In this document: positions 1 to 64,000 of the stretch, piece after piece
Position numbering within the stretch: the first letter of the stretch is position 1
Layout of the letters: each line of letters begins with the position of its first letter
Origin: an uncultured bacterium
Lineage (GTDB): Bacteria > Patescibacteriota > Patescibacteriia > UBA9570 > XYC2-FULL-38-9
Assembly (NCBI GenBank): GCA_937996685.1
Contig: CALKUP010000016.1
Span: 18,284 to 82,283, forward strand
Reading direction: 5' to 3'
DNA: 64,000 bases
Position numbers and translations under genes: made by a program
Notes under the pieces: model-generated
What the model saw: only the letters and a program-made list of their open reading frames with translations
What the model was told of the DNA's origin: nothing
Database searches by the model: none

Positions 1-359
1 AGCGGAAAATGTTTGACGGCAAATCGCACTTTTGTGTCGTAATCTTTCATGACGCTTTCTAGCAGTGGGTGAAACTTTTTACAAAATGGGCATTCAAGAT
101 CGGTGTATTCAATGACAGTGATGTCGCCGCGCCCTTTTACATTTCGGAGTGAAGACAAATCGACGCTTGTTTTTTCGGTAACATTTACTGGCCCGCTATT
201 TGTGTTTGAAGATGGGTTGCCAATTTCTGTTGGAAGTTTTCCAGAGAGTAAAATGCTCAGCAAACCAATACATCCAATAATCAGAATAATGCCAGTGGCG
301 AGCATGAAGCCGAAGAAAAATGCTGCTTTTGATGGGAGAGATGAGAGGGTTTGTTTCAT
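1..359 (-). CDS. DsbA-like thiol:disulfide oxidoreductase (thioredoxin fold); 3-prime part lost at window edge
   Basis: Reverse-strand translation from the ATG at complement(357..359) gives MKQTLSSLPSKAAFFFGFMLATGIILIIGCIG..., a TM anchor followed by ...VIEYTDLECPFCKKFHPLLE..., a CPFC active site in a DsbA-like context. It runs off the window start, so it is missing from the ORF track. Confidence 0.65.
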   Translation of the reverse strand, partial: MKQTLSSLPSKAAFFFGFMLATGIILIIGCIGLLSILLSGKLPTEIGNPSSNTNSGPVNVTEKTSVDLSSLRNVKGRGDITVIEYTDLECPFCKKFHPLLESVMKDYDTKVRFAVKHFP

Positions 360-435
360 GAAAACAATGGTATCACACTGTGGACAAGCGTCAATTTGAC
401 AGTAATTGCAGATTGCCATACAGTGCAACTACTGT

Positions 436-565
436 TTTTTTACAAACTAACAAGGGAATACCGGTGTGAATCCGGAGCTGTGCCGCAACTGTAAGCTATG
501 ACTATCATAGTAAGCCAGATCTCTTGATTACCGTTTCGCGTTTCGAGCAAGACGCCGGTGTTTCA
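436..565 (+). promoter_or_regulatory. cobalamin (B12) riboswitch aptamer
   Basis: AAGGGAAUACCGGUGUGAAUCCGGAGCUGUGCCGCAACUGUAA (454-493) matches the conserved cobalamin-riboswitch core (GGGAA..CCGGUG..AAUCCGG..GCUG..CCGC.ACUGUAA). A partial B12-box-like AAGCCAGAUCUC follows at ~512. It sits directly upstream of a DUF4430-type gene. Confidence 0.6.
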
Positions 566-585
566 ATATTTTTTTGTGTTGTTTC

Positions 586-622
586 ATCGTCCGTGCTCGC
601 GGGCGTTTTTTATTTTTTCGTT
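586..622 (+). terminator. putative riboswitch expression-platform terminator (GC hairpin + T-tracts) just before the start codon
   Basis: cgtccgtgctcgcgggcg hairpin followed by ttttttatttttt; gene start at 625. Confidence 0.35.
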
Positions 623-624
623 CT

Positions 625-1374
625 ATGAAACAATTTTTTCAACGCTTTTCTTCTCGTCACTTCGCTGTGTTTTTGAGCGTCGTGTGCATGCTTTTTGCTG
701 CGGCCGCGGGCTTTGGGTATGTTGTTTTTGCCCAATTACAGACTGATTCAACAGTTGTGACAAGCAACACGAATGCTCCCGTGGCTGGATTCATCAATAC
801 GACAAATACTATTGTTTCTGAACAAGTAGATGAAGATGTTGATGCTGCGGTTGTTTCCAATGAATCTGTAGTAGAAACGACAGAAAATACGAAAAATACA
901 GACAGTGAGACACCAGCACCGGACCAAAAAACGACAGAAACAGCATCCGTGCCAGTCGTGAATACAACCACTGCGACTCCTGCAAGTGATGCAGCGAAAC
1001 AAGCGGAAACGACGATCGAAGCGCAAAAGGCTGCCACGCCAGAAAAAGCCGCTGTCGTTGCGCCAGAGCAGTATCGAGCAACGATCACTGTGCGCGGAGC
1101 GGGAGGTGGAGGCACGTATCAGTTTGATGTCGATGTCGGATCGACGGTTGAACAGGCGATGAAAAAAGCCACCGCGACAGGGTTTTCCTATAAAACAAAA
1201 CAGTTTGGAGGTCTCGGAACGTACGTGACGACGATCAACGGTCAGGCGGAAGACTCAAAAAACAACATGCGTTGGATTTTCTCCGTCAATAACAAAAAAG
1301 CGACAGCCGGAATTAGTACAGTGAAGCTTAAAAAAGGTGACACGATTCAGTGGTCGTATGAAAAAAGTTTTTAA
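625..1374 (+). CDS. membrane-anchored DUF4430-like (transcobalamin/intrinsic-factor beta-domain-like) putative cobalamin-binding protein
   Basis: In-frame ATG at 625 (MKQFFQRF...; the track start at 574 is a TTG). N-terminal TM, a T/A/V/E-rich linker, then a C-terminal ~100 aa domain (TYQFDVDVGSTVEQAMKKA...GLGTYVTTINGQAEDSKNNMRWIFSVNNKKA...GDTIQWSYE) resembling DUF4430. Sits downstream of a B12 riboswitch. Confidence 0.55.
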   Translation: MKQFFQRFSSRHFAVFLSVVCMLFAAAAGFGYVVFAQLQTDSTVVTSNTNAPVAGFINTTNTIVSEQVDEDVDAAVVSNESVVETTENTKNTDSETPAPDQKTTETASVPVVNTTTATPASDAAKQAETTIEAQKAATPEKAAVVAPEQYRATITVRGAGGGGTYQFDVDVGSTVEQAMKKATATGFSYKTKQFGGLGTYVTTINGQAEDSKNNMRWIFSVNNKKATAGISTVKLKKGDTIQWSYEKSF

Positions 1375-1394
1375 AAAATATTACATCTATATCT

Positions 1395-2969
1395 ATGAAT
1401 AATCGAATGACATATCTCACAACAACGGCAATGCTCGTCATCACTGCGGTGATGTGCGTAGCCGCTCCCGCGCAAGCTGCGAATTACACAACAGTTCCTG
1501 TGCGTGTTGAAGCGCCAGACAAAACAATTATGGATACAACGGTCTATGTATCTGACGCAGGTTGTATAGTGACGGATAGCGACGGTGTTGATCATGCGCT
1601 TACTGGTGATAATGCGCTGTGTGCATTAAAGACATTGAGTTTGAATGAAGGGATGAAATTTGTTGTGAAAGATTCTGCGTACGGTTTGTATTTAGACTCC
1701 ATTGAAACCTATCAAGGCAGTAGTCAATATTGGACGTATTATGTGAATGATGTTGAAGGTGCAGTTGGACTTGCGGATTATGACTTGCAAGAGAATGACC
1801 AATTGTTATTTGTGTATGGTGATTATGGTGCGACCGCGCCGTTGCGTGTGCGTGTCAGCGCGACACAACAGCTGACAAAAAAGGCGATTGAAGCAACGGT
1901 TGAATATAAATCTGGATCAACATATGTGCCGATGGAAAATGCAGTTGTGCATTTTGGAAAAACAGCTGTAACAACAAATGCAAAAGGAAAGGCCGTGTTT
2001 ACTCCAACAAAAGCAGGAACGGTATCAGTGTATGCAACTGCTGTAGGATATACAAAAACACCAGTCAAAAAAGTTGTTGTACATACAGCTGTGAAAAAAC
2101 GTCAATCAGTAAATTTTGAACAACGTCAAAAACAGTCACGTGACGGTGTGGCGTATATCAAAAAACAAATGAACGCACAAGGAATTGTGAATAATAGTCA
2201 GTCAGAAACAGAATGGTCCGCAATGGCACTTGCAACGATTGGGCAAAAAAATGACACACTTATCAAAGCAGTGCGTGCGTATAAACCAAAAACGTCTGAT
2301 GGCACTTCTGAAATTGCGCGTCACATCTTAGCGCTTGAAGCAATTGGTGACAATAGCAAGAAGTCTGGCTCAATTAATTTTATTGATCGTTTAGTTGCAA
2401 CAAAAAAGAACAATCAATATGGAGAGTCTCAATATTGTAATGATGATATTTTTGCCGGACTTGCGCTGCTATCAGCTGATGTGAAGGCGACAGATGATGA
2501 CGTGAAAGATGCAGTGAATGCATCCCTTGCGTGTCAAAATGCCGACGGTGGATTTGGGTATGCCGTTGATAGTGATTCAGAGGTCGACACAACAGCATCA
2601 TGGATTATGCTGGCGGCACAGGTACGAACAGAGAACAAATATTATAAAACACTGATCAACGAAAAATATAAAAAAGCAACTCGTTTCTTGCGAAGTGCGC
2701 AAAATCTTGACGGTGGATTTGGGTATGAGTTAGGAGCTGTGTCAAACACATCGTCAACTGCATGGGCAACAATGGCGTTCTCTGCGCAAGGTTTGGAAGC
2801 GGGGAGTGTGATGAAAAATTCTCAAAGTGGATTTACGTACTTGAAGAAAACCTATTCAAAATCAGGTGCGTATACATATGATGTGACACGATCAAATAGT
2901 GTTGAATCCTTGAATACGGCTTACGCAATTATTGCGCAAGCTCGAAAAGCTTTTCCGGTGAATCAATAA
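1395..2969 (+). CDS. secreted DUF4430-like domain + alpha/alpha-toroid (prenyltransferase/squalene-oxidase-type repeat) protein; transcobalamin-like putative B12 binder
   Basis: Signal peptide (...VAAPAQAANYT). N-terminal DUF4430-like block (DSAYGLYLDSIETYQGSSQYWTYYVNDVEGAVGLADYDLQENDQLLFVYG). C-terminal repeated QNADGGFGY / QNLDGGFGY motifs typical of alpha/alpha-toroid repeats. Co-transcribed with the riboswitch-controlled gene. Confidence 0.6.
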   Translation: MNNRMTYLTTTAMLVITAVMCVAAPAQAANYTTVPVRVEAPDKTIMDTTVYVSDAGCIVTDSDGVDHALTGDNALCALKTLSLNEGMKFVVKDSAYGLYLDSIETYQGSSQYWTYYVNDVEGAVGLADYDLQENDQLLFVYGDYGATAPLRVRVSATQQLTKKAIEATVEYKSGSTYVPMENAVVHFGKTAVTTNAKGKAVFTPTKAGTVSVYATAVGYTKTPVKKVVVHTAVKKRQSVNFEQRQKQSRDGVAYIKKQMNAQGIVNNSQSETEWSAMALATIGQKNDTLIKAVRAYKPKTSDGTSEIARHILALEAIGDNSKKSGSINFIDRLVATKKNNQYGESQYCNDDIFAGLALLSADVKATDDDVKDAVNASLACQNADGGFGYAVDSDSEVDTTASWIMLAAQVRTENKYYKTLINEKYKKATRFLRSAQNLDGGFGYELGAVSNTSSTAWATMAFSAQGLEAGSVMKNSQSGFTYLKKTYSKSGAYTYDVTRSNSVESLNTAYAIIAQARKAFPVNQ

Positions 2970-3069
2970 ATATTCCGCTAGCCGCTTGCGGTGAAGTGTC
3001 TCGGGAAAGACTCAACTGTCGCTCGTCAGTTTCCCGTAGACACATTCACCTCCGCGACTGAAGGTTTTA

Positions 3070-4149
3070 TTATCCTTCTTGTTGTAGATCGCTTTTGTAT
3101 TTAACTTCGTACATTTGAATGAGCGCGAAGAAGAAGGCCGCGATCATAGGGCCGATAACAACGCCAGAAATGCCGAACATGCCGATACCACCAATCGTTG
3201 CAAACAAAATCATCACTGGATGCATTTGCAAATCTTTGCCAACGAGTGGTCCACGCAGAACGTTATCGATAAGCCCAATAATAATCATGCCGAGGAGAAT
3301 CACACCGACTTTCCACCAGATGGCATTGATTGCGAAAAAAATTGCAACAGGAATTAGTACAAGCGCAGGGCCAACTGCTGGGATAATGCAGAGTAAAATC
3401 ATAATGAGTCCCCAGAAGGCGCTTGATGGCACACCGCAGATCAATAAAAAGATACCGCCGAGACTGCCTTGAATCACGCCGATTAAAAATGTGCCCTTGA
3501 GGGTTGCGCGCGCTGTGGAGACAAATTTTTTATAGAGAATGCGTTCGTTGTCGTCTCCAAATGGGAGGAGTTCCATAAATCGCTTGAGCCATTCTTCCCC
3601 GTCTTTCAAAAAGAAAAAGAGACAATAGAGCATGATGGCAAATGTGACGATGCCTTGTAGGGCGCTCATCGAACCTTGTCGTGCAATAGAGAGGCTGTTT
3701 TTTGCAACGCTGTTCACAATGCTGGCAGTGCGTTCTTTGACGTTGATTTGTGATCCGTATTTTTCAACGAGCGGTTGGTGAAGAATAGTGTCGATTTCAT
3801 TTTGCGCAACTTCGATGGTTGCAGGGTTTGTGGCATATTCGTATGTGCTGATTGATTGCCGAACAACCAATGTAATAATGCCGGCAGTTGGGAGAAGAAC
3901 GCCGATAAAAATAATCAACATTGTGAGGAGGCTACTGACTGCTTGCCGTTTTGTGACATGCAGAATCCGTGTGTACAGTGGGTGAAACAGTGCAGCAACA
4001 ACACCAGCCCAGAAGAGGCTCATGATATACGGCGCGGTCATGGTGTAGAGCGCCCAGCCGACAGCTGCTAGGACAATAAAAAAGCTGACGGTTTGCACGG
4101 TGCGAAATTCGTTTCGTATATTCATAAAAAAACAATAAAAATCAATCAA
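3070..4149 (-). CDS. AI-2E family transporter (UPF0118/PerM-like) membrane protein
   Basis: 359 aa, ~8 TM helices, overall similarity to PF01594-type permeases. Alternative start MNIRNEF at 4125. Confidence 0.55.
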   Translation of the reverse strand: MIDFYCFFMNIRNEFRTVQTVSFFIVLAAVGWALYTMTAPYIMSLFWAGVVAALFHPLYTRILHVTKRQAVSSLLTMLIIFIGVLLPTAGIITLVVRQSISTYEYATNPATIEVAQNEIDTILHQPLVEKYGSQINVKERTASIVNSVAKNSLSIARQGSMSALQGIVTFAIMLYCLFFFLKDGEEWLKRFMELLPFGDDNERILYKKFVSTARATLKGTFLIGVIQGSLGGIFLLICGVPSSAFWGLIMILLCIIPAVGPALVLIPVAIFFAINAIWWKVGVILLGMIIIGLIDNVLRGPLVGKDLQMHPVMILFATIGGIGMFGISGVVIGPMIAAFFFALIQMYEVKYKSDLQQEG

Positions 4150-4427
4150 TTGGCTCTTGTTCGTATGATACGCACGAATCAGTAATTATTCAAGGAAAGA
4201 AGGGGATGTACCCCTTGACATTTTACTGTTTTTCCTGTACGTTGCCGCCCGCAAACGCCCTAAAAAATAGGGATGTTGGGATAGATAGCTGCAAGCACTG
4301 TTTTTACAAGATGACCGTTGCAATTTGTAAAAAGAGTGCTCGTGGATAGGCCATTCCTCGGGTTGCTGTGCATTTGTAAAAAAGCGCGTGGCATCAACAG
4401 GCTCATTAACATGATAGAGGTTCGCCA

Positions 4428-5810
4428 ATGCGAAGCATTCTCAAATTGTTCGCGGTGGTCGCCGCTCTGGCCTTCGCGCTCGCCTGCAATGGCGGGAGCA
4501 CGAAGGACAGCGCTTTCGACACGTCGGTCGACACCGACACGCCTTACGTGGACGATGATGCTGATCAGTGGTCACCTGATCAAGGCGACTGCGATGACAG
4601 CAACGCGGCCATCAACCCCGCTTCTGATGAGGTGCGGGGCGACGGCATCGACAACGATTGTGATGGTGCTGACTTGCGCCTGAGCTACTCTGATCCGACC
4701 ACGTACGGCGGGTACAACGGCTGGCTGGTCGAGTCCGCGGCTGGTACCGCCTTTAGCTGCTTCGCCAATGTCACGGCGGGCGTCGGCGGCGTCGTGCGGT
4801 GCTTGCCGCTTGAAGACAGCGCCAACGTGTTGGATCCGAGCGATGCGGCGGTCACCTTCACCGGTGATGTCGACATGACGCTTGGAACCGGAGGCTCCGT
4901 CTTCTCGGATCAGTACTTCTGTCTCGGTGGAAGTGAATTCAACGCCGAGAGGGGTGTCATGGGTTGCTGGGGTCTTGGAATCCTGGATGTTCCGGGTGAC
5001 TACACCTTCGACGACGCGGTCTTCACCATCTCCGGTGTGAATCCCGGGGATTATGTTGACCGCCACTGGTGGGCGGACGTCACCGGAGACAACCGCATCG
5101 ACCTCGTCGTCAGCGGCGGCGCCCGCTACTGGGTCTTCGCAGACCTGATGTCCCTTTCTGGGGGTCTCACGCTCGACGACGCGGTCTTCTCGGTAGACAT
5201 CTGCCCGCAGGGAGGCTGCACCATCTTCGTGGGCGAGGAGGCTGCGTTTGCTTTTCCCGCGAATGCGCCGACCATGGTCTTCTCCGATTACCAGCAGGAG
5301 ACGGCGCCAACCGGCCAGGGCGTGCTCTACGCTATGGACCTTCCGCTCACCCCCGCTTCTCAGCCGGTTGAGATCGATCGCGCTCGGCCGGGTCATGTTC
5401 TTGGTTTTCGTGTCGCTACCCTCGAATTCGGGTCCGTGTATTACGTTACGACCGGCACCGGCTTCCGGGAGTACCTGTACGACGGCGCCTCCTGGACGGT
5501 TGAGGAACATGACCTTGGGTTCTCAACCTTGATTCCATACGACGTTGGCATGGACTGGTTCAGGTGCGAATCGGGCATGGCGCTGGCTGTTACCGAGGTT
5601 GAGTCTGGGCAAGGGCTCATCTTCCAAAATGGAGCCGTTCAGGCGACCATCCTCTTGGAGGTTGGCTGTGGCACGGTCGTGTACGGCGAAGAAAACGGTT
5701 CTCATATCCTGACGATGTGTCAGGATCTGGGTGATCGGAACCAGGGACGCGCGCCCTCCGGTGACGGCGGGAACGTGTACCAAGTGGAAACCTTGCATTC
5801 GCCTCTCTAG
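4428..5810 (+). CDS. GC-rich putative lipoprotein with MopE-like Cys/Asp metal-binding motif and FG-GAP/VCBS-like region
   Basis: Lipoprotein signal (LAFALAC). DQGDCDDSNAAINPASDEVRGDGIDNDCDGADL resembles the 'putative metal-binding motif' of MopE-type proteins. HWWADVTGDNRIDLVVSG is FG-GAP-like. Local GC is far above the flanks. Confidence 0.5.
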   Translation: MRSILKLFAVVAALAFALACNGGSTKDSAFDTSVDTDTPYVDDDADQWSPDQGDCDDSNAAINPASDEVRGDGIDNDCDGADLRLSYSDPTTYGGYNGWLVESAAGTAFSCFANVTAGVGGVVRCLPLEDSANVLDPSDAAVTFTGDVDMTLGTGGSVFSDQYFCLGGSEFNAERGVMGCWGLGILDVPGDYTFDDAVFTISGVNPGDYVDRHWWADVTGDNRIDLVVSGGARYWVFADLMSLSGGLTLDDAVFSVDICPQGGCTIFVGEEAAFAFPANAPTMVFSDYQQETAPTGQGVLYAMDLPLTPASQPVEIDRARPGHVLGFRVATLEFGSVYYVTTGTGFREYLYDGASWTVEEHDLGFSTLIPYDVGMDWFRCESGMALAVTEVESGQGLIFQNGAVQATILLEVGCGTVVYGEENGSHILTMCQDLGDRNQGRAPSGDGGNVYQVETLHSPL

Positions 5811-5905
5811 GAGGCGGCAAGAAGAGAGCAGTAGCTGTACAACGGCATTACGCTACACAGCACTGCTCTCGGCGTAGTAAGCGTTTATACAACATTACTA
5901 CGCCT

Positions 5906-5951
5906 CGTTATCAGAGTACAAAACAATACAGCGTTGTGTATTCTGATAACG
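5906..5951. repeat. 15-bp-arm inverted repeat (cgttatcagagtaca N16 tgtattctgataacg), candidate operator upstream of 5991 gene
   Basis: Near-perfect palindrome (1 mismatch) ending 40 nt before the ATG at 5991. It is preceded by two further perfect hairpins at 5824-5870 and 5871-5904. Confidence 0.4.
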
Positions 5952-5990
5952 TTACATCTCGTAATGTGTACATTCCATCTGGAGATTCTC

Positions 5991-6578
5991 ATGCGTTATA
6001 TGTCTATTGTATTGCTGGCTATGCCAGGGTGCTTTCATGGTCCTTCTTCACAGCCCCTTGTGCCGACTGTGACTGGCCTGACATTCACCCAAGGGTTTAT
6101 GGCTCGAAATATCGATATGGGAGATGATGGGCACATCACCGGCTTTATAGAAGAGCTAGAGCTGCAATTAGAAGTTCGCAATGGAGAGGTGATAGAGCCT
6201 GAGTCTTCAATGAAGCTGACACCAGGTCCTCATGGCATCAGCATAGTCGGCTTGTGGCTCGGCACAAAACAGTCGAAAAAACTGACTGGCCAGGCTGAGT
6301 GGCAACCGACGAAGTTTCAGCCTGACGACACGGGTAGCGTCGGCCCGGAAGAGTGCTTTACCATCACACTGGAATCGACAAATCCAGAGGTTGATCTCCT
6401 CGCACGGTTGTGGGGAGGTCTTCATCAACGTGAGGTGCTTATCGCGCTGAGTGTGCTCGGTGAGATTGAAGCAAGCGCGTGGCTTTCAGCAACTGAAGCC
6501 ACTCGTACAGATGATCGTTTCAATGGAGTTGAGCGACTGTGTCAGTCACCATTCCATGTTTTTCCTGGAGAGCAATAA
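5991..6578 (+). CDS. hypothetical lipoprotein (GC-rich island)
   Basis: ATG at 5991 with a GGAGA SD 5 nt upstream. MRYMSIVLLAMPGC lipobox-like signal. No recognisable domain. Confidence 0.45.
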   Translation: MRYMSIVLLAMPGCFHGPSSQPLVPTVTGLTFTQGFMARNIDMGDDGHITGFIEELELQLEVRNGEVIEPESSMKLTPGPHGISIVGLWLGTKQSKKLTGQAEWQPTKFQPDDTGSVGPEECFTITLESTNPEVDLLARLWGGLHQREVLIALSVLGEIEASAWLSATEATRTDDRFNGVERLCQSPFHVFPGEQ

Positions 6579-6636
6579 AGCTCAACAGGTCGATAACGGC
6601 ACTGCGTACAATGATAGATTGGGCAGTGTCATTTTT

Positions 6637-7509
6637 TTATTCAAGCTCAATTCTGGTTTCAATATCACTCAATCGCACGTGGGTGATATCTGGTCGAATT
6701 GCAATGAACACAAGCCAAATTAGGCAGCTGAGAAAGACGATGCCGAGAATACTCATAACAATGCCAAGGATACGCAAAATGACACGACCGCCATGGGTTG
6801 CCCAATATTCAATTTTTGAACCAAGACGTCGTCCGATGCGTTGCGCTTCTGTTGCAAATTCTTTGGCTCCGCGCTCAATATTTTTTTGCGTTTGCGCGAT
6901 CTGTTCTTGCGTGGCAAATTGCTGCGCACGACTTTTTAAATTCTCTAGCGTTACTTTCTCGCCACGCATTTCCATTTTTTCACTCACAGTTGTTGCAGGT
7001 GGAATCGCGATCCATAGTAAGATGTAAAAAAATAATGCAGTGCCGCCAGAAGCAAAAAACAATACAATAAAGATGATGCGAATAAAGACGGGGTCAGTTC
7101 CAAAATAATTCCCGATACCAGAACAGACGCCAGCAAGCACTGCGTTGTCCGCATCACGAAATAAGCGCCGAGGAGTGTTGTTGTCTGATTTTTCGTGTGA
7201 TCCAGCCGATGAATGAGATGACGGTGCTTCGTTGTCAGTCGTTCCGGCAAAATCAGCTGGCGTGCCCATTGCAGCAATCACTTGCGCAACATCATCAACC
7301 GAAATAGACGGGTGAGCAGTAGTGGTTTTTTCTGTGAGCAATTCCGCGATGCGATGTTCGATGTCACTGACAACTTCAGCAGCATCTTCTGTGTCCGCAA
7401 AATATGTTTCAACAGACTCTAAATAGGTGTGCAGTTTTTCATACGCATCTTCGTCGATGCGAATCAACGTTTGTGCGATATTGATAGTGATACTTTTTTT
7501 GATAGTCAT
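6637..7509 (-). CDS. PspC-domain membrane protein
   Basis: DNAVLAGVCSGIGNYFGTDPVFIRIIFIVLFFASGGTALFFYILLWIAIP matches the PspC domain. Downstream of padR on the same strand. Confidence 0.75.
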   Translation of the reverse strand: MTIKKSITINIAQTLIRIDEDAYEKLHTYLESVETYFADTEDAAEVVSDIEHRIAELLTEKTTTAHPSISVDDVAQVIAAMGTPADFAGTTDNEAPSSHSSAGSHEKSDNNTPRRLFRDADNAVLAGVCSGIGNYFGTDPVFIRIIFIVLFFASGGTALFFYILLWIAIPPATTVSEKMEMRGEKVTLENLKSRAQQFATQEQIAQTQKNIERGAKEFATEAQRIGRRLGSKIEYWATHGGRVILRILGIVMSILGIVFLSCLIWLVFIAIRPDITHVRLSDIETRIELE

Positions 7510-7532
7510 ACAGGTTGATTGTTATCGCCGAA

Positions 7533-7886
7533 TTATTGTTCTAAGAGATGAATTGTGTCGTTGAGGTTTTGCCATGTGTCAGTCAGCTGGTGTGACATTG
7601 CGCGACCGTCAGCGGTGAGTCGGTAATATTTGCGCGGCGGACCGGAAGATGATTCTTGCCATTCATACTCTAAGAGTCCCGAGCGACGCATCCGATTCAA
7701 AAGAGGGTAGAGCGTTCCTTCGACGACAATTAAATTGGCAGATTTCAGAGAACGCATGATGTCAGTCGTGTACATTGCACCGTCATGCAAAATCAGCATA
7801 ATGCAAAATTCCAAAAATCCTTTACGCATTTGCGATTGAATATTCTCAATATATTCTTCTTGTGGAGTGGGTGATGATGTTGTCAT
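7533..7886 (-). CDS. PadR family transcriptional regulator
   Basis: GFLEFCIMLILHDGAMYTTDIM...EGTLYPLLNRMRRSGLLEYEW...PPRKYYRLT is a PadR winged-helix signature. Confidence 0.8.
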   Translation of the reverse strand: MTTSSPTPQEEYIENIQSQMRKGFLEFCIMLILHDGAMYTTDIMRSLKSANLIVVEGTLYPLLNRMRRSGLLEYEWQESSSGPPRKYYRLTADGRAMSHQLTDTWQNLNDTIHLLEQ

Positions 7887-8011
7887 ATTCAGTACTTGGT
7901 ATTACACGGTACAGAGTATCACACACTAGAAAAACGTCAAGCGCGCTGCAGCGACGTTGTGTAAAAATCTATTTCCGCTATACTTTTTGTATTAGTGATT
8001 AAATAAAAAAT

Positions 8012-8770
8012 ATGAACAATCCCCTTTTTCAACGCATTGTCGTTGCAATTTCTATTGTTGCAATGATTGTGGTCAATGTATTGGCAAATATCATTCCATA
8101 TAATGGAAAACTAACAGGCGAAATCTCTGATTCATTTGCGATTTATTTTGTTCCGGCTGGATATGTATTTTCAATTTGGGGCCTGATTTATCTCTTACTT
8201 GGCGTCTATGCGGTGTATCAACTGATGCCAAAAACCTACACAAACCGAGCGCTCAATGGAGTGAGTTGGTGGGTTGTGCTGTCGAGTATCGCAAACGGTG
8301 CGTGGATTTTGCTGTGGCATTATCAATATTTTTATACGACGATTGTCGTGATGGCTGTGCTGCTTATTTCGTTGCTCATGATTTACACGCAATTAGCGCA
8401 CGGGCAGAAAAAGAAACAGAATGCACAATTTGCACGGTATGCGCGTTTGCCGTTTTCGGTGTACCTCGGTTGGATTAGTGTTGCGACGATTGCGAATGCA
8501 TCTGTGGTATTGACGCTCGCCAATTGGAATGGTTTTGGAATTGAGCCGATGTGGTGGTCTGCAATTATGATCGCGGTTGCGACAGTGCTTGGCTTGTTAA
8601 TGTTGGTTCGAGAAAAAGATATTGCCTATACATTAGTTCTTGTCTGGGCGTTTGTTGGCATTGGTATGAAATTTGCAGATGTGCCGGAGCTTGCGCAAGT
8701 GGCGTATTTTGCAGCAGCCTTGCTCACGCTCGTGTCGCTGGTTGTGTTTGTGCAAAAAAAGCGGAACTAA
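8012..8770 (+). CDS. TspO/MBR-like tryptophan-rich membrane protein (tentative)
   Basis: Multi-TM and Trp-rich. N-terminal NGKLTGEISDSFAIYFVPAGYVFSIWGLIYLLLG resembles TspO-like family proteins. Confidence 0.4.
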   Translation: MNNPLFQRIVVAISIVAMIVVNVLANIIPYNGKLTGEISDSFAIYFVPAGYVFSIWGLIYLLLGVYAVYQLMPKTYTNRALNGVSWWVVLSSIANGAWILLWHYQYFYTTIVVMAVLLISLLMIYTQLAHGQKKKQNAQFARYARLPFSVYLGWISVATIANASVVLTLANWNGFGIEPMWWSAIMIAVATVLGLLMLVREKDIAYTLVLVWAFVGIGMKFADVPELAQVAYFAAALLTLVSLVVFVQKKRN

Positions 8771-8808
8771 GACCCGCTTTGCGTTTTGTTTGTAACAGCA
8801 AGTGTGTA

Positions 8809-9786
8809 TTATTCCGCTTGCCGAGTTTTAATATTCCATTTTTTTACAACGCCCGCACGATGTTTTGTTGAGCATTCTTCGCTGCATGCACCGTTGCTAT
8901 CTTCAGCGCACGTATCACATAAAATCACCATTTTGTTACATTCTGCGTTTGAGCAGTTGTAATAGGTGTCACAGGCAGTGTCACAAAAGTCACAAGTGGA
9001 AATAATTGTGTGATGTTCGTCATCATTGAGTTGGACTTGGGTGCGATCATCAAATACATACAAACTGCCTTCCCATAAACCATCTGGAATTTCCGCAGTG
9101 TAATTCACAATGCCGTCTTGGAGTGAATAGACCTCTTCCGCTTCTTTGAGTGAGTCAACGTAGATCGATGATTTTTCACAACGAATATTTCCATTGCAAT
9201 ACATCAAGACTTTTTTGCCGCGGACCACGTCTTTGTGCTGATCCATCCATTCTGGAAAATCACGGAAGTGGTCAATATCTGGTGTGATCGCATTTTTGAA
9301 TCGACCAATGCGCGCTTCAAAGTTGTTTCGGGCATCGAGAATAACGACGTTATCTTCTTGCATCATGTCGTGAAATTCTTTCGGGCTCAGTTTTTGTGGG
9401 ACGATTGTTTCGTCATATTCTTTGGCTTTTCCAGATGCGACAATTTCTGAACGGACTTTGACGCGAATGCCAGGGAACGGATTTTTGTGATAATACTCTT
9501 TTTTGAAAAAAATATCAGAAAAGCGTGGGTCAGCATGCATGGTGCGGATATATTCTTCTGTGTCTGCATCCAGTCCAGCCAGGGTTCCGTTGATTCCTTC
9601 TGCACTAATCAGGGTTCGGCCCTTCAAATTGAGTTGCGCCATGAGTGTCTTTTGGGAGTCACGCAGCGCTTCAGGATCGGCAATATCGGTGTATTTATAA
9701 AACAACAGAATGGTGTATGGTCGGTCGGGTGTTTGGATGTCAGCTTTCATAGAAATAGAGTGTACTATGACTTGACATTTTGTCAA
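8809..9786 (-). CDS. UPF0176/TrhO-like rhodanese-domain protein (tRNA U34 hydroxylase family) with Cys-rich C-terminal extension
   Basis: N-terminal ILLFYKY...LKGRTLISAEGINGTL. Rhodanese core ...VLMYCNGNIRCEKSS. C-terminal tail with ~12 Cys (CDFCDTACDTYYNCSNAECNKMVILCDTCAEDSNGACSEECS). Alternative start MKADIQ at 9750. Confidence 0.65.
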   Translation of the reverse strand: MTKCQVIVHSISMKADIQTPDRPYTILLFYKYTDIADPEALRDSQKTLMAQLNLKGRTLISAEGINGTLAGLDADTEEYIRTMHADPRFSDIFFKKEYYHKNPFPGIRVKVRSEIVASGKAKEYDETIVPQKLSPKEFHDMMQEDNVVILDARNNFEARIGRFKNAITPDIDHFRDFPEWMDQHKDVVRGKKVLMYCNGNIRCEKSSIYVDSLKEAEEVYSLQDGIVNYTAEIPDGLWEGSLYVFDDRTQVQLNDDEHHTIISTCDFCDTACDTYYNCSNAECNKMVILCDTCAEDSNGACSEECSTKHRAGVVKKWNIKTRQAE

Positions 9787-9866
9787 AAATCAGCTACAGA
9801 AGCGATAGCTCACACCATGCACAGGCAATGATTGCTTGTTGTTTCCGTGGGTGTTCTGAGGATTTA

Positions 9867-10682
9867 ATGTCTGCTCCCTTCGTTGTCATCGAGGGTGCTC
9901 GGGTTACCCGTCAGCCGCAGTGGCTCGGGCTCATGGACGGGGCGTTGCTTCGTATCGGTGAGGAGGTTCACTTGGACGGGAATCGGCATACCGTCCCGAT
10001 CATCGGGCTGTCTGGACCCGAGGCCCGTGTTGGGCTTGATGCCGCCCATGTCACGTTCAGTCACTCCGGGCGATACGTCGCTTGGAGTGTGGGCATGACC
10101 TTGTTGGTCTTTGACCGAAATACCGGCGCGACTTTTGAAGTTCCGCTGTCTACGACGGAACGAAGCGTCACTGTACATGGGGTCAAGTGGATCGGTGAAA
10201 GCGAGATTCATGTGGACTGCACAGGATCGTGCGGACACCGGTGTCAGCAGTACCTTTTCTACAAGGGCCTGTCGTATAAAACATCCGCGCTTCCAGAAGC
10301 GGTTAAGCCGCTGGTGCTGGACGACCGGACTTCGCATGAGTTTCAGCAGACGACGCATGCGGCATTTAGTGCAAGGCTGAATGCCTTTGACGCTCGAACG
10401 GGGCTGATGGCCGCGGTCATCAAACCGGGCGAGTTGACTGTCTGGGACCTTGAGCGGTGGATCCGGCATCAGCTCGGAACCAACTTCAGCACCTACCAGT
10501 TGGGAGGTCTGGAGATGACCACCCCCAACTCGCACATCATCCACTCCCTTGAGTGGCTTCCGGGTAAGGTGCTCAGGGTCGCGGTCGCGCGGGTTGAGAG
10601 CAACCCGAATCCCGCGTTCGACGTGAGCTGCGTCTATAGCAACGGCGTATGGCACGCTGAGTTGTTGGAGCTTCGGTTCTAA
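9867..10682 (+). CDS. hypothetical protein (GC-rich island)
   Basis: In-frame ATG at 9867 with a GAGGA SD. Plus-strand composition is protein-like (W/F/Y/H-rich). The overlapping minus-strand ORF is the Arg-rich antisense. No recognisable domain. Confidence 0.45.
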   Translation: MSAPFVVIEGARVTRQPQWLGLMDGALLRIGEEVHLDGNRHTVPIIGLSGPEARVGLDAAHVTFSHSGRYVAWSVGMTLLVFDRNTGATFEVPLSTTERSVTVHGVKWIGESEIHVDCTGSCGHRCQQYLFYKGLSYKTSALPEAVKPLVLDDRTSHEFQQTTHAAFSARLNAFDARTGLMAAVIKPGELTVWDLERWIRHQLGTNFSTYQLGGLEMTTPNSHIIHSLEWLPGKVLRVAVARVESNPNPAFDVSCVYSNGVWHAELLELRF

Positions 10683-10932
10683 CAATAGGTGATGCCATGA
10701 CGTCTCCTGCTGACTCGCGTTTCCGAGCGAAACAGCAGACAACCACCACAACCGCGGACCAGAAACAGCAACAACTCGCAACTCGCGACGCTGCTTTCCT
10801 TGGTCCGCACGTTTTCAGAGCGCAGAATCAAAGCATTCTGCATTGTGAAAACTCACTACATCAAAACGCTCGCTACCATCACTGTTTTGTTGTATCCTTA
10901 TCGTATTAAAGGTAAGTCATAATAGAACAAAT

Positions 10933-11943
10933 ATGAAAATTCACATCACCCCAAAAAGTGCATTTTTGCATCTCTTTCTGATTGCAATGCTGTATGCATC
11001 AGTCATCGCAATCCTGACAGTGTTATTTCAATACGTGAATCTCGCGTATCCAGACACGCTCACTGGCGGATATTATTCACGGACCAATATTTTTGGATTG
11101 TTGAATTGGGGCAGTGCCGTGCTGGTGATTGCGTTTCCGGCACTTGTTGCAGTCTCGACTGTTTTGGAAAAAGAATTTTTAAAAGACGATACAAAGCGAC
11201 ACACACCAGAGCGAAAATGGCTGTTGTATCTCACGCAATTTATTACAGCGCTCACGATTGTTATTAGTTTAATGGCGCTGGTCTATAATTTTTATAATGG
11301 TGGCCTTACAATCCGTTTTGGATTGAAAGTGCTGGCAACACTCACTGTCGCGGCTGCAACGCTTGGATATTATCGTTGGGAATTAGTGCGGAGTGGAAAG
11401 CGCTCTCAGACTCCGCTGATTACAGCGGTGACATCAAGTGTCTGTGTTCTGATTGTGTTAGCAACAGCCTTTTTCATTGGCGCGTCTCCACAAAATCAAC
11501 GCGCAGAAAAATTTGATCAACAACGGATGGATCATTTGAGTAGCCTGCAATCGCAAGTGATTGGTTTTTGGCAAGCAAAAAAGACATTGCCAAATACGGT
11601 GGATGAAATGAATAACACGCTGCAAGGATACATCATTCCAAAAGATCCGGAGACATCAAAAGCGTATACCTATAAAAAAACAGGGGAATTGCAATTCGAA
11701 TTATGCGCAACGTTCGGCACACAGTCGTATAATTACGAAACAGAAAAGGCCGCGGGCAATGTGATTGATTCACGCGGAACAGCCGATGAAACAAAAGCGG
11801 CGAGCCTGTCTGTCGCGCCGTATGATCCATACCAAACTTGGCTGCATACGAAAGGTGAGTATTGTTTCACTCGAACAATCGATCCGGATTATTACAAAAC
11901 AGTTGAACCAGCTGCGGCTGCAACAACATCAGTTGTGCAATAG
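10933..11943 (+). CDS. membrane protein, C-terminal pseudopilin/GspG-like motif (possibly DUF5671-type)
   Basis: Four N-terminal TM helices. C-terminal ...LPNTVDEMNNTLQGYIIPKDPETSKAYTYKKTGELQFELCATFG resembles the conserved globular region of type II secretion/type IV pseudopilins. Confidence 0.45.
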   Translation: MKIHITPKSAFLHLFLIAMLYASVIAILTVLFQYVNLAYPDTLTGGYYSRTNIFGLLNWGSAVLVIAFPALVAVSTVLEKEFLKDDTKRHTPERKWLLYLTQFITALTIVISLMALVYNFYNGGLTIRFGLKVLATLTVAAATLGYYRWELVRSGKRSQTPLITAVTSSVCVLIVLATAFFIGASPQNQRAEKFDQQRMDHLSSLQSQVIGFWQAKKTLPNTVDEMNNTLQGYIIPKDPETSKAYTYKKTGELQFELCATFGTQSYNYETEKAAGNVIDSRGTADETKAASLSVAPYDPYQTWLHTKGEYCFTRTIDPDYYKTVEPAAAATTSVVQ

Positions 11944-12008
11944 CGATCCATTCTCATGTATATACAAAAAGAGCCCCGTCTATCGAGGCTCTTTTTTATG
12001 AGAAGTAT

Positions 12009-12818
12009 TTATGAGGTCAGTTTGTCAAAAAATGCCCACACGATTTCAAAAGCAATTAATATGATCACAACCCATTCAAGCGCATGTGATTGTCGGGTGT
12101 TTACTTCGTCGCGCAGTAGCTCTGTCATTTTATGGAGTGAGTCTAGTTTTTCTGACAGTACATTCCAGCGATCATCTAATTCTAAGTAGACAGCTGTTTT
12201 TGTGTAATATTGCGCAAGACGCGGCTCATCCCAAAACATATCTGGGCGATCTTCAGCAAGACCTGCAGTACTAACAGTGAATTGCAATTGAACGATAGAG
12301 CCAATTAATTTTTTAATCTGTTTAGCGCGTAATTTTGTGTGACCGGTTTCTGCCATTTCTGTTGGAAGATTCATCACGCGTTTTGAAACATCTGTTACTT
12401 GCTGTTCACTGTCTTCCATTTGAAGAGACTTCGCAACGGCGTATGAAATACTCATCAATGCTCGCATGTCATCATGCGGTACAACAAAAATATCTTCTAC
12501 AATGTCAAAATCACCATGATCAAGTTGGTAGCTGAATGTTTCGCTGACTGGTTTTTTTGAGAGGGGTTCAAAGATTTCTTCTTTTCGTTGTTCAATGAGC
12601 TCCAATACTGCTTCTGCGTTCCAGCTGACGACAGTTCCGTTTTTGAACAAAAAACAGACGCTGGCAGCATTCATGTCAGTGTGGAGCGAGGTAATTTGCA
12701 AGACCTCAGGTAGGCGAGTGATCGTATATTGATCAGTCATTGCTTCAAGAACGCGACCGAAATTGGCCCGAACACCGTATTTTACGGCTTTTGCGATTTG
12801 TGTGTTCATATGCGCCAA
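12009..12818 (-). CDS. DUF155 / RMD1 (YagE) family protein
   Basis: C-terminal WDEPRLAQYYTKTAVYLELDDRWNVLSEKLDSLHKMTELLRDEVNTRQSHALEWVVIILIAFEIVWAFF matches the DUF155 signature with its terminal TM helix. Confidence 0.75.
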   Translation of the reverse strand: MAHMNTQIAKAVKYGVRANFGRVLEAMTDQYTITRLPEVLQITSLHTDMNAASVCFLFKNGTVVSWNAEAVLELIEQRKEEIFEPLSKKPVSETFSYQLDHGDFDIVEDIFVVPHDDMRALMSISYAVAKSLQMEDSEQQVTDVSKRVMNLPTEMAETGHTKLRAKQIKKLIGSIVQLQFTVSTAGLAEDRPDMFWDEPRLAQYYTKTAVYLELDDRWNVLSEKLDSLHKMTELLRDEVNTRQSHALEWVVIILIAFEIVWAFFDKLTS

Positions 12819-12921
12819 TTATGCCAGACAATTAGTATTTTGTCAATATTGCGTCTTTTTTTCTCTTGTTTTATACTGTCTTTATTCCCGATAAGCGACT
12901 TATTCGTTACGGGATTTTTTT

Positions 12922-13941
12922 ATGCAAAAAAACACATCTACAATCAATTTAGACACTGAAATCGTTGAACATGCGCCGCTGCAGCGCCCAAATATCGGCT
13001 TTTTATACGTTCCGGACGATAAGCCAGTATTTGGGAATTCTCAGCAACTCGCTGCGTGGATGTCTGCTTTTTCTGAATTACACATGATTTGTGACGCTGA
13101 ATCATTATTTATTGCGGCGAGTCATCGTGATACGCCGGTTGCTGTGCTTGATCGCATTTGTGAAACGTTGGAAAAGCGATACGATGATTTTGATGGGTTC
13201 GTTGTTTTGTTGCCACGCCAAGACATCTTGTTTCAAGCGAGCAACTTATCTTTGCGCATTGCTCAAACAGGAAAGCCAATTGTCTGCACCAGTGATTTTG
13301 CAACAGGGTTGCAAACGCGTTTTCGAGATTATTATTCCGCAGCGTTCAAGTCAGAGATGATGTCCGCGTCGCATATTGCGTATGAAAATATTTCTGGTGT
13401 TGTTGCAATGGCAGGAATTGACGTCGTCGCTCCAGCGCACGCACGGATTGAATACACTGAGCAGCGTCCATATATCACCAGTACAGTCGCTGGGACGCTC
13501 GGCTTTATTGACTTTGGATTACACCTTGGTCGAAAAGCTGTGCGGCGCGCAAATACCAAGCCGTTGAAACTGGCGCGTTGGAAACACGTCGATGTACGGC
13601 GGATTGTGCTTGATGAAAAGCAAGCGCTCAATGTTCCGCGTCAATTATTACGAACGGAGAGAAAAACACGCGGCTTGATTGCGCAAGTATCTGGAGTTGC
13701 TCCGTTGTCTTTGTTGTCTGCGATTCCTCAGACGCTTCCAGTGTGTATCGTGTCTGCGTCAGGAGCGCAGATATCGTGGAACGGCGAGCATCGAACAGTG
13801 AGTAGTAGACATGCGAGTGCTGTTGCGGCGCAATTCACCGCCGTGCTTTCAACGCTCACACAAAAACAGTTAAAAAATCCACTGGCTATTGAACGGGCAA
13901 TGCAAAAAATCGTCTTTCCGTTTGTGAAATCAGCTGTATGA
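12922..13941 (+). CDS. hypothetical protein
   Basis: 339 aa, no confident family. Overlaps the next gene by 4 nt (ATGA), suggesting translational coupling. Confidence 0.5.
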   Translation: MQKNTSTINLDTEIVEHAPLQRPNIGFLYVPDDKPVFGNSQQLAAWMSAFSELHMICDAESLFIAASHRDTPVAVLDRICETLEKRYDDFDGFVVLLPRQDILFQASNLSLRIAQTGKPIVCTSDFATGLQTRFRDYYSAAFKSEMMSASHIAYENISGVVAMAGIDVVAPAHARIEYTEQRPYITSTVAGTLGFIDFGLHLGRKAVRRANTKPLKLARWKHVDVRRIVLDEKQALNVPRQLLRTERKTRGLIAQVSGVAPLSLLSAIPQTLPVCIVSASGAQISWNGEHRTVSSRHASAVAAQFTAVLSTLTQKQLKNPLAIERAMQKIVFPFVKSAV

Positions 13942-14510
13942 ACGTGTACATTTTTGATGAACGAACTGAGGGAGCGATTGTGGATATTTGCACTGCAAAT
14001 CGCGTGACCGTATTAACGCATCACGATGCGATGAAGCGCCGCAAACACCCGAGCCTTGGGTTGTCGTTTCTCGATCAAGTGGATGCATTAATTTTGGACA
14101 TCACACGCCCGTCTCAGGATGTGCAATTTATTTTGGCGCACGCGCTGTTGCTGCAAAAACCGACATTATGCGTCTATGCAAAAAATTATCCACCGCGCGA
14201 TGTGATTGCGTATATCAAAAAACAGCCAGCACCACGCTCGATTAAAACGTTTTCATATAGTAGTCAGTCACTTGCTGAAGGAATTCGACGGTTTGTATCA
14301 CAACATCATGTGGATCCAGAAGAGCGAGATGTTGTTCCGTCTATTAAATACACCTTGCGAATGACGCCACAAACAGACCGATATATTCAATGGTTATCAG
14401 AAAAGCAGCACAAAACAAAAGCGATTGTGTTGCGCGAATTGTTTGCAACAATGGCATTGACTGATGCGGATTATCAAGCGGAGCAACGCGCTCGAGAAAA
14501 CGAAGTATAG
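13938..14510 (+). CDS. hypothetical protein (flavodoxin/nucleoside-deoxyribosyltransferase-like N-terminal fold, tentative)
   Basis: MNVYIFDERTEGAIVD...VDALILDITRPSQDVQFILAHALLLQKPTLCVYAKN has a Rossmann-like pattern. C-terminal tail is charged and helical. Confidence 0.45.
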   Translation: MNVYIFDERTEGAIVDICTANRVTVLTHHDAMKRRKHPSLGLSFLDQVDALILDITRPSQDVQFILAHALLLQKPTLCVYAKNYPPRDVIAYIKKQPAPRSIKTFSYSSQSLAEGIRRFVSQHHVDPEERDVVPSIKYTLRMTPQTDRYIQWLSEKQHKTKAIVLRELFATMALTDADYQAEQRARENEV

Positions 14511-14619
14511 ATTCACTTCTTCCGTCTTTTTGCTGAATTTGCTATAGTATAAATAATACTATTTCCGCAAACATGTGCGAGATTTGCTCGTAATACGTTT
14601 GATTATTTTTATCATCACT

Positions 14620-17600
14620 ATGGGAAGAACAACAAAAGAAGGGCGTAGAGAAAAGGTGTCAGAACCAGAAGATCAAAGACTGGCTCGCTTGGAAAGACGG
14701 CGTGTAGTAGACAAAGCAAGGCGTGAGAAAGAGAAAGCTGCTAAAGCAGCGTCCTTAGAATCAAATACAGGGACAGTGGCTGAGACTCCGACTTCAGACC
14801 TTGTTATTTCTGCCGAGGTCCCTGAAGCTACTGAGCTGATAACGAGTCCTGCTGCTACTCCTTTAGGGCCTACTCCAGCAGACCCACAACCAGTAGCGCC
14901 AGTCGAGCCTCCTGAAAAGACTGATTCTAAAACAGGTTCAGGTAAAGGAAGGCGAGATGATGATCCTCGTGATCGAAATTTGCGAAAGTCAGAGCGATCT
15001 GAAGCCGTTGATTATTCAAAGCCAAAAAATAATCTTGGTCGGGTGTTATCTTTTTCCACGGTCATTCTTGATGAACCCACTAATACAGTGCTTGTTCCAG
15101 TTGCGGTAGAGGGAGCGGAAGTGATTGAAGTACAAATTATTTATCCAGAGTTTGATAAGTTTGATGTTAAAAATCATGCTGATGCACCATATCTTGGTCA
15201 GCAGAAGATTCGTATTGTTGGTGTTACAGAAGCGGCAGAATCAAAAGATGGAAAAGTGCATTATCGGGCTATTTTAGAGAAGTGGCGAGAGAATTTTGTT
15301 GCAGAGCAAGCGCGTGTAGAAGAAGAAAATGATCAATATCTTCCAGGTGATCGTATTCACAATGTGTCGCTGGTTCTGAATCCTTCAAGAAGAGCGCCAA
15401 GTCGGTTTTTTGTTGAGCGTGAACGCAATGACAAAAAAGAGCGATTGTATATTCAAGCTGGAGCGTCAAGTATTCCGGATCCTGCCGATCCTACAGCTCT
15501 GAGCGGTCAATATGATATTGAGGTTTTGTCTTGTGCTGGTACAAAAATTGAACAAGACGGTGTTCCTGTTACGCTGTATCAAGCAATGATTGTTGAAAAA
15601 ACTGACCCGACAAGCATTGAGACTAAATATGACGCTGAGACTCTGAAGCGAGAATTGCACACTAAAAAAGATGCCGATCGTGTAGATCAGATTAGAAAAT
15701 TGCCACGTAAAAAAAGTGATTTCCCCGCACCAGATAGAATTATCGCTGATAATAACATTTATTTTACTGTCAATATAGGCTCAAAAGACGATGAATTGAA
15801 TGGGTACTTTATCCATGAAGGAAATAACAAATTTCTCGCAGTGCGATCTTTGTTGAATCTTTTGGACTCTCAATCTGGGCAACGGTTGGAATTTTTTCCA
15901 TCAGCAGAAGTCGCTGTGCTTGGTGAGTTAGGGAAGAAAAGAGAAGGTCGGCCTGTTTTTGAAGGAGTATTTCAGCACGATGTTGAATTCATTGGATATG
16001 TCAGGTCTTATGAAGAGATACTTCGAAGTCATGAAGGTATCTTGCGTTACATTGATACACTGACACTTGATGAAGTGCCTGGCGATGCTCAAAAAACGCT
16101 CATACGCTCTATTCAAAAAAAGCGATCAAACATGATGCGTATTGTGTCTGAAATGGGCAAAGGGATGCGCGGTTCAAGAGTATTGCGAGAGTTTTTAGAC
16201 GATTTTCGCTCTAACAGTGTGGAGTTGAATATTGCTTTGAGTACTGCCGAGCAACAATTTGGCTCGAAAATCAACACGGTAGAACAAGCTGAGCACCATG
16301 AAGATGATCTGTTTTTATTTGAGTTGGGCGCGTATGAACGTCGTCACCCAAGTCCGTCTATTGAAGTGATGCATCAGCGTCGTTTGGATTTGTACAAACA
16401 ATTAATTGATAATGAAGTTCAACGGAAGCCTGGAACGCGTCTTGCGTATCAAGCATTACAAGCTGAAATTGCGCAACGTAATCATGAAAGTGACATGGGG
16501 CGACATGGACGGATTCGAGGCTTGCTTGCTTGGGCAAAAGCATATGCTGAGCGTTTTCCAAGAATGTTTGATGCTCAACCTGCAAGTGTTGATGCTGAAG
16601 CTGAGAAACCAGTAGCTGCTGCCGTGTCAAAAGCTGAGGCTGACAATTCAGCAGGCGTTGTTGAGGCACCGAAGGTCGAGGTTACTGCTCCAGCCCCAGG
16701 ACCTGCTCTCGCAGGAAGTGCAGTAGAAGCAGCGGAAGCAGTGTCGCCGCCTACCGTTGAAAAAGTAGAGACTCCAGCAACACCTACAGCACAAGCGTTG
16801 TTTACTGAAAAAGATTTTGACCCGGCAATTGATAACGGCTTTGAAGATGGAACAACCATTTTGGTCCAGATTCCAGGCTTTGGATATGAGCTTGACGGAC
16901 AAATGGTTCGTCCAGATTATTTGGTGATTACTTATTTTGACGACGCTTCAGGACAAATGCAAGCAACGCCGTATTTCAACGGAGTGCCAGCAGATCGGCC
17001 AATCGCATTTACGTATAGTAGTCTAGAAGCGTTTAGTCAGATTCGCGCTGTAACAGAAGCAGAAGTGCTGACTGTGAAAACAGTCGTGCCTGAGCCTGAG
17101 GCAGCGCCAGCTCCAGTTGCTGTGGAAGCTCCTTCGGTAGATTCCTTTGAGAGTGATGCATCTTTCGTTGCTCCAGAAGTAAAAGAGCGGTTACAAGATC
17201 AAATTAAAGAGCTTGCCGCACGATTATCACGTCTCGGTGTTTCGGTAACTGAGGATATATTGCTGCAAAGTGCGATACTGCGGAGATCTCCTTCTCTCGA
17301 AGGCGGTGATCATGTTTCATGTCGAATAACCTTTGATTCGCCACGCAATATCCCATTACCTGAAGCGCTTAAAGTTAAAGACGAATCTAATAGTGACATT
17401 TATGAGGGTCCGGTATTTATCAATTCCTTGGTGATGTATAATATAGATAACGTAAAAAGTATTGATGCATGGATTATTGGGTTGTCAGATGCAAATGGTG
17501 AACAGCGTGTAATGAGTGTGTCAATTGTTGAATTAGAAAAATTAATCAACGCTAAACAGTTGCCGGCAGAATATGATGCAAGTGGATTGCGGCTTGTTGA

Positions 17601-18684
17601 TTCAACTAGCAGAATTGCAACCGCATCTGAAGCTGATCGGAATGCTAAAAATTTTTGGGGTGATGATGATTCTTCAGAATCAGGTTGGTCAACAGCAGCT
17701 GATGCTGCAGAAGCGCCTGTTGATGTTAATGAGTCAGAAGTTTCAGAAGACAAAAAAGCTGAACTGCGAGCTAAAATGGAAGAGGTCTTTCAAAGACTTA
17801 AGGCCCTTGGCGTTGTTGTTGGTGATGTACAGTCTCTATTAGAAAACGCAATTTTTAGGACAAGTGGTGTGTATTCAGGTGGATATATCTATTTACATTC
17901 TCTGGGTAATCAAAATTTACAAATTAGCCTTCCGAGGGCTATTGAGCGACAAGCAGATGCATCTGCTGCCCACCGCTTTGAAGGTGTGCTGACTATTAAT
18001 AGCTTGTTTCTAGGGTCTGGGGAAGATGTTGCTGACTGTGAGATGCAGCTGGATTCAGATCAGTCATCGTGGGAATTTCGTCTTTCTGAATTAGAAGATT
18101 TGATTACTAATGGAAATATTTCAGAATCTCTAGAAAGGTGGGGTTTTCGCTTTGTTGAGTCAGATAGTGCTGCGCCTGCGGAAGTAGCGGCACCAGTAAA
18201 AACCGAAGCACCGAAAAAGCCGGACGCAGTAGCAGCGGTTCCATCGCTTGAATCTATTTTGCCGGCTGGAAAGACAATTGATCGGTATGTCGCTGAGCTG
18301 CGACCGCGTGCTGCTGAAATAAAGAAAATGATTACAGATACTCTTGGCATGTGGCAAATGATCAGATTAGCTGGACGAACAGGTGAATTACAAGCGCTTG
18401 TTCCAGAATTAACTGAATTACTTGATCGAGTGACGGTGGCAAAAAAAGCAATTCGTGATAAACGAAAAAGAACGGATTCAGATCCTGAGATTATTACAGC
18501 TCATACGGCTGAATTACAATTTGTTCAAGAGTTGTCACAGCTTTTTTCAGATCAAGGAATTCGTGGAATTGCAGCAAGTGCAGATACGGTTAACAATTTT
18601 ATTGATAAAAAGTTGCCTGTATTGAAGGGTAAGGCAAAGAAAATAGTAGAATCATACGATGCTATTACCCGCACCATGAAGTAA
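14620..18684 (+). CDS. giant (1355 aa) hypothetical cytoplasmic protein with P/A/E-rich linkers and an internal ~140-aa tandem duplication
   Basis: ATG at 14620 (MGRTTKEGRREK...). The track ORF starts at 14575. No signal peptide, basic N-terminus. Low-complexity linkers (PTPADPQPVAPVEPPE, APAPVAVEAPS, AAPAEVAAPVKTEAPKKP). Repeat 1 ~nt 17176-17600 and repeat 2 ~17749-18170 align (RL..LGV.V.....LL..AI.R.S ... EG...INSL...). Confidence 0.6.
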   Translation: MGRTTKEGRREKVSEPEDQRLARLERRRVVDKARREKEKAAKAASLESNTGTVAETPTSDLVISAEVPEATELITSPAATPLGPTPADPQPVAPVEPPEKTDSKTGSGKGRRDDDPRDRNLRKSERSEAVDYSKPKNNLGRVLSFSTVILDEPTNTVLVPVAVEGAEVIEVQIIYPEFDKFDVKNHADAPYLGQQKIRIVGVTEAAESKDGKVHYRAILEKWRENFVAEQARVEEENDQYLPGDRIHNVSLVLNPSRRAPSRFFVERERNDKKERLYIQAGASSIPDPADPTALSGQYDIEVLSCAGTKIEQDGVPVTLYQAMIVEKTDPTSIETKYDAETLKRELHTKKDADRVDQIRKLPRKKSDFPAPDRIIADNNIYFTVNIGSKDDELNGYFIHEGNNKFLAVRSLLNLLDSQSGQRLEFFPSAEVAVLGELGKKREGRPVFEGVFQHDVEFIGYVRSYEEILRSHEGILRYIDTLTLDEVPGDAQKTLIRSIQKKRSNMMRIVSEMGKGMRGSRVLREFLDDFRSNSVELNIALSTAEQQFGSKINTVEQAEHHEDDLFLFELGAYERRHPSPSIEVMHQRRLDLYKQLIDNEVQRKPGTRLAYQALQAEIAQRNHESDMGRHGRIRGLLAWAKAYAERFPRMFDAQPASVDAEAEKPVAAAVSKAEADNSAGVVEAPKVEVTAPAPGPALAGSAVEAAEAVSPPTVEKVETPATPTAQALFTEKDFDPAIDNGFEDGTTILVQIPGFGYELDGQMVRPDYLVITYFDDASGQMQATPYFNGVPADRPIAFTYSSLEAFSQIRAVTEAEVLTVKTVVPEPEAAPAPVAVEAPSVDSFESDASFVAPEVKERLQDQIKELAARLSRLGVSVTEDILLQSAILRRSPSLEGGDHVSCRITFDSPRNIPLPEALKVKDESNSDIYEGPVFINSLVMYNIDNVKSIDAWIIGLSDANGEQRVMSVSIVELEKLINAKQLPAEYDASGLRLVDSTSRIATASEADRNAKNFWGDDDSSESGWSTAADAAEAPVDVNESEVSEDKKAELRAKMEEVFQRLKALGVVVGDVQSLLENAIFRTSGVYSGGYIYLHSLGNQNLQISLPRAIERQADASAAHRFEGVLTINSLFLGSGEDVADCEMQLDSDQSSWEFRLSELEDLITNGNISESLERWGFRFVESDSAAPAEVAAPVKTEAPKKPDAVAAVPSLESILPAGKTIDRYVAELRPRAAEIKKMITDTLGMWQMIRLAGRTGELQALVPELTELLDRVTVAKKAIRDKRKRTDSDPEIITAHTAELQFVQELSQLFSDQGIRGIAASADTVNNFIDKKLPVLKGKAKKIVESYDAITRTMK

Positions 18685-18693
18685 AACGAGTAA

Positions 18694-18726
18694 ACAAAAA
18701 ACCGCTCGATTTGAGCGGTTTTTTTA
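18694..18726. terminator. bidirectional intrinsic terminator between convergent genes
   Basis: aaaaaaACCGCTCGATTTGAGCGGTttttttt. Confidence 0.6.
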
Positions 18727-18738
18727 ATCAGCGGAAAG

Positions 18739-19164
18739 TTATTCCTTAGCCGCGGCTTTTTTTGCTGGAGTCTTTTTTTCTTTCACGACTTTTTCAGCAA
18801 CTGGTTTGAGTTCCAAATCTTTTTTGACAGAGTCTAAGATTTTTACAAACAATTCTGGATAGTCTTCTGCAATCAATCCGAGGATTTTGCGATCAACTTC
18901 GATATCGTTTTTCTTCAGCGCACCAATGAATTTACTATAAGAAGTTCCATTGAGCTTTGCAGCTGCAGAAATTTTGATCTGCCAACCAGCGCGACGTGTG
19001 CGCTTTTTCTGTTTGCGATGATCAAATGCGCGTTGACCAGCTTTTTTAATAGCAGTCTTTGCTTCACGTGTTAAATTTTTACGACCTTGTGAAAACCCTT
19101 TGGCTTTCTTTAAAATCGCTTTTCGTTTTTTGGTGCGGACTGCACCTCGTTTGACTCGTGCCAT
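18739..19164 (-). CDS. rplT: 50S ribosomal protein L20 (with K/A-rich C-terminal extension)
   Basis: MARVKRGAVRTKKRKAILKKAKGF...RKQKKRTRRAGWQ. infC-rpmI-rplT order conserved. Confidence 0.9.
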   Translation of the reverse strand: MARVKRGAVRTKKRKAILKKAKGFSQGRKNLTREAKTAIKKAGQRAFDHRKQKKRTRRAGWQIKISAAAKLNGTSYSKFIGALKKNDIEVDRKILGLIAEDYPELFVKILDSVKKDLELKPVAEKVVKEKKTPAKKAAAKE

Positions 19165-19193
19165 ACAATAATGATGTTACAGTGTTTAGGATC

Positions 19194-19409
19194 TTACGCT
19201 TGCCCCAGGGCTCGTTTAACGTTTCGTGTAATAGTCTTTGAAACCGGAGTATCACTGCGTTTATTGCGCTTTGTCTTTCCGCTTTCTCGGCTGTTGAAAT
19301 GATCTTGACCAGCTTTTCGGGTCATGAGTTTTCCTCCTTTTTTGGCGTTGCCACCTTTGGTGACAGTCACGCGCTTGCTGATGACTTTTCGAGTTTTGAG
19401 TTTAGGCAT
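19194..19409 (-). CDS. rpmI: 50S ribosomal protein L35
   Basis: MPKLKTRKVISKRVTVTKGGN... Confidence 0.85.
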   Translation of the reverse strand: MPKLKTRKVISKRVTVTKGGNAKKGGKLMTRKAGQDHFNSRESGKTKRNKRSDTPVSKTITRNVKRALGQA

Positions 19410-19418
19410 AGGTATAGC

Positions 19419-19988
19419 TTATTTTTTCTTCATTGCAATCGTTGTTGAGAACTTGCCGCCCATGCGACCAATTGGCTGTTCCACAACAACCTCTCTCTCA
19501 AGAAGCTCAATATAGCGGTCAATCACTTTTTTGGCAAGTTCTGGGTGGGCTTTTTCACGACCACGGAGCAAAAGCTCAATTCGGACTTTGTCACCCTTAT
19601 CAAGGAATTTTTGACCAGCGTTGACGCGAACGAGCATATCATGTTCGCCAATTTTGACGGATAAACGAATGCCTTTTGTTTCGCCAGTGGTCTTTTTCGC
19701 ACTTGAACGGTTTTTTCGTTCTTGTTTTTCCTTTTGATACTGCAATTTGCCAAAATCAACGATTTTCGCAACTGGAGGAGTGCCTTTTGGGCCAACTTCG
19801 ACTAAATCAAGGCCGCTTTCTTGTGCTTTTGCGATCGCGTCAGCAGTTGGAGTCGGTCCAATTTGTTCTCCATCAACACCGATCAGAAATACTTCTGGAA
19901 CGTTGATTTCTTGATTTTTACGAAAAGCCTTTCCAAGGTCCGGCTTTTTGAAGTCTTGGCGGCGACGTGGCCGAAAATGTCGTGAAAT
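19419..19988 (-). CDS. infC: translation initiation factor IF-3, probable AUU start
   Basis: The track ORF (19419..19745) covers only the C-terminal domain. The frame is open upstream to a TAA and has no ATG/GTG/TTG. An ATT at complement(19986..19988) gives ISRHFRPRRRQDFKKPDLGKAFRKNQEINVPEVFLIGVDGEQIGPTPTADAIAKAQESGLDLVEVGPKGTPPVAKIVDFGKLQYQKEK..., a canonical IF3 N-domain. Confidence 0.75.
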   Translation of the reverse strand: MSRHFRPRRRQDFKKPDLGKAFRKNQEINVPEVFLIGVDGEQIGPTPTADAIAKAQESGLDLVEVGPKGTPPVAKIVDFGKLQYQKEKQERKNRSSAKKTTGETKGIRLSVKIGEHDMLVRVNAGQKFLDKGDKVRIELLLRGREKAHPELAKKVIDRYIELLEREVVVEQPIGRMGGKFSTTIAMKKK

Positions 19989-20011
19989 AGTAGTAAAACT
20001 TAATTCTTAAT

Positions 20012-20402
20012 TGGTGGAAATGACGGGACTCACACCCGTGTCTCGCTCGTGAAACATATATCATCTCCATGCTCAGATCGTTTGGTAATTTCGATAATGA
20101 AAACAAAAACGAACAAATGGTTCAGTATCTATCTTTGAGAAATGTCCATTACGCGCCAAAGAATCACGGAATGTAAGTCGCGGTTAAAGTGATACCGCAG
20201 GCAGTCGTAGCGACGTCAGACTGCGGCGATAGTTGCAGAATTTAGGCTGCAACAGGAGCCAATTCAAAAGACGCAAGCTTTGCAGCGGCAGTCTTCAAAC
20301 GGCTAGTGAAGTTTGCACTTCGAATAGTGAGATGTTTTACGAGAACCTCAACTCGACATGCAGATATATGTTGTCAATGAACGGTCAACGATAAACATCC
20401 CC
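20012..20402 (-). ncRNA. ssrA: tmRNA (SsrA), 391 nt
   Basis: Minus-strand RNA. 5-prime GGGGAUG pairs with 3-prime CAUUUCC-A-CCA (G3:U70 wobble as in tRNA-Ala). T-arm ACGGG-UGUGAGU-CCCGU. Internal tag frame GCA AAC UUC ... GCU CCU GUU GCA GCC UAA encodes ...FELAPVAA*. Sits immediately downstream of smpB. Confidence 0.8.
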
Positions 20403-20452
20403 ATATAACCTTGTATACCGAAAAATCAGGATACAAGGCTAAATGCAACGGT

Positions 20453-20893
20453 TTATGATTGTTTCATTAAGCGAGCAAGATCTCGTTTAACGTCTCTTTG
20501 TTTGATTTTTTCACGTTTGTCGTGTTTTTTAAGACCCTTTGCGAGCTGCAACCGAACCTTAATCAAACCGGACTTACTATACACAATTTCAGGGACAATT
20601 GTCAACCCTTTTTCTTGTAATTTCCCAATAATTCGCTTGATTTCAGATTTGCGAAGCAAGAGCTTGCGGTCGTGCTCTGGAGTGTAGCCGACTTGGTTCT
20701 TGATTTGGTAGGCAGCAATGTGTGAATTGACTAGCCAAATCTCGTTATCACGCAGACTGACATAGGTTCCTTTGAGGTTCATGCGGCCATTTTTGACGGA
20801 TTTCACTTCAGCGCCAGATAGCACAATACCAGCTTCAAAAGCTTCGAGAAATTCGTAATTGTGACGTGCGTCTTTATTAATAATCCGTTCCAT
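20453..20893 (-). CDS. smpB: SsrA-binding protein SmpB
   Basis: MERIINKDARHNYEFLEAFEAGIVLSGAEVKSVKNGRMNLKGTYV... Confidence 0.9.
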   Translation of the reverse strand: MERIINKDARHNYEFLEAFEAGIVLSGAEVKSVKNGRMNLKGTYVSLRDNEIWLVNSHIAAYQIKNQVGYTPEHDRKLLLRKSEIKRIIGKLQEKGLTIVPEIVYSKSGLIKVRLQLAKGLKKHDKREKIKQRDVKRDLARLMKQS

Positions 20894-21158
20894 TGTGGCA
20901 GTATACGCGAGAGAGTGCGAAAAATCAACGATTTTCTGTTTATTTTCATGAATCTCTTTTTTGGCGGTATATCCATTGACAAAACAGGTGAAAAAGTGTT
21001 AGGTTCTTTTGATTTGCAATCAAGCAAATTGTTCGTTTTATTTATAGAGCAGGTGTATTTCTGTGGGCGCGCTGTGTGGCTGATTATGAAGTGATTCAGC
21101 AATAGAGCGCACTCACAGAAGCACGAATAACCGTGTGGTGACATGCAAGGAGGTATGC

Positions 21159-21641
21159 ATGTATCTTCGGCTTTGGAATTGCGAGAACCCCTTCGGACTC
21201 TCTTTTACGGACCTGTGCGTCCGTCTCGCCGAGAGAGACGATCCATACACGCTGTCGCTCACTGATCCCTCCGGTGCCGTCGTCAGGCTCAATGAGCGAC
21301 AGCTCAGGGATGGGCGGCCCTTCACCTTCTGCGAAGAAGGGGTCGGAATGACCCTGAGCCTCCTCTCTCATGAGGTGGGTCTTGGTTATTTTGATTTGAG
21401 CACGAGTGAGGATCAGCCGCTCCTGCCGGATCAGATCGCGCGAATTGCCGCACGTTGGTACATTGATGGAGTGGATGAATTGATTCTTCAGGTCGAGTCG
21501 AGCAAGGACCAGTCGCGAATCAGCTCCAAAGAAAGGAAAGAGGTGATCGACGCCTTTATCCGGCTCTGGTCAAGTGATCGCCGTCTTCCTCTGCTTGCCA
21601 TCGACGGCGAGGACGTGAATTGGGAACTCGTCACGCGGTAG
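21159..21641 (+). CDS. hypothetical protein (GC-rich island), paralog of 21878..22450
   Basis: ATG at 21159 with an AAGGAGG SD. C-terminal ...KERKEVIDAFIRLWSSDRRLP resembles ...EKRRAIVRAFIELWPQLARGKP in the next gene. Confidence 0.5.
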   Translation: MYLRLWNCENPFGLSFTDLCVRLAERDDPYTLSLTDPSGAVVRLNERQLRDGRPFTFCEEGVGMTLSLLSHEVGLGYFDLSTSEDQPLLPDQIARIAARWYIDGVDELILQVESSKDQSRISSKERKEVIDAFIRLWSSDRRLPLLAIDGEDVNWELVTR

Positions 21642-21877
21642 TTTTTATTGTGCGGGCTACTTAAAACATAGCCCGCACCAGAACTACCGCAGCACCTGCT
21701 CATTTTTTCTCAGTAAATCTCACGCAGATTTTTTGAGAAAAGATTGAATTATATTCGATCTGTTCATTTTTAATTTAGAGCAGACACGCTTTGTGGGTGA
21801 GATTTTGCATTGATGTGTATTATATTGATGCTGGATTTCACTCACAGAGCACGTTCGTCGTGCAAAGGAGAGATGCG

Positions 21878-22450
21878 ATGTTTGTTTACATCGGTCACGC
21901 CATCACTTGGGCTCAATTGTGTCGTCGATACCGCAGTCCGCATGGTGGAGACCCGTACGGTCTTCATCTTCCTGTTGATCGATTGGATTGGAAGCTGACT
22001 CGTAAGCAGCGGTCGAGCGTCGTAGACGGCATCTACGTGGTGAGTGAGCATCAGGCTCGAACCTGGGCAGAGTTCACCATCAACGATGGCGCAGGAGGTT
22101 TGTTCTTCAGTTGTGAGGAGAGCGCAGGAGGCTTTTTCGAGCTTGTTGGTTCTGACGACCGGCAAGGGGCTAAGGATGGCGCTGAGTTCACTCCTGAGTT
22201 TATTGTCGGGGTTTGCGCGGATTTCACGGAGATCGGTGGTCCTGCGCTTGAGGTCGACGTTGAAGACTTCTACGGCCATTCGCCTGACGATGAAGATTGG
22301 ACTTTCAAAGACGATCCTGAGAAGCGCCGCGCGATCGTGCGCGCCTTCATCGAGCTGTGGCCGCAGCTCGCTCGGGGCAAGCCCATGCCCAAGCTCAAGA
22401 TCTGCGGGAAGCGGATCCGCTACGGCGCGTACCCTAAGCACCCCTGGTAG
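21878..22450 (+). CDS. hypothetical protein (GC-rich island), paralog of 21159..21641
   Basis: ATG at 21878 preceded by AAAGGAGAGA. Acidic and W/F/Y-containing, protein-like. The antisense ORF 21842..22510 is judged spurious. Confidence 0.5.
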   Translation: MFVYIGHAITWAQLCRRYRSPHGGDPYGLHLPVDRLDWKLTRKQRSSVVDGIYVVSEHQARTWAEFTINDGAGGLFFSCEESAGGFFELVGSDDRQGAKDGAEFTPEFIVGVCADFTEIGGPALEVDVEDFYGHSPDDEDWTFKDDPEKRRAIVRAFIELWPQLARGKPMPKLKICGKRIRYGAYPKHPW

Positions 22451-22653
22451 CGTTCCTTCGGACGAATGAACGATTGACGAACTTTGAGGACTTGCGCAAC
22501 GCACCCTCAAAACCGTCAGTGCCTGCTCATCGTCTCTGAGTACGTCTCATGTAGATGTGTTGAGAGACGATTACAATGAAAAATAAAGAACTTACTAGAG
22601 TTTCGTGGTCTTTTTTGGTATACTCGAAAGAGTTATTATTGATTGATTTTATT

Positions 22654-23613
22654 ATGCTCGTCCCAGGAAAATTATTACTCGATCACGCGTTTGCAAATCA
22701 GTATGCTGTTGGAGCGTTCAACGCAAACAACATGGAGCAAGTGCAAGCGATTATTGACGCGGCAGCTGCCACGAACTCGCCAGTCTTTATTCAGGTGTCA
22801 CGTGGTGCGCTCGAATATTCTCGGATGACGTATTTGCGAAATATTATTCTTGCGGCGGTTGAAGAACATCCGGAAATTCCTGTTGCGATGCATCTTGATC
22901 ACGGCAGCGATCTTGAAATTGTGAAACGCGCGATTGAACTTGGGTTTACATCAGTGATGATTGACGGGTCGCTTGATCCGACAGGCAAGCGTGCTTTGTC
23001 GTTTGAAGAAAACCTTGCAGTGACACAATCCGTATTGGAGTATGCACGTCCGCTGGGAGTGACGGTTGAAGCAGAGCTTGGAACGATTGGCGGCGTTGAA
23101 GATGAAGCTGGGGTTAACGCGATTCATTACACCGATCCCGCCCAAGCTGAATTATTTATGAAAGAAGCGCCAGTGGATTCATTGGCGGTTGCGATTGGAA
23201 CTGCGCACGGGGCAGTGAAGTTTGAAGGTGAATGTATTTTGCGCCATGATTTATTGCAAGAAATTCACAAACGATTGCCGAATACACCGCTTGTGATGCA
23301 TGGTAGCTCGTCAGTGCCAGAAGAGTTAGTTGCGCAAGTAAACAAATACGGCGGACACATGCCGAATGCGAAAGGTGTCGACATTGAACAGTTGCAGCAA
23401 ACAACACAATTTGGTGTTTCGAAAATCAATGTTGATACAGATGGTCGCATTGCTGTGACAGCTGCAATTCGAAAAATATTTGCAGAAAAGCCAGAAGAGT
23501 TCGATCCGCGAAAATATCTTGGACCTGCTCGCGATGCGCTGACAGAAGTTGTGAAAGCGCGGATGATTGCATTTGGTGCGGCAGGACATGCATCAAAGAT
23601 TTCTCAGTCATAA
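22654..23613 (+). CDS. fba: fructose-bisphosphate aldolase, class II
   Basis: MLVPGKLLLDHAFANQYAVGAFNANNMEQVQAIIDAA...MHLDHGS... Start moved to the in-frame ATG that aligns with the class II FBA N-terminus (the track ATG at 22576 adds 26 aa). Confidence 0.8.
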   Translation: MLVPGKLLLDHAFANQYAVGAFNANNMEQVQAIIDAAAATNSPVFIQVSRGALEYSRMTYLRNIILAAVEEHPEIPVAMHLDHGSDLEIVKRAIELGFTSVMIDGSLDPTGKRALSFEENLAVTQSVLEYARPLGVTVEAELGTIGGVEDEAGVNAIHYTDPAQAELFMKEAPVDSLAVAIGTAHGAVKFEGECILRHDLLQEIHKRLPNTPLVMHGSSSVPEELVAQVNKYGGHMPNAKGVDIEQLQQTTQFGVSKINVDTDGRIAVTAAIRKIFAEKPEEFDPRKYLGPARDALTEVVKARMIAFGAAGHASKISQS

Positions 23614-23677
23614 AGACCATTTGGCAGAAAACCAAAAATCAACTATGATACATAGGTAATAAAAAATAATAGATTGT

Positions 23678-24370
23678 ATGAGTCAAAAAACAGCAAAAGA
23701 ACAACGCAAAGCAAACGCAGGCAACGCACAACGCAGCGCCGCGCTTAAAAAATATGGAATCGCCGTTGTCGTGGTATTGGCAGTAGTTGGTTTAATTGCT
23801 GCCATTGTGATGACACGAGAAACCGCCGGTTCTATTTCTGATAAAACACCAGACCCAACAGCTGGCAAGGCTGATGCGGCAGTTGTTGTTCGTGTATATG
23901 AAGATTTTCAATGTCCAGCATGTGCTGGCGTGCAACCAGTGGTTGAAGATTTGATTAAAGAATATGGCGATCGTGTGAAATTTATCTTTAATGATTTCCC
24001 ATTGCCGCAACACAAAAATGCAACGACCGCAGCTGTTGCAGCGCAATGTGTGTTTGATCAAGGAAAATACGTTGAATATGCTGGCGTGTTGTTTTCAAAA
24101 CAGGCAGAATGGGAGTTGTTGTCAACAGAAAAAGCCCAAGATAAATTACGTGGCTATGCACAAGATCTCGGAGTTGATGTGAATAAATTTAATGAATGTG
24201 TGGCAGATTCCGCAACAGCTGACCGTGTGACAGAAGACTTGGAAGAAGGTCGGACGCTTGGTGTGAATTCGACACCATCATTTTTCGTCGGAGATAAAAA
24301 AGTTACCGAAACGCCATTCTCCGCTTCATTGAAAAATGAAATTGACGCAGCGTTAAAAGCCGCGCAATAA
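23678..24370 (+). CDS. DsbA-like thiol:disulfide oxidoreductase, membrane-anchored
   Basis: TM anchor, then ...VVRVYEDFQCPACAGVQPVVEDL... (CPAC active site, thioredoxin fold). Confidence 0.7.
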   Translation: MSQKTAKEQRKANAGNAQRSAALKKYGIAVVVVLAVVGLIAAIVMTRETAGSISDKTPDPTAGKADAAVVVRVYEDFQCPACAGVQPVVEDLIKEYGDRVKFIFNDFPLPQHKNATTAAVAAQCVFDQGKYVEYAGVLFSKQAEWELLSTEKAQDKLRGYAQDLGVDVNKFNECVADSATADRVTEDLEEGRTLGVNSTPSFFVGDKKVTETPFSASLKNEIDAALKAAQ

Positions 24371-24374
24371 ATTC

Positions 24375-24896
24375 ATGACACATTTCGCGCGCTTATTGTT
24401 TGATAATCCATGGACATTGTTCCTGATTCGCGTACTCAACGGCGGCATCTTTTTCTTGTTCGGTCTTGGAAAAGCCGTGCAGCCGCATCAGCAGTTTTAT
24501 GAAGTGATGAAGGTTTATGATATTTTGCCGCAGCAATTTATTCCACCCGTTGGCAGCACGTTGATTTATGTTGATGTGATTATCGGGATATTTTTATTCC
24601 TTGGTTTGTTTACGCGCTTTTCTGCGTGGGTAGTTTCAGGGCTTCTGGTGTTTTATATGGTGATTATTTCTCAGGCTGTTTTGCGTGGTATTCCGCTTGA
24701 AAATTGTGGGTGTTCCGGCGGATACATCGAGCTTGGAACAACACCAGCGCAAGTGCTGACCCGCGACCTGATCATGCTTGCGTCGATGCTGTGGTTCTTA
24801 TTTGCAAAGAGTCGTTCTGCACTTCGGCTTGATGCGTGGGTTGCTGGAAGTGACGAAGATGTGCTAGAAATCACAGCAACAGAAGACGAAGAATAA
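24375..24896 (+). CDS. DoxX/MauE-like small membrane protein with CGCSGG motif
   Basis: Four TM helices and a C-terminal ...IPLENCGCSGGYIELG. Sits between the dsbA-like gene and trxB. Confidence 0.5.
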   Translation: MTHFARLLFDNPWTLFLIRVLNGGIFFLFGLGKAVQPHQQFYEVMKVYDILPQQFIPPVGSTLIYVDVIIGIFLFLGLFTRFSAWVVSGLLVFYMVIISQAVLRGIPLENCGCSGGYIELGTTPAQVLTRDLIMLASMLWFLFAKSRSALRLDAWVAGSDEDVLEITATEDEE

Positions 24897-24922
24897 TATT
24901 TTACATACATTACTTTTTCTAT

Positions 24923-25849
24923 ATGACATACGATTTGATTATTATCGGCGGTTCAGCAGCAGGAGCATCAGCGGCAATTTATGGGGCTCGTCGCAAACTC
25001 AACTTGCTTCTTATTTCTGAAGATTTTGGCGGGGAAGTCGCGCGGTCTGGTGAAGTGGCGAACTATCCGGGTTTTGTGAATATTCAAGGGATTGATTTAG
25101 CGGAAGAGTTCAAAAAACACGTTGAAGCGAATGGTGTTGCGCCAGAATTGAATGTGCGTGTGACGTCAATGAAAAAAGACGGAGATGAATTTGTGATTAC
25201 AGCAACCAAAAATGGTGAAGAAATAACCTATCGTGCGTATGCAGTGATTGTGGCAACCGGTGTGCATCCGCGATATTTGGGAGTACCAGGAGAAGAAGAA
25301 TTTACTGGCAAAGGCGTGACATGGTGCACAACGTGTGACGGTCCATTATTCCGTAATAAAAAGGTGGTGACAATTGGCGGCGGCAACAGCGCACTTGAGT
25401 CCGCATTGATGCTTGCGGAAATTGCGACGCACGTGACATTGATTAACAAAAATGCGACGTTTAAGGGTGAGCAAGTGTTGATTGATAAAGCGACAGCGCA
25501 CGACAATATCGACATTATCTACAATGCAAAGACAGAAAAAATTACTGGTGAGTTAGTAGTGAACGGAGTAGATTATATTGATAGTGAAGGCAGCGCGCAG
25601 CACATTGACGCACAAGGAGTGTTTATTCACATTGGCTTAATTCCAAATAGTGGAATGGTTGGTGAGGATGTTGTGAAAAACCCAATGAAAGAAATTGAAG
25701 TCAATCAAAAATGTGAAACGAATATCGAAGGCTTGTTTGCGGCTGGAGATGTGACAACTGTTCCATATAAACAAATCGCCATTGCGACAGGGCAAGGCGT
25801 GATCGCGTCTTTGTCTGCGATTGAATATCTGAACCGCCGCGGCGCGTAA
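24923..25849 (+). CDS. trxB: thioredoxin-disulfide reductase
   Basis: DLIIIGGSAAGASAAIYGAR (FAD), CTTCDG redox-active disulfide, GGGNSA (NADPH). Confidence 0.85.
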   Translation: MTYDLIIIGGSAAGASAAIYGARRKLNLLLISEDFGGEVARSGEVANYPGFVNIQGIDLAEEFKKHVEANGVAPELNVRVTSMKKDGDEFVITATKNGEEITYRAYAVIVATGVHPRYLGVPGEEEFTGKGVTWCTTCDGPLFRNKKVVTIGGGNSALESALMLAEIATHVTLINKNATFKGEQVLIDKATAHDNIDIIYNAKTEKITGELVVNGVDYIDSEGSAQHIDAQGVFIHIGLIPNSGMVGEDVVKNPMKEIEVNQKCETNIEGLFAAGDVTTVPYKQIAIATGQGVIASLSAIEYLNRRGA

Positions 25850-25876
25850 GTAAGATTTACCCCCGTAAGTATTGAT

Positions 25877-25917
25877 AAAATAGCCTCTGTATGTTATAAT
25901 GCGAGGCTATTTTTTAT
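25877..25917 (+). terminator. intrinsic terminator after trxB
   Basis: aaaaTAGCCTCtgtatgttataatgcGAGGCTAtttttt. Confidence 0.55.
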
Positions 25918-26011
25918 TGAAAAAATAGTTGATCTTTGTCAAAAAATGGGCATCAAAAGCCCGTTCAGAGAAGCAAAAAAAATCCAACCCTTGAATAAAG
26001 AGAGGTTTGCC

Positions 26012-27292
26012 ATGAGCAAATTCGTTTTCGTGCCCCACGAGTCGACCGAGGCTGCTCCCCGGGTGATTCCCGAGGGTTGCTCGCCCGCTTTGGCGCGGTC
26101 GGTTGCTGTCATGAATGAGCTGAGTCTCCAAAGCATCACCTCGCAGGCGCGATTTACGGCCGCCGGTGCTGAGGTCGGCAAAATCCAGATCCGAGCGGTC
26201 TGGGTGCTGGTCGCCGTAACGGTGGTCAGCACACTCATGTCTGCGGGTGCTGGCGGGCTTGGTATTCACCTTCAGGCGGAAGGTTTGGAGTCAGCGTTTT
26301 CGTTTCTCGCGCCGAGCGCTTGCGGCGCAGCGCTCTCGGCGCTGCTCTGGCACCGTGCGGAGCACCGGGCGAAGGCTTTGGGTGCGCCAGAGCTCGGAGA
26401 GCAGTGGCGCAACTATTGCGCCGCGCGGGAGGCGCTGCGCAAAGCGATTTTTCTGTACCGAGCCGGAGTGATTGATGCACGAAGACTGAGCATGGTTTTG
26501 CGGCAAGTGTGCCTACAGGTTTGGGCGGCATCCCCACCTACCGACGAGGAGCTCTTCGCTCGTTGGCAAAGCGAGCAAGACCGATACCTCTTCGAGGATG
26601 GTGACGATGGGTTTTCGAAATTGGAGCTGGATCATTACGTCCAGCTCCGGACTGAAGGCCAGAAAGTCTGGATGGACGGAAGGCTAAAAGGCAAGCTCGC
26701 GAAGCTGCGTGAGGTGCACATCGCCCGTTTGCGCCAGATTCAGCTCTGGCAGGCGAGTGTCCGGTGGCTGCCATTTATTGGCGAAGCGGTTAGTGCACTC
26801 ATTGGTCGCCTGAGTTTGATTGAGGATCAGCGCTATGAGTGGCTGGCGGTCGAGAAGACCATTGCCGGCTACACTGAGGTCATCGAACAGATGGCCACGC
26901 CGCTGACTGCCTACCAAGAGTTTCTCATGCACTGTGCGGAAGCGCTGTGTGAGAAACTTGCAGAAGGCGATGCTGACAAGGCTCTGTATATTCACGGGAC
27001 CCTTGAGGGATTCGTCGGCCTGCCTCAGTTGACGCGTAAGATTGCTGAAGCGTTTGTTGCAGAGCGTTTCCCTGGCTCAGAGGAAGCGTTTACTGCCTGG
27101 AAGGAAGCGGAGCGTAAGTTCCTCCCCGAGCTGGCAAAGGTCACCGAGAACATTCTCGGTGCCGAGCACGCCGATTGGCTGCGCTTTCGCGTTACCGCAA
27201 CCAATAGCCTCGAGCAAGCGCTTTCGAGTATCTTCCTCCGCGGCGTCGCGGAAGGTGCTCCAAGCGGCGAAGGCGCAGAAGTCCCCGCATAG
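26012..27292 (+). CDS. hypothetical protein (GC-rich island)
   Basis: ATG at 26012 with an AGAGAGG SD. 426 aa and helical. The 3-prime end (…GEGAEVPA*) lies inside the first copy of a 133-bp repeat. Confidence 0.5.
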   Translation: MSKFVFVPHESTEAAPRVIPEGCSPALARSVAVMNELSLQSITSQARFTAAGAEVGKIQIRAVWVLVAVTVVSTLMSAGAGGLGIHLQAEGLESAFSFLAPSACGAALSALLWHRAEHRAKALGAPELGEQWRNYCAAREALRKAIFLYRAGVIDARRLSMVLRQVCLQVWAASPPTDEELFARWQSEQDRYLFEDGDDGFSKLELDHYVQLRTEGQKVWMDGRLKGKLAKLREVHIARLRQIQLWQASVRWLPFIGEAVSALIGRLSLIEDQRYEWLAVEKTIAGYTEVIEQMATPLTAYQEFLMHCAEALCEKLAEGDADKALYIHGTLEGFVGLPQLTRKIAEAFVAERFPGSEEAFTAWKEAERKFLPELAKVTENILGAEHADWLRFRVTATNSLEQALSSIFLRGVAEGAPSGEGAEVPA

Positions 27293-27399
27293 ATACGCAG
27301 GGCGATTCGCTGGAGATACCAGTTCTTCAGCGAATGACAACCGCCAGTTCCCGTCGACGCAGGTCAACGGAGAATTTCGGCGGTTTTTTCTTATAGAAA
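27266..27399 (+). repeat. direct repeat copy 1 (~133 bp) containing inverted repeat + hairpin/T-tract terminator
   Basis: ggcgaaggcgcagaagtcccCgcAtag...gcgattcgctggaga...cagcgaatgacaaccgccagttcccgtcgacgcaggtcaacggAgaatttcggcggttttttcttatagaaa. About 90% identical to 28296..28428. Confidence 0.8.
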
Positions 27400-27679
27400 A
27401 GAAGGAGGGATACATCTTGACAAATGAGGTTTATATACGTATGGTATTGAGTCTATTTTCTCTATAGAAAATAGCTGGTCTTTGAACCAAATAGTGAGCG
27501 TTTTAGTATCGTTTGCAGTACACAGTCAAGGAATCAAACATCTTCGTTATCAAGAAGGTTGTTGATTCTCTATTGTGTGCTGTGAACGATCGCGTGAGTC
27601 TAACCCGAAAATCACTTCAGGTACGACACACTCGAGCTTGCTCAGCATCACTGCGGTTTGTCCGCATGTGGAAGTACTC

Positions 27680-28276
27680 ATGGCTCGCTCTAATAGAAAT
27701 TCCCAGGCATTGGATACCTTGCTCACCGCCCTCCGCAATGCCGGAGGTGAAGTGCTTAAGGAGGAGCGGTTGTTGCATCTGCTCTGTGATCCTGCAATAG
27801 CCAGTAGGTTGGCGCAGGACTTGGTGTGTACGCACCTGCAGCGTCAGAAATCCCTCCCTCGGGTGGAGGACCTGGTCATCAGCAACACGATCATTACGGT
27901 CTACTACCGGGCTGATGGTTCCGAAGAAGGTCATTACGACCACCTCTTTCCCTTTCAGTACTTCCCTAAGAAGGTGCGTGTTCGTTGGGTAGAACTGCCT
28001 TACGGATTTGGAGCTACTACGTCCGATGTTGCAAATCATCTCCGTGCAAGAGGACTTGATGCCCCCGTTGACGTGGCGGTGGTGAAGGCCCTTCTTCTTC
28101 ATGTGAAACGAATGAACTTTATGGTCTTGTTGCGAGACAAGGCCTATATCTGGGATCCGAGCGTTCCGAACAAGGTGGTGAGCCGGTTCAATCGAGACAC
28201 TGAGCTGAATCAGGAAGCGCTCAATGGGTCCGCGACCTTCATTGGCATCGTCGATGTCGAGGTGCTCGACAAATAG
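27680..28276 (+). CDS. hypothetical protein (GC-rich island)
   Basis: In-frame ATG at 27680 (MARSNRNSQALDTLLTALRNAGG...). No recognisable domain. Bracketed by the two repeat copies. Confidence 0.45.
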   Translation: MARSNRNSQALDTLLTALRNAGGEVLKEERLLHLLCDPAIASRLAQDLVCTHLQRQKSLPRVEDLVISNTIITVYYRADGSEEGHYDHLFPFQYFPKKVRVRWVELPYGFGATTSDVANHLRARGLDAPVDVAVVKALLLHVKRMNFMVLLRDKAYIWDPSVPNKVVSRFNRDTELNQEALNGSATFIGIVDVEVLDK

Positions 28277-28295
28277 CCCTCGGTGTTCCTCAGGC

Positions 28296-28428
28296 GGCGA
28301 AGGCGCAGAAGTCCCTGCGTAGACAGCGGGGCGATTCGCTGGAGACACTAGCTCTTTAGCGAATGACAACCGCCAGTTCCCGTCGACGCAGGTCAACGGG
28401 GAATTTCGGCGGTTTTTTCTTATAGAAA
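28296..28428 (+). repeat. direct repeat copy 2 (~133 bp) with hairpin/T-tract terminator
   Basis: Begins 20 nt after the stop of 27680..28276. The 3-prime half is near-identical to copy 1, including ...tttcggcggttttttcttatagaaa. Confidence 0.8.
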
Positions 28429-28465
28429 TTTTCTCTCAACAGAAAAATAGTGTAGAATACAGGGC

Positions 28466-29293
28466 ATGGATGAAGAAATCGTGTCACAAAACCCTGTCCC
28501 TGCAGAGCCGCTTGTTGCTCCAACACCTCCCCCAATTCCGGAGGAGTCATTTTGGTCTCGTTGGAAAGGGATTATTCTGTTAATCGCTGCGATGTGCGCA
28601 ATCGGCTTGTTTGGGTTGTTGATTTATCGAACCACAGTCTATGTGGGGAAAATTCAACGCGGCGAAGTGATTGATGTCAGTGCGTTCAGTAATAACACAA
28701 GTGCATCACAGTTGTCGGATACGGGTATTCAAAAAATTGAAACAGTGAATAATGAAGCGGTGAATAATTTTGCGGATGATCCGAGCATTGGCCCAGAAAA
28801 TGCAGCAGTCACGCTTGTGATGTTTGAAGATTTTGAGTGCCCGTATTGCGAGCAATTATTTCCAGTGATCGTTGCAGCGCGTAAGCAATATGCGAATGAT
28901 ATTCGCTTTGTGTACCGCGATTTTCCACTGACGGATATTCACCCAAATGCGCAGAAAGCAGCGGAGGCCGGAAATTGTGCGAATGCCCAAGGAGCGTTTT
29001 GGACATATCATGATCTGTTATTTCGAAATCAAGATAAGCTGACTGTTCCGGACTTAAAAAAATATGCTCAAACAACGGGATTGGATACAGAGAAATTCAA
29101 CACCTGTTTAGATTCTGGGGAATACGCAGATGAAGTGCAACAAGATTTTGAAGATGGTGTTCGAGCTGGTGTTTCTGGAACTCCGACACTCTTTTTCAAC
29201 GGCAATCCAGTCAAAGGCGCGATTACGCAAAGTGGCTTTGATCAAGTAATGTCGTTGCTATTGCAATCAACGAATCAATCCACAAATCAATAA
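28466..29293 (+). CDS. DsbA-like thiol:disulfide oxidoreductase, membrane-anchored
   Basis: TM anchor, then ...VTLVMFEDFECPYCEQLFPV... (CPYC active site). Confidence 0.7.
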   Translation: MDEEIVSQNPVPAEPLVAPTPPPIPEESFWSRWKGIILLIAAMCAIGLFGLLIYRTTVYVGKIQRGEVIDVSAFSNNTSASQLSDTGIQKIETVNNEAVNNFADDPSIGPENAAVTLVMFEDFECPYCEQLFPVIVAARKQYANDIRFVYRDFPLTDIHPNAQKAAEAGNCANAQGAFWTYHDLLFRNQDKLTVPDLKKYAQTTGLDTEKFNTCLDSGEYADEVQQDFEDGVRAGVSGTPTLFFNGNPVKGAITQSGFDQVMSLLLQSTNQSTNQ

Positions 29294-29294
29294 T

Positions 29295-29753
29295 ATGCAT
29301 ATTATCATCGGATCAGACCACGCCGCATTTGAAGTGAAAGCTTCAATTATTGAGCAACTACAAGCCAAAGGACATACCGTTGAAGATGTTGGGACACACT
29401 CTGTCGAGAGTTGTGATTATCCGGATGTTGCATTTACTGCAGGAGCAGCTTTGCAAAAAGCGATTGCGACTGATCCGGGTAGTCGCGGAATTTTATTGTG
29501 TGGTTCAGGTATTGGCATGAGCATCGCGGCAAATAAAATTCCAGGTATTTACGCAGCGCTTGCAACGGATGTCTACATGGCAGCGCAAGGTGTGGAGCAC
29601 GACAATGCAAATGTGTTGGTTTTGGCAGCGCGCGTGAGCTCTGAGCCGGATATGCATGCAATGGTTGATGCATTTTTGAACGCATCATTTTTGAATGAAG
29701 AAAAATATGTCCGCCGCTTCAAAAAAGTGGTAGACTATGAACAGTCTGTCTAG
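29295..29753 (+). CDS. rpiB: ribose-5-phosphate isomerase B
   Basis: MHIIIGSDHAAFEVKASIIEQL...ILLCGSGIGMSIAANK is an RpiB/LacA signature. Confidence 0.85.
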   Translation: MHIIIGSDHAAFEVKASIIEQLQAKGHTVEDVGTHSVESCDYPDVAFTAGAALQKAIATDPGSRGILLCGSGIGMSIAANKIPGIYAALATDVYMAAQGVEHDNANVLVLAARVSSEPDMHAMVDAFLNASFLNEEKYVRRFKKVVDYEQSV

Positions 29754-29777
29754 AGTAATTATATAATATTGAACATC

Positions 29778-30440
29778 ATGTCAGAATTACATCCATCTAT
29801 TACGGTTATTCCTGCGATTTTAGAAAAGTCGCTCGACGCTATCCAGGCGAAAGTAGCTGTTGCAAAAACCTTTTCAGATATCGCGCAACTTGATGTGATG
29901 GATGGCGTATTTGTTCCAAATACCACCTTCGCTGATCCGCAAGCCATTGCAGCGATTGACTATCAATTCGAAGTGCATCTCATGATCACAAAACCGGAGC
30001 TCTATGCTGCAATGTGGAATATCCCGAATGTGAAACGGATTATTGTGCATTATGAAGCAGTGAGTAATGTGCAACACATGATCGATCAGTTGAAAAAAAT
30101 GGAAAAGGAAGTTGGGATTGCGCTCAATCCAGGAACGCCAAGTCACGTGTTATCTGATGTGATTGATCAATTAGACATGGTGCTGGTCATGGGTGTTGAT
30201 CCAGGTTTTTCTGGGCAAAAATTTCAACATGACGCGATTGAAAAAATCAAAGAACTCAAAGGCATGCGATCAGATCTTGTGGTTGCGGTTGATGGAGGCG
30301 TGAATATGTATAACCGAGCTCGAATTATCGACGCAGGTGCAACAGTGCTCGATGCTGCGAGCGCTATTTGGAGTCAAAAAGATCCTGCGGCGGCATATAC
30401 AGCATTAGTCACTGGCGTTACAGCGCCCCAAGCTGAATAA
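29778..30440 (+). CDS. rpe: ribulose-phosphate 3-epimerase
   Basis: ...DVMDGVFVPNTTF...VHLMI...MGVDPGFSGQKF... ATG at 29778 (the track start at 29769 is a TTG). Confidence 0.8.
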   Translation: MSELHPSITVIPAILEKSLDAIQAKVAVAKTFSDIAQLDVMDGVFVPNTTFADPQAIAAIDYQFEVHLMITKPELYAAMWNIPNVKRIIVHYEAVSNVQHMIDQLKKMEKEVGIALNPGTPSHVLSDVIDQLDMVLVMGVDPGFSGQKFQHDAIEKIKELKGMRSDLVVAVDGGVNMYNRARIIDAGATVLDAASAIWSQKDPAAAYTALVTGVTAPQAE

Positions 30441-30449
30441 TTATTTTTT

Positions 30450-31319
30450 ATGAAACCGACATTTCCAATTGAGGACACAAAAGACTTGGCATTGATGGCG
30501 AATACAATTCGTCAAGATTTATTGAAGGCGATTCATGCCGCGGGTTCTGGTCATCCAGGTGGATCACTTGGGATGGCAGATATTTTTACAATCTTGTATT
30601 TTCATGCGCTGCAGCACGATCCAAAAAAACCGTTATGGACAAAACGCGATCGTTTGGTGCTCAGCAACGGACATATTTGCCCGGTGTTATATGCGACAAT
30701 GGCGCATGCTGGATATTTGTCGATTGATGAGGTGATGACATTACGCAAAATGGGGAGTCGCGTTCAAGGACATCCGCATCGTGAAGAAATTGCAGGATTG
30801 GAAACCAGCTCCGGCCCATTGGGCTCTGGTTTGTCACAAGCTGCTGGAATGGCAATTGCCGCAAAGATGGATGACGCGGGCCATACAGTATTTGCATTAA
30901 CATCAGACGGTGAGCATCAAGAAGGGAATACTTGGGAAGGTGTGATGCTGGCTGGAAAATATCAACTCGATAATCTCGTGCAGATTATGGATCGCAACTA
31001 TATTCAAATTGACGGGAACACGGAAGATGTGATGCCGCTCGATCCAGTGCGTGAAAAATATGAAGCGTTTGGCTGGTGGGTCACAGAAGTTGATGCGCAT
31101 AATTACAAACAAGTGATGAATGCGATTGATCAAGCGAAAAATGTGAAACATAAACCAGCGTTGATTGTTGCGTATACGGTTCCTGGAAAAGGTGTGTCAT
31201 ATATGGAAGATCAATATGGCTGGCACGGAAAAGCGCCGAGTGACGCGGAATTAGAACAGGCTCTTGCTGAGCTGCAAGACATTCGCGCGCAGATCGAAAG
31301 TGGTACCTATGAATATTAA
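30450..31319 (+). CDS. transketolase, N-terminal (TPP-binding) subunit
   Basis: GSGHPGGSLGMADIFTILYFHAL...SNGHICPVLYA...GPLGSGLSQAAGMA. Split two-subunit arrangement. Confidence 0.85.
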   Translation: MKPTFPIEDTKDLALMANTIRQDLLKAIHAAGSGHPGGSLGMADIFTILYFHALQHDPKKPLWTKRDRLVLSNGHICPVLYATMAHAGYLSIDEVMTLRKMGSRVQGHPHREEIAGLETSSGPLGSGLSQAAGMAIAAKMDDAGHTVFALTSDGEHQEGNTWEGVMLAGKYQLDNLVQIMDRNYIQIDGNTEDVMPLDPVREKYEAFGWWVTEVDAHNYKQVMNAIDQAKNVKHKPALIVAYTVPGKGVSYMEDQYGWHGKAPSDAELEQALAELQDIRAQIESGTYEY

Positions 31320-31322
31320 TTG

Positions 31323-32318
31323 ATGTATATGCCTATTAATCCTCTTGTAAAATTATCAAAACATTGGAATACACCAGACGCGTTGGAAAAGCTTGGGACA
31401 CGCGACGGCTTTGGGAAAGGTTTGGTTGAAGCGGCGAAAAAGCACGCAGATATCGTGGGCCTGACAGCAGACCTTGGTGAGTCGACACGGATGCATTTAT
31501 TTGCAGAAGCGTTTCCAAATCGCTTTATTCAAGTTGGTGTTGCCGAACAAAATCTTGTGACTGTCGCAAGTGGTCTCGCAGCAGGTGGAAAAATTCCATT
31601 TGCCAGTGGCTTTGGCGCGTTTACGCCAGGTCGCAATTGGGAGCAAATTCGAACAACGATTTGTTACAACAATCAGCCAGTGCAAGTTGTCGGGACTCAC
31701 ACTGGTATTACTGTTGGTGAAGACGGCGCAACACATCAAGTGTTAGAAGATATTGGATTGATGCGGATGTTGCCAAATATGCGTGTCATTGTTCCAGCAG
31801 ATGCTGAGCAGGCGCGAAAAGCGACATTGGCAATGGCAAAAAATCCAAAGCCGACCTATTTGCGTTTAGGTCGTGAAAAGTTTCCGACGTTCACAACAAA
31901 AAGTACACCGTTTGAAATTGGAAAAGCGGACGTCTATTATCGTGGTTCAGATGTGACGATTATCGCGGCCGGCCCGCAGGTGTACGACGCGTTAATGGTC
32001 GCAGTCGCGTTGAAAGGCACAGTTGCGGTTGAGGTGATTAACATGCACACCATTAAACCATTTGATCTTGAAACAGTATTGAAGTCAGTCAAAAAAACCG
32101 GCGCAGTTGTGACAGTGGAAGATCATCAAATTGCTGGCGGTCTTGGCGGTGCGGTCGCAGAGCAGCTCGCACTGCATTTGCCAGCTCCAATGGAATTCAT
32201 CGGTGTTCATGATGCATTTGGTGAATCCGGAACAGCAAAAGAATTGCTTGAACATTTTCACATTACACAAAAAGATATCATCAAAGCGATTCATTGTGTT
32301 CTTGCTCGGAAAAAATAA
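31323..32318 (+). CDS. transketolase, C-terminal (pyrimidine-binding/C-terminal domain) subunit
   Basis: ...RDGFGKGLVEAAK...GVAEQNLVTVASGLAAGGKIPFASGFGAF... Confidence 0.85.
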   Translation: MYMPINPLVKLSKHWNTPDALEKLGTRDGFGKGLVEAAKKHADIVGLTADLGESTRMHLFAEAFPNRFIQVGVAEQNLVTVASGLAAGGKIPFASGFGAFTPGRNWEQIRTTICYNNQPVQVVGTHTGITVGEDGATHQVLEDIGLMRMLPNMRVIVPADAEQARKATLAMAKNPKPTYLRLGREKFPTFTTKSTPFEIGKADVYYRGSDVTIIAAGPQVYDALMVAVALKGTVAVEVINMHTIKPFDLETVLKSVKKTGAVVTVEDHQIAGGLGGAVAEQLALHLPAPMEFIGVHDAFGESGTAKELLEHFHITQKDIIKAIHCVLARKK

Positions 32319-32342
32319 CAACATAGTGCTTAGTCGCTTTCT

Positions 32343-33476
32343 ATGAAATTCCAGATTCACTTCCCAAAAAAAATCACTGTTGCAGTTGCCTTGCTTGCGC
32401 TCATGGCAATTGTTGTAGTCGTATTGCGTATTCGTTTATTGGTAACAGGGGAGGCGAATACACCAAAAAAACAAGTAACAGTTGATGAGTTGATGAAGCA
32501 AGTGATTCCCAGTGACGATCAACTGAAAAAGATTTTTTTACAATCCCTTGGGACGGATAGTCTGCAGAGTGTATCAAAGCGTTTGTTAACAGCAGATTCA
32601 ACCGTCTTGAATGGATATGTCAGTAAGCCAGAAGGTGCTGGTCCATTTCCGTTTATTATTTTGTTACACGACATGCCGTCTTCAACAAAGATGGCGACAA
32701 CCGTGAGTGAAAATCTTGGTGAAGATTTAGCAAATACAGCACAAAGCGTTGTTGTGAGTCTTGATTATCGCGATGTTCGATCGCCGAGTGATTTAACGCC
32801 AGATATCGCAGCGGCAATTCAGTTTCGTGACCAGTTTCGAGAAACGATTGATCAACCCATTTTTATTGTGAGTGCTGGAGCGGGGAGTGTGGCTGTGCTT
32901 GCTGCTGCAACTGACGAGTCTATCGCTCCATCAATTTCAGGTATTGTATTTGTGAATGGATACCGATCTCCGGCAAAGGCATTTACACAATTACAAGCAA
33001 CAAACGAAGCAGAATCGCGCTTCTTTTCTCAATATTTTGATTGCGGATCACCTATCGGAGGCGCTGATACGGCGGTCTCTGAAGAAGGGCGTCAAGTCAT
33101 TGATCGTTGTTTAATCGAGTTTGAACAAGATAAAAAAGTATCACAAGATATTCCAGTCTTGTCATTGCGTACGACTAATTTTCAAGCGACTACAGATGCG
33201 ATGAATGCTGATTTTGCAACACTGATCCCGAAAGAGTCTCTCACAGAATCACGCATTGAAACTGCTGATGTGACCGGTGCAATTTTTGTGAATGCGACAA
33301 GCCCAGAATTTTTACGTGCGCGCACAACAATAACTGATTGGATTCGGTCAGTTGCCGACGCTCCTGCCGCAGACACGCAAATCAATGAGGAGTCAACGCA
33401 AAGCAATACGAATAGTGTGACGAATACAAATAGCAATGCAAACAGCGCGGTGACACAACCAATTATTGTTGAATAA
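32343..33476 (+). CDS. membrane-anchored alpha/beta hydrolase, dienelactone-hydrolase-like (tentative)
   Basis: N-terminal TM. GYVSKPEGAGPFPFIILLHD resembles the DLH-family N-terminal motif. Confidence 0.45.
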   Translation: MKFQIHFPKKITVAVALLALMAIVVVVLRIRLLVTGEANTPKKQVTVDELMKQVIPSDDQLKKIFLQSLGTDSLQSVSKRLLTADSTVLNGYVSKPEGAGPFPFIILLHDMPSSTKMATTVSENLGEDLANTAQSVVVSLDYRDVRSPSDLTPDIAAAIQFRDQFRETIDQPIFIVSAGAGSVAVLAAATDESIAPSISGIVFVNGYRSPAKAFTQLQATNEAESRFFSQYFDCGSPIGGADTAVSEEGRQVIDRCLIEFEQDKKVSQDIPVLSLRTTNFQATTDAMNADFATLIPKESLTESRIETADVTGAIFVNATSPEFLRARTTITDWIRSVADAPAADTQINEESTQSNTNSVTNTNSNANSAVTQPIIVE

Positions 33477-33477
33477 T

Positions 33478-34263
33478 ATGATTCCGTATTTTCAATGGAC
33501 AGCTGTTACGATTGGTCCGGTGCATCTCTATGTCTGGGGAACATTTGTGGCAATTGGTATTATTGTTGCGACGTGGTGCGCGATGCGGATTGCAGAACAA
33601 CAAGGTCATTCTGCTGAATATGTTTTTGACCAAGCCGTGTGGGTTGTCTTGTGGGGGCTGATCGGCGCGCGTGTATTATATTGTGTGTCTGAGTTCGCGT
33701 TTTTTGCCGCACATCCGTTTCAGGTATTTGCGTTGTGGAATGGAGGGATGTCGATTACCGGTGGTATTCTTGGTGGTGTATTCTATTTGGTGTGGTCTTA
33801 TCGAAATAATCGACTCGCTGGATTGCAATACTTGGAGCTCGTTGCGCTCGTGTGTCCGATTGGGATGTGTATCGGTCGTGTCGGCTGTTTTTGTATTTAC
33901 GATCATCCAGGTTCTGCGACGACGTTGCCGTGGGGTCAGGAGTATAGCGATGGTGTTGTGCGGCATAATCATGGACTGTATTTATCATTGCACGCTGGTC
34001 TCATTGCAGTGCTTTTTTGGTTCTTGTATCGCCGGAATCCACATCGACCCGCTGGCACATATATCGCGTTATTTGCCGTGCTCTATGGCGCGCCGCGTTT
34101 TTTCTTGGATTTTTTACGAGCAACGGATATTCCCGGCAGTGACCCTCGTTATGCAGGTCTCACAATTGCGCAATATGTCAGTCTTTTTATGATTGTCGCT
34201 GGACTTTTCTTGTGGTACACTGTCTATTATGGAAAAGCATCCAAAAAAGCACCAACGTCATAA
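33478..34263 (+). CDS. lgt: prolipoprotein diacylglyceryl transferase
   Basis: IGPVHLYVWG...GARVLYCV...ALWNGGMSITGGILGG...IGRVGCF... are Lgt signature blocks. ATG at 33478 (the track start is a TTG). Confidence 0.7.
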   Translation: MIPYFQWTAVTIGPVHLYVWGTFVAIGIIVATWCAMRIAEQQGHSAEYVFDQAVWVVLWGLIGARVLYCVSEFAFFAAHPFQVFALWNGGMSITGGILGGVFYLVWSYRNNRLAGLQYLELVALVCPIGMCIGRVGCFCIYDHPGSATTLPWGQEYSDGVVRHNHGLYLSLHAGLIAVLFWFLYRRNPHRPAGTYIALFAVLYGAPRFFLDFLRATDIPGSDPRYAGLTIAQYVSLFMIVAGLFLWYTVYYGKASKKAPTS

Positions 34264-36115
34264 AGTTGCGAAAAAAACAGCACGCTCGAGCACAAAAAAA
34301 GCAGCCTCTATTGTTGATACTGAAGATGTAGCAGTTGTGTCAGATCAAGTTGAAGAAACTGAGGCATTTACTGACACGCCGGAACATCGCAAACAAGCAA
34401 AGGCAGTTGCTGATCTGTCAGGTATTTATCATCTTGAAGAAGATGATGATATTGATATGACAAAAATGGACCAAGAAGAAAATAAGCGACGTTGGCGTTT
34501 ATTTGTCGGGCTCGCATTTTTTGGTGTGCTTGCGATTGCGGCATTGGTGTATGTGATGTGGTTTCGGCCGGTTCCAAGTAGCGGCGATGTGACATTAACA
34601 ATGACGACTGATTCAAAAGTTGCGAGTGGTGACGCTGTGACAATTGAGGTGCAATATCGAAACAATAAAAATGTGCCAATTTCAACCGGCACAGTTGAAT
34701 TATTTTATCCGTCTGGCTTTACCCCGCAGTCAACATCAATAGAACCGGATGCAGATTCAGATAATAAGCGATTTACTATTGCAAATGTAGCAGCTGGTGG
34801 GAGCGGAAAAATTCGCATTATCGGGCAACTTGTTGGGAGTCCAAAAGATGAAAAAGAATTTTCGGCGCAATTGACATATCGACCAGAAAATTTTTCACAA
34901 GATTTTCAGGTGTCCGGAAAAACAACAACAACAATTACATCTTCAACAATTTCCGCGCTCTTAACTGTGCCAGAGCAAGTGCAAACGAATACAGAATTTG
35001 AATATACTGTTGTTGTGAAAAATAATGGTAAGACTGATTTGCAACGTGTGCAATTAGTGATGACAACGCCTGATGGCTACACATTTGTATCTTCCGACCC
35101 GAAGACATTTAGCGAGCAAGACACCTGGATGTTTGATGAGTTTCCGGCAGGTGAGGAAAAAAAGGTGACGATCAAGGCAAAGCTTGATGGAAAGTCAGGA
35201 GATACTGCTGATTTGAAAGCGGAGATTGGACTCGCTGAGCTCGACAATTCATTTAATGTGCAAACAGAAAATACGAAGACGATCTTATTGCTTGATCCAA
35301 ATTTTGACATGTCAGTCGGCTTTCCAGAAAAACTGTATCCAGGAGATGCTGTGACGTTGACTGCAACGATTAAAAATACAACTGGAAGTACTGTTAAAAA
35401 TGTCACGCCAACATTGGAATTATCAGGGTCTCTGTGGGCTGAAAAAACACATGCGTTTGATACAGTTGCTTCATGGGAAAACGGAGAAGAAAAAACGTTT
35501 GAGTATAAAACGACAGTAAAAAAATCAGAAAAAGCAGAGTCTGTTGAACTTGGGGCAAAGCTTGTGATCCCTGCGGTGACAATTTCTGGCACAGAAGTGA
35601 AGATTGATAAGTCGGTTGAAAAAAAACAAAAAGTACAAAGTCGTGCAACAGTCAGTGCGGTGGGGCGGTATTTTGACGCGAGTCTGAAAAAAATTGGTGA
35701 AGGCCCACTGCCGCCAGCGGTTGGAAAAACAACCGTGTACGCAATTGATCTGACAATGAAAGCGGGGCAAAATCCATTGCAAAAAGCAACGATTACAGCA
35801 ACTTTGCCTGAGACAGTGACGTGGGTGAAGGCAGTTGAGACAAGCGGCGGATATCCGGTTGTGTATGATACAAAAAAACGGACTGTGACATTCACAGCAA
35901 CTGAGGTTGCAGCGAGTTCTACAGTGACTGGTCGGTTTTTCGTGAGCGTGACGCCAGTTGTTGATCAAAAGGCGAGTCTGTTGGTATTGTTAGGCGAGCC
36001 CGTGTTTACAGCAACGGATGCGTTTACAAATGAGTCGTTGTCGCAAAATCTTGATCGTATTACAACTGATCTTGTTGCTGATGATGGCGCAAAAGGCAAA
36101 GGTATTGTTGAATAG
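34229..36115 (+). CDS. cell-surface protein with DUF11-type (CARDB-like) repeats
   Basis: ATG at 34229 (MEKHPKKHQRHK...). TM anchor, then repeated ~100-aa beta-rich units (...TIEVQYRNNKNVPISTGTVELFYPSGF..., ...EYTVVVKNNGKTDLQRVQLVMTTPDGY..., ...VTLTATIKNTTGSTVKNVTPTLELS...). Confidence 0.6.
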   Translation: MEKHPKKHQRHKVAKKTARSSTKKAASIVDTEDVAVVSDQVEETEAFTDTPEHRKQAKAVADLSGIYHLEEDDDIDMTKMDQEENKRRWRLFVGLAFFGVLAIAALVYVMWFRPVPSSGDVTLTMTTDSKVASGDAVTIEVQYRNNKNVPISTGTVELFYPSGFTPQSTSIEPDADSDNKRFTIANVAAGGSGKIRIIGQLVGSPKDEKEFSAQLTYRPENFSQDFQVSGKTTTTITSSTISALLTVPEQVQTNTEFEYTVVVKNNGKTDLQRVQLVMTTPDGYTFVSSDPKTFSEQDTWMFDEFPAGEEKKVTIKAKLDGKSGDTADLKAEIGLAELDNSFNVQTENTKTILLLDPNFDMSVGFPEKLYPGDAVTLTATIKNTTGSTVKNVTPTLELSGSLWAEKTHAFDTVASWENGEEKTFEYKTTVKKSEKAESVELGAKLVIPAVTISGTEVKIDKSVEKKQKVQSRATVSAVGRYFDASLKKIGEGPLPPAVGKTTVYAIDLTMKAGQNPLQKATITATLPETVTWVKAVETSGGYPVVYDTKKRTVTFTATEVAASSTVTGRFFVSVTPVVDQKASLLVLLGEPVFTATDAFTNESLSQNLDRITTDLVADDGAKGKGIVE

Positions 36116-36145
36116 TGGATACGCGCGTTATTATTTATAGAAGAT

Positions 36146-37312
36146 ATGTTTGTACTCAAAAAATCAATCAACGGATCAACGAGCGCGCGACGTGGAGAAC
36201 TCAAAACAGCGCACGGTGTATTGCAAACACCGTTTTTTATGCCGATTGCAACGAAAGGGACAGTGAAAGCGTTGAGTTCGTTTGATTTATGGGAGCTGCA
36301 ACAACGGGTTGATGCGGCAACAACGCCAATTGTGTTGAGTAATACCTATCATTTATTATTGCGTCCTGGAAAAGAAGCGCTGGAGCGAGTCGGTGGCTTG
36401 CGAGATTGGATGCGATGGAAAGGAGCGATGCTGACAGATTCTGGTGGATTTCAAGTATTTTCATTGGCGAATTTACGCACCGTGTCTGATAGTGGTGTGA
36501 CATTCCAATCGCATATTGATGGATCAAGTTATACTATGACTCCAGAGTCTTCGATGGAAATGCAGCAGGCGATTGGTGCTGATATTTGGATGATGTTTGA
36601 TTTGTTTCCTGGGTATCCAGCAACCCGCACGCAAGCAGAGCATTCAGTGCAAGTGACAACAGATTGGGCAAAGCGGTGTGTTGCGCGAGTGGCGCAGATG
36701 CGAGCCGAGCAGTCTGATTTTTCAAATCAATTATTTGCAATTGTTCAAGGCAGTAGTTTTCCAGACTTGCGAGAACGGAGCGCGCGTGAGCTGACTGAGC
36801 TTGATGTGAACGGGTTTGCGATTGGCGGTCTTGCGGTTGGTGAGCCAGCGGAGGTGATGTATGACATGATCGCCGCGACAACACCATTTTTACCAGAGGA
36901 CAAGCCGCGATATCTTATGGGCGTTGGAATGCCAGAGCAAATTTTAGAAGCCGTCAAACGCGGAGTTGATATGTTTGATTGTGTGTTGCCGACTCGCAAC
37001 GCGCGTCATGGTCAAGTGTTTGTGCGGAATCCGGAAGCAGAGTCACTGGTCGCGCCTGACTTGTCCGCAGTGCATTATCATAAAATGCAAATCAGTGGAG
37101 CGGCGTACGTGAATGACGATACAGTGATTGACCCACGATGTTGTTGTCGAGCATGCGCCGGCAGCGGAGATATGCCAGGGTATACGCGCTCGTATATTCG
37201 TCACCTGTTCAAAAATGATGAGCCGCTTGCAGCACAGCTACTGACAGAGCATAACGTGACATTTTATTTAGAATTAATGCGAGATATTCGCAACACTATT
37301 GATGCTGTATGA
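36146..37312 (+). CDS. tgt: queuine tRNA-ribosyltransferase
   Basis: ...LQTPFFMPIATKGTVKAL...LSNTYHLLLRPG...GFAIGGLAVGE... and a Zn site CCCRAC...H. Confidence 0.85.
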   Translation: MFVLKKSINGSTSARRGELKTAHGVLQTPFFMPIATKGTVKALSSFDLWELQQRVDAATTPIVLSNTYHLLLRPGKEALERVGGLRDWMRWKGAMLTDSGGFQVFSLANLRTVSDSGVTFQSHIDGSSYTMTPESSMEMQQAIGADIWMMFDLFPGYPATRTQAEHSVQVTTDWAKRCVARVAQMRAEQSDFSNQLFAIVQGSSFPDLRERSARELTELDVNGFAIGGLAVGEPAEVMYDMIAATTPFLPEDKPRYLMGVGMPEQILEAVKRGVDMFDCVLPTRNARHGQVFVRNPEAESLVAPDLSAVHYHKMQISGAAYVNDDTVIDPRCCCRACAGSGDMPGYTRSYIRHLFKNDEPLAAQLLTEHNVTFYLELMRDIRNTIDAV

Positions 37313-38508
37313 TTATTGGAATTGACGCTCGATTTTACGGCGGCGCACTCGCAAAAGGCTTGGGGCGTTACACAGAAGAGTTGATTGATCACTTGCTCGA
37401 TGCTGATACAACGAATCGCTATGTCTTTTTCATGCAACCAGAAGGCGTTGCATTGTGGAATACGAAAATTGCGCAGCGTCCAGATGTTGCGCAGCGTGTT
37501 GAGATTGTCCTTGCTCCGTATCGCTGGTACACACTGAAAGAACAAATCGAAATGCCAAAGTTGTTTCGAAAACATGCCGTTGATTTGATGCATTTCCCGC
37601 ATTTTAATGTTCCATTATTCTATCGACGTCCTTTTGTTGTCACGATTCATGATTTGATTATTTTGCATTTCCCAACAAAGCGCGCTTCAACGCTCGGTCC
37701 ATTGGTGTATGCCGTGAAGCAGTTTATGGCCAAACGAGTATTATCGCATGCAGCAAAAAACGCGGAGCATGTGATTACTGTGTCTGAGTTTTCGAAAAAA
37801 GATATTTGTCAGTATTTTCATATCCCGGAATCTCGCGTCTCTGTGACATATGAATCAGCGCATGAGTATTCTTTTGCAGGTGTTGATGTTGTTGAAACAG
37901 AAGAAGAGCAGCGCGCGCAAGATATTGCAGTGGCGCAACGATATGGGATTTCCGGATCATATGTGTTGTATGTCGGAAACGCCTACCCACATAAAAATGT
38001 CGAGCAGTTGATTACCGTTGCGCATATTGCAAAAGAACAGGCAAGAGACGATGTGCAATTTGTGCTGGTTGGAAAGAAGGATTATTTTTATGAGCGGATT
38101 GAAAAAATGATTCAAGAATATGGCGTTGAAGATTCTGTTCATATGGTTGGATATGTGCCGGATGAAGACTTGGGCGCGTTGTATCGGTGTGCGGCCGCGT
38201 ATATTTTTCCGTCGCTGTATGAAGGGTTTGGTTTACCTCCATTGGAAGCAATGCAATATGGAACGCCGGTGATTTGTTCAACGAGTTCATGCTTGCCGGA
38301 AATTGTCGGAGATGCGGCGTATCCTATTGATCCGAGCTCTCCATCTGGTATACTACAAGCGATTGAGGAGGTGTGTCATCGCGAAGATGTGCGTGATCAG
38401 TTGATTGCGAAAGGCTACGCGCGTTTGAAGCAATTTTCATGGAAACGGATGGCAATACAAACGCTTGATATTTACAATCAGTATGGACCAAAAACCAAAA
38501 AAAATTGA
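37309..38508 (+). CDS. glycosyltransferase family 4 (GT-B)
   Basis: ...FPSLYEGFGLPPLEAMQYGTPVICS... ATGA overlap with tgt. Confidence 0.8.
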   Translation: MIIGIDARFYGGALAKGLGRYTEELIDHLLDADTTNRYVFFMQPEGVALWNTKIAQRPDVAQRVEIVLAPYRWYTLKEQIEMPKLFRKHAVDLMHFPHFNVPLFYRRPFVVTIHDLIILHFPTKRASTLGPLVYAVKQFMAKRVLSHAAKNAEHVITVSEFSKKDICQYFHIPESRVSVTYESAHEYSFAGVDVVETEEEQRAQDIAVAQRYGISGSYVLYVGNAYPHKNVEQLITVAHIAKEQARDDVQFVLVGKKDYFYERIEKMIQEYGVEDSVHMVGYVPDEDLGALYRCAAAYIFPSLYEGFGLPPLEAMQYGTPVICSTSSCLPEIVGDAAYPIDPSSPSGILQAIEEVCHREDVRDQLIAKGYARLKQFSWKRMAIQTLDIYNQYGPKTKKN

Positions 38509-41026
38509 TTACATTCCAATAAAAAAACGCGGTTCGTATCAACAGCGCATCGAGTCTGTTTCTGAGCAACAATCATCTCGTGTTGTTGATTTGCGGAGTA
38601 TTCTCGCGAAAAAAGAAGCGCAGAAAAAACAAGAACAACGTGATTGGGAGGAAGCAAAAATTTCTAAAGAAACAACAACAGAGCGGATTGTTCGAGATGT
38701 GACGCAAGAGCCGAATATTATTGATTCATCGAGTCGCTTGTTTGTGAACACACGATCCGCAATGCGTGATGCACGTGCGCGATTGAGCGTTCGTGCGCAA
38801 AAGTTGCGTGCTCGAGTGCCAAAACGCACACCAAAGAACATGTCAAAAGAAGCGGAGGAATTAGAAGTGTCTGCTGTCGAGCCTGCTGATACAACGCAAC
38901 CGCAGTCGCCACGACAAAAAAAGCAGCGTGTCCTCGCAGTGCTTGCTATTGTGCGTCGTTTCCGAGCCGCAACATATGATCGATTATTATTGTTTGTAAA
39001 AAACCTAACGCAACCAGTGTCTCGTGCACTGAAAAATCATCTTGCGTCGCTCACTGAAGAGCAATACGCAACGGCAAAATCAATTGGTTCATTTCTTGGA
39101 GTGTTGTGTCTGGTGATGATTCCGTTGACCCTGGCATTGGTGTGGGGACAAGTGAATGCCAAGCAAGGGCAATTGACAGCGCAGTCTGAAGAGGCATTTT
39201 CTCATATTATCGCTGGTCAAAAAACAATGCAGTCTCTTGATTTTGAAAGTGCATCTAAAGAGTTTGGTCGCGGGAAAGCTGTTCTCGGATCTGTTGATGC
39301 GGAGCTCTCTGGAGTGAATCGTGTGTTGCTGTGGATTGGGCAGTGGATCCCAGGAAAAGGGCAGCAGGCCTATGCAGCGAGTCGCTTGGTGCGCGCGGGT
39401 GAGTTACTTGCAGGTTCCGCTGAGCAAGTATCTGCGCAAGCACAGTTAATTCAAACGATTCAACAACAAAGTCCTGATGAGTTATTGCCGACAATTAAAA
39501 CAGCTGCGGCTGATTTACAACCAGCGGCTGTCGATGTGCATGCGGCTCGAGAAATCATTGACTCGATTGATCCAAAAGATGTTCCAGAAGAAAAGCGTGA
39601 TCAATTTGCAACGATTCAACAACTGTTGCCAGTCGCAGACGATGTGTTCACACAAGGAATTCAAGTGACAGATGCCGTATTGAATTTATTAGGAGCGAGC
39701 GGTGAGCGGCGATATATTATCGTCTTTCAAAATAATCGTGAACTGAGACCAACGGGTGGTTTCATCGGCAGTCTCGCGATTGTAAAAGTGCAAGACGGGG
39801 TTATTACAGAATTCACAGCCCCTGGCGGTGGAGTGTATGACATTGCTGGTCAATTATCAGAATCAGTTATTTCACCGACACCTTTACATTTGGTGAACGC
39901 ATCATGGAATCTGCAAGATGCGAATTGGTTTCAATCATTTCCGGATAGTGCGAAAAAAGTACAATGGTTTTATGAACGCAGTAACGGCGCGACAGTGGAT
40001 GGCGTGATTGCAATTACACCAGATCTTCTTGAAAGTGTTATGACTGTCGTTGGCGAACTGTCAGTTGTTGATGATGATAAAACAGTCACGGTTGATGCGG
40101 ACAATATTTATTCTGTGTTACAGGCTCGTGACGACAGTGATACAAAAGAAGGTGCGAAGCCGAAAAAAATTATTGGAGAAATTACTCCACTCATTATGAA
40201 TCGGATGATTGCAGCAGTGCAAAATCCGTCTGATGCTGGAAAGTTGTTGCAAATTTTACAAAATGCGTTAAAGCAAAAAGATATCCTTTTGTCTGTAAAT
40301 GATGAGCAGGTGCAGCGCATTTTGTCAGCACAGAAATGGACCGGTGAAGTCTTGTCTGCGCCAAAAGATTACATGTATGTCAATCATGCAAATGTCGCTG
40401 GGGGAAAAACCGATCAAGTCATTGATGAGACAATTGAGCACACAGCAGATATTCAATCAGATGGCAGTATTATTGATACAGTAAAAATTACTCGATTTCA
40501 TTCTGGTGATCCTGCCAGTCCTTTGACGTCAGTAAAAAACAATAGTTACACACGTATTTCTGTGCCAAAGGGTAGTACAATTCTATCAGCAGTCGGATTT
40601 GATGCGCCAATTGCAAGTAGCTTTTTAACGCCAGCGCAAGACGCAAAACCTGACGAAGATCTCGAGCGGATTTCAGGAGAGACGTTGTTGAACGAACAAT
40701 TGCGTATTTCAACGAATGAAGAATATGACAAGTTAGTGATTGGCGGTTGGATGATTACCGGAGTTGGCGAGAGTTCAACGGTGACGTTGCAATATCGTTT
40801 GCCGTTCAAAATTTCTGGTGGAACCTGGCTCCATCCAACGGATCAGTATCAATTGCTTGTGCAAAAACAACCAGGGTTGCGTGATCCATATTTTGTGAGT
40901 ACAGTGCGGGCGTCTGATGCATTTCAAGTGGACTCGCTGCATGACAGCATTGGTGGTTCTGGTGAAAAATCAACCGTCGTGTTATCAACTGACTTCTCGC
41001 GAGATCTTGTTCTCCATAAAAAATAA
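38483..41026 (+). CDS. DUF4012-like large membrane-anchored extracytoplasmic protein
   Basis: N-terminal TM after a basic segment. Conserved ...IIVFQNNRELRPTGGFIGSLAIVKVQDG... motif characteristic of DUF4012. ATG at 38483 (the track start is a TTG). Confidence 0.6.
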   Translation: MDQKPKKIDYIPIKKRGSYQQRIESVSEQQSSRVVDLRSILAKKEAQKKQEQRDWEEAKISKETTTERIVRDVTQEPNIIDSSSRLFVNTRSAMRDARARLSVRAQKLRARVPKRTPKNMSKEAEELEVSAVEPADTTQPQSPRQKKQRVLAVLAIVRRFRAATYDRLLLFVKNLTQPVSRALKNHLASLTEEQYATAKSIGSFLGVLCLVMIPLTLALVWGQVNAKQGQLTAQSEEAFSHIIAGQKTMQSLDFESASKEFGRGKAVLGSVDAELSGVNRVLLWIGQWIPGKGQQAYAASRLVRAGELLAGSAEQVSAQAQLIQTIQQQSPDELLPTIKTAAADLQPAAVDVHAAREIIDSIDPKDVPEEKRDQFATIQQLLPVADDVFTQGIQVTDAVLNLLGASGERRYIIVFQNNRELRPTGGFIGSLAIVKVQDGVITEFTAPGGGVYDIAGQLSESVISPTPLHLVNASWNLQDANWFQSFPDSAKKVQWFYERSNGATVDGVIAITPDLLESVMTVVGELSVVDDDKTVTVDADNIYSVLQARDDSDTKEGAKPKKIIGEITPLIMNRMIAAVQNPSDAGKLLQILQNALKQKDILLSVNDEQVQRILSAQKWTGEVLSAPKDYMYVNHANVAGGKTDQVIDETIEHTADIQSDGSIIDTVKITRFHSGDPASPLTSVKNNSYTRISVPKGSTILSAVGFDAPIASSFLTPAQDAKPDEDLERISGETLLNEQLRISTNEEYDKLVIGGWMITGVGESSTVTLQYRLPFKISGGTWLHPTDQYQLLVQKQPGLRDPYFVSTVRASDAFQVDSLHDSIGGSGEKSTVVLSTDFSRDLVLHKK

Positions 41027-41028
41027 GT

Positions 41029-42636
41029 ATGAATATTCGGATTCGAAATTGGATTGCGCAGTTTGAGCGCACGGTTGCCGGTGGTGCGGTTATCCTCGGC
41101 GCGGCTTCGTTCGTGAGTCGTGTCTTGGGTTTGTTGCGTGATCGTCTGTTGTCCGCAAAATATGGTGTCAGTCCAATTTTAGATGCCTATTTTCATGCGT
41201 TTAAAATACCAGATTTTTTGTTTAACATTCTTGTGCTTGGAGTAATGTCAGCGGCATTTGTTCCGGTTATTATTGAAGCACGTGAAAAAAAAGGCCAAGC
41301 AGAAGTGAACAGGGTCGCAAGTAGTGTTTTGACTATTTTGCTCATCGTGTTGTCCGCGCTCGCGGCTCTATGTATTGTTTTTGCGCCGCAGATTGCGCGG
41401 TTGATTGCAAGTGGGGATACAGTTGAAAATACGCAGTTAATGGTATCGTTCATGCGGCCGATGTTGTTGGCTGTTATCTTTTTTTCTGTGAGTAATGTGA
41501 TGGCAGGGTTATTGCACGCGCAAAAACATTTCGTTGTGTATGCGCTCGCGCCGTTGTTGTATAATATTGGTATTATCGTTGGCATTGTGTGGCTTGTGCC
41601 GATATTTGGAAATGTTGGTTTAGGATACGGCGTGTTGCTTGGAGCGTCGTTGCACGCGCTTGTGCAAATCCCAACAGCCTTACGGTATGGGTTTCGCTAT
41701 CGCTTACAACTTGGGTTATCAAATCCATTTGTCCGTTCTATTTTTGCGCAAGCTCCGTCTCGCGCTTTTGCGCTCGGCATGACACAGTTAAATATTTTAA
41801 TTCTATTTAGTATTGCAGCGCGCGCAGGCCATGATGCACGTTCAACATTTCAGTTTGCTGACAATATCCAACATTTTCCAATTAATATTTTCGGGGTGTC
41901 ACTCGCACTTGCGGCCTTCCCAGTTTTTTCGGAAGCATTTGCGTCTGGGAATGTGAAGAAATTCAAAGAAGCGTTTTCTAATAGTGTTCGGCGCATTATT
42001 TTTTTCTTAATTCCAATTTCAATCGCGACAATTTTATTGCGTGCGCAAATCGTTCGCATTGTCTATGGTTCCGGCGCGTTTGATTGGGTAGCAACAATTG
42101 CAGTCGCGCAGCTGCTTGGAATTTTTGCGTTGTCACTGACTGCTCAAGCGCTCATTCCGATTTTGGCACGCAGTTATTTTGCAAAACAAGATACTCGCAC
42201 ACCTGTGGTGATTACTGTGTTTTGCGTCGGGTTGAATGCGGCAACGGCGTGGTTTTTGGCGCCTCTCTGGGGAATTTACGGTATCGGTATCGCGTATTCA
42301 TTTTCCGCGATTGTTCAGATGGCTCTGTTGTTCCTCGGGTTGCGGATGCGCTTTGGTGATTTGGATGACCGACATATTGCTGTTTCAACTGGAAAGATTA
42401 TTGTTGCGTCACTCGGAATGGGGCTGGTTGTGCAAGGTTTAAAATATGCGGTATTTCCATATGTTGATATGCAAACATTTGTTGGGGTATTTACGCAAAC
42501 AGCTGCGGCCTCACTTGGCGGCGCGTTTGTCTATCTCCAAATTGCTCGATGGTTCGCCTTTGATGAAGCAATGCATATTCATCGAAAAATGCGAGAAACA
42601 CATAAAGCCGTGAAGCGGATTGTTGTTGGAAAATAG
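41029..42636 (+). CDS. murJ: lipid II flippase MurJ (MviN)
   Basis: ...LGLLRDRLLSAKYGVSPILDAYFHAFKIPDFLFNIL..., ~14 TM. Confidence 0.85.
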   Translation: MNIRIRNWIAQFERTVAGGAVILGAASFVSRVLGLLRDRLLSAKYGVSPILDAYFHAFKIPDFLFNILVLGVMSAAFVPVIIEAREKKGQAEVNRVASSVLTILLIVLSALAALCIVFAPQIARLIASGDTVENTQLMVSFMRPMLLAVIFFSVSNVMAGLLHAQKHFVVYALAPLLYNIGIIVGIVWLVPIFGNVGLGYGVLLGASLHALVQIPTALRYGFRYRLQLGLSNPFVRSIFAQAPSRAFALGMTQLNILILFSIAARAGHDARSTFQFADNIQHFPINIFGVSLALAAFPVFSEAFASGNVKKFKEAFSNSVRRIIFFLIPISIATILLRAQIVRIVYGSGAFDWVATIAVAQLLGIFALSLTAQALIPILARSYFAKQDTRTPVVITVFCVGLNAATAWFLAPLWGIYGIGIAYSFSAIVQMALLFLGLRMRFGDLDDRHIAVSTGKIIVASLGMGLVVQGLKYAVFPYVDMQTFVGVFTQTAAASLGGAFVYLQIARWFAFDEAMHIHRKMRETHKAVKRIVVGK

Positions 42637-42679
42637 TGCTTCTTGCGTGAAGCACAAACTTTCTGTAGGATAGCTGAAC

Positions 42680-44479
42680 ATGACACCACAAGAAAAAATT
42701 CGAAATTTCTGCATTATTGCACATATTGACCACGGTAAATCAACCCTCGCTGATCGTATTTTGGAATTGACGCATGCTGTCCAGCAACGTGATATGCAAG
42801 CCCAGCTATTAGATTCGATGGATCTTGAGCGTGAACGGGGAATCACCATCAAGTTGCAACCGGTTCGGATGAACTACACAAAAGATGGCACAGACTACGT
42901 GATTAACTTGATTGATACTCCGGGGCACGTTGATTTTACCTATGAAGTATCGCGTTCGTTGCAGGCGTGTGAAGGTGCGATTTTGGTGGTTGACGCATCA
43001 CAAGGCATTCAAGCGCAAACGCTCGCAAATTTGTATTTGGCGATGGAGCAAGATTTAGAGATTATTCCGGTGATTAATAAAATTGATTTACCAGCTGCTG
43101 ATGTTCCGCGCGTAACGCAAGAAATTGTAAATTTAATTGGTTGTACACCAGAAGACATTATTCCGGTATCCGCAAAAACAGGGCACAACGTACTTGCGAT
43201 TTTAGATGCGATTGTTGATCACGTCCCAGCTCCAAGTGGTGATGCTTCTGCAAATCCACGCGCGCTGATTTTTGATTCCGTGTTTGATGATTATCGTGGT
43301 GTGATTACCTATATCCGCGTTATTGATGGTTCAATCAAAAAAGGGGATGAAATTCATTTAATGGGAAAGAAAACCGAATCACTTGCACTTGAAGTTGGGT
43401 ATTTTCGTCCAAAATTCGAAGAAGCGCCGCAGCTGAATGCTGGTGAGATTGGATATATTGTCACAGGTTTTAAGGGGGTTGAAGATGCGCGGGTTGGTGA
43501 TACTATCACGCTGAAAAAAACAAAAGCCGCAGAAGCATTGCCAGGATACAAAGAAGTGCGCCCGATGGTGTACGCAGGTGTGTATGCGAAAGATTCCAGT
43601 AAATATCCGCTGCTTCGTGAAGCTATGGGCAAGCTGAAATTAAATGATGCTGCACTGGTGTATGAGCCAGAAAATTCCGTCGCTCTTGGGTTTGGTTTCC
43701 GTTGCGGTTTTTTGGGTATGTTGCATTTGGATATTATTAGCGAACGCTTGCATCGTGAATTTGATTTGGACTTAATTGTGACAACGCCGTCAGTTGCGTA
43801 CAAGGTTTTCACAACCCAAAACGAAGAAATTATTGTCAGCTCACCGCTTGATTTACCGGATCCAACACATATTGAACATATTGAAGAACCTGTCATGGCG
43901 GTGGACATCATCACTCCTTCAGAATATATTGGTGCCATTATGCAATTGGTGATGGAAAAACGCGGAAAACCAACAGCACAAGAACTTGAATATCTTGATC
44001 AAGAGCGTGTGATGCTGCATTACTACATCCCACTTGCTGGTATTGTTGTGGACTTTTACGATAAATTAAAAACAGTCAGTTCTGGATATGCGACGCTCAA
44101 TTACGAGTTCCATCATTATGAAGCAGCGCAGATTGTCCGAATGGATATTTTGGTTGCAGAAGAGCCGGTTGGACCACTTGCATCAATGGTTTATCAAGAT
44201 GATGCACAGCGGGTTGGTCGATTAGTTGTGAAATCGCTGAAGGATGTCTTGCCTCGCCAAATGTTCGACGTCAAAATTCAAGCGGCAATTGGTGTAAAAG
44301 TCATCGCGAGTGAAAAAATTCCTGCAATGCGAAAAGATGTGACCGCAAAATTATATGGTGGTGATGTTTCCCGAAAGCGGAAGTTGTTGGAAAAACAGAA
44401 AAAAGGTAAAAAACGAATGAAGTCAATTGGAAAAGTGGATATCCCACAAGATGCATTTTTGGCTATTTTAAAGCGATAA
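42680..44479 (+). CDS. lepA: elongation factor 4 (LepA)
   Basis: IRNFCIIAHIDHGKSTLADRIL... Confidence 0.9.
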   Translation: MTPQEKIRNFCIIAHIDHGKSTLADRILELTHAVQQRDMQAQLLDSMDLERERGITIKLQPVRMNYTKDGTDYVINLIDTPGHVDFTYEVSRSLQACEGAILVVDASQGIQAQTLANLYLAMEQDLEIIPVINKIDLPAADVPRVTQEIVNLIGCTPEDIIPVSAKTGHNVLAILDAIVDHVPAPSGDASANPRALIFDSVFDDYRGVITYIRVIDGSIKKGDEIHLMGKKTESLALEVGYFRPKFEEAPQLNAGEIGYIVTGFKGVEDARVGDTITLKKTKAAEALPGYKEVRPMVYAGVYAKDSSKYPLLREAMGKLKLNDAALVYEPENSVALGFGFRCGFLGMLHLDIISERLHREFDLDLIVTTPSVAYKVFTTQNEEIIVSSPLDLPDPTHIEHIEEPVMAVDIITPSEYIGAIMQLVMEKRGKPTAQELEYLDQERVMLHYYIPLAGIVVDFYDKLKTVSSGYATLNYEFHHYEAAQIVRMDILVAEEPVGPLASMVYQDDAQRVGRLVVKSLKDVLPRQMFDVKIQAAIGVKVIASEKIPAMRKDVTAKLYGGDVSRKRKLLEKQKKGKKRMKSIGKVDIPQDAFLAILKR

Positions 44480-44583
44480 ATACAGCTATCCACACCTGAC
44501 CTTGACGGGAAAAATGAATAAGAGTACTCTGTCACCGCTTTCAAGAGCGATTTTCGAATATTAGCGAAATTCTTGAAGACAGA

Positions 44584-44643
44584 AAGGCAATCTCGATGGT
44601 TTGCGACTCCTCCTCAGCATTCCATCTCGAGGTTGCCTTTTTG
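44584..44643 (+). terminator. intrinsic terminator after lepA
   Basis: AAGGCAATCTCGATGG...CCATCTCGAGGTTGCCTTTTTG. A TTATAATA -10-like box follows, before ftsW. Confidence 0.6.
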
Positions 44644-44659
44644 TGTTATAATAAACGCT

Positions 44660-45955
44660 ATGCGAACCCCAAAAGATCAAGACAACGAATTGCCAATGAA
44701 AGGCAAAAATCGTGTACTACGAAAAGGTTTTTCTGATGCAGAGCCGGTACGTCGTGGTAGTGTACTTAAAAATCCAAAATTGTCTGCAACAACAGATTCT
44801 TTATGGAGTCGTTTTTCTGGTCGGGTGTTTGATTTAATGAAGGGGGATTCAGAGCCTGGACATGCAGATTCAACGCTGCTCGCAATTTTGATTTTCTTGA
44901 TATTGTTTGGTTTGGTGGTCTTAGCGTCTGCCGGGTCTGTGAAGTCATACAATGATTTTGATGATCCGTACTATTTGATTAAGCATCAAGTATTGAATGG
45001 ATTACTGATCGGCGGTGTGGCGTTTTATATCATGAGTCACATTGATTACCACTATTGGAGAAAATATGCGTTTCCAATCGCGGTATTTACATTGATTTTG
45101 TTGTTCGCGGTATTTATTCCAGGTCTGGGAGAAGCGCGACTTGGTGCGAAGCGATGGATTGCGATTGGTGGATTTGATTTTCAGCCATCAGAAATCGTAA
45201 AGATGACCTTTTTGATTTATTTGGCCGCGTGGCTTGAGAAACACGGCAAACGGATTCATGATCCAGCCTATGGATTAATGTCTTTTGTCGTGATGATGCT
45301 CTCTCTTGTGCTGTTGATTGCGGTTGGACAAAAAGATTTAGGAACCATGATTGTCATCGGTGTGATTGCAGTCGTCGTGTATTTTGTTGGTGGTGCTCCA
45401 GTGAAAGATTTATTGATGATCGGCGGCGGCTCTATTGTTGGCTTTTTGTTTTTAGTGCTCATTCCAGCATTTCGATATCGCCTTGATCGTATCTTGGTAT
45501 TTTTTAATCATGACTCTGTTGATAAGCTTGGAACTGGTTTACACGTTCACCAAGCCTTGATCGCAATCGGTTCTGGTGGCTTTTTTGGCTTAGGATATGG
45601 TCACTCGTTGCAAAAATACAACTACTTGCCAGAAGTGCATACGGATTCTATTTTCGCAATTATTAGCGAAGAGCTTGGTTTCTTTTTTGCGTTTGGGATT
45701 GTCGTGCTCTTTACATTGTTTACAGTTCGGGCGCTTAAGATTGCAAAAAACGCTCCAGACGAATTTGGGAAACTGCTTGCTGTCGGGATTGCAACATGGA
45801 TTGGATTTCAAGCAGTGGTGAATATCGGCGCAATGTTGTCGCTCTTGCCATTGACCGGCATCCCGCTTCCATTTATTAGTTATGGTAGTTCTGCGATGAT
45901 TACATTACTTGCTGCGGTTGGTGTGTTAGTCAATATTTCAAGACAAACGAAATAA
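44660..45955 (+). CDS. ftsW: SEDS-family peptidoglycan glycosyltransferase FtsW/RodA
   Basis: ATG at 44660 downstream of the lepA terminator (the track start at 44573 lies inside the terminator). Multi-TM with ...GAKRWI.IGGFDFQPSE..K... Confidence 0.75.
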   Translation: MRTPKDQDNELPMKGKNRVLRKGFSDAEPVRRGSVLKNPKLSATTDSLWSRFSGRVFDLMKGDSEPGHADSTLLAILIFLILFGLVVLASAGSVKSYNDFDDPYYLIKHQVLNGLLIGGVAFYIMSHIDYHYWRKYAFPIAVFTLILLFAVFIPGLGEARLGAKRWIAIGGFDFQPSEIVKMTFLIYLAAWLEKHGKRIHDPAYGLMSFVVMMLSLVLLIAVGQKDLGTMIVIGVIAVVVYFVGGAPVKDLLMIGGGSIVGFLFLVLIPAFRYRLDRILVFFNHDSVDKLGTGLHVHQALIAIGSGGFFGLGYGHSLQKYNYLPEVHTDSIFAIISEELGFFFAFGIVVLFTLFTVRALKIAKNAPDEFGKLLAVGIATWIGFQAVVNIGAMLSLLPLTGIPLPFISYGSSAMITLLAAVGVLVNISRQTK

Positions 45956-45957
45956 TT

Positions 45958-47013
45958 ATGAAGATACTTTTTGCTGCCGGAGGAACAATGGGTTCAGTGA
46001 CGCCGCTCCTGGCTGTGACGCCTGAGTTGCAACAGCGCGGTCACAATATTCTGTTTGTCGGAACAACGTTTGGTCCAGAACAAGCCGTGATTGAAAAGGC
46101 AGGCTTGTCATTTATTGCAATTCCATCAACAAAGCTCCGTCGGTATATGACATGGCGGCATCTATTAGTTCCATTTGAGTTTGCGTTTGCGCTGTCGAAA
46201 TCATTGCAGGTGTTGCGAGCGGAGAAACCAGATGTGATTGTGAGTGCAGGAAGTTTTGTGGCAGTCCCATTGATCTGGGTGGCGCGTTTGCGTGGTATTC
46301 CGGTATTGCTGCATCAACAAGATGTTGTGCCAACCTTGAGTAATGTGTTGTGTGCTCGTGGGGCGCGTCAGATCACGACGGTTTTTGAAGAATCTGTGAA
46401 AGACTTTGCGCGATATCAATCTGCTGAGCGCTCTGTTACTTGGATTGGAAATCCGGTTCGTGATTTGTCTGTAACAACAGACACAATCCGTCCATTGCTT
46501 GATCCACAGATTCCGACAGTCTTTATCGTCGGAGGCGGAACGGGAGCTACTGGCTTAAATGCATTGGTCTCAGAGCGTTTGTGTGATATCGCAAACGTGA
46601 TTCACATGACCGGAAAAAATAAAACAGGTCCAGCAATGCAGCATGCGCGATATCATGCGTTTGAATTTTTGGTTGATGAATATATGGAATGTCTTGCGTT
46701 GGCGGACGTTGTTGTGTCTCGTGCAGGCATCGGAAGTATCACTGAGCTGGCTGCGTGTGGTAAAGCGACTGTCCTTGTTCCGATGCCGCATTCACACCAA
46801 GAGCAAAATGCCGCGTTGGTAGCGCGCCACAAGGCAGCTCTTGTGTTGAAGCAAGCTGATTTGACTCCAGACAGTTTTGCCGGCACACTACAGAATCTCA
46901 TCGCGGATGAGGCTGCTCGGCAAGCGTTATCAGATGCAATGCGTCGTTTATTACCGACGAATGCAAATGCTGCCTTTATTGATAGTATTGAATCATATGA
47001 CAACAATCAGTAG
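45958..47013 (+). CDS. murG: UDP-N-acetylglucosamine--N-acetylmuramyl-(pentapeptide) pyrophosphoryl-undecaprenol GlcNAc transferase
   Basis: MKILFAAGGTMGSVTPLLAV... GT28 fold. Confidence 0.85.
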   Translation: MKILFAAGGTMGSVTPLLAVTPELQQRGHNILFVGTTFGPEQAVIEKAGLSFIAIPSTKLRRYMTWRHLLVPFEFAFALSKSLQVLRAEKPDVIVSAGSFVAVPLIWVARLRGIPVLLHQQDVVPTLSNVLCARGARQITTVFEESVKDFARYQSAERSVTWIGNPVRDLSVTTDTIRPLLDPQIPTVFIVGGGTGATGLNALVSERLCDIANVIHMTGKNKTGPAMQHARYHAFEFLVDEYMECLALADVVVSRAGIGSITELAACGKATVLVPMPHSHQEQNAALVARHKAALVLKQADLTPDSFAGTLQNLIADEAARQALSDAMRRLLPTNANAAFIDSIESYDNNQ

Positions 47014-48370
47014 CGCAAAAAAAATCTATATTGTTGGGATTGGTGGTATTGGAACATCTGCTTTGGCGCAATTGCTTGCTGCTGACGGTGCGCGTGTGGT
47101 CGGCGAAGATATTGCTCAGAGTCCTGTCACAGAGATGTTAACATCGCACGGCATTGATGTGTGGTTTGAAACAAATCCATTAGCTATTGCCGAGGTTGAT
47201 GTTTTGATACACAGCAGCGCAGTGCCGCATGATCATCCGTCTCGGGCATTTGCGCGTGAAAATGGGATTCCGGAGTATACTTACTTTGAAGCTCTTGGGC
47301 AGTACGCACGTCAGTTTGAACATGTGATTGCAGTGTCCGGAACACACGGAAAAACAACAACGACAGCCTTGATTGCAAATCTCCTTGTTGATGCCGGTCT
47401 GAATCCAACAGCGGTGGTTGGCAGTATTGTGAAAGAATTTGGCAATCAAAATAGTCGTCATGGAAGCGCTGATAAAAAATATTTTGTTGTGGAAGCCTGT
47501 GAGCATGAAGCGCATTTCTTATTGTTGCGTCCGACAATGGCGGTGATTACGAATATTGAAGCAGATCATTTAGATTATTATCGTGACCTTGATCACATTG
47601 TGGAAACCTTTCAGACATTTGTGAATGCGTTGCCTGAAAACGATGCAGCGCGTTTGATTGTGAATGCTGATGATTCACGAGCGCGATCTTTGACAACCCA
47701 TGCTCGGCGGGTGACATACGGCATTGAACAAGTGGCGGATATTCAGGCGCTTGATGTTGGAAACGAAGCTGGTCGGCAGTTTTTCACGGTTGCAAATCAT
47801 GCCTATACATTGCATGTGCCGGGCGCGTTTAATGTTAGTAATAGTCTCGCTGCAATTGCCCTTGGCACAGAGCTTGGGATTGCATATGAGGTTATGGAAC
47901 GGAGCTTGTCAGCATTTCACGGAACCTGGCGGCGGTTTGAGCGAGTTGGTGAGTTTCATGATGCTGTAGTTATTTCGGATTACGCTCATCATCCAACCGC
48001 AGTACGGGCAACAATTCGAGCGGCAAAAGAATTTTTCCCAGGCAAACGTATTGTGGCGGTGTTTCAGCCACACCAACGAGCTCGAACAAAAGAGTTGTTC
48101 ACTGAATTCACGCAGTCTTTTATTGAGGCGGACGTTGTGATTATTCAAGAGGTCTATGATGTTGCAGGACGCGAAGAGTCGCAATACGCGGATATCTCAT
48201 CGCAGCATATGATTGACGCATTAAAAGACGCAGAAGGGCAGGTTGCATTGTTTACAAAAACAGCCGCAGACACAAAGCAGGAGCTTGAAAACATTGTTGA
48301 TTCGAATGATATTGTGTTAGTAATGGGAGCTGGTGATATTTATACACTCGCAACAACGCTCGTAAAATAA
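46997..48370 (+). CDS. murC: UDP-N-acetylmuramate--L-alanine ligase
   Basis: In-frame ATG at 46997 (MTTISSAKKIYIVGIGGIGTSALAQLL...) overlapping the murG end. ...VSGTHGKTTTTALIAN... Confidence 0.85.
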   Translation: MTTISSAKKIYIVGIGGIGTSALAQLLAADGARVVGEDIAQSPVTEMLTSHGIDVWFETNPLAIAEVDVLIHSSAVPHDHPSRAFARENGIPEYTYFEALGQYARQFEHVIAVSGTHGKTTTTALIANLLVDAGLNPTAVVGSIVKEFGNQNSRHGSADKKYFVVEACEHEAHFLLLRPTMAVITNIEADHLDYYRDLDHIVETFQTFVNALPENDAARLIVNADDSRARSLTTHARRVTYGIEQVADIQALDVGNEAGRQFFTVANHAYTLHVPGAFNVSNSLAAIALGTELGIAYEVMERSLSAFHGTWRRFERVGEFHDAVVISDYAHHPTAVRATIRAAKEFFPGKRIVAVFQPHQRARTKELFTEFTQSFIEADVVIIQEVYDVAGREESQYADISSQHMIDALKDAEGQVALFTKTAADTKQELENIVDSNDIVLVMGAGDIYTLATTLVK

Positions 48371-48377
48371 TATCCAT

Positions 48378-49253
48378 ATGATTACCATTCAAGAACATGT
48401 GACACTCGCGCCATACACGACGTTTAAAATCGGCGGACCAGCACGATATTTTGTTGTTGTAAAAAACGCTGAAGAAATGCAAGAAGCCTTGTCATTTGCG
48501 ACAGAGAAACAATTGCCGTGGTTTGTGTTAGGTGGTGGATCTGATTTACTGGTTGCGGATAGTGGCTTTGCTGGACTTGTCATAAAATCGGAGTTGCGTG
48601 ATATTGAGATGAATACAGAAACTGGCGTTGTGACCGTCGGCAGTGGCGTTTTGCTATCAATGCTTATTCCAAAAACCATGCAAGCAGGCTTGGCTGGGCT
48701 TGAATACGCAATCGGTGTTCCAGCAACAGTCGGCGGCGCGATTTGGGCAAACCTTGGTGCACGTGGATCTGACATTGCAGAGTGGTTGCAGAGTGCGACA
48801 GTGGTATCAGAAGATGGTGTTATGCAAACGCTGTCAGCACAAGATTGCGCCTTTGCGTATCGCGACAGTATTTTTAAACATAAAAAATACAGCATTATCG
48901 ACGCGACGTTTCAATTGCGCGTTCAAGATAAGGTGACGACATTTGCCAAAATGAAAGAGCTGGCTGATATGCGCAAAGAAACGCAAGATGTTGGCGCGCA
49001 GTGTGCAGGATGTGTATTTCAAAATCCAAAAGATCAAACAGATGTTCCAGCGGCAAAATTGATTGATGATTTAGGATTGAAGGGAAAAACAATTGGTGGC
49101 GCGACTATTTCAACAATTCATGCAAACTTCATTATTAATACAGGGGACGCAACAGCGGATGATGTGGTGCAACTTATTTCTTATGTGAAGCAACAAGTGC
49201 GCGATCAACTTGGAATACAGTTACACGAAGAAATTGAATACCTCGGGTTTTAA
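48378..49253 (+). CDS. murB: UDP-N-acetylenolpyruvoylglucosamine reductase
   Basis: ...TTFKIGGPARYFVVVKNAEEMQEA...VLGGGSDLLV... Confidence 0.85.
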   Translation: MITIQEHVTLAPYTTFKIGGPARYFVVVKNAEEMQEALSFATEKQLPWFVLGGGSDLLVADSGFAGLVIKSELRDIEMNTETGVVTVGSGVLLSMLIPKTMQAGLAGLEYAIGVPATVGGAIWANLGARGSDIAEWLQSATVVSEDGVMQTLSAQDCAFAYRDSIFKHKKYSIIDATFQLRVQDKVTTFAKMKELADMRKETQDVGAQCAGCVFQNPKDQTDVPAAKLIDDLGLKGKTIGGATISTIHANFIINTGDATADDVVQLISYVKQQVRDQLGIQLHEEIEYLGF

Positions 49254-49312
49254 ATATTTTTCTCTATGAGATGTGGTATACTATCTATATAAAATAGTAA
49301 TGTGTTATTGCG

Positions 49313-50347
49313 ATGTCTCATGCACAAAAAGTGACGCTTTCGGCTGCAGATTGTGATCGCGTGAAAGTTGAATTGGTTTCTGCATTAACTGGTGTTGATT
49401 TGTATCCAGATGCTGCAGTATTGCCGGCGGCAAACCAACTGATTCGAACAAACGTACATCCAGACGTCTATGCAACTGTTGGTCGGCTGCAGCGGTATTT
49501 GCAAGGCGATGCAAAGCGTTTGCGTCTTGTGGCAGAACAACTTGGATATGGCGATGCATTTCCTGCGACGTTGCGATCGATTGTTTCTCCAGTTGTTGAA
49601 GTGTACGAACACAGTCATGAGTATCTGTTTATTGATGGTGATATCACGCGCCATGATGTTGCAGAAACGTATATTGAATGTGTGTCTATTGCGGCGTTAT
49701 ATAATGAAGTGCTGTTGCGGCAATTTGCCGCGGCTGTTTTTTCTGTATTGACTCATGAATACGTCCATTACAATACACGCGCATTTCACTCGCATCATGA
49801 TGCGCATACACGAACGACCGATCATGTACGGCAAGCGCTTGATACACTGCAACGCCATGATGCTCGCATGCGATATGCGCCGACATTGAATGAATCAACA
49901 GGGCAGTTGATTGAACCGATCCACGCGCACGTGCATCACAACAATGCATTGCAGGCACTGCGCATCCCGCTGGCGCTCAGCGTTGAAGATCCGCTTACTG
50001 ACGCGTACACGATTACATATTCAGATCCGCACCCGGTTGATCGTCATGAAATGCGCAGTCGTGTCTCTATCCCACAAAACACGATACATGGTTCTGGCAT
50101 CGGTTTGCATCTCACGTTTCATACCCAGCCGCTGCAGTTTTTTCTGAGTCCGGCAGTATTAGAATCTATTGCAAGCAATGGTTCGGCTGTTGGTGCGGTG
50201 ATTGGGGCTCACGGAGATGTGCGACTGCATCCGGAATATCTTGGAGAGCATGCAACCATTGATCCAATTGCACGAATTCGTGTCAATCACGCCGTTGTTG
50301 AGGTACAAAAATTACACCCTCATACCAATTTGACGCTTTTCGTGTAA
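49313..50347 (+). CDS. hypothetical His-rich protein embedded in the cell-wall/division cluster
   Basis: 344 aa, no family recognised. His-rich stretches (HEYVHYNTRAFHSHHDAHTRTTDH, HAHVHHNN). Confidence 0.5.
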   Translation: MSHAQKVTLSAADCDRVKVELVSALTGVDLYPDAAVLPAANQLIRTNVHPDVYATVGRLQRYLQGDAKRLRLVAEQLGYGDAFPATLRSIVSPVVEVYEHSHEYLFIDGDITRHDVAETYIECVSIAALYNEVLLRQFAAAVFSVLTHEYVHYNTRAFHSHHDAHTRTTDHVRQALDTLQRHDARMRYAPTLNESTGQLIEPIHAHVHHNNALQALRIPLALSVEDPLTDAYTITYSDPHPVDRHEMRSRVSIPQNTIHGSGIGLHLTFHTQPLQFFLSPAVLESIASNGSAVGAVIGAHGDVRLHPEYLGEHATIDPIARIRVNHAVVEVQKLHPHTNLTLFV

Positions 50348-50367
50348 AAACATACAGTGTACGGACT

Positions 50368-53163
50368 ATGACATCATTTCTCGAAACCCTTTTTGGTGAC
50401 TCAAACAAACGAACAACAAAACGATATCAATCTGTTATTAATGAAATCAATGCGCTCGAAGAGTCGATACAGGCATTGTCTGATGCTGAATTGCAAGCAA
50501 AAACAGCCTCGTTTCGTAGTCGATTAGCAGCTGGCGAAACACTTGAAGATGTAAAAGTCGAGGCGTTTGCTGTTGTGCGTGAAGCAGCTCGTCGCACACT
50601 CGGACAGCGGCATTATGACGTTCAATTAATTGGTGGTCTTGTGTTGCATTCTGGCGCTGTATCACAGCAGGGAACTGGTGAAGGAAAAACCTTGACCGCA
50701 ACAACGGCTGCGTATCTCAATACACTTACGGGAAATTCTGTGCATTTGGTCACGACTAATGATTACTTGGCGCGCCGTGATGCAGATTGGATGGGTCAAA
50801 TATACGGATTTTTAGGGCTGACAGTATCTTGTATCCAAGCAAATAATAATGCCTTTTTGTATGACGCTGATATTGAAGCGGTGCGTCGTCACAAAGAAGA
50901 ACGCGAGCAAGCAGCTGATGCGGCCGCAGAAAACAGTACTGAAGGAGCGGGGTACGAAGCGTTGATTGTTGCGGATATGGATCATTTGCGTGTCGTGTCT
51001 CGTCGTGAAGCCTATCAGGCAGATATTATTTTTGGAACGAACAACGAATTTGGTTTTGATTATTTGCGCGATAACATGGTGTTGAAGTCAGAAGATCGTG
51101 TGCAAGGTACACTTGGCTTTGCCATTATCGATGAAGTTGATTCGATTTTAATTGATGAAGCACGAACACCTCTCATTATTTCAGCACCAGCCGCTGACGC
51201 AACACAGCAATATTATGAATTTGCACAGCTCGTTGCTGGATTGACACCAGAAGTAGATTTTACAGTCAATGAAAAAGAACGTGCTGCAACATTGACTGAA
51301 GAAGGTGTGACAAAAGTTGAAAAAATGCTTGGTGTTGAAAATTTGTATGTCCAGGCCGGGATTCGCACAGTGCATCATATTGAACAAGCTTTGAAAGCTC
51401 GAGCGCTGTTTATTAAAGATAAGGAATACGTGATTCAAGATGGTCAAGTGATTATCGTTGACGAATTTACCGGTCGGATGATGCATGGCCGTAGATATTC
51501 TGAAGGACTTCACCAAGCGATTGAAGCGAAAGAAGGTCTTGCAATTCAACAAGAATCACAAACCCTCGCGACAATTACATTACAAAATTATTTCCGTTTA
51601 TATGGCAAATTGTCTGGGATGACCGGAACAGCCATGACGGAAAAGGAAGAATTTTTCAAAATTTACGGGTTAGATGTCGTTGGTGTTCCAACAAATCGTG
51701 AGAATATTCGTATCGATGTTGCGGATCGAGTATATAAAGACTTGAATGCAAAATACACAGCTGTTATTGAGCGCGTCAAAGACTTGCATGAAGCAGGTCG
51801 ACCAGTGTTGTTGGGAACAGCATCAATTGATCAAAATGAATTGCTTGATGAGTTGCTGACAAAAGCTGGCGTTCCGCATGAAACCTTGAATGCAAAAAAT
51901 CATGAACGCGAAGCGGAAATTATTGCGCAGGCCGGAAAACTTGGAGCAGTGACTGTCGCAACGAATATGGCGGGTCGTGGTGTCGATATTTTGCTTGGTG
52001 GGAATCCTGTTGATATTGATGAACAGCGCAAGGTTCGAGAGCTTGGCGGTCTCGCGGTGATTGGGACAGAGCGACATGAGTCACGACGTATTGATAATCA
52101 GTTGCGTGGTCGAGCTGGGCGTCAAGGAGATCCAGGCTCTAGTCAATTTTACGTCAGTATGGACGATAGTTTGATGCGTATTTTTGGCAGTGAACGCATG
52201 CAAGGTTTAATGGAGCGCATGGGTGTTCCGGATGATATGCCGATTGAAAACAAGATGGTTTCTCGATCAATTGAAACAGCACAGAAAAAAGTCGAGTCTC
52301 GGAACTTTGATATTCGTAAACATTTGGTGGAATATGATGATGTGGTGAATAAACAGCGTACAACGATTTATCGTCGTCGGAATGATTTATTAGATGCGAA
52401 GCCAGCAGATGTGATTACAATGGTACGTGAGCTTTTGAGTTCAGAAATGGAGCATGTTGTTTCGGTGCATACGAATCGAGAAGATGTCGACAGTAGTGGT
52501 TGGGACATTGATCAAATGGCGGCAGATGCAGCGAGTGTGATTCAAGTTGATAGCGCGACATTTACTGCAGAGTTGCAAGCGCTCCGTGAGCAATCTGGTG
52601 ATAAGCTTGGTGATGCAAAATTACGAACAGCGTTTATTGAATATCTTGAAACAGCAGTGCATAGCGCACTTGATTCAGCGGCTGGTGTTGTTGATCCGTC
52701 AGTGCTTGGAGACGCGCTCAAACAAATGTATGTTCGTGTCATTGATGTGTTGTGGATTCAGCATTTAGATGAAATTGAATTTTTGCGTGATTCCATTAAT
52801 TTGCGCGGCTATGGTCAACGTGATCCATTGGTTGAATATAAACGAGAATCATTCGAGTTATTTCAAAATTTATTGGCGAGCATTCAACGACAAGTTGTCA
52901 GTCAATGTTTCCCAGTAGCAGCACAAGCGCAGCATTTTGTTGATGCACATATGCATGAAGAAACCGAGTTGCCAGAAAATGCGCAATATTCTGCGCCAGA
53001 CAAAGAAATGCAATCAAGTGGTGAGCGTGAAGCAGAAGCGCCAAAAGGGAAAACAGTCGTATCACACGAACCAACAAATGATGATGGTGATAAAATTGGT
53101 CGCAACGATCCGTGTTTTTGTGGGTCAGGCAAGAAATATAAAAAGTGCCACGGCGCAGCGTAA
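50368..53163 (+). CDS. secA: preprotein translocase ATPase SecA
   Basis: ...GEGKTLTATTAAYLN... DEAD-like motor. C-terminal Zn finger CFCGSGKKYKKCHG. Confidence 0.9.
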   Translation: MTSFLETLFGDSNKRTTKRYQSVINEINALEESIQALSDAELQAKTASFRSRLAAGETLEDVKVEAFAVVREAARRTLGQRHYDVQLIGGLVLHSGAVSQQGTGEGKTLTATTAAYLNTLTGNSVHLVTTNDYLARRDADWMGQIYGFLGLTVSCIQANNNAFLYDADIEAVRRHKEEREQAADAAAENSTEGAGYEALIVADMDHLRVVSRREAYQADIIFGTNNEFGFDYLRDNMVLKSEDRVQGTLGFAIIDEVDSILIDEARTPLIISAPAADATQQYYEFAQLVAGLTPEVDFTVNEKERAATLTEEGVTKVEKMLGVENLYVQAGIRTVHHIEQALKARALFIKDKEYVIQDGQVIIVDEFTGRMMHGRRYSEGLHQAIEAKEGLAIQQESQTLATITLQNYFRLYGKLSGMTGTAMTEKEEFFKIYGLDVVGVPTNRENIRIDVADRVYKDLNAKYTAVIERVKDLHEAGRPVLLGTASIDQNELLDELLTKAGVPHETLNAKNHEREAEIIAQAGKLGAVTVATNMAGRGVDILLGGNPVDIDEQRKVRELGGLAVIGTERHESRRIDNQLRGRAGRQGDPGSSQFYVSMDDSLMRIFGSERMQGLMERMGVPDDMPIENKMVSRSIETAQKKVESRNFDIRKHLVEYDDVVNKQRTTIYRRRNDLLDAKPADVITMVRELLSSEMEHVVSVHTNREDVDSSGWDIDQMAADAASVIQVDSATFTAELQALREQSGDKLGDAKLRTAFIEYLETAVHSALDSAAGVVDPSVLGDALKQMYVRVIDVLWIQHLDEIEFLRDSINLRGYGQRDPLVEYKRESFELFQNLLASIQRQVVSQCFPVAAQAQHFVDAHMHEETELPENAQYSAPDKEMQSSGEREAEAPKGKTVVSHEPTNDDGDKIGRNDPCFCGSGKKYKKCHGAA

Positions 53164-53178
53164 TACTTAACGAAGAAA

Positions 53179-53216
53179 GCAGCGGTGTAAGTTGTCCACA
53201 GCCGCTGTTTTTTTGT
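53179..53216 (+). terminator. intrinsic terminator after secA
   Basis: AGCAGCGGTGTaagttgtccACAGCCGCTGttttttt. Confidence 0.6.
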
Positions 53217-53290
53217 ATGTACAAAAAATATAGATCCTGTATACCTGTCTTGCAAACAACACTGGCACAATATGTGCCAAGGAGGAAGTC

Positions 53291-53407
53291 GTGTTTCGTA
53301 TGATCCTTGCCGATATTGAGATTTTCTTTGAGAGGGGCCATGGTCCCTACGTCTTGATAGGAATCATCGCCATCATCTTGGGAGCTGTACCAGCCTTGTA
53401 CAGCTGA
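53291..53407 (+). CDS. putative 38-aa hydrophobic small protein (GTG start)
   Basis: AAGGAGG SD 5 nt before the GTG. VFRMILADIEIFFERGHGPYVLIGIIAIILGAVPALYS*. Followed by a G/C-rich hairpin + T-tract (cccccggacgagtaattgtgtcgggggtttcttttttt). Confidence 0.4.
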   Translation: MFRMILADIEIFFERGHGPYVLIGIIAIILGAVPALYS

Positions 53408-53473
53408 CACCCCCCCGTCGGCACCGCGCCGACCGCACCCCCGGACGAGTAATTGTGTCGGGGGTTTCTTTTT

Positions 53474-54415
53474 TTATACTAATGAAATACGGCCTTTTTT
53501 TATAATAACAAAACCGTCTTTTTCGAGTGTCGTAATCACATTACGGAGCCAAGGTAGGCGAGTGGAATCAAAATCTTCTTGAATAGCTTTTCCGACTTGG
53601 TTCAGTGTCGCGCCATTCGGCTGGGTATGCAAAAATTTCAAAATCTTGCCACGCCAAATCCGACGTGGCTGTCCAAAGTACTGTGTTTCAACGGCTGCTT
53701 TTTTATAACGCAGCGCTTCTTTTGGGGCTGTTTGAATATCTGGAAATGATGTGCAAATTTTTTGCATCGGGCAGGTTCCGCATTTCGGTTTACTGGCGGT
53801 GCACATCAGCGCGCCAAATTCCATAATCGCTTGATTAAAAATCCAGATCCGATCTTTGCGCGGCAATAACGCTGTCATTAAATCCCAGAATTCTTTTTGG
53901 GTCGTGTCCGGCAATTCGCGAAACCCTAAAAAAATGCGACCAATCACGCGCTCAACATTTGTGTCGACCAGCGGCGTTTTCAGTTCAAACGCAAAACTCG
54001 CAATCGCGCCCGCAGTGTATGGCCCGATTCCTGGAAGTTGTTGCAAGCCTTCAATTGTGTGTGGAAATTCACCGCCAAGTTCATTCGTCACGACCTGGCA
54101 GGCTTTTTGCAGATACAGCGCGCGACGGTTATATCCCAAGCCTTGCCAGAGTGCAACAACGTCGGCTTGTTTTGCTGTCGCCAAATCAGCAGCTGTCGGA
54201 AAGCGTTTCAAAAATGCATGATATTTTGGAATGACTCGATCAACTTGCGTTTGCTGCAGCATCATTTCTGAAACGAGAATCGCGTATGGATCACGCGTTT
54301 GTCGCCACGGCAAATCACGCGAGGCTGATTGAAACCAGCGAATAAGTTGCCGTTGAAATAATTGACGATCAGTGTGAGAGGGTGACTTCATAAGTATTGA
54401 GAATAATGCTATCAT
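53474..54415 (-). CDS. mutY: A/G-specific adenine DNA glycosylase, MutY family (HhH-GPD + 4Fe-4S loop)
   Basis: ...LPWRQTRDPYAILVSEMMLQQTQV...LWQGLGYNRRA...LPGIGPYTAGAI...CTASKPKCGTCPMQKIC. The C-terminal domain is short/atypical. Confidence 0.7.
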   Translation of the reverse strand: MIALFSILMKSPSHTDRQLFQRQLIRWFQSASRDLPWRQTRDPYAILVSEMMLQQTQVDRVIPKYHAFLKRFPTAADLATAKQADVVALWQGLGYNRRALYLQKACQVVTNELGGEFPHTIEGLQQLPGIGPYTAGAIASFAFELKTPLVDTNVERVIGRIFLGFRELPDTTQKEFWDLMTALLPRKDRIWIFNQAIMEFGALMCTASKPKCGTCPMQKICTSFPDIQTAPKEALRYKKAAVETQYFGQPRRIWRGKILKFLHTQPNGATLNQVGKAIQEDFDSTRLPWLRNVITTLEKDGFVIIKKGRISLV

Positions 54416-54445
54416 ACAGATAATAGAATAAATAACAAATGCCCT

Positions 54446-55411
54446 ATGTCATCAATTCCAATGCAACATAAAAAACGCTGGTACAAACGACCAAGCGTCA
54501 TCATGCTGATCCTTTTACTTGTCGTCGTTCTTGGTGGCGGAGGATTGTACGCTTCTGGTGCGTTCAAGCCGTCTCTCGCACAATACGACTATCTCAAAGA
54601 AACAGTGAAGGTTGAAAAACGAACCGTGAGTAAAACCATCACAACCAGCGGCACAATTGTTCCAGATTATTCTGAAAAAATCCTCGCAACCGGAACAGTG
54701 GAAGATCTTCCAGTGAGTGTTGGTGACGATGTGAACACAGATGACACATTGCTCGAAACAAACGCACAGACAGTGAAGGCACCGTTTGATGGTCGTGTGA
54801 CTGCGATTAATACAGCAGAAGGTGCAACAGTCTCAGCGGTTGCTCCAGCGATGGAATTTTCTTATCGTGCGAATCACATTGAATTTTTCGCTTCAGAAAA
54901 CGAAGTGATTGATTTGAAAAAAGATCAAAAAGTCACATTCACAATCCCTTCATATAATAACGGGAAAGATGAATTTGAAGGCGCGGTATCATTTGTTGAT
55001 ATCAAAAAACAAGAAGCCGCAGCAGCAAGTGTTGGTGGTTCAGCGGAAACAGGATATTTGGTGAAGGTTTCAATGAATGAGCTGCCGGAAGCGTTGCGCA
55101 AAGTTGTTGGATTGACAGTTGATATGACAATTAAAGTTGGAAGTGTTGATAACGTTGCGGCAGTGGAAGCTGGTGCGATTCAATACACAGAAGACAATAA
55201 AGCGTTTGTCTATCTTGCGCCAACAATTGATGATGCATTTGCAGCGTCAGCGAAAGCCGCGTCAGACATCACAACTCTGTTGAAAAAACAAACAGTGACT
55301 GTTGGTTTCCGTGGAGATAGCTATGTCGAAATTACTGATGGATTAGATATCGGTGACAGTGCGTTGTTGTATGTCCCGCAAGTAAAAAGCAGTTCACCAT
55401 TTGGCAACTAG
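54446..55411 (+). CDS. efflux periplasmic adaptor (HlyD/MacA-like membrane fusion protein)
   Basis: N-terminal TM, beta-rich lipoyl-like segments. Immediately upstream of the MacB-type ATPase + FtsX permease. Confidence 0.55.
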   Translation: MSSIPMQHKKRWYKRPSVIMLILLLVVVLGGGGLYASGAFKPSLAQYDYLKETVKVEKRTVSKTITTSGTIVPDYSEKILATGTVEDLPVSVGDDVNTDDTLLETNAQTVKAPFDGRVTAINTAEGATVSAVAPAMEFSYRANHIEFFASENEVIDLKKDQKVTFTIPSYNNGKDEFEGAVSFVDIKKQEAAAASVGGSAETGYLVKVSMNELPEALRKVVGLTVDMTIKVGSVDNVAAVEAGAIQYTEDNKAFVYLAPTIDDAFAASAKAASDITTLLKKQTVTVGFRGDSYVEITDGLDIGDSALLYVPQVKSSSPFGN

Positions 55412-55417
55412 ACGACC

Positions 55418-56143
55418 ATGGCAAAAAAAATAATGCATCGCGGAAAAGCGCACAAAGAGCGCGTTTCTGAAGCCTCAGTGCCAATTATTGAGGTGCGAAA
55501 TTTAAAAAAAACCTATTGGAACGGCAATGTAGAAATCCCGGCTGTTCGGAGTGTTGATTTAACAGTGGAAAAAGGAGACTTTCTTGCAATCATGGGTCAT
55601 TCCGGTTCTGGAAAATCCACGCTCATGAATCTTCTTGCGTTTTTAGATGTGCCAACGTCTGGGACGTATAAATTCGGCGGCGAGAGTATTGAAAATTTTG
55701 ATGACGATTATTTAGCTGATTTGCGAAATGCAACGATTGGATTTGTCTTCCAACAATTTCATTTATTGCCTCGCACCTCTGCACTCGACAACGTTCGTTT
55801 ACCATTGCAATACGCCGGCGTGTCAAAGCAAGAGCAAATTGAGCGCGCAGTCGAAGCGTTGAAGGTTGTAGGTCTCGCTGACCGAATGGATCACAAGCCG
55901 AATGAATTGTCTGGTGGGCAACAACAACGCGTGTCTATTGCGCGCGCGTTGGTGAACAATCCGATGCTGATTTTTTGTGATGAACCAACGGGCAATTTAG
56001 ATTCAACAACGTCGCATGAAATCATGGAGATGCTGACAGCGCTGCATGATGAAGGCAAGACGATTATTATGGTGACGCATGAAGATGATGTTGCGGCATA
56101 CGCGCAAAAAATAATTCGCATGAAAGACGGGGTAATGGTATGA
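55418..56143 (+). CDS. ABC transporter ATP-binding protein (MacB/LolD-type)
   Basis: GHSGSGKSTLMN (Walker A), LSGGQQQRVSIARAL (signature), IFCDEPTGNLD (Walker B). Confidence 0.9.
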   Translation: MAKKIMHRGKAHKERVSEASVPIIEVRNLKKTYWNGNVEIPAVRSVDLTVEKGDFLAIMGHSGSGKSTLMNLLAFLDVPTSGTYKFGGESIENFDDDYLADLRNATIGFVFQQFHLLPRTSALDNVRLPLQYAGVSKQEQIERAVEALKVVGLADRMDHKPNELSGGQQQRVSIARALVNNPMLIFCDEPTGNLDSTTSHEIMEMLTALHDEGKTIIMVTHEDDVAAYAQKIIRMKDGVMV

Positions 56144-57390
56144 CAATGATTTTCGTATACATTCAAACAGCGCTCAAGCAGTTGCTGAAAAATAAAGGTC
56201 GCTCAGTGTTGACCATGCTTGGAATTATTATCGGTATTGGTTCCGTCATTTTTATTTTGACAATCGGACAAGCTGCGAAAGGATTTTTGCTCGGACAAAT
56301 TACAAAATTTGGTACAAATGTGATTGAAGTAGCGCCGGCTGGAAGTTTCGGACCATTTGGTGGTTCTGATGAAGCGCAGCTCACTGAAGCGGATGTGAAA
56401 GCGGTTCAAGAATCTTCGCTGCTTCCAGAAATTACAGGTATCTCAGCTGGTGATTCAAGTGTGAGTCGGACATTGGCGTATCAAGATCAAACTGTTCAAG
56501 TATCCATTTTTGCAGATCGTCCAGAAGTCTTCTCGGTCAACAATTATAAAAATAAAGGCGGTCGATTTTTTAATAACTCAGACATGCAAAACAATGCGCG
56601 TGTTATCGTTATTGGAGAGGGGCTCGCAAAAGATTTGTTTGATACAACAGACAATGCGATTGGCAAAGAAGTAAAATTGGGAGATTCATTATTCACAGTG
56701 ATTGGTATTTCTGAAGATTCCAGTCTTGGGCCGAATAGTTTTGGGTCTGAATTGGTCTATGCACCACTGTCGACAATCCGACAATTATTTATCGATCAAG
56801 ACAAGCAAAAAGATGTGACGTTCATGTTAGTGCAATTTGAACAAGGCACAAACGTTGATTCATTCAAAAACCGCTTGAGTTATGTGATCACAGAAAATCA
56901 TGCCTATTTCAAAGAAAACCCAGATCAATTAACAGTTGTGTCGCGTGAGCAGGCGCTCAGTATTTTCACAGCCATTCTTGTTGGTATTCAAGCGTTTATT
57001 TCCGCAGTTGCTGCGATTTCTTTGATGGTGGGCGGTATTGGGATTATGAATATCATGCTCGTGACAGTGAAAGAGCGCACCAAAGAAATTGGATTGCGGA
57101 AAGCCATTGGCGCGAAAAATGCGTCAATCCTCATTCAGTTTTTAGTGGAAAGTGTTGTGCTGACAACAATCGGTGGATTGATTGGTGTAGCACTTGGGTT
57201 GTCATTGTCTGGTCTTGCGGTGCTTACGGCAAATATTTTGCAGCCAGATTGGGGAGTGCAGTTTGTCGTTGTGCCAAGTGCAATTCTACTAGCGTGTGGG
57301 ACAGCAGCGATTGTTGGCTTGATTTTCGGAATTTACCCAGCGTATAAAGCGAGTAGACTCCATCCAATTGAAGCACTTCGATATGAGTAA
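56140..57390 (+). CDS. ABC transporter permease, FtsX/MacB-type
   Basis: N-terminal TM, large periplasmic domain, C-terminal 3-TM FtsX domain (…IGLRKAIGAKN…). ATGA overlap with the ATPase. Confidence 0.8.
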   Translation: MTMIFVYIQTALKQLLKNKGRSVLTMLGIIIGIGSVIFILTIGQAAKGFLLGQITKFGTNVIEVAPAGSFGPFGGSDEAQLTEADVKAVQESSLLPEITGISAGDSSVSRTLAYQDQTVQVSIFADRPEVFSVNNYKNKGGRFFNNSDMQNNARVIVIGEGLAKDLFDTTDNAIGKEVKLGDSLFTVIGISEDSSLGPNSFGSELVYAPLSTIRQLFIDQDKQKDVTFMLVQFEQGTNVDSFKNRLSYVITENHAYFKENPDQLTVVSREQALSIFTAILVGIQAFISAVAAISLMVGGIGIMNIMLVTVKERTKEIGLRKAIGAKNASILIQFLVESVVLTTIGGLIGVALGLSLSGLAVLTANILQPDWGVQFVVVPSAILLACGTAAIVGLIFGIYPAYKASRLHPIEALRYE

Positions 57391-57463
57391 AACAATCTTG
57401 AGCCGCTTGCGAGAAAGCATCTCACAAAAACCCGACGCTCGCAAAGCTCGCTTACGGGAAGCT

Positions 57464-58372
57464 ATGAGCTTCTTATTGTTTTTGAGTAGATGCATTTCTC
57501 GCCGCGGCATCAGTGTATTTTTCGCTCTCCTGTTACTTATCGTTCCGATCGTCACGCAGGCAGCGACAGTTGCGAAGCCGATAAAGAAGGATTCATATGC
57601 AGCGTTTACTCAAGCGCTCTATTCACCGTCTGCAGCAGTGCAAGATGTCAAAAGTGGTGCATTTTTATATCAAAAAGATGCAAATACACAACGACCAATC
57701 GCATCAATTTCAAAGGTGATGACAGCGACAGTCTTTTTGGAGACAAAACCAAAGCTCTATAACCAAATATTTTACACAAATAGCAGCGACCGGATTGGTG
57801 CGACAGTGCCGTTGCGTTCTGGTGAGCTTATTACATTAAAGCAGGTGCTGATGGGAACGCTGATTCCGTCTGCGAATAACATGGCAGTGACGTTATCAAA
57901 ATCAACTCGGTTGTCTGAAAAGCAGTTTATTGCGCAAATGAATACACGCGCAAAAGAGCTTGGTTTGAAAAAAACCCAGTTCGTTGAACCGACGGGTTTG
58001 AGTGCGCAAAATATGTCGACGGCAAATGAGATTTCAAAACTCGGACGATATGCGTTTCAAGCGCACCGCAAATATTTTCGAGAAGCTGAAATGCATCGTG
58101 TTTATTCATACAAAACAAAAAATTCCGGTCGGGTGATGAATTTATATTCGACAAACAAATTTAATGGCCACGGGACGCTTGAGCTCATTGCATTTAAGAC
58201 CGGTTATTTGCCAGGAACCGCGAATCGTACATTGGTTGCGCAAATTCAGCAAAAATCAACAAAGAAACAAGTAATCGTGACATTGCTTGGAAATCCTCAG
58301 TACGGAACAATATTTGATGAAGCAGAGCGTCTTGCGAATTGGTCGTTTGCGAATTACAATTTTCCAAAATAA
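57464..58372 (+). CDS. D-alanyl-D-alanine carboxypeptidase (S11 serine peptidase)
   Basis: Signal peptide MSFLLFLSRC...VTQA (in-frame ATG; the track start at 57368 adds a hydrophilic leader). SxxK (ASISKVMT), SxN (PSANN), KTG (FKTG) motifs. Confidence 0.75.
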   Translation: MSFLLFLSRCISRRGISVFFALLLLIVPIVTQAATVAKPIKKDSYAAFTQALYSPSAAVQDVKSGAFLYQKDANTQRPIASISKVMTATVFLETKPKLYNQIFYTNSSDRIGATVPLRSGELITLKQVLMGTLIPSANNMAVTLSKSTRLSEKQFIAQMNTRAKELGLKKTQFVEPTGLSAQNMSTANEISKLGRYAFQAHRKYFREAEMHRVYSYKTKNSGRVMNLYSTNKFNGHGTLELIAFKTGYLPGTANRTLVAQIQQKSTKKQVIVTLLGNPQYGTIFDEAERLANWSFANYNFPK

Positions 58373-58824
58373 TGAAACAAGTCGTCGTTCTACTGCCAAA
58401 TATCCATTCAACCCATAATGTCGGGTCATTTTTTCGGACAGCCGATGGAGCAGGTGTGTCGAAAATTGTCTTGTCGGGTTTTACTGCGCGGCCAGACCAA
58501 AATGATAAAATCGGGAAAGTAGCCCTTGGAGCAGAAGAAGTTGTCCCGTGGGAATACATGGAGGATCCGCTGGATGCGATTGCGCACTATCGCTCTGAAG
58601 GTTTTCAGATTGTAGCAGTAGAGCAAACAGCAAACAGTGTTGATTATCGAGAAGCCGACTATGCCGAAAAAGTGTTGCTCATTTTTGGGAACGAGCGAAC
58701 TGGTGTACCAAAAGAAGAGTCCGAGGTAGCGGACCTGGCGGTGCATATTCCAATGCACGGTCAAAAAGAATCGCTCAATGTCAGTATTGCTGGTGGCGTG
58801 ATGTTGTATCACGTGTGCAATTAG
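58372..58824 (+). CDS. TrmH/SpoU-family RNA 2'-O-methyltransferase
   Basis: ATG at 58372 (MKQVVVLLPNIHSTHNVGSFFRTADGAGV...). ...LIFGNERTGV...ESLNVSIAGGVMLY. Confidence 0.75.
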   Translation: MKQVVVLLPNIHSTHNVGSFFRTADGAGVSKIVLSGFTARPDQNDKIGKVALGAEEVVPWEYMEDPLDAIAHYRSEGFQIVAVEQTANSVDYREADYAEKVLLIFGNERTGVPKEESEVADLAVHIPMHGQKESLNVSIAGGVMLYHVCN

Positions 58825-58831
58825 GTATTTT

Positions 58832-61800
58832 TTGATATATTGTATATATATGACATCTTTTGATAGATTTCCCCGCGAAAAAAAATCAGACCCAACTGAA
58901 AGAGTTCTTGATGCTTCTGAGCAATCATATTTGAATGCAACTGCTGATATTGCTGAACAGCGATATGCAGCAGATTATGGATTTTATCCAGAAAGTCACT
59001 CGGTTACGCATTATTTGCAAGACTTGCTCGATCGATCGATTCCTGAAGATGAGCGAGGTCATTATACAATAAAAGTAACGCAAGGGTGGGAAGAATTCAA
59101 TGCAGGTGCGTTGCCAAATGGTACGATTTTGATATCTGATAGAATGTTGACCTATTGTCAGTATGAAGAAGAGCTGCAGTTTGTGTTGCGGCATGAATAT
59201 ATGCATATTGCGCGACAGCATCATGCGCTTTCTTATCGGAAGCATAAAAGAGTTGATGGAGGTAGTGTCATTGATGCCTTGTATCAAGATATGGGTCAAA
59301 TGCGATTGCATGAGTATGAGGCAGATTTGCGTGCAGGAGTCGATGATAAAGATTTGCCATATAATCTATATGGGGGTATTCGTTTTTTGGAGCGTTTAGT
59401 AGAAACAGAGCGAGCAACAAAGCAAGCAAGTGGCATTGTGCACGGTGATACAATGGATCGATTATTAAACCTCCATTTTGTAACTCGCATGGTTGATAGC
59501 GCAGCGCTCAATCGTGACCTTACTAAAATTTCTCCTGAAATTATTGCAGAACTTGAATCGAAGCGCTCTTTGAAGTCCATTGTTTTTGAGCGGCCATTAG
59601 GGAAGGGTCATATAACTCCTGAGTCTATTGCAGAAACAGCAAAAGCAGCACTGCGGGTTGCGACACCTGACCAGCTGCAAATTATTATCCCTGAATTATA
59701 TAACTATATTTCAGAGCTTGAGGTTGGTGCTCGTAGTGGACGTAGTTCTACCTCAAGGACATATGATTTAGATGTGCGCACTGAATTGCTGCAGGTTGCA
59801 ATAGAGCGCATGGCAACTGTTTTGCAAGAAGAATTAAAAACCGTGCCAGCTGCAAATCGTCCAGCATTGCGAGGTTTGTATGCGGGGCTTGTGTACGGGA
59901 TCTCGCCTGATTCAGTAGAGGATACAAATATATTTAACGGCATGTTCGACTTCTTTGAAGATGTAGAAGATTTTTTACAATTACCGGCATTGCTCGACAG
60001 TATTGCAGAGAGGGGTGTGTATCCAAATCAAGCACCAGAAATACTACTCCGTTCAATTATACGAGAAGCAGGGGCTGCCTCTGTATTTGTTGATGAGGAC
60101 GATCTATTTAGTGAGCAAAAATTTACTGACTATTGCCGTGATGTTGTTGCTGCAGTTGATCGATTGTACCAATATAAGTCAGACTACAAAAAAACAACAC
60201 TGATCGCTGCCTTTATCGCAGAAGCTTTACTCGATCTTTCGTCGGATGAGCAAAGTGATTTTGTGGTAGTTGCTGCAAAAAATTTATCGATAAAAGTAGA
60301 GGATGTTATTTTATATGCAGAGAAGTATTTGCATATTTCTCTGAAGGTTTTGCCCAATGCAGATGTAAGTGTGCCTGAAACAGAGGAGTCTATTTTTTGG
60401 AATCGCATCTATGCTGTGTGTCGTGAAATCAAGTACATGGACTCAGCACCTTCTAAGGCTCCAGTAGTGCGTGCTTCTCTTGAAAAAACGAAATCTCGCC
60501 GAGAACTATTCAATGAATTAGAAGATATGTGTTCTCAATTGCCTTGGAATACAATGCAAGAGTGTGTGGATGGATTTTCCCGTCTTGTTGAGGGCGAATT
60601 GTCTGCTGAGCAAGAAGTATTTCTTGAGGTTGTTTCTACGTACCCATCTGTACTTCTTAGTCCAGAGCGTTTCACTGGTGTGTCTACTGCTAGAATGTTA
60701 AAGCATGTGCTAGAGCTGCAAAATAACCCATATATGAATCCTGGTGAAGGCGCAGTCTGCCTTGTCGATATTATGACAGGAGCGTATAACAACCGTCTTT
60801 TTGACCCAAGTTTATTAGAATGGGGCATTACAGAGCATGATCTTACCGTTGAGCAAGTACACGCTGCAATGTTTGCGGAAGATCCAGATTCAGCTATTGG
60901 TACGCATTACGATACGAGTGTATCTAGCTTTGACGCATTATACAGGAGTTATTTTTTTACCGTAGCGACGCACGAACTACGTCATTTATCACGCGCGGAA
61001 TTTTTTCAAAAATTACGTGAACGAGCTTCTATAAAACCGAAAGAAGGTAATATTTCTCAAGCATTGATTTTTGTGAACGAGGTGTTTGATGCATATTCAT
61101 TTTCATTAACAGACAAATCATCATTGGATGAATTATTAACGTTGAGCGTGTATGTCCCTGACTTTGAATTGTCAAATCGTTTACAGGAAGGTGTTATGGC
61201 GGCATTATTTCAATATTCAGATACAGCTGAATTAGAAGAAGTATTATTTCGAGATGAGCGAACTCGATATTTGCTTTTAGCAAATGCACGGCATCAATTT
61301 ATTGACGAACGATTAAATACACCAGCGGCTTTAGATCGTACGCTTGATATGGTGCGTCGTGATCGCCTGATTGAAGATCAAGTATTACAAGAGCGGGTGA
61401 GTGACGCGATTCTTGCAGAGGAATCCTTGAGTCGATTATTGCGTAATCCGAGAATGTTTATAGAAATTGGATTGAGCACACAGTCTTCAGATTACAATTT
61501 AAAAAAAGAATTACTTACCGCAAGTCTTTATGCATCTACTCATTCTGAAACAATTAATGACTCGTCCGATCTTGACCGGTTGCAGAATCTAGATTTAATC
61601 ATACGTCGTTTATATGAAATGGATAAATCGACAAAACATGCTGTTATTCGAAAGTTGTTTGTTGGCGAGCACGGCTTATTAAACGATTCAAAGGAGTTGC
61701 AAAAATTTATTACAACGATGTGCAGTGAGCACATCATTGAGCCTCGAGATGATTCTGAGGCCGCTTTGCTTTCAGGTGTAAAAGATGCTCTTATTGCTGT

Positions 61801-63205
61801 TGTCAAAAACGCTGATCCGTCAACGATATATTTTATGCTTGCCCCATTTTTATTTGAACATATGTTCAAAGTCCCGGCTCAACAAGCCGCATGGAGTGAT
61901 ATTATTGACGATGTTATTGGGTCGCATGATAGATATCATTTTGGTGATATTACCCCTGACCTGAAAAAAGAAATGGCGCTTGCTGTTAGTGGTAAGAAGA
62001 TTAATGGACAAGAGGCGGATTACTCAGAGATAGATGAAGGACGATTACGTTTAATGGCTTTTGTGGATGAATATGCGCCATTACCAGAAAAACAGCCAAC
62101 TCCTGAAAAATTAGGGATTATTGAATTTACTAAAACTATTATTGGGCAATTAGGGGCTCCGGGGGTCCGGTTGATGCAAGTTATTGGGCAATATGTGCAA
62201 ATGACTCCAGAATTAGAGCGAGCATTTTCTGATGTATACGACTCGGTTCCAGGTCAGACAAAGTTATCAGCATTTCACACAGTGAAACGTGAGTGGTCTT
62301 CGGTTGCGTCTGAGCTTGAAGAATGGGAGGCATCTGTTGGTGGAGGTTCGCTTGCGACTGTGTGGAAAGCAAAGACAAGTAATGGTGCAGAAGCATTGAA
62401 AGTATTAAATCCAAATGTCGATTTTTTTGTTGATTCTATTTGCGATATTTTAGAAAAAGCATTTTCTTCAATGGAAGGGAAATATGGAAGAAAGGCAAAA
62501 CTTGCGGAACTTGCAATTCGTGATATTCGTGCATGGTTACACGCAGATATTCAGTACGATCATTTTCTAGAACGTGATGCTGTATTTTTTCGGGACCATA
62601 ATAATTTTTCAATTGATGATTCAGGGTATGTTATTCGTGTTCCAAAAACATACGGAGCAGAATCTCGTCACTATAAGCGCGAAGAATGGATTGAAGGAAA
62701 AAATTTAACAAAAACAGAAGAATTGCAAGCATCAAGGCACGATGTAAAAAAAATTATACGTTTGTTAATTGCAAGTACGTTTCATCAGATAACACTTGGG
62801 CAAGTGCATTCTGATATACATCCAGGAAATATCCGCATTACCCAAAATAATGAAGTTGCTTTATTAGATAGAAATTTTTATATTGAGTTAAATGCAGCAG
62901 AACAAGAGGTGATAGTAAGTATTATAGCAAGTGATGATGTGGCTCGTAAGCAAGTATTTATTGACTATCTATTAAGCCTTTCTGAAAATAACAGTGTTCA
63001 GCGTAGAACATTAACGGAGGCATTTGACCGTGTTGGAGGCAAGACGCCTGAAGCAGATCGAGTGGCTGAATATATTAGTATTGCGAAAGAACTTGAGGTC
63101 TACGTTCCATTAAAAGTAACAATTCTTGTGAAGAATTTTCTCGCATTGAATAAATTAGCAGTGAGTGGTGGTTTCCAGGGCATCAATGAAGCGCTATTTA
63201 CTTGA
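58832..63205 (+). CDS. giant (1457 aa) fusion protein: N-terminal M48-like HExxH metalloprotease motif + C-terminal UbiB/ABC1-like atypical kinase domain
   Basis: N-terminus: ...FVLRHEYMHIARQHH... with downstream ...LHEYEADLRAG (HExxH...E..AD as in M48/HtpX). C-terminus: ...ASVGGGSLATVWKAKTSNGAEALKVLNPNV... and ...HSDIHPGNIRI...LLDRNFY resemble ABC1/UbiB kinase motifs. Long helical middle region with no known domain. Alternative start M7 at 58850. Confidence 0.6.
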   Translation: MIYCIYMTSFDRFPREKKSDPTERVLDASEQSYLNATADIAEQRYAADYGFYPESHSVTHYLQDLLDRSIPEDERGHYTIKVTQGWEEFNAGALPNGTILISDRMLTYCQYEEELQFVLRHEYMHIARQHHALSYRKHKRVDGGSVIDALYQDMGQMRLHEYEADLRAGVDDKDLPYNLYGGIRFLERLVETERATKQASGIVHGDTMDRLLNLHFVTRMVDSAALNRDLTKISPEIIAELESKRSLKSIVFERPLGKGHITPESIAETAKAALRVATPDQLQIIIPELYNYISELEVGARSGRSSTSRTYDLDVRTELLQVAIERMATVLQEELKTVPAANRPALRGLYAGLVYGISPDSVEDTNIFNGMFDFFEDVEDFLQLPALLDSIAERGVYPNQAPEILLRSIIREAGAASVFVDEDDLFSEQKFTDYCRDVVAAVDRLYQYKSDYKKTTLIAAFIAEALLDLSSDEQSDFVVVAAKNLSIKVEDVILYAEKYLHISLKVLPNADVSVPETEESIFWNRIYAVCREIKYMDSAPSKAPVVRASLEKTKSRRELFNELEDMCSQLPWNTMQECVDGFSRLVEGELSAEQEVFLEVVSTYPSVLLSPERFTGVSTARMLKHVLELQNNPYMNPGEGAVCLVDIMTGAYNNRLFDPSLLEWGITEHDLTVEQVHAAMFAEDPDSAIGTHYDTSVSSFDALYRSYFFTVATHELRHLSRAEFFQKLRERASIKPKEGNISQALIFVNEVFDAYSFSLTDKSSLDELLTLSVYVPDFELSNRLQEGVMAALFQYSDTAELEEVLFRDERTRYLLLANARHQFIDERLNTPAALDRTLDMVRRDRLIEDQVLQERVSDAILAEESLSRLLRNPRMFIEIGLSTQSSDYNLKKELLTASLYASTHSETINDSSDLDRLQNLDLIIRRLYEMDKSTKHAVIRKLFVGEHGLLNDSKELQKFITTMCSEHIIEPRDDSEAALLSGVKDALIAVVKNADPSTIYFMLAPFLFEHMFKVPAQQAAWSDIIDDVIGSHDRYHFGDITPDLKKEMALAVSGKKINGQEADYSEIDEGRLRLMAFVDEYAPLPEKQPTPEKLGIIEFTKTIIGQLGAPGVRLMQVIGQYVQMTPELERAFSDVYDSVPGQTKLSAFHTVKREWSSVASELEEWEASVGGGSLATVWKAKTSNGAEALKVLNPNVDFFVDSICDILEKAFSSMEGKYGRKAKLAELAIRDIRAWLHADIQYDHFLERDAVFFRDHNNFSIDDSGYVIRVPKTYGAESRHYKREEWIEGKNLTKTEELQASRHDVKKIIRLLIASTFHQITLGQVHSDIHPGNIRITQNNEVALLDRNFYIELNAAEQEVIVSIIASDDVARKQVFIDYLLSLSENNSVQRRTLTEAFDRVGGKTPEADRVAEYISIAKELEVYVPLKVTILVKNFLALNKLAVSGGFQGINEALFT

Positions 63206-63225
63206 TTTTGTGGTATACTATTTTT

Positions 63226-64000
63226 ATGAATTGGCTTGTCGCAGTTATTATCGGACACTTATTAAACGCGCTTGGTTTTGTGCTCAACAAAGCCGCGCTC
63301 ACGGTGTCGATTAAAAACCCAAAAACGTTTACATTTTATATCGGTTTACTCGGAAGTGTCTCTGCATTCTTTTTATTTTTGGCGCCAGGAATGCCGCCGG
63401 CAGATATTTGGCCGCAGCTGATTTTGGGTGGTGGATTTTTCATGGTCGCGCTCTACAGTTTTTTGGTCGCGCTGTCTGGGTCTGATACATCGCGTGTTGC
63501 GCCGTTTATTGGCGCGCTGGTTCCAATTTTTACATTTATTTTTGAATATTTCTGGATTGGAAATACATTGTCTCGCGATTTATTGATCGCATTTGTTGTT
63601 CTTATTATTGGGACGATTATTGTCACAATTGATATTGATGCAGAAAAAAATCACTCGAAGAAAAATAAGGTCAACATTCAAGCGTGGGTGTACGGAACCA
63701 TCGCTGCGGCATCGTTTGGTGTCTCATTTGTTGCAAGTAAATTAGTGTATGATGCTGTCCCATTTTGGAATGGCTTTGCGTGGATGCGAATTGTTGCGTT
63801 TGTGACGGTTCTCGGATTTTTATTTGTTCCAGGAATTGCGAAAGATGTCTGGGGAGTGCGGAAGATTTTTACTTCAAAAGCCGGCGGCGTCTATCTGGGT
63901 TCACAAGCAGTGGGCGCAGTGTCATTTATCTTTATTAACTATGCGATTTCAAAAGCCTCGGTGTCACTGGTGAATGCGATGCAAGGAATTCAGTATGCAT
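63226..64000 (+). CDS. EamA/DMT-family transporter (5-prime part; continues beyond window)
   Basis: ATG at 63226 (MNWLVAVIIGHLLNALGFVLNKAALT...). Repeated 4-5 TM EamA-like units. Open to the window end, so absent from the ORF track. Confidence 0.6.
   Translation, partial: MNWLVAVIIGHLLNALGFVLNKAALTVSIKNPKTFTFYIGLLGSVSAFFLFLAPGMPPADIWPQLILGGGFFMVALYSFLVALSGSDTSRVAPFIGALVPIFTFIFEYFWIGNTLSRDLLIAFVVLIIGTIIVTIDIDAEKNHSKKNKVNIQAWVYGTIAAASFGVSFVASKLVYDAVPFWNGFAWMRIVAFVTVLGFLFVPGIAKDVWGVRKIFTSKAGGVYLGSQAVGAVSFIFINYAISKASVSLVNAMQGIQYA

Follow-up and report, generated by a model that had tools for sequence, protein, structure and literature searches.

In the 64,000-nt stretch of DNA analysed (the window), two GC-rich orphan genes lie one after the other between trxB and dsbA, and a copy of the same direct repeat comes after each of them. 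The locus raises the question of how one and the same gene end came to stand behind two unrelated genes. An earlier note on this DNA had offered either a recombination or duplication footprint or a mobile gene-end cassette. The results indicate that the repeat marks local recombination within a small island that varies between strains, and that it is not a mobile element. The features on which the argument draws are collected in Table 1.

Table 1. Features of the islet between trxB and dsbA, in window coordinates.
Feature	Position	Strand	Remarks
Strain-variable GC-rich islet	25850-28452	+	between trxB stop (25849) and native dsbA promoter region
Gene-1 promoter, sigma-70-like	25872-25900	+	TTGATA-17-TATAAT, TG before -10; 11/12 consensus positions
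Upstream repeat P, copy 1	25888-25951	+	22-nt palindrome CTATTTTTT-ATTG-AAAAAATAG at 25907-25928
Gene 1	26012-27292	+	426-aa orphan, GC 0.59
Unit U1	27261-27400	+	gene-1 tail, hairpin 1, hairpin 2, terminator and T-tract, palindromic TTTCTTATAGAAA
Hairpin 1 of U1	27283-27302	+	stop codon in loop
Hairpin 2 of U1	27305-27335	+	
Terminator hairpin of U1	27341-27383, T-tract 27384-27389	+	-25 kcal/mol
Gene-2 promoter, sigma-70-like	27417-27445	+	TTGACA-17-TATGGT; 10/12 consensus positions
Upstream repeat P', copy 2	27438-27499	+	palindrome CTATTTTCT-CTAT-AGAAAATAG at 27453-27474
Long hairpin in gene-2 leader	27506-27593	+	35 base pairs, 7 of them G.U
Gene 2	27680-28276	+	198-aa orphan, GC 0.53
Unit U2	28291-28429	+	gene-1 tail relic (non-coding), hairpin 1, hairpin 2, terminator and T-tract
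Non-coding gene-1 tail relic in U2	28294-28322	+	
Hairpin 1 of U2	28313-28331	+	
Hairpin 2 of U2	28334-28364	+	
Terminator hairpin of U2	28370-28412, T-tract 28413-28418	+	-26 kcal/mol
Native dsbA upstream region, right of islet	28436-28465	+	TCAACA...TGTAGAATA, -10-like TAGAAT at 28453-28458

The direct repeat, described earlier as ~133 bp long and ~90% identical, is formed by the units U1 and U2, which are ~92% identical over 139/140 nt. The differences comprise 10 substitutions, all transitions (4 A/G and 6 C/T), and one 1-nt indel. The transitions are distributed across both copies, each with derived changes of its own, and 10 of the 11 differences fall in the 5' half of the unit (Fisher p = 0.009), the pattern expected from a conversion tract or from constraint on the terminator. 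Exact stretches of 42 and 28 nt are shared by the two copies, and identity falls off as a gradient with no sharp-edged identical core visible. A diversity-generating retroelement was considered and rejected, the A/G and C/T changes over both copies showing no template-adenine bias; no reverse transcriptase was present among the scanned neighbouring ORFs.

A 30-mer of the unit occurred exactly twice in the window against 0 expected from shuffles, and neither the whole-window repeat search nor blastn recovered a third copy. Exact 22-30-mers of the unit had no match in viral contigs or JGI metagenome contigs, and the unit itself was without a match in phage and plasmid records by blastn or in Rfam. 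No copy adjoins the other GC-rich islands of the window, and none of the window's other GC-rich genes end in the unit. The proposal of a mobile gene-end cassette was thus not borne out, the unit being confined to this locus within the window and absent from the viral, JGI metagenome, phage and plasmid searches. The repeats themselves are real, but the two genes are not both bracketed by them as had been thought: only gene 2 is, because one unit copy comes after each gene.

Both unit copies form two small hairpins ahead of a terminator hairpin with a T-tract, and their folding energies lie well below those of shuffled sequences (z -4.7 and -3.7). Two features pointed out previously, the inverted repeat ATTCGCTGGAGA...TCTTCAGCGAAT and a long GC hairpin with its T-tract, were recovered in each copy. 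The terminator stem is GC-rich with ~20 pairs, is closed by CCGCC/GGCGG and is followed by T6; in both copies this GC stem-loop and T-tract lie 3' of a stop codon on the coding strand, as in an intrinsic terminator. Changes in the stems preserve pairing (G:C to G:U, C.A to U.G and C.A to C:G), one T:A to C:G double change separates a stem from that of the related contigs L022 and L023, and 98% of stem cells are paired overall. With only 4 distinct sequences available for hairpins 1 and 2, 165 of 500 shuffles reached the observed covariation score. The hairpin structure is conserved across the aligned copies; the covariation is not significant and anecdotal. Each unit copy is predicted to terminate, and probably to stabilise, its own transcript.

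Gene 1 is predicted to encode an all-alpha protein with one strong hydrophobic segment at residues ~64-76; a second hydrophobic stretch at ~95-113 was read by eye. Searches of Pfam (E up to 10), NCBIfam, PADLOC, PHROGs and PDB sequences gave no match for gene 1, gene 2 or the ORF antisense to gene 2, and the GC content of both genes exceeds the ~0.44 of neighbouring genes, in agreement with their original description as GC-rich orphans. AlphaFold (AF2) models of the two proteins were of low confidence (pLDDT 38-40). Orthologues of gene 1 with 77-78% identity occupy the same locus in P0002/P0049 (L025) and in L001, and no relatives were found in public genome and metagenome contig collections. 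A viral match (L024) was discarded as a DnaB-like helicase sharing only the peptide PELGEQW with gene 1 by chance.

The last ~10 codons of gene 1 (PSGEGAEVPA) and its stop at 27290-27292 are encoded in U1, confirming that the first repeat copy supplies the end of this gene. The orthologues end in ...APSGEGAQVPA (P0002/P0049, L025), and ...SDEGAQVPA is also found among the L025/L023 ends. In both L025 and L023 the gene-1 end is followed by hairpin 1 with the stop in its loop, hairpin 2, the terminator and dsbA. The coding part of the unit belongs to gene 1 because orthologues elsewhere share the tail together with the hairpins; the first 30 nt of the unit are gene-1 coding sequence conserved in these orthologues. 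As judged from this comparison, the coding tail is shown to be native to gene 1.

Gene 2 matched only itself among 5.8e9 clustered proteins and in a HMMER scan of 1.84e9 representatives, and a C-terminal homologue with the same end point (36% identity over 44 aa, E = 4e-5) was found in L022. Descent of gene 2 from gene 1 by divergence or frameshift was considered and rejected, there being no similarity beyond chance between the two ORF bodies at either the DNA or the protein level. An antisense ORF (28396-27617) that overlaps gene 2 completely is probably a shadow ORF; gene 2 was assigned to the + strand from context because codon-position and codon-usage tests were near-neutral between the two. 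The long hairpin in the gene-2 leader is more stable on the + strand (-42.1 kcal/mol, z -7.4) than on the - strand (-26.0), and matched no Rfam family above threshold, with sub-threshold generic hairpin matches only.

U2 starts 15 nt past the gene-2 stop and retains, at 28296-28322 and out of the gene-2 frame, GGC GAA GGC GCA GAA GTC CCT GCG TAG, in which two changes are synonymous; the earlier reading of an off-frame GEGAEVPA-TAG past the stop of gene 2 was therefore correct. The tail copy behind gene 2 has lost 13-20 nt in the window, and in L022 it carries an insertion of 2 nt. By these marks it is a gene-1 tail that no longer codes and is decaying, and in annotation the GEGAEVPA-TAG string 3' of gene 2 is to be treated as a relic and not as a coding feature. 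A tail native to gene 1 in its orthologues, together with a decaying copy on the gene-2 side, bears out the suggestion of a recombination or duplication footprint.

The upstream ends of the two genes also resemble each other. The promoter of gene 2 is placed relative to the P' palindrome as that of gene 1 is relative to P, and the orthologous gene-1 site of L025 matches the consensus perfectly (12/12, TTGACA-17-TATAAT with TG). Local alignment of P with P' gave ~72% identity over ~65 nt (z = 7.7 against shuffles). The 22-nt palindrome pattern occurs at these two sites only within the window, the P sequence is identical in L001 and L025, and a T:A to C:G change between the P and P' palindromes preserves the symmetry as read from the sequence. 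The P palindrome is placed where the transcript is predicted to begin. The similarity of P and P' is short and could in part be due to convergence of promoter or operator sequences. A putative third P copy between U2 and dsbA, which would have served as an island-end repeat, aligned messily and was dropped. Since each gene has its own promoter, a copy of P and a copy of the unit, the locus consists of two promoter-ORF-terminator cassettes in tandem, whose flanks are homologous and whose cargo is unrelated.

This organisation bears on the possibility that the unit is a dispersed repeat, MITE- or REP-like and terminator-bearing, or an attC-like repeat that defines cassettes. A hairpin-rich element of ~140 nt and ~90% identity behind tandem orphan ORFs superficially resembles the attC arrays of chromosomal integrons, and some dispersed repeats likewise carry a terminator. 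The interpretation is nevertheless hardly credible. Only two copies are present in the 64 kb, with none beside other GC-rich islands and none in the public collections searched. The three hairpins are separate, no long hairpin pairs the ends of the unit, and no RYYYAAC/GTTRRRY core sites are visible at those ends on either strand. The first 30 nt are conserved gene-1 coding sequence, the cassettes carry promoters of their own, and no integrase was found in the ORFs scanned.

The islet has a GC content of 0.55-0.64 compared with ~0.43 outside. The native sequence to its right (Table 1) can be aligned both to the L002 and L021 empty sites and to L022, L023 and L025, and a promoter-like TTGTCT-18-TAGAAT site was scored in the dsbA upstream region of L025. 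In the empty state dsbA starts 38 nt past the trxB stop (L002, L021) or is abutted by trxB (L026). The gene-1-only state was found in the P0002 contig and L025, with a 121-nt gap to dsbA, and likewise in L023, where gene 1 is followed by one unit and dsbA; the single native unit accompanies the absence of gene 2 in L025 and L023, and the P0002 contig has the same gene order. In L022 (Logan SRR8640622), the contig of which begins within its gene-2 homologue, a frameshifted relic of the gene-1 tail, 66 nt long, directly adjoins this homologue, and after it come the unit and dsbA. The full tandem, with gene 1 upstream of gene 2, was observed in the source contig only. Alignment of these contigs thus shows that relatives carry empty, gene-1-only and gene-2-plus-relic states, and that the gene-2/relic junction is common to the window and the diverged L022.

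These states also bear on the concern that genes 1 and 2 are alternative strain alleles concatenated through the unit during assembly. The source is a metagenome-assembled contig, relatives have gene-1-only and possibly gene-2-only loci, and both copies contain the exact 42- and 28-nt stretches. Set against this, the copies differ at 11 positions, so that nothing has been collapsed, and U1 at 27401 joins unique sequence without similarity to the trxB end, where a chimera would need reads containing the join. The same proteins are recorded in NCBI, ENA and Logan assemblies, and a Logan contig that encodes gene 2 in a 233-aa form measures 1059 nt, exactly the k=31 graph length between the 42-mer copies as inferred from length only. 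The independent L022 contig, with its order of gene-2 homologue, tail relic, unit and dsbA, largely removes the worry about mis-assembly raised at the outset. An artefact is unlikely, because related contigs show every locus state.

The history of the islet is further constrained by comparison of its neighbours. The end of the L022 unit and the first ~250 nt of its dsbA are 90-95% identical to L023 and L025, whereas beyond ~250 nt of dsbA the identity is ~78% to L023/L025 and ~90% to the empty-site L002. This recombination tract running into dsbA makes movement of the islet by homologous recombination probable. In lineages whose core genes diverge by 22-30%, the islet exceeds its host by ~15 points of GC content, and a simple history as an old resident fails to account for high GC retained across diverged lineages. 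The alignments also show features specific to the window that are shared by U1 and U2: the hairpin-2 expansion and the terminator sequence common to both copies differ from the versions common to L022, L023 and L025. The ~24 long ORFs scanned, covering all neighbours within ~6 kb and the other GC-rich islands, yielded no integrase or recombinase.

Taken as a whole, the locus is best explained, with moderate confidence, by gene 2 having replaced the gene-1 body in a second copy of the cassette while the flanks were kept. The islet splits a trxB-dsbA pair that is otherwise contiguous, and each cassette would comprise a sigma-70-type promoter, the palindrome at the transcript start, a GC-rich orphan ORF and a structured, terminating 3' region. 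The ~140-nt repeat represents the 3' end of the gene-1 cassette, with its last ~10 codons, stop, two hairpins and terminator. Gene 2 may have displaced the gene-1 body within a second copy, or an alternative allele, of that cassette; the relic would be what remained of the gene-1 end in such a copy, and both flanks would have been retained, namely the promoter module P/P' (~72%) and the tail-terminator module U1/U2 (92%). Possible orders of events are duplication followed by cargo replacement, a replaced allele followed by tandem capture, and single-crossover insertion. After the lineages split, U1 and U2 would have been homogenised by gene conversion or re-duplicated, and they may now allow gene 2 to be deleted or re-inserted by homologous recombination. 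Spread of the islet among related lineages may proceed, probably following uptake of DNA, by homologous recombination in the core genes on either side; competence and recombination genes have been reported for Patescibacteria (PMC12455944).

Insertion of the Campbell type would have a circle with gene 2, its promoter and one unit enter by a single homologous crossover in the unit, with excision as the reverse. It agrees with the finding that direct repeats of native sequence border exactly the variable segment and that gene-1-only relatives have a single unit; the circle could come from U1 x U2 excision in a donor, and the 8% divergence of U1 and U2 would equal that between donor and recipient. 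As a full account it is unlikely, since it leaves unexplained why the other flank, P' with promoter and palindrome, is duplicated as well, and needs a prior event to place the gene-1 tail beside gene 2. Moreover, the gene-2/relic junction is also present in the distant L022 and therefore predates any recent insertion in the window lineage.

That same junction in two distant lineages could instead mean recurrent targeting of the gene-1 3' end by a tiny non-autonomous integrative element, consisting of gene 2 and its leader mobilised in trans by a site-specific recombinase and bringing a replacement tail, with U1 and U2 as attL and attR. A repeat that spans the 3' end of the target and restores its frame, with the displaced copy decaying, is what such integration leaves. 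The element is nonetheless improbable: gene 1, gene 2 and the scanned flanking ORFs (~24 long ORFs) lack a recombinase domain, identity decays as a gradient without a sharp identical core, the upstream homology of P' is unexpected, and there were no matches in phage, plasmid or viral collections. It is likewise a long shot that P and U serve as homology arms of a recombinase-independent cassette system at a trxB-dsbA hot spot. If they did, homologous recombination between the arms would exchange or stack unrelated GC-rich orphan ORFs there in these bacteria of small genome size, by an integron-like logic without integrase, and the 3' hairpins, which are unusually conserved, would be under selection as components of such a system.

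Read as cargo replacement in a duplicated cassette, the footprint is clean but ordinary, and would provide a clean, datable case of a streamlined genome gaining an orphan gene. The newcomer would re-use existing promoter and tail-terminator modules and so arrive as a ready-made transcription unit, and the duplicated modules would ease loss and regain of the gene by homologous recombination. All intermediate states of the locus are documented in natural populations, and the recombination tract points to the islet crossing between lineages.

Several known systems share parts of this organisation. In architecture the unit equals Rho-independent terminators with upstream 3'-UTR stem-loops, its sole oddity being the duplication. 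MITE, REP/BIME and Correia-like elements occur as many scattered copies, mostly between genes, unlike the two copies at the same locus in 64 kb, and they are marked by terminal inverted repeats and a target-site duplication; terminal inverted repeats were not found at the unit, the ends of which are not complementary, the left one being gene-1 coding sequence. The attC sites of integrons form one imperfect hairpin in which the ends pair (R''-L'' with L'-R') and carry RYYYAAC and GTTRRRY cores, and integron cassettes are promoterless and lie beside an intI integrase with attI and Pc. Integron and attC clusters, including those without an integrase, likewise present tandem orphan ORFs each followed by a hairpin-rich element of ~130 nt. 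The unit differs in lacking attC architecture and cores, in including native coding sequence and in being present in two copies only, and the cassettes differ in having promoters and terminators, with no integrase in the ~24 long ORFs scanned.

Integration of phage 21 or e14 at icd, and of islands at tRNA and tmRNA genes, duplicates the 3' end of the target. The likeness lies in a repeat of the target 3' end: the gene is completed by the proximal copy, and the distal one is left as a non-functional relic with silent differences. In the present case U1 supplies the end of gene 1, and U2, which has suffered a deletion, lies out of frame as a relic. In contrast to the phage 21/e14-icd type, no integrase was found among the ORFs scanned, and searches of Pfam, NCBIfam, PHROGs and PADLOC recognised no recombinase domain in the one 198-aa ORF that the insert contains. 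A sharp identical core is lacking, and extra homology is present on the other side of the insert.

Flexible islands of 'additive' and 'replacement' kinds are known, and the islet resembles their small forms in being short, strain-variable and fixed in position between core genes. Small variable segments flanked by direct repeats have been documented (Touzain et al. 2010, PMC2884548). There too the direct repeats permit deletion, and exchange proceeds via homologous recombination in the flanks. The repeat described here differs in being long (~140 nt) and a functional module, a gene tail with its terminator, and in being accompanied by a duplicated promoter and palindrome module, so that whole expression cassettes are stacked.

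Tandem duplications triggered by transformation keep an intact gene copy together with a cassette-replaced one (Johnston et al. 2013, PMC3784515). These merodiploids likewise have an intact copy beside a cargo-replaced copy with shared flanks in direct orientation, and the direct repeats at their borders likewise render the structure unstable. The pneumococcal duplications span 100-900 kb with IS-fragment borders (PMC3784515), compared with a unit of ~1.4 kb here. In contrast to the merodiploids, the structure described here appears to be old, because its junction is common to L022.

Gapped alignment of the two copies of the direct repeat, designated U1 and U2, revealed 10 substitutions, 10/10 of them transitions, plus one 1-nt indel, with exact stretches of 22, 17, 42 and 28 nt common to both. 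The 5' half of the repeat unit holds 10/11 of the differences (Fisher p = 0.009). A 30-mer of the unit was counted twice in the window and zero times in shuffles, and no third copy was detected in the window by a whole-window repeat search and blastn. The last ~10 codons of gene 1 and its stop codon lie within U1. U2 starts 15 nt past the stop codon of gene 2 and retains GEGAEVPA-TAG, with two silent changes, in a frame other than that of gene 2. The alignment, the hairpins and the presence of GEGAEVPA-TAG in both copies agree with the repeat described in the earlier note, which was mistaken in having the repeats bracket both genes, as one copy follows each gene.

Features of the locus and of the remainder of the window
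Feature	Position	Strand	Description
Gene-1 promoter	upstream of gene 1	+	sigma-70-like, TTGATA-17-TATAAT with TG, 11/12
P	25888-25951		upstream repeat copy before gene 1
Gene 1	26012-27292	+	orphan ORF, 426 aa
U1	27261-27400	+	direct-repeat copy 1, read from sequence
Gene-2 promoter	upstream of gene 2	+	sigma-70-like, TTGACA-17-TATGGT, 10/12
P'	27438-27499		upstream repeat copy before gene 2
Leader hairpin	27506-27593	+	35 base pairs, 7 G.U
Antisense ORF	27617-28396	-	259 aa
Gene 2	27680-28276	+	orphan ORF, 198 aa
U2	28291-28429	+	direct-repeat copy 2, read from sequence
TAGAAT	28453-28466		-10-like hexamer at 28453-28458, with the stretch up to dsbA
GC-rich islands	4318-5810, 9780-10782, 21135-22510		GC 0.55-0.62
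Long ORF	14575-18684	+	1369 aa
tmRNA gene	20012-20402	-	86 bits
smpB	20453-20893	-	adjoins tmRNA gene
Paralogous ORFs	21135-21641, 21791-22450		within third island

The fold of each copy of the unit consists of two small hairpins and a long GC-rich one closed by CCGCC/GGCGG, with T6 behind it in both copies, with fold z-scores of -4.7 and -3.7 and terminator hairpins of -25 and -26 kcal/mol by themselves. The changes in the stems all keep or improve pairing, and the window differs from the related contigs L022 and L023 by one T:A to C:G double change; the covariation test was not significant, the four distinct sequences being too few. These features are those of a predicted intrinsic terminator. 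The unit lacks the defining features of an attC site, a MITE/REP element or a DGR repeat; an attC- or MITE-like repeat, for which the hairpin-forming repeat itself might speak, is most improbable.

The upstream flanks are duplicated as well. Just 3' of each promoter lies a stretch of ~65 nt, P and P', ~72% identical (z = 7.7) and containing the 22-nt palindrome CTATTTTYT-N4-ARAAAATAG, which occurs within the window in these two places only and stays symmetric through a T:A to C:G change. U1 and U2 both end in a 16-nt motif related to it, TTTTYTYTATAGAAAA. At the position of the gene-1 promoter, contig L025 scores a perfect 12/12. Since the flanks are homologous and the ORF bodies of genes 1 and 2 are unrelated, the locus appears to consist of two tandem promoter-ORF-terminator cassettes with different cargo.

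The genes, all on the + strand, are in the order dsbA-like, mauE/doxX, trxB, gene 1, gene 2, dsbA-like, rpiB, rpe and split transketolase. Gene 1 has a GC content of 0.55-0.64 along its length and gene 2 one of ~0.53, against ~0.43-0.45 in the neighbours, and GC3 in the genes of this islet is 0.61-0.66 versus ~0.40. Neither gene matched a family in Pfam, NCBIfam, PADLOC or PHROGs, gene 1 had no sequence match in the PDB, and AlphaFold models of both products were unreliable. Gene-1 orthologues were found at 77-78% identity (proteins P0002 and P0049, and the frameshifted P0003), and none for gene 2 among 5.8e9 clusters or 1.84e9 HMMER-scanned representatives. The divergence of gene 1 from L025 and L001 approximates that of trxB, with 76-78% identity for both. 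In the window and in these contigs the GC content of gene 1 is 0.59-0.61 (with a GC3 of 0.66 for the window copy) against ~0.45 for the hosts, an excess without visible amelioration across lineages whose core genes have diverged by 22-30%.

The gene-1 orthologues terminate in ...SGEGAQVPA* or ...SDEGAQVPA*, and behind this tail have the same hairpin 1, whose loop holds the stop codon, and a shorter hairpin 2. Since orthologues share tail and hairpins, the coding part and hairpins belong to gene 1, and the unit is the gene-1 3' end with its terminator, the copy behind gene 2 being a relic. The relic lacks 13-20 nt of the gene-1 tail in the window and has a 2-nt insertion in L022, and the gene-2 stop codon abuts it at the corresponding place in both lineages. 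This shared junction speaks for a single old join and against a recent event or an error of assembly; an assembly chimera is very unlikely. A 233-aa GTG-start form of gene 2 (P0050) is recorded on a Logan contig of 1059 nt, the exact distance from 27341 to 28399 (or 27329 to 28387) and, judged from length alone, that expected in a k=31 assembly graph between two copies of a shared 42-mer. Hairpin 2 carries the same 13-nt expansion in U1 and U2, and their common terminator sequence is entirely different from the one found in L022, L023 and L025 alike, indicating a common ancestor more recent than the lineage split, which would reflect either gene conversion between the copies or later re-duplication.

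Contigs recovered via gene 1 and via the downstream DsbA revealed further states of the locus. The site is empty in L002 and L021, with 38 nt from the trxB stop to the dsbA start, and in the more distant L026, where trxB abuts dsbA. In the gene-1-only state (the P0002 contig, L025, which is complete, and L023, right end) trxB is followed by promoter, gene 1, a single unit and dsbA, gene 1 and dsbA being 121 nt apart. L022 begins inside an ORF of which the last 44 residues match the gene-2 C-terminus (...TFIGIVEVSQLDE versus ...TFIGIVDVEVLDK, E = 4e-5), and a frameshifted copy of the gene-1 tail, 66 nt long, starts immediately after the stop, with the unit and dsbA beyond it. The window carries both genes in tandem. 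Empty, single and relic-bearing states occur in nature. Positions 1440-2662 of L001 hold a decaying gene-1 cassette with a frameshifted ORF (286 aa called, the remainder in another frame); compared with L025, this cassette has lost the promoter segment that lies between two direct repeats of GCTATTTTT.

The window has 67-69% core-gene (dsbA-rpiB-rpe) identity to the other contigs; the figure is 90% for the filled L022 against the empty L002 and 80% for L022 against L023. Over L022 1-650, the unit end and the first ~250 nt of dsbA are 90-95% identical to L023 and L025, beyond which identity is ~78% to these and ~90% to empty-site L002. This switch marks a recombination tract: homologous recombination in the flanks probably brought the islet into the L022 lineage or replaced it there. 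A single-crossover (Campbell) insertion, in keeping with a unit copy on either side of gene 2, is unlikely.

Several other features were observed. The hairpin in the ~230-nt gene-2 leader has a fold energy of -42.1 kcal/mol (z -7.4) on the + strand versus -26.0 on the - strand, a gap indicating strand-specific structure at the RNA level; no Rfam family reached threshold for it, the tmRNA being the sole match above threshold in the window, and it could be an RNase III site, regulatory leader or small RNA. The antisense ORF, which starts inside the U2 terminator and overlaps gene 2 fully, was treated as a shadow ORF from context only; the matching frame is also open in L022 and is the one chosen by its gene caller. 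A -10-like TAGAAT is conserved in the window, L002, L021, L022, L023 and L025, with just 7 nt between it and the dsbA ATG, leaving no room for a ribosome-binding site, and the dsbA mRNA may be leaderless. The three other GC-rich islands show no sequence relationship to either orphan gene, to P or to U, and their ORFs have no Pfam families except one MopE-like motif. The third island lies a few hundred bases past smpB; its ORFs are weak paralogues of each other, the second having a 32%-identical homologue in L002 at the same position upstream of an aldolase gene. The long ORF had no Pfam match at E <= 0.001. No tRNA genes were found within the window.

The footprint of recombination or duplication proposed in the earlier note is supported by the tail native to gene 1, the relic behind gene 2 and the natural intermediates. 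Gene 2 probably replaced the gene-1 body inside a duplicated or allelic cassette copy, conversion would keep the two units similar, and the units may mediate loss and gain of gene 2, with DNA uptake and RecA-type recombination a plausible vehicle. The alternative proposal of a mobile gene-end cassette found no support, as no mobility gene (recombinase, transposase or reverse transcriptase) was detected in the ~24 long ORFs scanned, among them the immediate neighbours and those of the other GC-rich islands, and no dispersed copies of the unit in the window. The 3'-end duplication is shared with integrative elements, but the scanned ORFs of this locus lack their recombinase, and a trans-mobilised integrative mini-element is decidedly improbable. 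The unit has features expected of a recombination or duplication footprint. Tandem duplications in which an intact copy is kept beside a cassette-replaced one have been described (PMC3784515), to which the replacement by gene 2 is likened, as have small variable segments flanked by direct repeats that are lost and gained (PMC2884548), and reports on Patescibacteria make DNA uptake and recombination plausible here (PMC12455944). The locus probably adds a further case to a kind of event already known, with a footprint that is well resolved because natural intermediates exist.

Follow-up and report, generated by a model that had tools for sequence, protein, structure and literature searches.

The reading frame described here raises the question of whether a single protein of an uncultured bacterium assigned to the Patescibacteriota really unites a zinc peptidase with an atypical kinase and, if so, how two such enzymes might work together. 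It lies in a stretch of 64,000 nucleotides (hereafter, the window), and the true start is probably the in-frame ATG at 58850, which yields a protein of 1,451 aa (MTSFDRF...). From this ATG onwards, the ORF is identical to the database protein P0001, a singleton cluster at 90% identity encoded on a metagenome-type contig of 155,422 nt. Residue numbers are those of P0001, i.e., six lower than in the initial annotation, whose quoted motifs (HEYMH, EYEAD, GGGSLATVW, ALKVLNPNV and HSDIHPGN) are all present in the ORF. The main parts are as follows:

58832–63205, plus strand: whole ORF, 1,457 codons from TTG 58832, uninterrupted, stop codon TGA at 63203–63205
58922–59512, plus strand: M48 (BepA/3C37-like) zinc-metallopeptidase domain, residues 25–221
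59513–60319, plus strand: helical domain after the protease, residues 222–490, confidently predicted, no known family
60320–61276, plus strand: variable helical middle, residues 491–809, low pLDDT and weak conservation
61277–62116, plus strand: conserved "pre-kinase" helical domain, residues 810–1089, present in 142 of 146 representatives
62117–63202, plus strand: UbiB/ABC1-fold atypical kinase-like domain, residues 1090–1451, including an N-terminal KxGQ-type extension

Profile searches with the two Pfam families suggested by the initial annotation both gave scores above the curated cut-offs. Peptidase_M48 (PF01435) matched residues 73–135 with 32.7 bits (cut-off, 20.3; E-value, 8e-8), and ABC1 (PF03109) matched residues 1162–1366 with 67.3 bits (cut-off, 22.9; E-value, 1.5e-18). 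Separate models of the protease half and the kinase half were built on alignments of six sequences (mean pLDDT, 65–68); interdomain contacts and the position of the putative plug described below therefore lie outside the models. Taken together, sequence, predicted fold and the retention of catalytic residues across about 150 relatives confirm that P0001 is an M48 zinc peptidase joined through helices to a UbiB/ABC1-fold domain. Hydrophobic-segment scoring found no segment of P0001 that reaches a TM-like score, in agreement with the claimed absence of the usual TM helices, and no signal peptide was seen. The earlier view of a soluble fusion as unexpected is only partly upheld: solubility is unusual for M48 but not unprecedented, since both BepA and 3C37 are soluble.

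In the protease domain, the following elements were recognized:

59192–59206, plus strand: HEYMH, the HExxH zinc-binding/catalytic motif (H115, E116, H119), by family conservation
59207–59311, plus strand: short hydrophilic, basic "lid" between the HExxH and Glu helices, residues 120–154, IARQHHALSYRKHKRVDGGSVIDALYQDMGQMRLH
59312–59326, plus strand: EYEAD, with the third zinc ligand Glu155 and the latch residue Asp159, aligned to 3C37 and BepA
59441–59461, plus strand: HGDTMDR, the M48 "HPx4R" autoinhibitory-plug motif (H198, R204), by alignment and conservation

The HEYMH and EYEAD motifs, previously read as an M48-type pair, proved to be just that: they align with 3C37 and BepA, and in the family alignment (n = 157 for protease positions) H115, H119 and Glu155 are invariant, E116 is found in 156 and Asp159 in 155 sequences. 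Glu155 and Asp159 are the counterparts of BepA E201 and D205. H198 (157/157) aligns with His-208 of 3C37 and His-246 of BepA, whereas R204 (154/157) corresponds to BepA R252. M48 proteins in general retain counterparts of His198 and Arg204, so the conservation of these two residues points to an M48-type site, and not to autoinhibition specifically. The lid stands where BepA has its hydrophobic α6-lid, and in the alignment the longer BepA/3C37 insert faces gaps here. Its median length in the family is 30 residues, it is not hydrophobic, and residues 129–151 are modelled with pLDDT below 50.

The connector between protease and kinase, all-helical by prediction, matched no family in Pfam or NCBIfam. 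Thus, the initial description of about 1000 helical residues of no known family holds in character, but the length is about 870. Residues 491–809 are poorly conserved between P0001 and the copies embedded in giant ORFs (see below), and a local HMM of this variable middle detects it in only about half of the relatives. The pre-kinase domain, with an invariant G942 in its GExG motif, is also kept in the giant-ORF copies; structure comparison of its model gave no specific match.

The C-terminal assignment to ABC1/UbiB was borne out by the PF03109 match, the predicted fold and the conserved landmarks:

62168–62179, plus strand: RLMQ, counterpart of the UbiB-invariant KxGQ (R1107, Q1110), by motif alignment
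62339–62350, plus strand: GGGS glycine-rich nucleotide-binding loop, replacing the UbiB AAAS A-rich loop, by conservation
62399–62401, plus strand: Lys1184, β3 ATP-binding lysine in ALKVLNPN, aligned to the VAVK lysine of Rv3197
62546–62548, plus strand: Asp1233, probable αC acidic partner of Lys1184, by covariation
62807–62830, plus strand: HSDIHPGN catalytic loop (D1322, N1327), aligned to HGDAHPGN of Rv3197
62867–62875, plus strand: DRN, with the metal-binding Asp1340 (DFG equivalent) and the family-specific Arg1341, by conservation

At kinase positions (n = 149), R1107 is Arg in 143 sequences and Lys in four, and Q1110, equivalent to the water-binding Gln of the COQ8/UbiB KxGQ motif, is kept in 148. 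The loop residues G1164 (147/149), G1166 (148/149) and S1167 (144/149) are similarly conserved, as are N1327 (145/149), D1340 (147/149) and R1341 (142/149). Position 1184 is occupied by K (114), R (30) or A (5), and position 1233 by D (118) or E (30). The two covary (K–D, 108; K–E, 6; non-K with E, 24; non-K with D, 10), which supports a functional Lys–acid pair in the ATP site. D1322 is Asp in 135 sequences and Asn in 12. Overall, K-to-R/A or D-to-N changes affect the kinase site of about 15–25% of members, indicating that catalysis by this domain is not universally required. A strict protease site combined with laxer kinase residues fits an effector protease with a regulatory kinase domain.

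A quinone-related role, which the initial annotation had taken as the norm for UbiB kinases, is too narrow an expectation. P0001 scores 56 bits against the UbiB equivalog model and fails its cut-off (487.55), and solved UbiB-fold proteins outside quinone biosynthesis exist (Rv3197 and MSMEG_1954). No quinone, respiratory or lipid genes were found in the 64-kb window, whose gene content fits a patescibacterial source.

An exhaustive search retrieved 296 clusters (50% identity) at E ≤ 1e-30. The order M48, helices, pre-kinase, kinase, in single copy, was found in 138 of the 146 representatives examined, the eight exceptions being short. P0001 is thus not a one-off, but a member of an undescribed family of about 300 clusters, with relatives in MAGs labelled Pseudomonadota, Micrarchaeota, Planctomycetales, Gammaproteobacteria and Omnitrophota. 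The module is also embedded in giant ORFs of >6,267 and >8,166 aa, in an Omnitrophota MAG and a Planctomycetales-labelled MAG; the flanks are mutually dissimilar, and the module inside is intact. By similarity, embedded copies are interspersed among standalone ones; the module thus behaves as a single unit. Its partner domains in the giants are of cytoplasmic type (HTH, SAM methyltransferases, GHKL ATPase, SF1 helicase, APH-like). Among 120 standalone relatives, 97 lack a TM-like segment. Examination of the neighbours of the window gene and of the relatives' loci revealed neither a conserved gene nor a substrate candidate.

The same recurrence decides whether the ORF is a real functional unit. 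Its singleton status and metagenome-type contig could suggest an assembly or gene-calling artefact, and a decaying pseudo-enzyme might be suspected from a close relative of P0002, in which an in-frame deletion of >1,100 internal residues has left only the kinase core. At least one lineage can therefore do without the full-length protein. Such readings are effectively refuted by the near-invariant catalytic residues, the confident domain models of both halves and the recurring architecture. A sequencing error that splits the ORF, a frameshift or a misassembly is excluded because the frame is uninterrupted and 138 of 146 independent representatives, from several assemblies, share the architecture at about the same length.

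The reading favored here, tentatively and with a probability of roughly 45%, is that of a soluble, most likely cytoplasmic, metalloprotease kept latent by a histidine switch, with a UbiB-type nucleotide-binding domain serving as its gate in cis. In BepA, His-246 is the fourth zinc ligand ("histidine switch"), the HPx4R plug is held by an R252–D205 latch (PMC13655028), and insertion of the hydrophobic lid into the membrane releases the plug. By analogy, the protease would be the latent output, with His198 of the HGx4R plug filling the fourth zinc position and Arg204 latching onto Asp159. As the hydrophobic lid is missing, the release signal would most likely come from the UbiB-like domain in cis, which would bind and hydrolyse ATP or phosphorylate itself, and might be transmitted to the protease by the helical scaffold. 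The near-universal Gln of the KxGQ counterpart is consistent with this. The Gly-rich loop matches the A339G change in the A-rich loop of COQ8A, which confers kinase/autophosphorylation activity and raises ATPase. The protein would then be an ATP- or ligand-gated protease in cytoplasmic regulation or quality control. We infer the coupling of protease and kinase from one basis, their obligatory fusion.

The same domains could instead form a machine for lipid-linked quality control, comparable to the ABC1K and PGM48 pair of plastoglobules and cyanoglobules, in which the UbiB-like domain is a COQ8-like ATPase, activated by membranes or prenyl lipids and handling hydrophobic molecules at the membrane, where the M48 domain degrades membrane-associated proteins. 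If so, the fusion would be a "Rosetta stone" for a UbiB–M48 partnership. The cyanoglobules of Synechocystis and the plastoglobules of plants do contain both ABC1K proteins and an M48 protease (PMC12223511), ABC1K7 and ABC1K3 show co-expression with PGM48, and over-accumulation of ABC1K6 leads to more PGM48 in plastoglobules; this link is, however, co-occurrence in distant organisms, not fusion homology. Cardiolipin membranes and phenolic lipids stimulate the ATPase activity of COQ8/UbiB, known M48 proteases associate with membranes (PMC13655028), and N-terminal TM-like anchors are present in P0004, the L003 protein and 7/120 representatives. However, TM-like segments are lacking from P0001 and from about 80% of standalone relatives, and there is no hydrophobic M48 lid. 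The Gln of KxGQ is retained, yet the A-rich loop and the literal KxGQ, hallmarks of lipid-handling UbiB, are replaced. With a score far under the equivalog threshold and a window devoid of lipid or quinone genes, this explanation is considered unlikely. It is also rather improbable that the enzyme marks and cuts without allosteric coupling, the kinase phosphorylating a substrate to make or mask a degron, the tethered protease cleaving that same substrate, and the helices serving only as a substrate-binding scaffold. In favor of this, the GGGS (GxGS) loop resembles the G-loop of Hanks-type kinases in a PDB profile alignment (4EQM/9YMT kinases), COQ8A acquires protein-kinase activity upon the A-to-G change, AtABC1K6 trans-phosphorylates, and protein-binding scaffolds are typically long α-solenoids.

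A role in conflict, as anti-phage defence or as a weapon against hosts or prey, is regarded as very unlikely. On this view, the module would be carried on mobile islands and built into the giant multi-enzyme proteins of ultra-small cells that live as predators or episymbionts. AbiEi/AbiEii on one side and a phage-type integrase on the other flank P0004, a PIN gene is found near P0005, and the gene preceding P0006 is MazE-like, whereas the window copy and those at L001, L003, L004 and L006 sit among housekeeping genes. A link to predation has been made for giant proteins of Omnitrophota, but the domains flanking the module in the giants are cytoplasmic enzyme types, and signal peptides and secretion-associated domains are missing from most members. 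PADLOC kinase-type matches (PD-T4-6 and MkoA) are marginal (E-values, 1e-5 to 1e-2), reflect the kinase fold in general and were missing in 4/6 members tested. A PHROG of unknown function matches the ABC1 domain, but the search of viral contigs yielded no relative.

Among known systems, the best PDB sequence match of the kinase half is Rv3197 (MABP-1; 5YJZ; E-value, 4.4e-5), a mycobacterial UbiB-fold protein like MSMEG_1954 (7CYR). Compared to COQ8A/ADCK3, Coq8p and UbiB (4PED, 5I35), P0001 retains the Lys/Asp/Asn/Asp set but has GGGS for AAAS, RxxQ for KxGQ and DRN for DFG, as well as a fused protease, no transmembrane segment and no quinone-pathway context. ABC1K and the M48 proteins PGM48/sll1280 represent the same two enzyme families in one compartment, but are separate, lipid-droplet-bound proteins of photosynthetic organisms with canonical A-rich loops, and offer an analogy only. 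To our knowledge, no fusion of ABC1K with a PGM48-type M48 has been reported. Omnitrophota giant proteins share HATPase_c, SAM-methyltransferase, HEAT and TPR domains with the module-bearing giant ORFs, matching their "Module 1" set (West-Roberts et al. 2023; bioRxiv 10.64898/2026.06.07.730766); term searches of both sources found no ABC1, M48 or UbiB, and the window gene encodes a standalone protein of 1,451 aa. Minigluzincins (selecase MJ1213, 4QHF; proabylysin, 4JIU) match much more weakly than BepA/3C37. They stand alone, are about 110 residues long, lack a BepA-type plug helix region and are controlled either by oligomerisation or by a C-terminal tail. The M48 domain is closest to BepA (E. 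coli YfgC; 6AIT, 6SAR) and Geobacter 3C37. BepA resides in the periplasm, carries a TPR domain, lacks a nucleotide-binding partner and is activated when its hydrophobic α6-lid inserts into the outer membrane; P0001 has no signal peptide, a short hydrophilic lid, HG in place of HP in the plug, and a helical region without TPR signature that ends in a kinase-fold domain. What is new, relative to the known soluble M48 proteins, is that P0001 is apparently located in the cytoplasm and has lost the hydrophobic lid.

The M48-UbiB fusion of the window is encoded by one uninterrupted ORF, and its product is identical to the database protein P0001, whose residue numbering is used here (each number is six lower than in the initial annotation):
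58832-63205, + strand, M48-UbiB fusion ORF; the in-frame ATG at 58850 is the start of P0001 (1,451 aa)
59192-59206, + strand, HEYMH (HExxH), predicted to supply two zinc ligands and the catalytic Glu
62399-62401 and 62546-62548, + strand, ATP-site Lys1184 and residue 1233, located 49 residues downstream

Every motif quoted in the initial annotation, which had described a fusion of an M48-like protease with a UbiB/ABC1-like kinase domain, was found in the ORF. Both domain assignments are borne out by HMM searches: Peptidase_M48 (PF01435) matches residues 73-135 (32.7 bits; cut-off, 20.3; E-value, 8e-8), and ABC1 (PF03109) matches residues 1162-1366 (67.3 bits; cut-off, 22.9; E-value, 1.5e-18). 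An identity of the kinase half with UbiB proper, the ubiquinone biosynthesis regulator, was rejected, as P0001 scores far below the cut-offs of both equivalog models (TIGR01982, 56.1 bits vs 487.55; PRK04750, 28.6 vs 667). The middle and pre-kinase helical regions gave no specific structural or family match in Pfam, NCBIfam and fold searches. Structure models of P0001 were built for the two halves separately, each from a six-sequence alignment, and have a mean pLDDT of 65-68.

A word-indexed single-sequence search with P0001 recovered only five relatives, all of the same architecture and 1,451-1,684 aa in length. When a profile built from the N-terminal 1,090 residues was run with HMMER exhaustively against 1.84 billion cluster representatives, 296 proteins matched at E <= 1e-30, so that the architecture, sought in other genomes and proteins, proved to recur across a sizeable family. 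Among the 146 new sequences listed out of these 296 matches, the median length is 1,524 aa, and local HMMs for four segments found M48, pre-kinase and kinase domains in that order and in single copy in 138. The eight exceptions are all short, and the one checked (P0113) stops 36 nt from a contig end. Seven more loci came from scans of genomes and metagenomes. A split version, with a separate kinase-half gene beside an M48 gene, was not found; besides P0113, the candidates were an internal-deletion derivative (P0165) and a protein cut by the contig start (P0166). Literature searches returned no description of an M48-ABC1 fusion, and no report of UbiB-like proteins from either Patescibacteria or giant proteins. 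The M48-UbiB fusion is a widespread architecture that had not been described before, and its UbiB part forms a divergent subfamily. The MAGs of five loci (L003-L007) are labelled by their submitters as Pseudomonadota (31.6% GC), Micrarchaeota (an archaeon), Planctomycetales, Gammaproteobacteria and Omnitrophota. These strikingly varied labels point either to a family that is very widespread or has been transferred, or to mis-binning of some of the contigs.

All of the M48 sequence and fold features tested were found in P0001. The family profile matches the M48 structure 3C37 with an E-value of 1.3e-17, and the predicted structure of the N-terminal half has the M48 three-dimensional fold. The two zinc-ligand His and the catalytic Glu of HEYMH are each kept in 156-157 of 157 relatives; H115, H119, E155 and H198 are invariant in all 157 sequences, while E116 is found in 156, D159 in 155 and R204 in 154. 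The third zinc ligand E155 and D159 (ExxxD) align to the Glu helix of BepA and 3C37, and H198 is aligned onto His-208 of 3C37, the equivalent of BepA His-246. In BepA, this histidine is a fourth zinc ligand that shuts out the catalytic water (the 'histidine switch'). It sits in the HPx4R plug, the Arg252 of which is latched to Asp205, and the plug is freed by membrane insertion of the long hydrophobic alpha6-lid (PMC13655028). The corresponding motif of P0001, HGDTMDR, has the same spacing as HPx4R, with Pro replaced by Gly (136 of 157 sequences) or Gln (20). Thus, like BepA, the fusion family keeps the whole plug/latch apparatus, as H198-G-x4-R204 together with D159, but the long hydrophobic alpha6-lid of BepA is missing: the HExxH and Glu helices are linked by about 30-35 residues, which are hydrophilic and poorly ordered. 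Membrane association, be it by TM helices, a lipoprotein anchor or a membrane-inserting lid, is typical of M48 proteins, not defining; P0001 has no membrane-inserting lid and no visible signal peptide, and the absence of TM helices proposed initially agrees with a hydropathy scan, which revealed no transmembrane-like segment and a hydrophilic N-terminus.

The model of the C-terminal half has a kinase-like fold with the UbiB-specific N-terminal extension, and is closest to COQ8A. Alignment to the UbiB-fold protein Rv3197 identified the ATP-site set of P0001 as K1184 (beta3), D1322 and N1327 (catalytic loop) and D1340 (metal), and the complete set (K, D, N, D) is present in 98 of 149 relatives. 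Compared with canonical UbiB proteins, the fusion family differs in three hallmarks. The Ala-rich loop (AAAS) is replaced by GGGS (G1164 in 147, G1166 in 148 and S1167 in 144 of 149 sequences). KxGQ, described as invariant in the UbiB family, is replaced by RxxQ (RLMQ in P0001), with Arg in 143 of 149 sequences, Lys in only four, Gln in 148, and an unconserved Gly position. Finally, DFG is replaced by DRN (R1341 in 142/149). In COQ8A, an A-to-G change in the loop leads to protein-kinase and autophosphorylation activity and raises ATPase activity, and the Gln of KxGQ holds a water used in ATP hydrolysis. P0001 therefore has the Pfam match and fold of UbiB/ABC1, but lacks two of its hallmark motifs (AAAS and the literal KxGQ).

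Family-wide covariation was observed between position 1184 (K, 114; R, 30; A, 5; n = 149) and position 1233 (D, 118; E, 30). The pairs are K-D in 108 sequences, K-E in 6, non-K with E in 24 and non-K with D in 10, as raw counts that ignore kinship. This is the pattern of a beta3-Lys/alphaC-acid pair, and suggests a conserved salt bridge. About 12 sequences carry D1322N and five carry K1184A, and none of these is missing any protease residue. The M48 and UbiB-fold identities of the two domains are near-certain, and at the sequence level P0001 is established as a genuine, conserved single polypeptide uniting a complete predicted M48 protease with a UbiB-fold ATP-binding domain.

The module (protease, helical region and kinase-like domain) is also found inside giant ORFs at two loci, L005 and L007:
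CAYHAI010000102.1, 1-24500, L005, the whole 24.5-kb locus as one frame of >8,166 aa, open at both ends; Planctomycetales-labelled MAG
JALOQJ010000014.1, 509-19309, L007, ORF of >6,267 aa, open at the 3' end; Omnitrophota MAG

Each giant holds exactly one copy of the module, and nothing else is common to both. Their flanks contain Xre-type HTH domains, a SAM methyltransferase, a GHKL ATPase, HEAT or TPR repeats and several TM-like segments, and two further giants carry an SF1 helicase, an APH-like domain, and CheR-type and other methyltransferases. An alternative genetic code, suspected at L005 and L007 because almost no ORFs were listed, was rejected, as both loci consist of a single giant ORF that extends beyond the locus ends. 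When ordered by the similarity of their kinase domains, standalone copies and those embedded in giants intermingle, which indicates that the module has moved between both contexts as a unit. Two papers on Omnitrophota giant proteins (West-Roberts et al. 2023; bioRxiv 10.64898/2026.06.07.730766) report a matching domain set, and a term search of both returned no mention of ABC1, M48 or UbiB. The intact module in ORFs of >6,000 aa marks one recurrent cassette of the poorly understood giant proteins of Omnitrophota-like bacteria.

The fusion gene lies in a long same-strand run of housekeeping genes, with MurJ, LepA, FtsW, MurG, MurC, MurB, SecA, a MacAB-like ABC exporter, an S11 D-Ala-D-Ala carboxypeptidase and a SpoU methyltransferase encoded upstream, and an EamA transporter directly downstream. 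No conserved neighbour, partner gene or operon was found across ten family loci. Three copies (P0004, P0006 and P0005) lie near toxin-antitoxin/Abi genes or an integrase, and an in-frame deletion derivative (P0165) of a gene of the type encoding the family member P0002 was found:
L009, 113-1629 and 7426-8247, AbiEi/AbiEii and phage-type integrase (P0004)
L010, 1046-1255, MazE-like antitoxin (P0006)
L002, 12984-13430, PIN gene (P0005)
L014, 2548-3687, and L015, 349-1488, P0165 (379 aa), with the same guaA alongside (vs L001, 6538-11130)

The first three hint that some family copies reside in mobile or defence islands. At its N-terminus, P0004 bears a signal- or TM-like segment, and its C-terminus carries a TM segment as well. 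The organisms with P0165 and P0002 are closely related (GuaA ~98% identical). P0165 has lost about 1,136 residues: residues 1-68 run straight into the final ~326, with the junction at a shared 'DSV' tripeptide. Nothing is left of the M48 core, the helices and the RxxQ helix, and the kinase core remains. It was seen in two independent samples, and thus the full fusion protein is dispensable in at least one lineage.

No quinone-pathway or respiratory genes were found among the ~40 annotated ORFs of the 64-kb window, the gene content of which is compatible with, but no proof of, a CPR/Patescibacteria-like bacterium. Other features of the window are as follows:
574-2969, two adjoining DUF4430 proteins
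4428-5810 and 25946-27292, two ORFs in islands of ~55-56% GC (background, ~44%)
14575-18684, second very large ORF (1,369 aa, GTG start), Ala/Glu-rich, no Pfam domain
20012-20402, - strand, full-length tmRNA gene (Rfam RF00023, 86 bits)
23678-25849 and 28466-29293, two DsbA-like thioredoxin-fold proteins, MauE/DoxX membrane protein and thioredoxin reductase
30450-32318, transketolase split into N-terminal and C-terminal genes, adjoining ribulose-phosphate 3-epimerase (Rpe) and near class II FBP aldolase
45958-47013 and 46877-48370, MurG and MurC ORFs, overlapping by 137 nt

The DsbA-like and MauE/DoxX cluster looks like an extracytoplasmic disulfide-bond system; neither DsbB nor VKOR was detected in the window, which would be of interest if the organism is truly without quinones. 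The split transketolase, Rpe and FBP aldolase are a fermentative core-metabolism signature. The second DUF4430 protein has in addition a prenyltransferase/squalene-cyclase-like alpha-alpha toroid domain, scoring just under or at Pfam cut-offs. Of the GC-island ORFs, which may have been acquired horizontally, the one at 4428-5810 is Gly/Asp-rich with a lipoprotein-like signal (…ALAC) and a MopE-type metal-binding motif, and the other is Ala/Leu/Glu-rich with no Pfam match. The MurG/MurC overlap arises probably because the MurC ORF was drawn from an upstream TTG, the true start likely lying further downstream. DUF4012 and DUF5671 proteins are encoded elsewhere in the window.

Most fusion-family members are soluble and probably cytoplasmic; predicted ATP dependence and the cytoplasmic-type fusion partners of the giants point the same way. 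Because the protease site is never lost and the kinase site sometimes is, we infer a division of labour in which the kinase-fold domain regulates and the protease acts as effector. Release from autoinhibition would most likely occur in cis, as the BepA-type plug has been kept and the membrane-triggered lid lost; it would be driven by the UbiB domain with its Gly-rich loop, through nucleotide binding and hydrolysis or autophosphorylation, the signal being passed to the protease via the helical scaffold. We put the combined reading (a soluble fusion with the protease as effector, gated in cis by the UbiB domain) at a probability of roughly 0.45, whereas the gating mechanism by itself, as read from the sequences, is somewhat doubtful. 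It is unlikely that the family represents a new class of energy-dependent proteases, in which a kinase-fold (UbiB-type) ATPase takes the place of an AAA+ ring and gates a His-switch-inhibited M48 metalloprotease in cis, and the fusion is the Rosetta stone of a general UbiB-M48 partnership (COQ8/ABC1K with OMA1/PGM48); if true, the long-enigmatic UbiB family would gain a concrete molecular output.

By analogy with ABC1K and PGM48, the fusion might instead act as a quality-control machine at lipid surfaces; ABC1K and M48 proteins do co-occur in plastoglobules and cyanoglobules (PMC12223511), and we consider this reading improbable. Still less credit is given to a kinase-protease that marks and cuts its substrates without allostery. 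A role as a conflict or effector module, for which the toxin-antitoxin/Abi neighbours might speak, is very improbable: PADLOC-DB v2 gave only marginal matches of the kinase-fold type (best E-value, 4.5e-5; 21 bits), four of the six members tested gave no match at all, and no fusion relative was found in the viral contigs searched, so that a defence-system or phage origin is unsupported. The chance that the gene is an artefact or decaying is practically negligible.

The biochemical role of UbiB/ABC1 proteins, which include COQ8A in human ataxia and the plant ABC1Ks, is debated, with kinase, ATPase and lipid handler all proposed. To our knowledge, BepA is so far the only M48 protease whose release from autoinhibition is understood in detail. 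The fusion offers a soluble, single-polypeptide bacterial system for the direct study of UbiB-to-protease coupling, and hints at a physical reason why ABC1K and M48 proteins occur together in plastoglobules. With about 300 clusters, the family keeps both predicted active sites, and represents a natural counterpart of the loop change that unlocks phosphotransfer in COQ8A, combined with an M48 domain that is without the activating lid of BepA.
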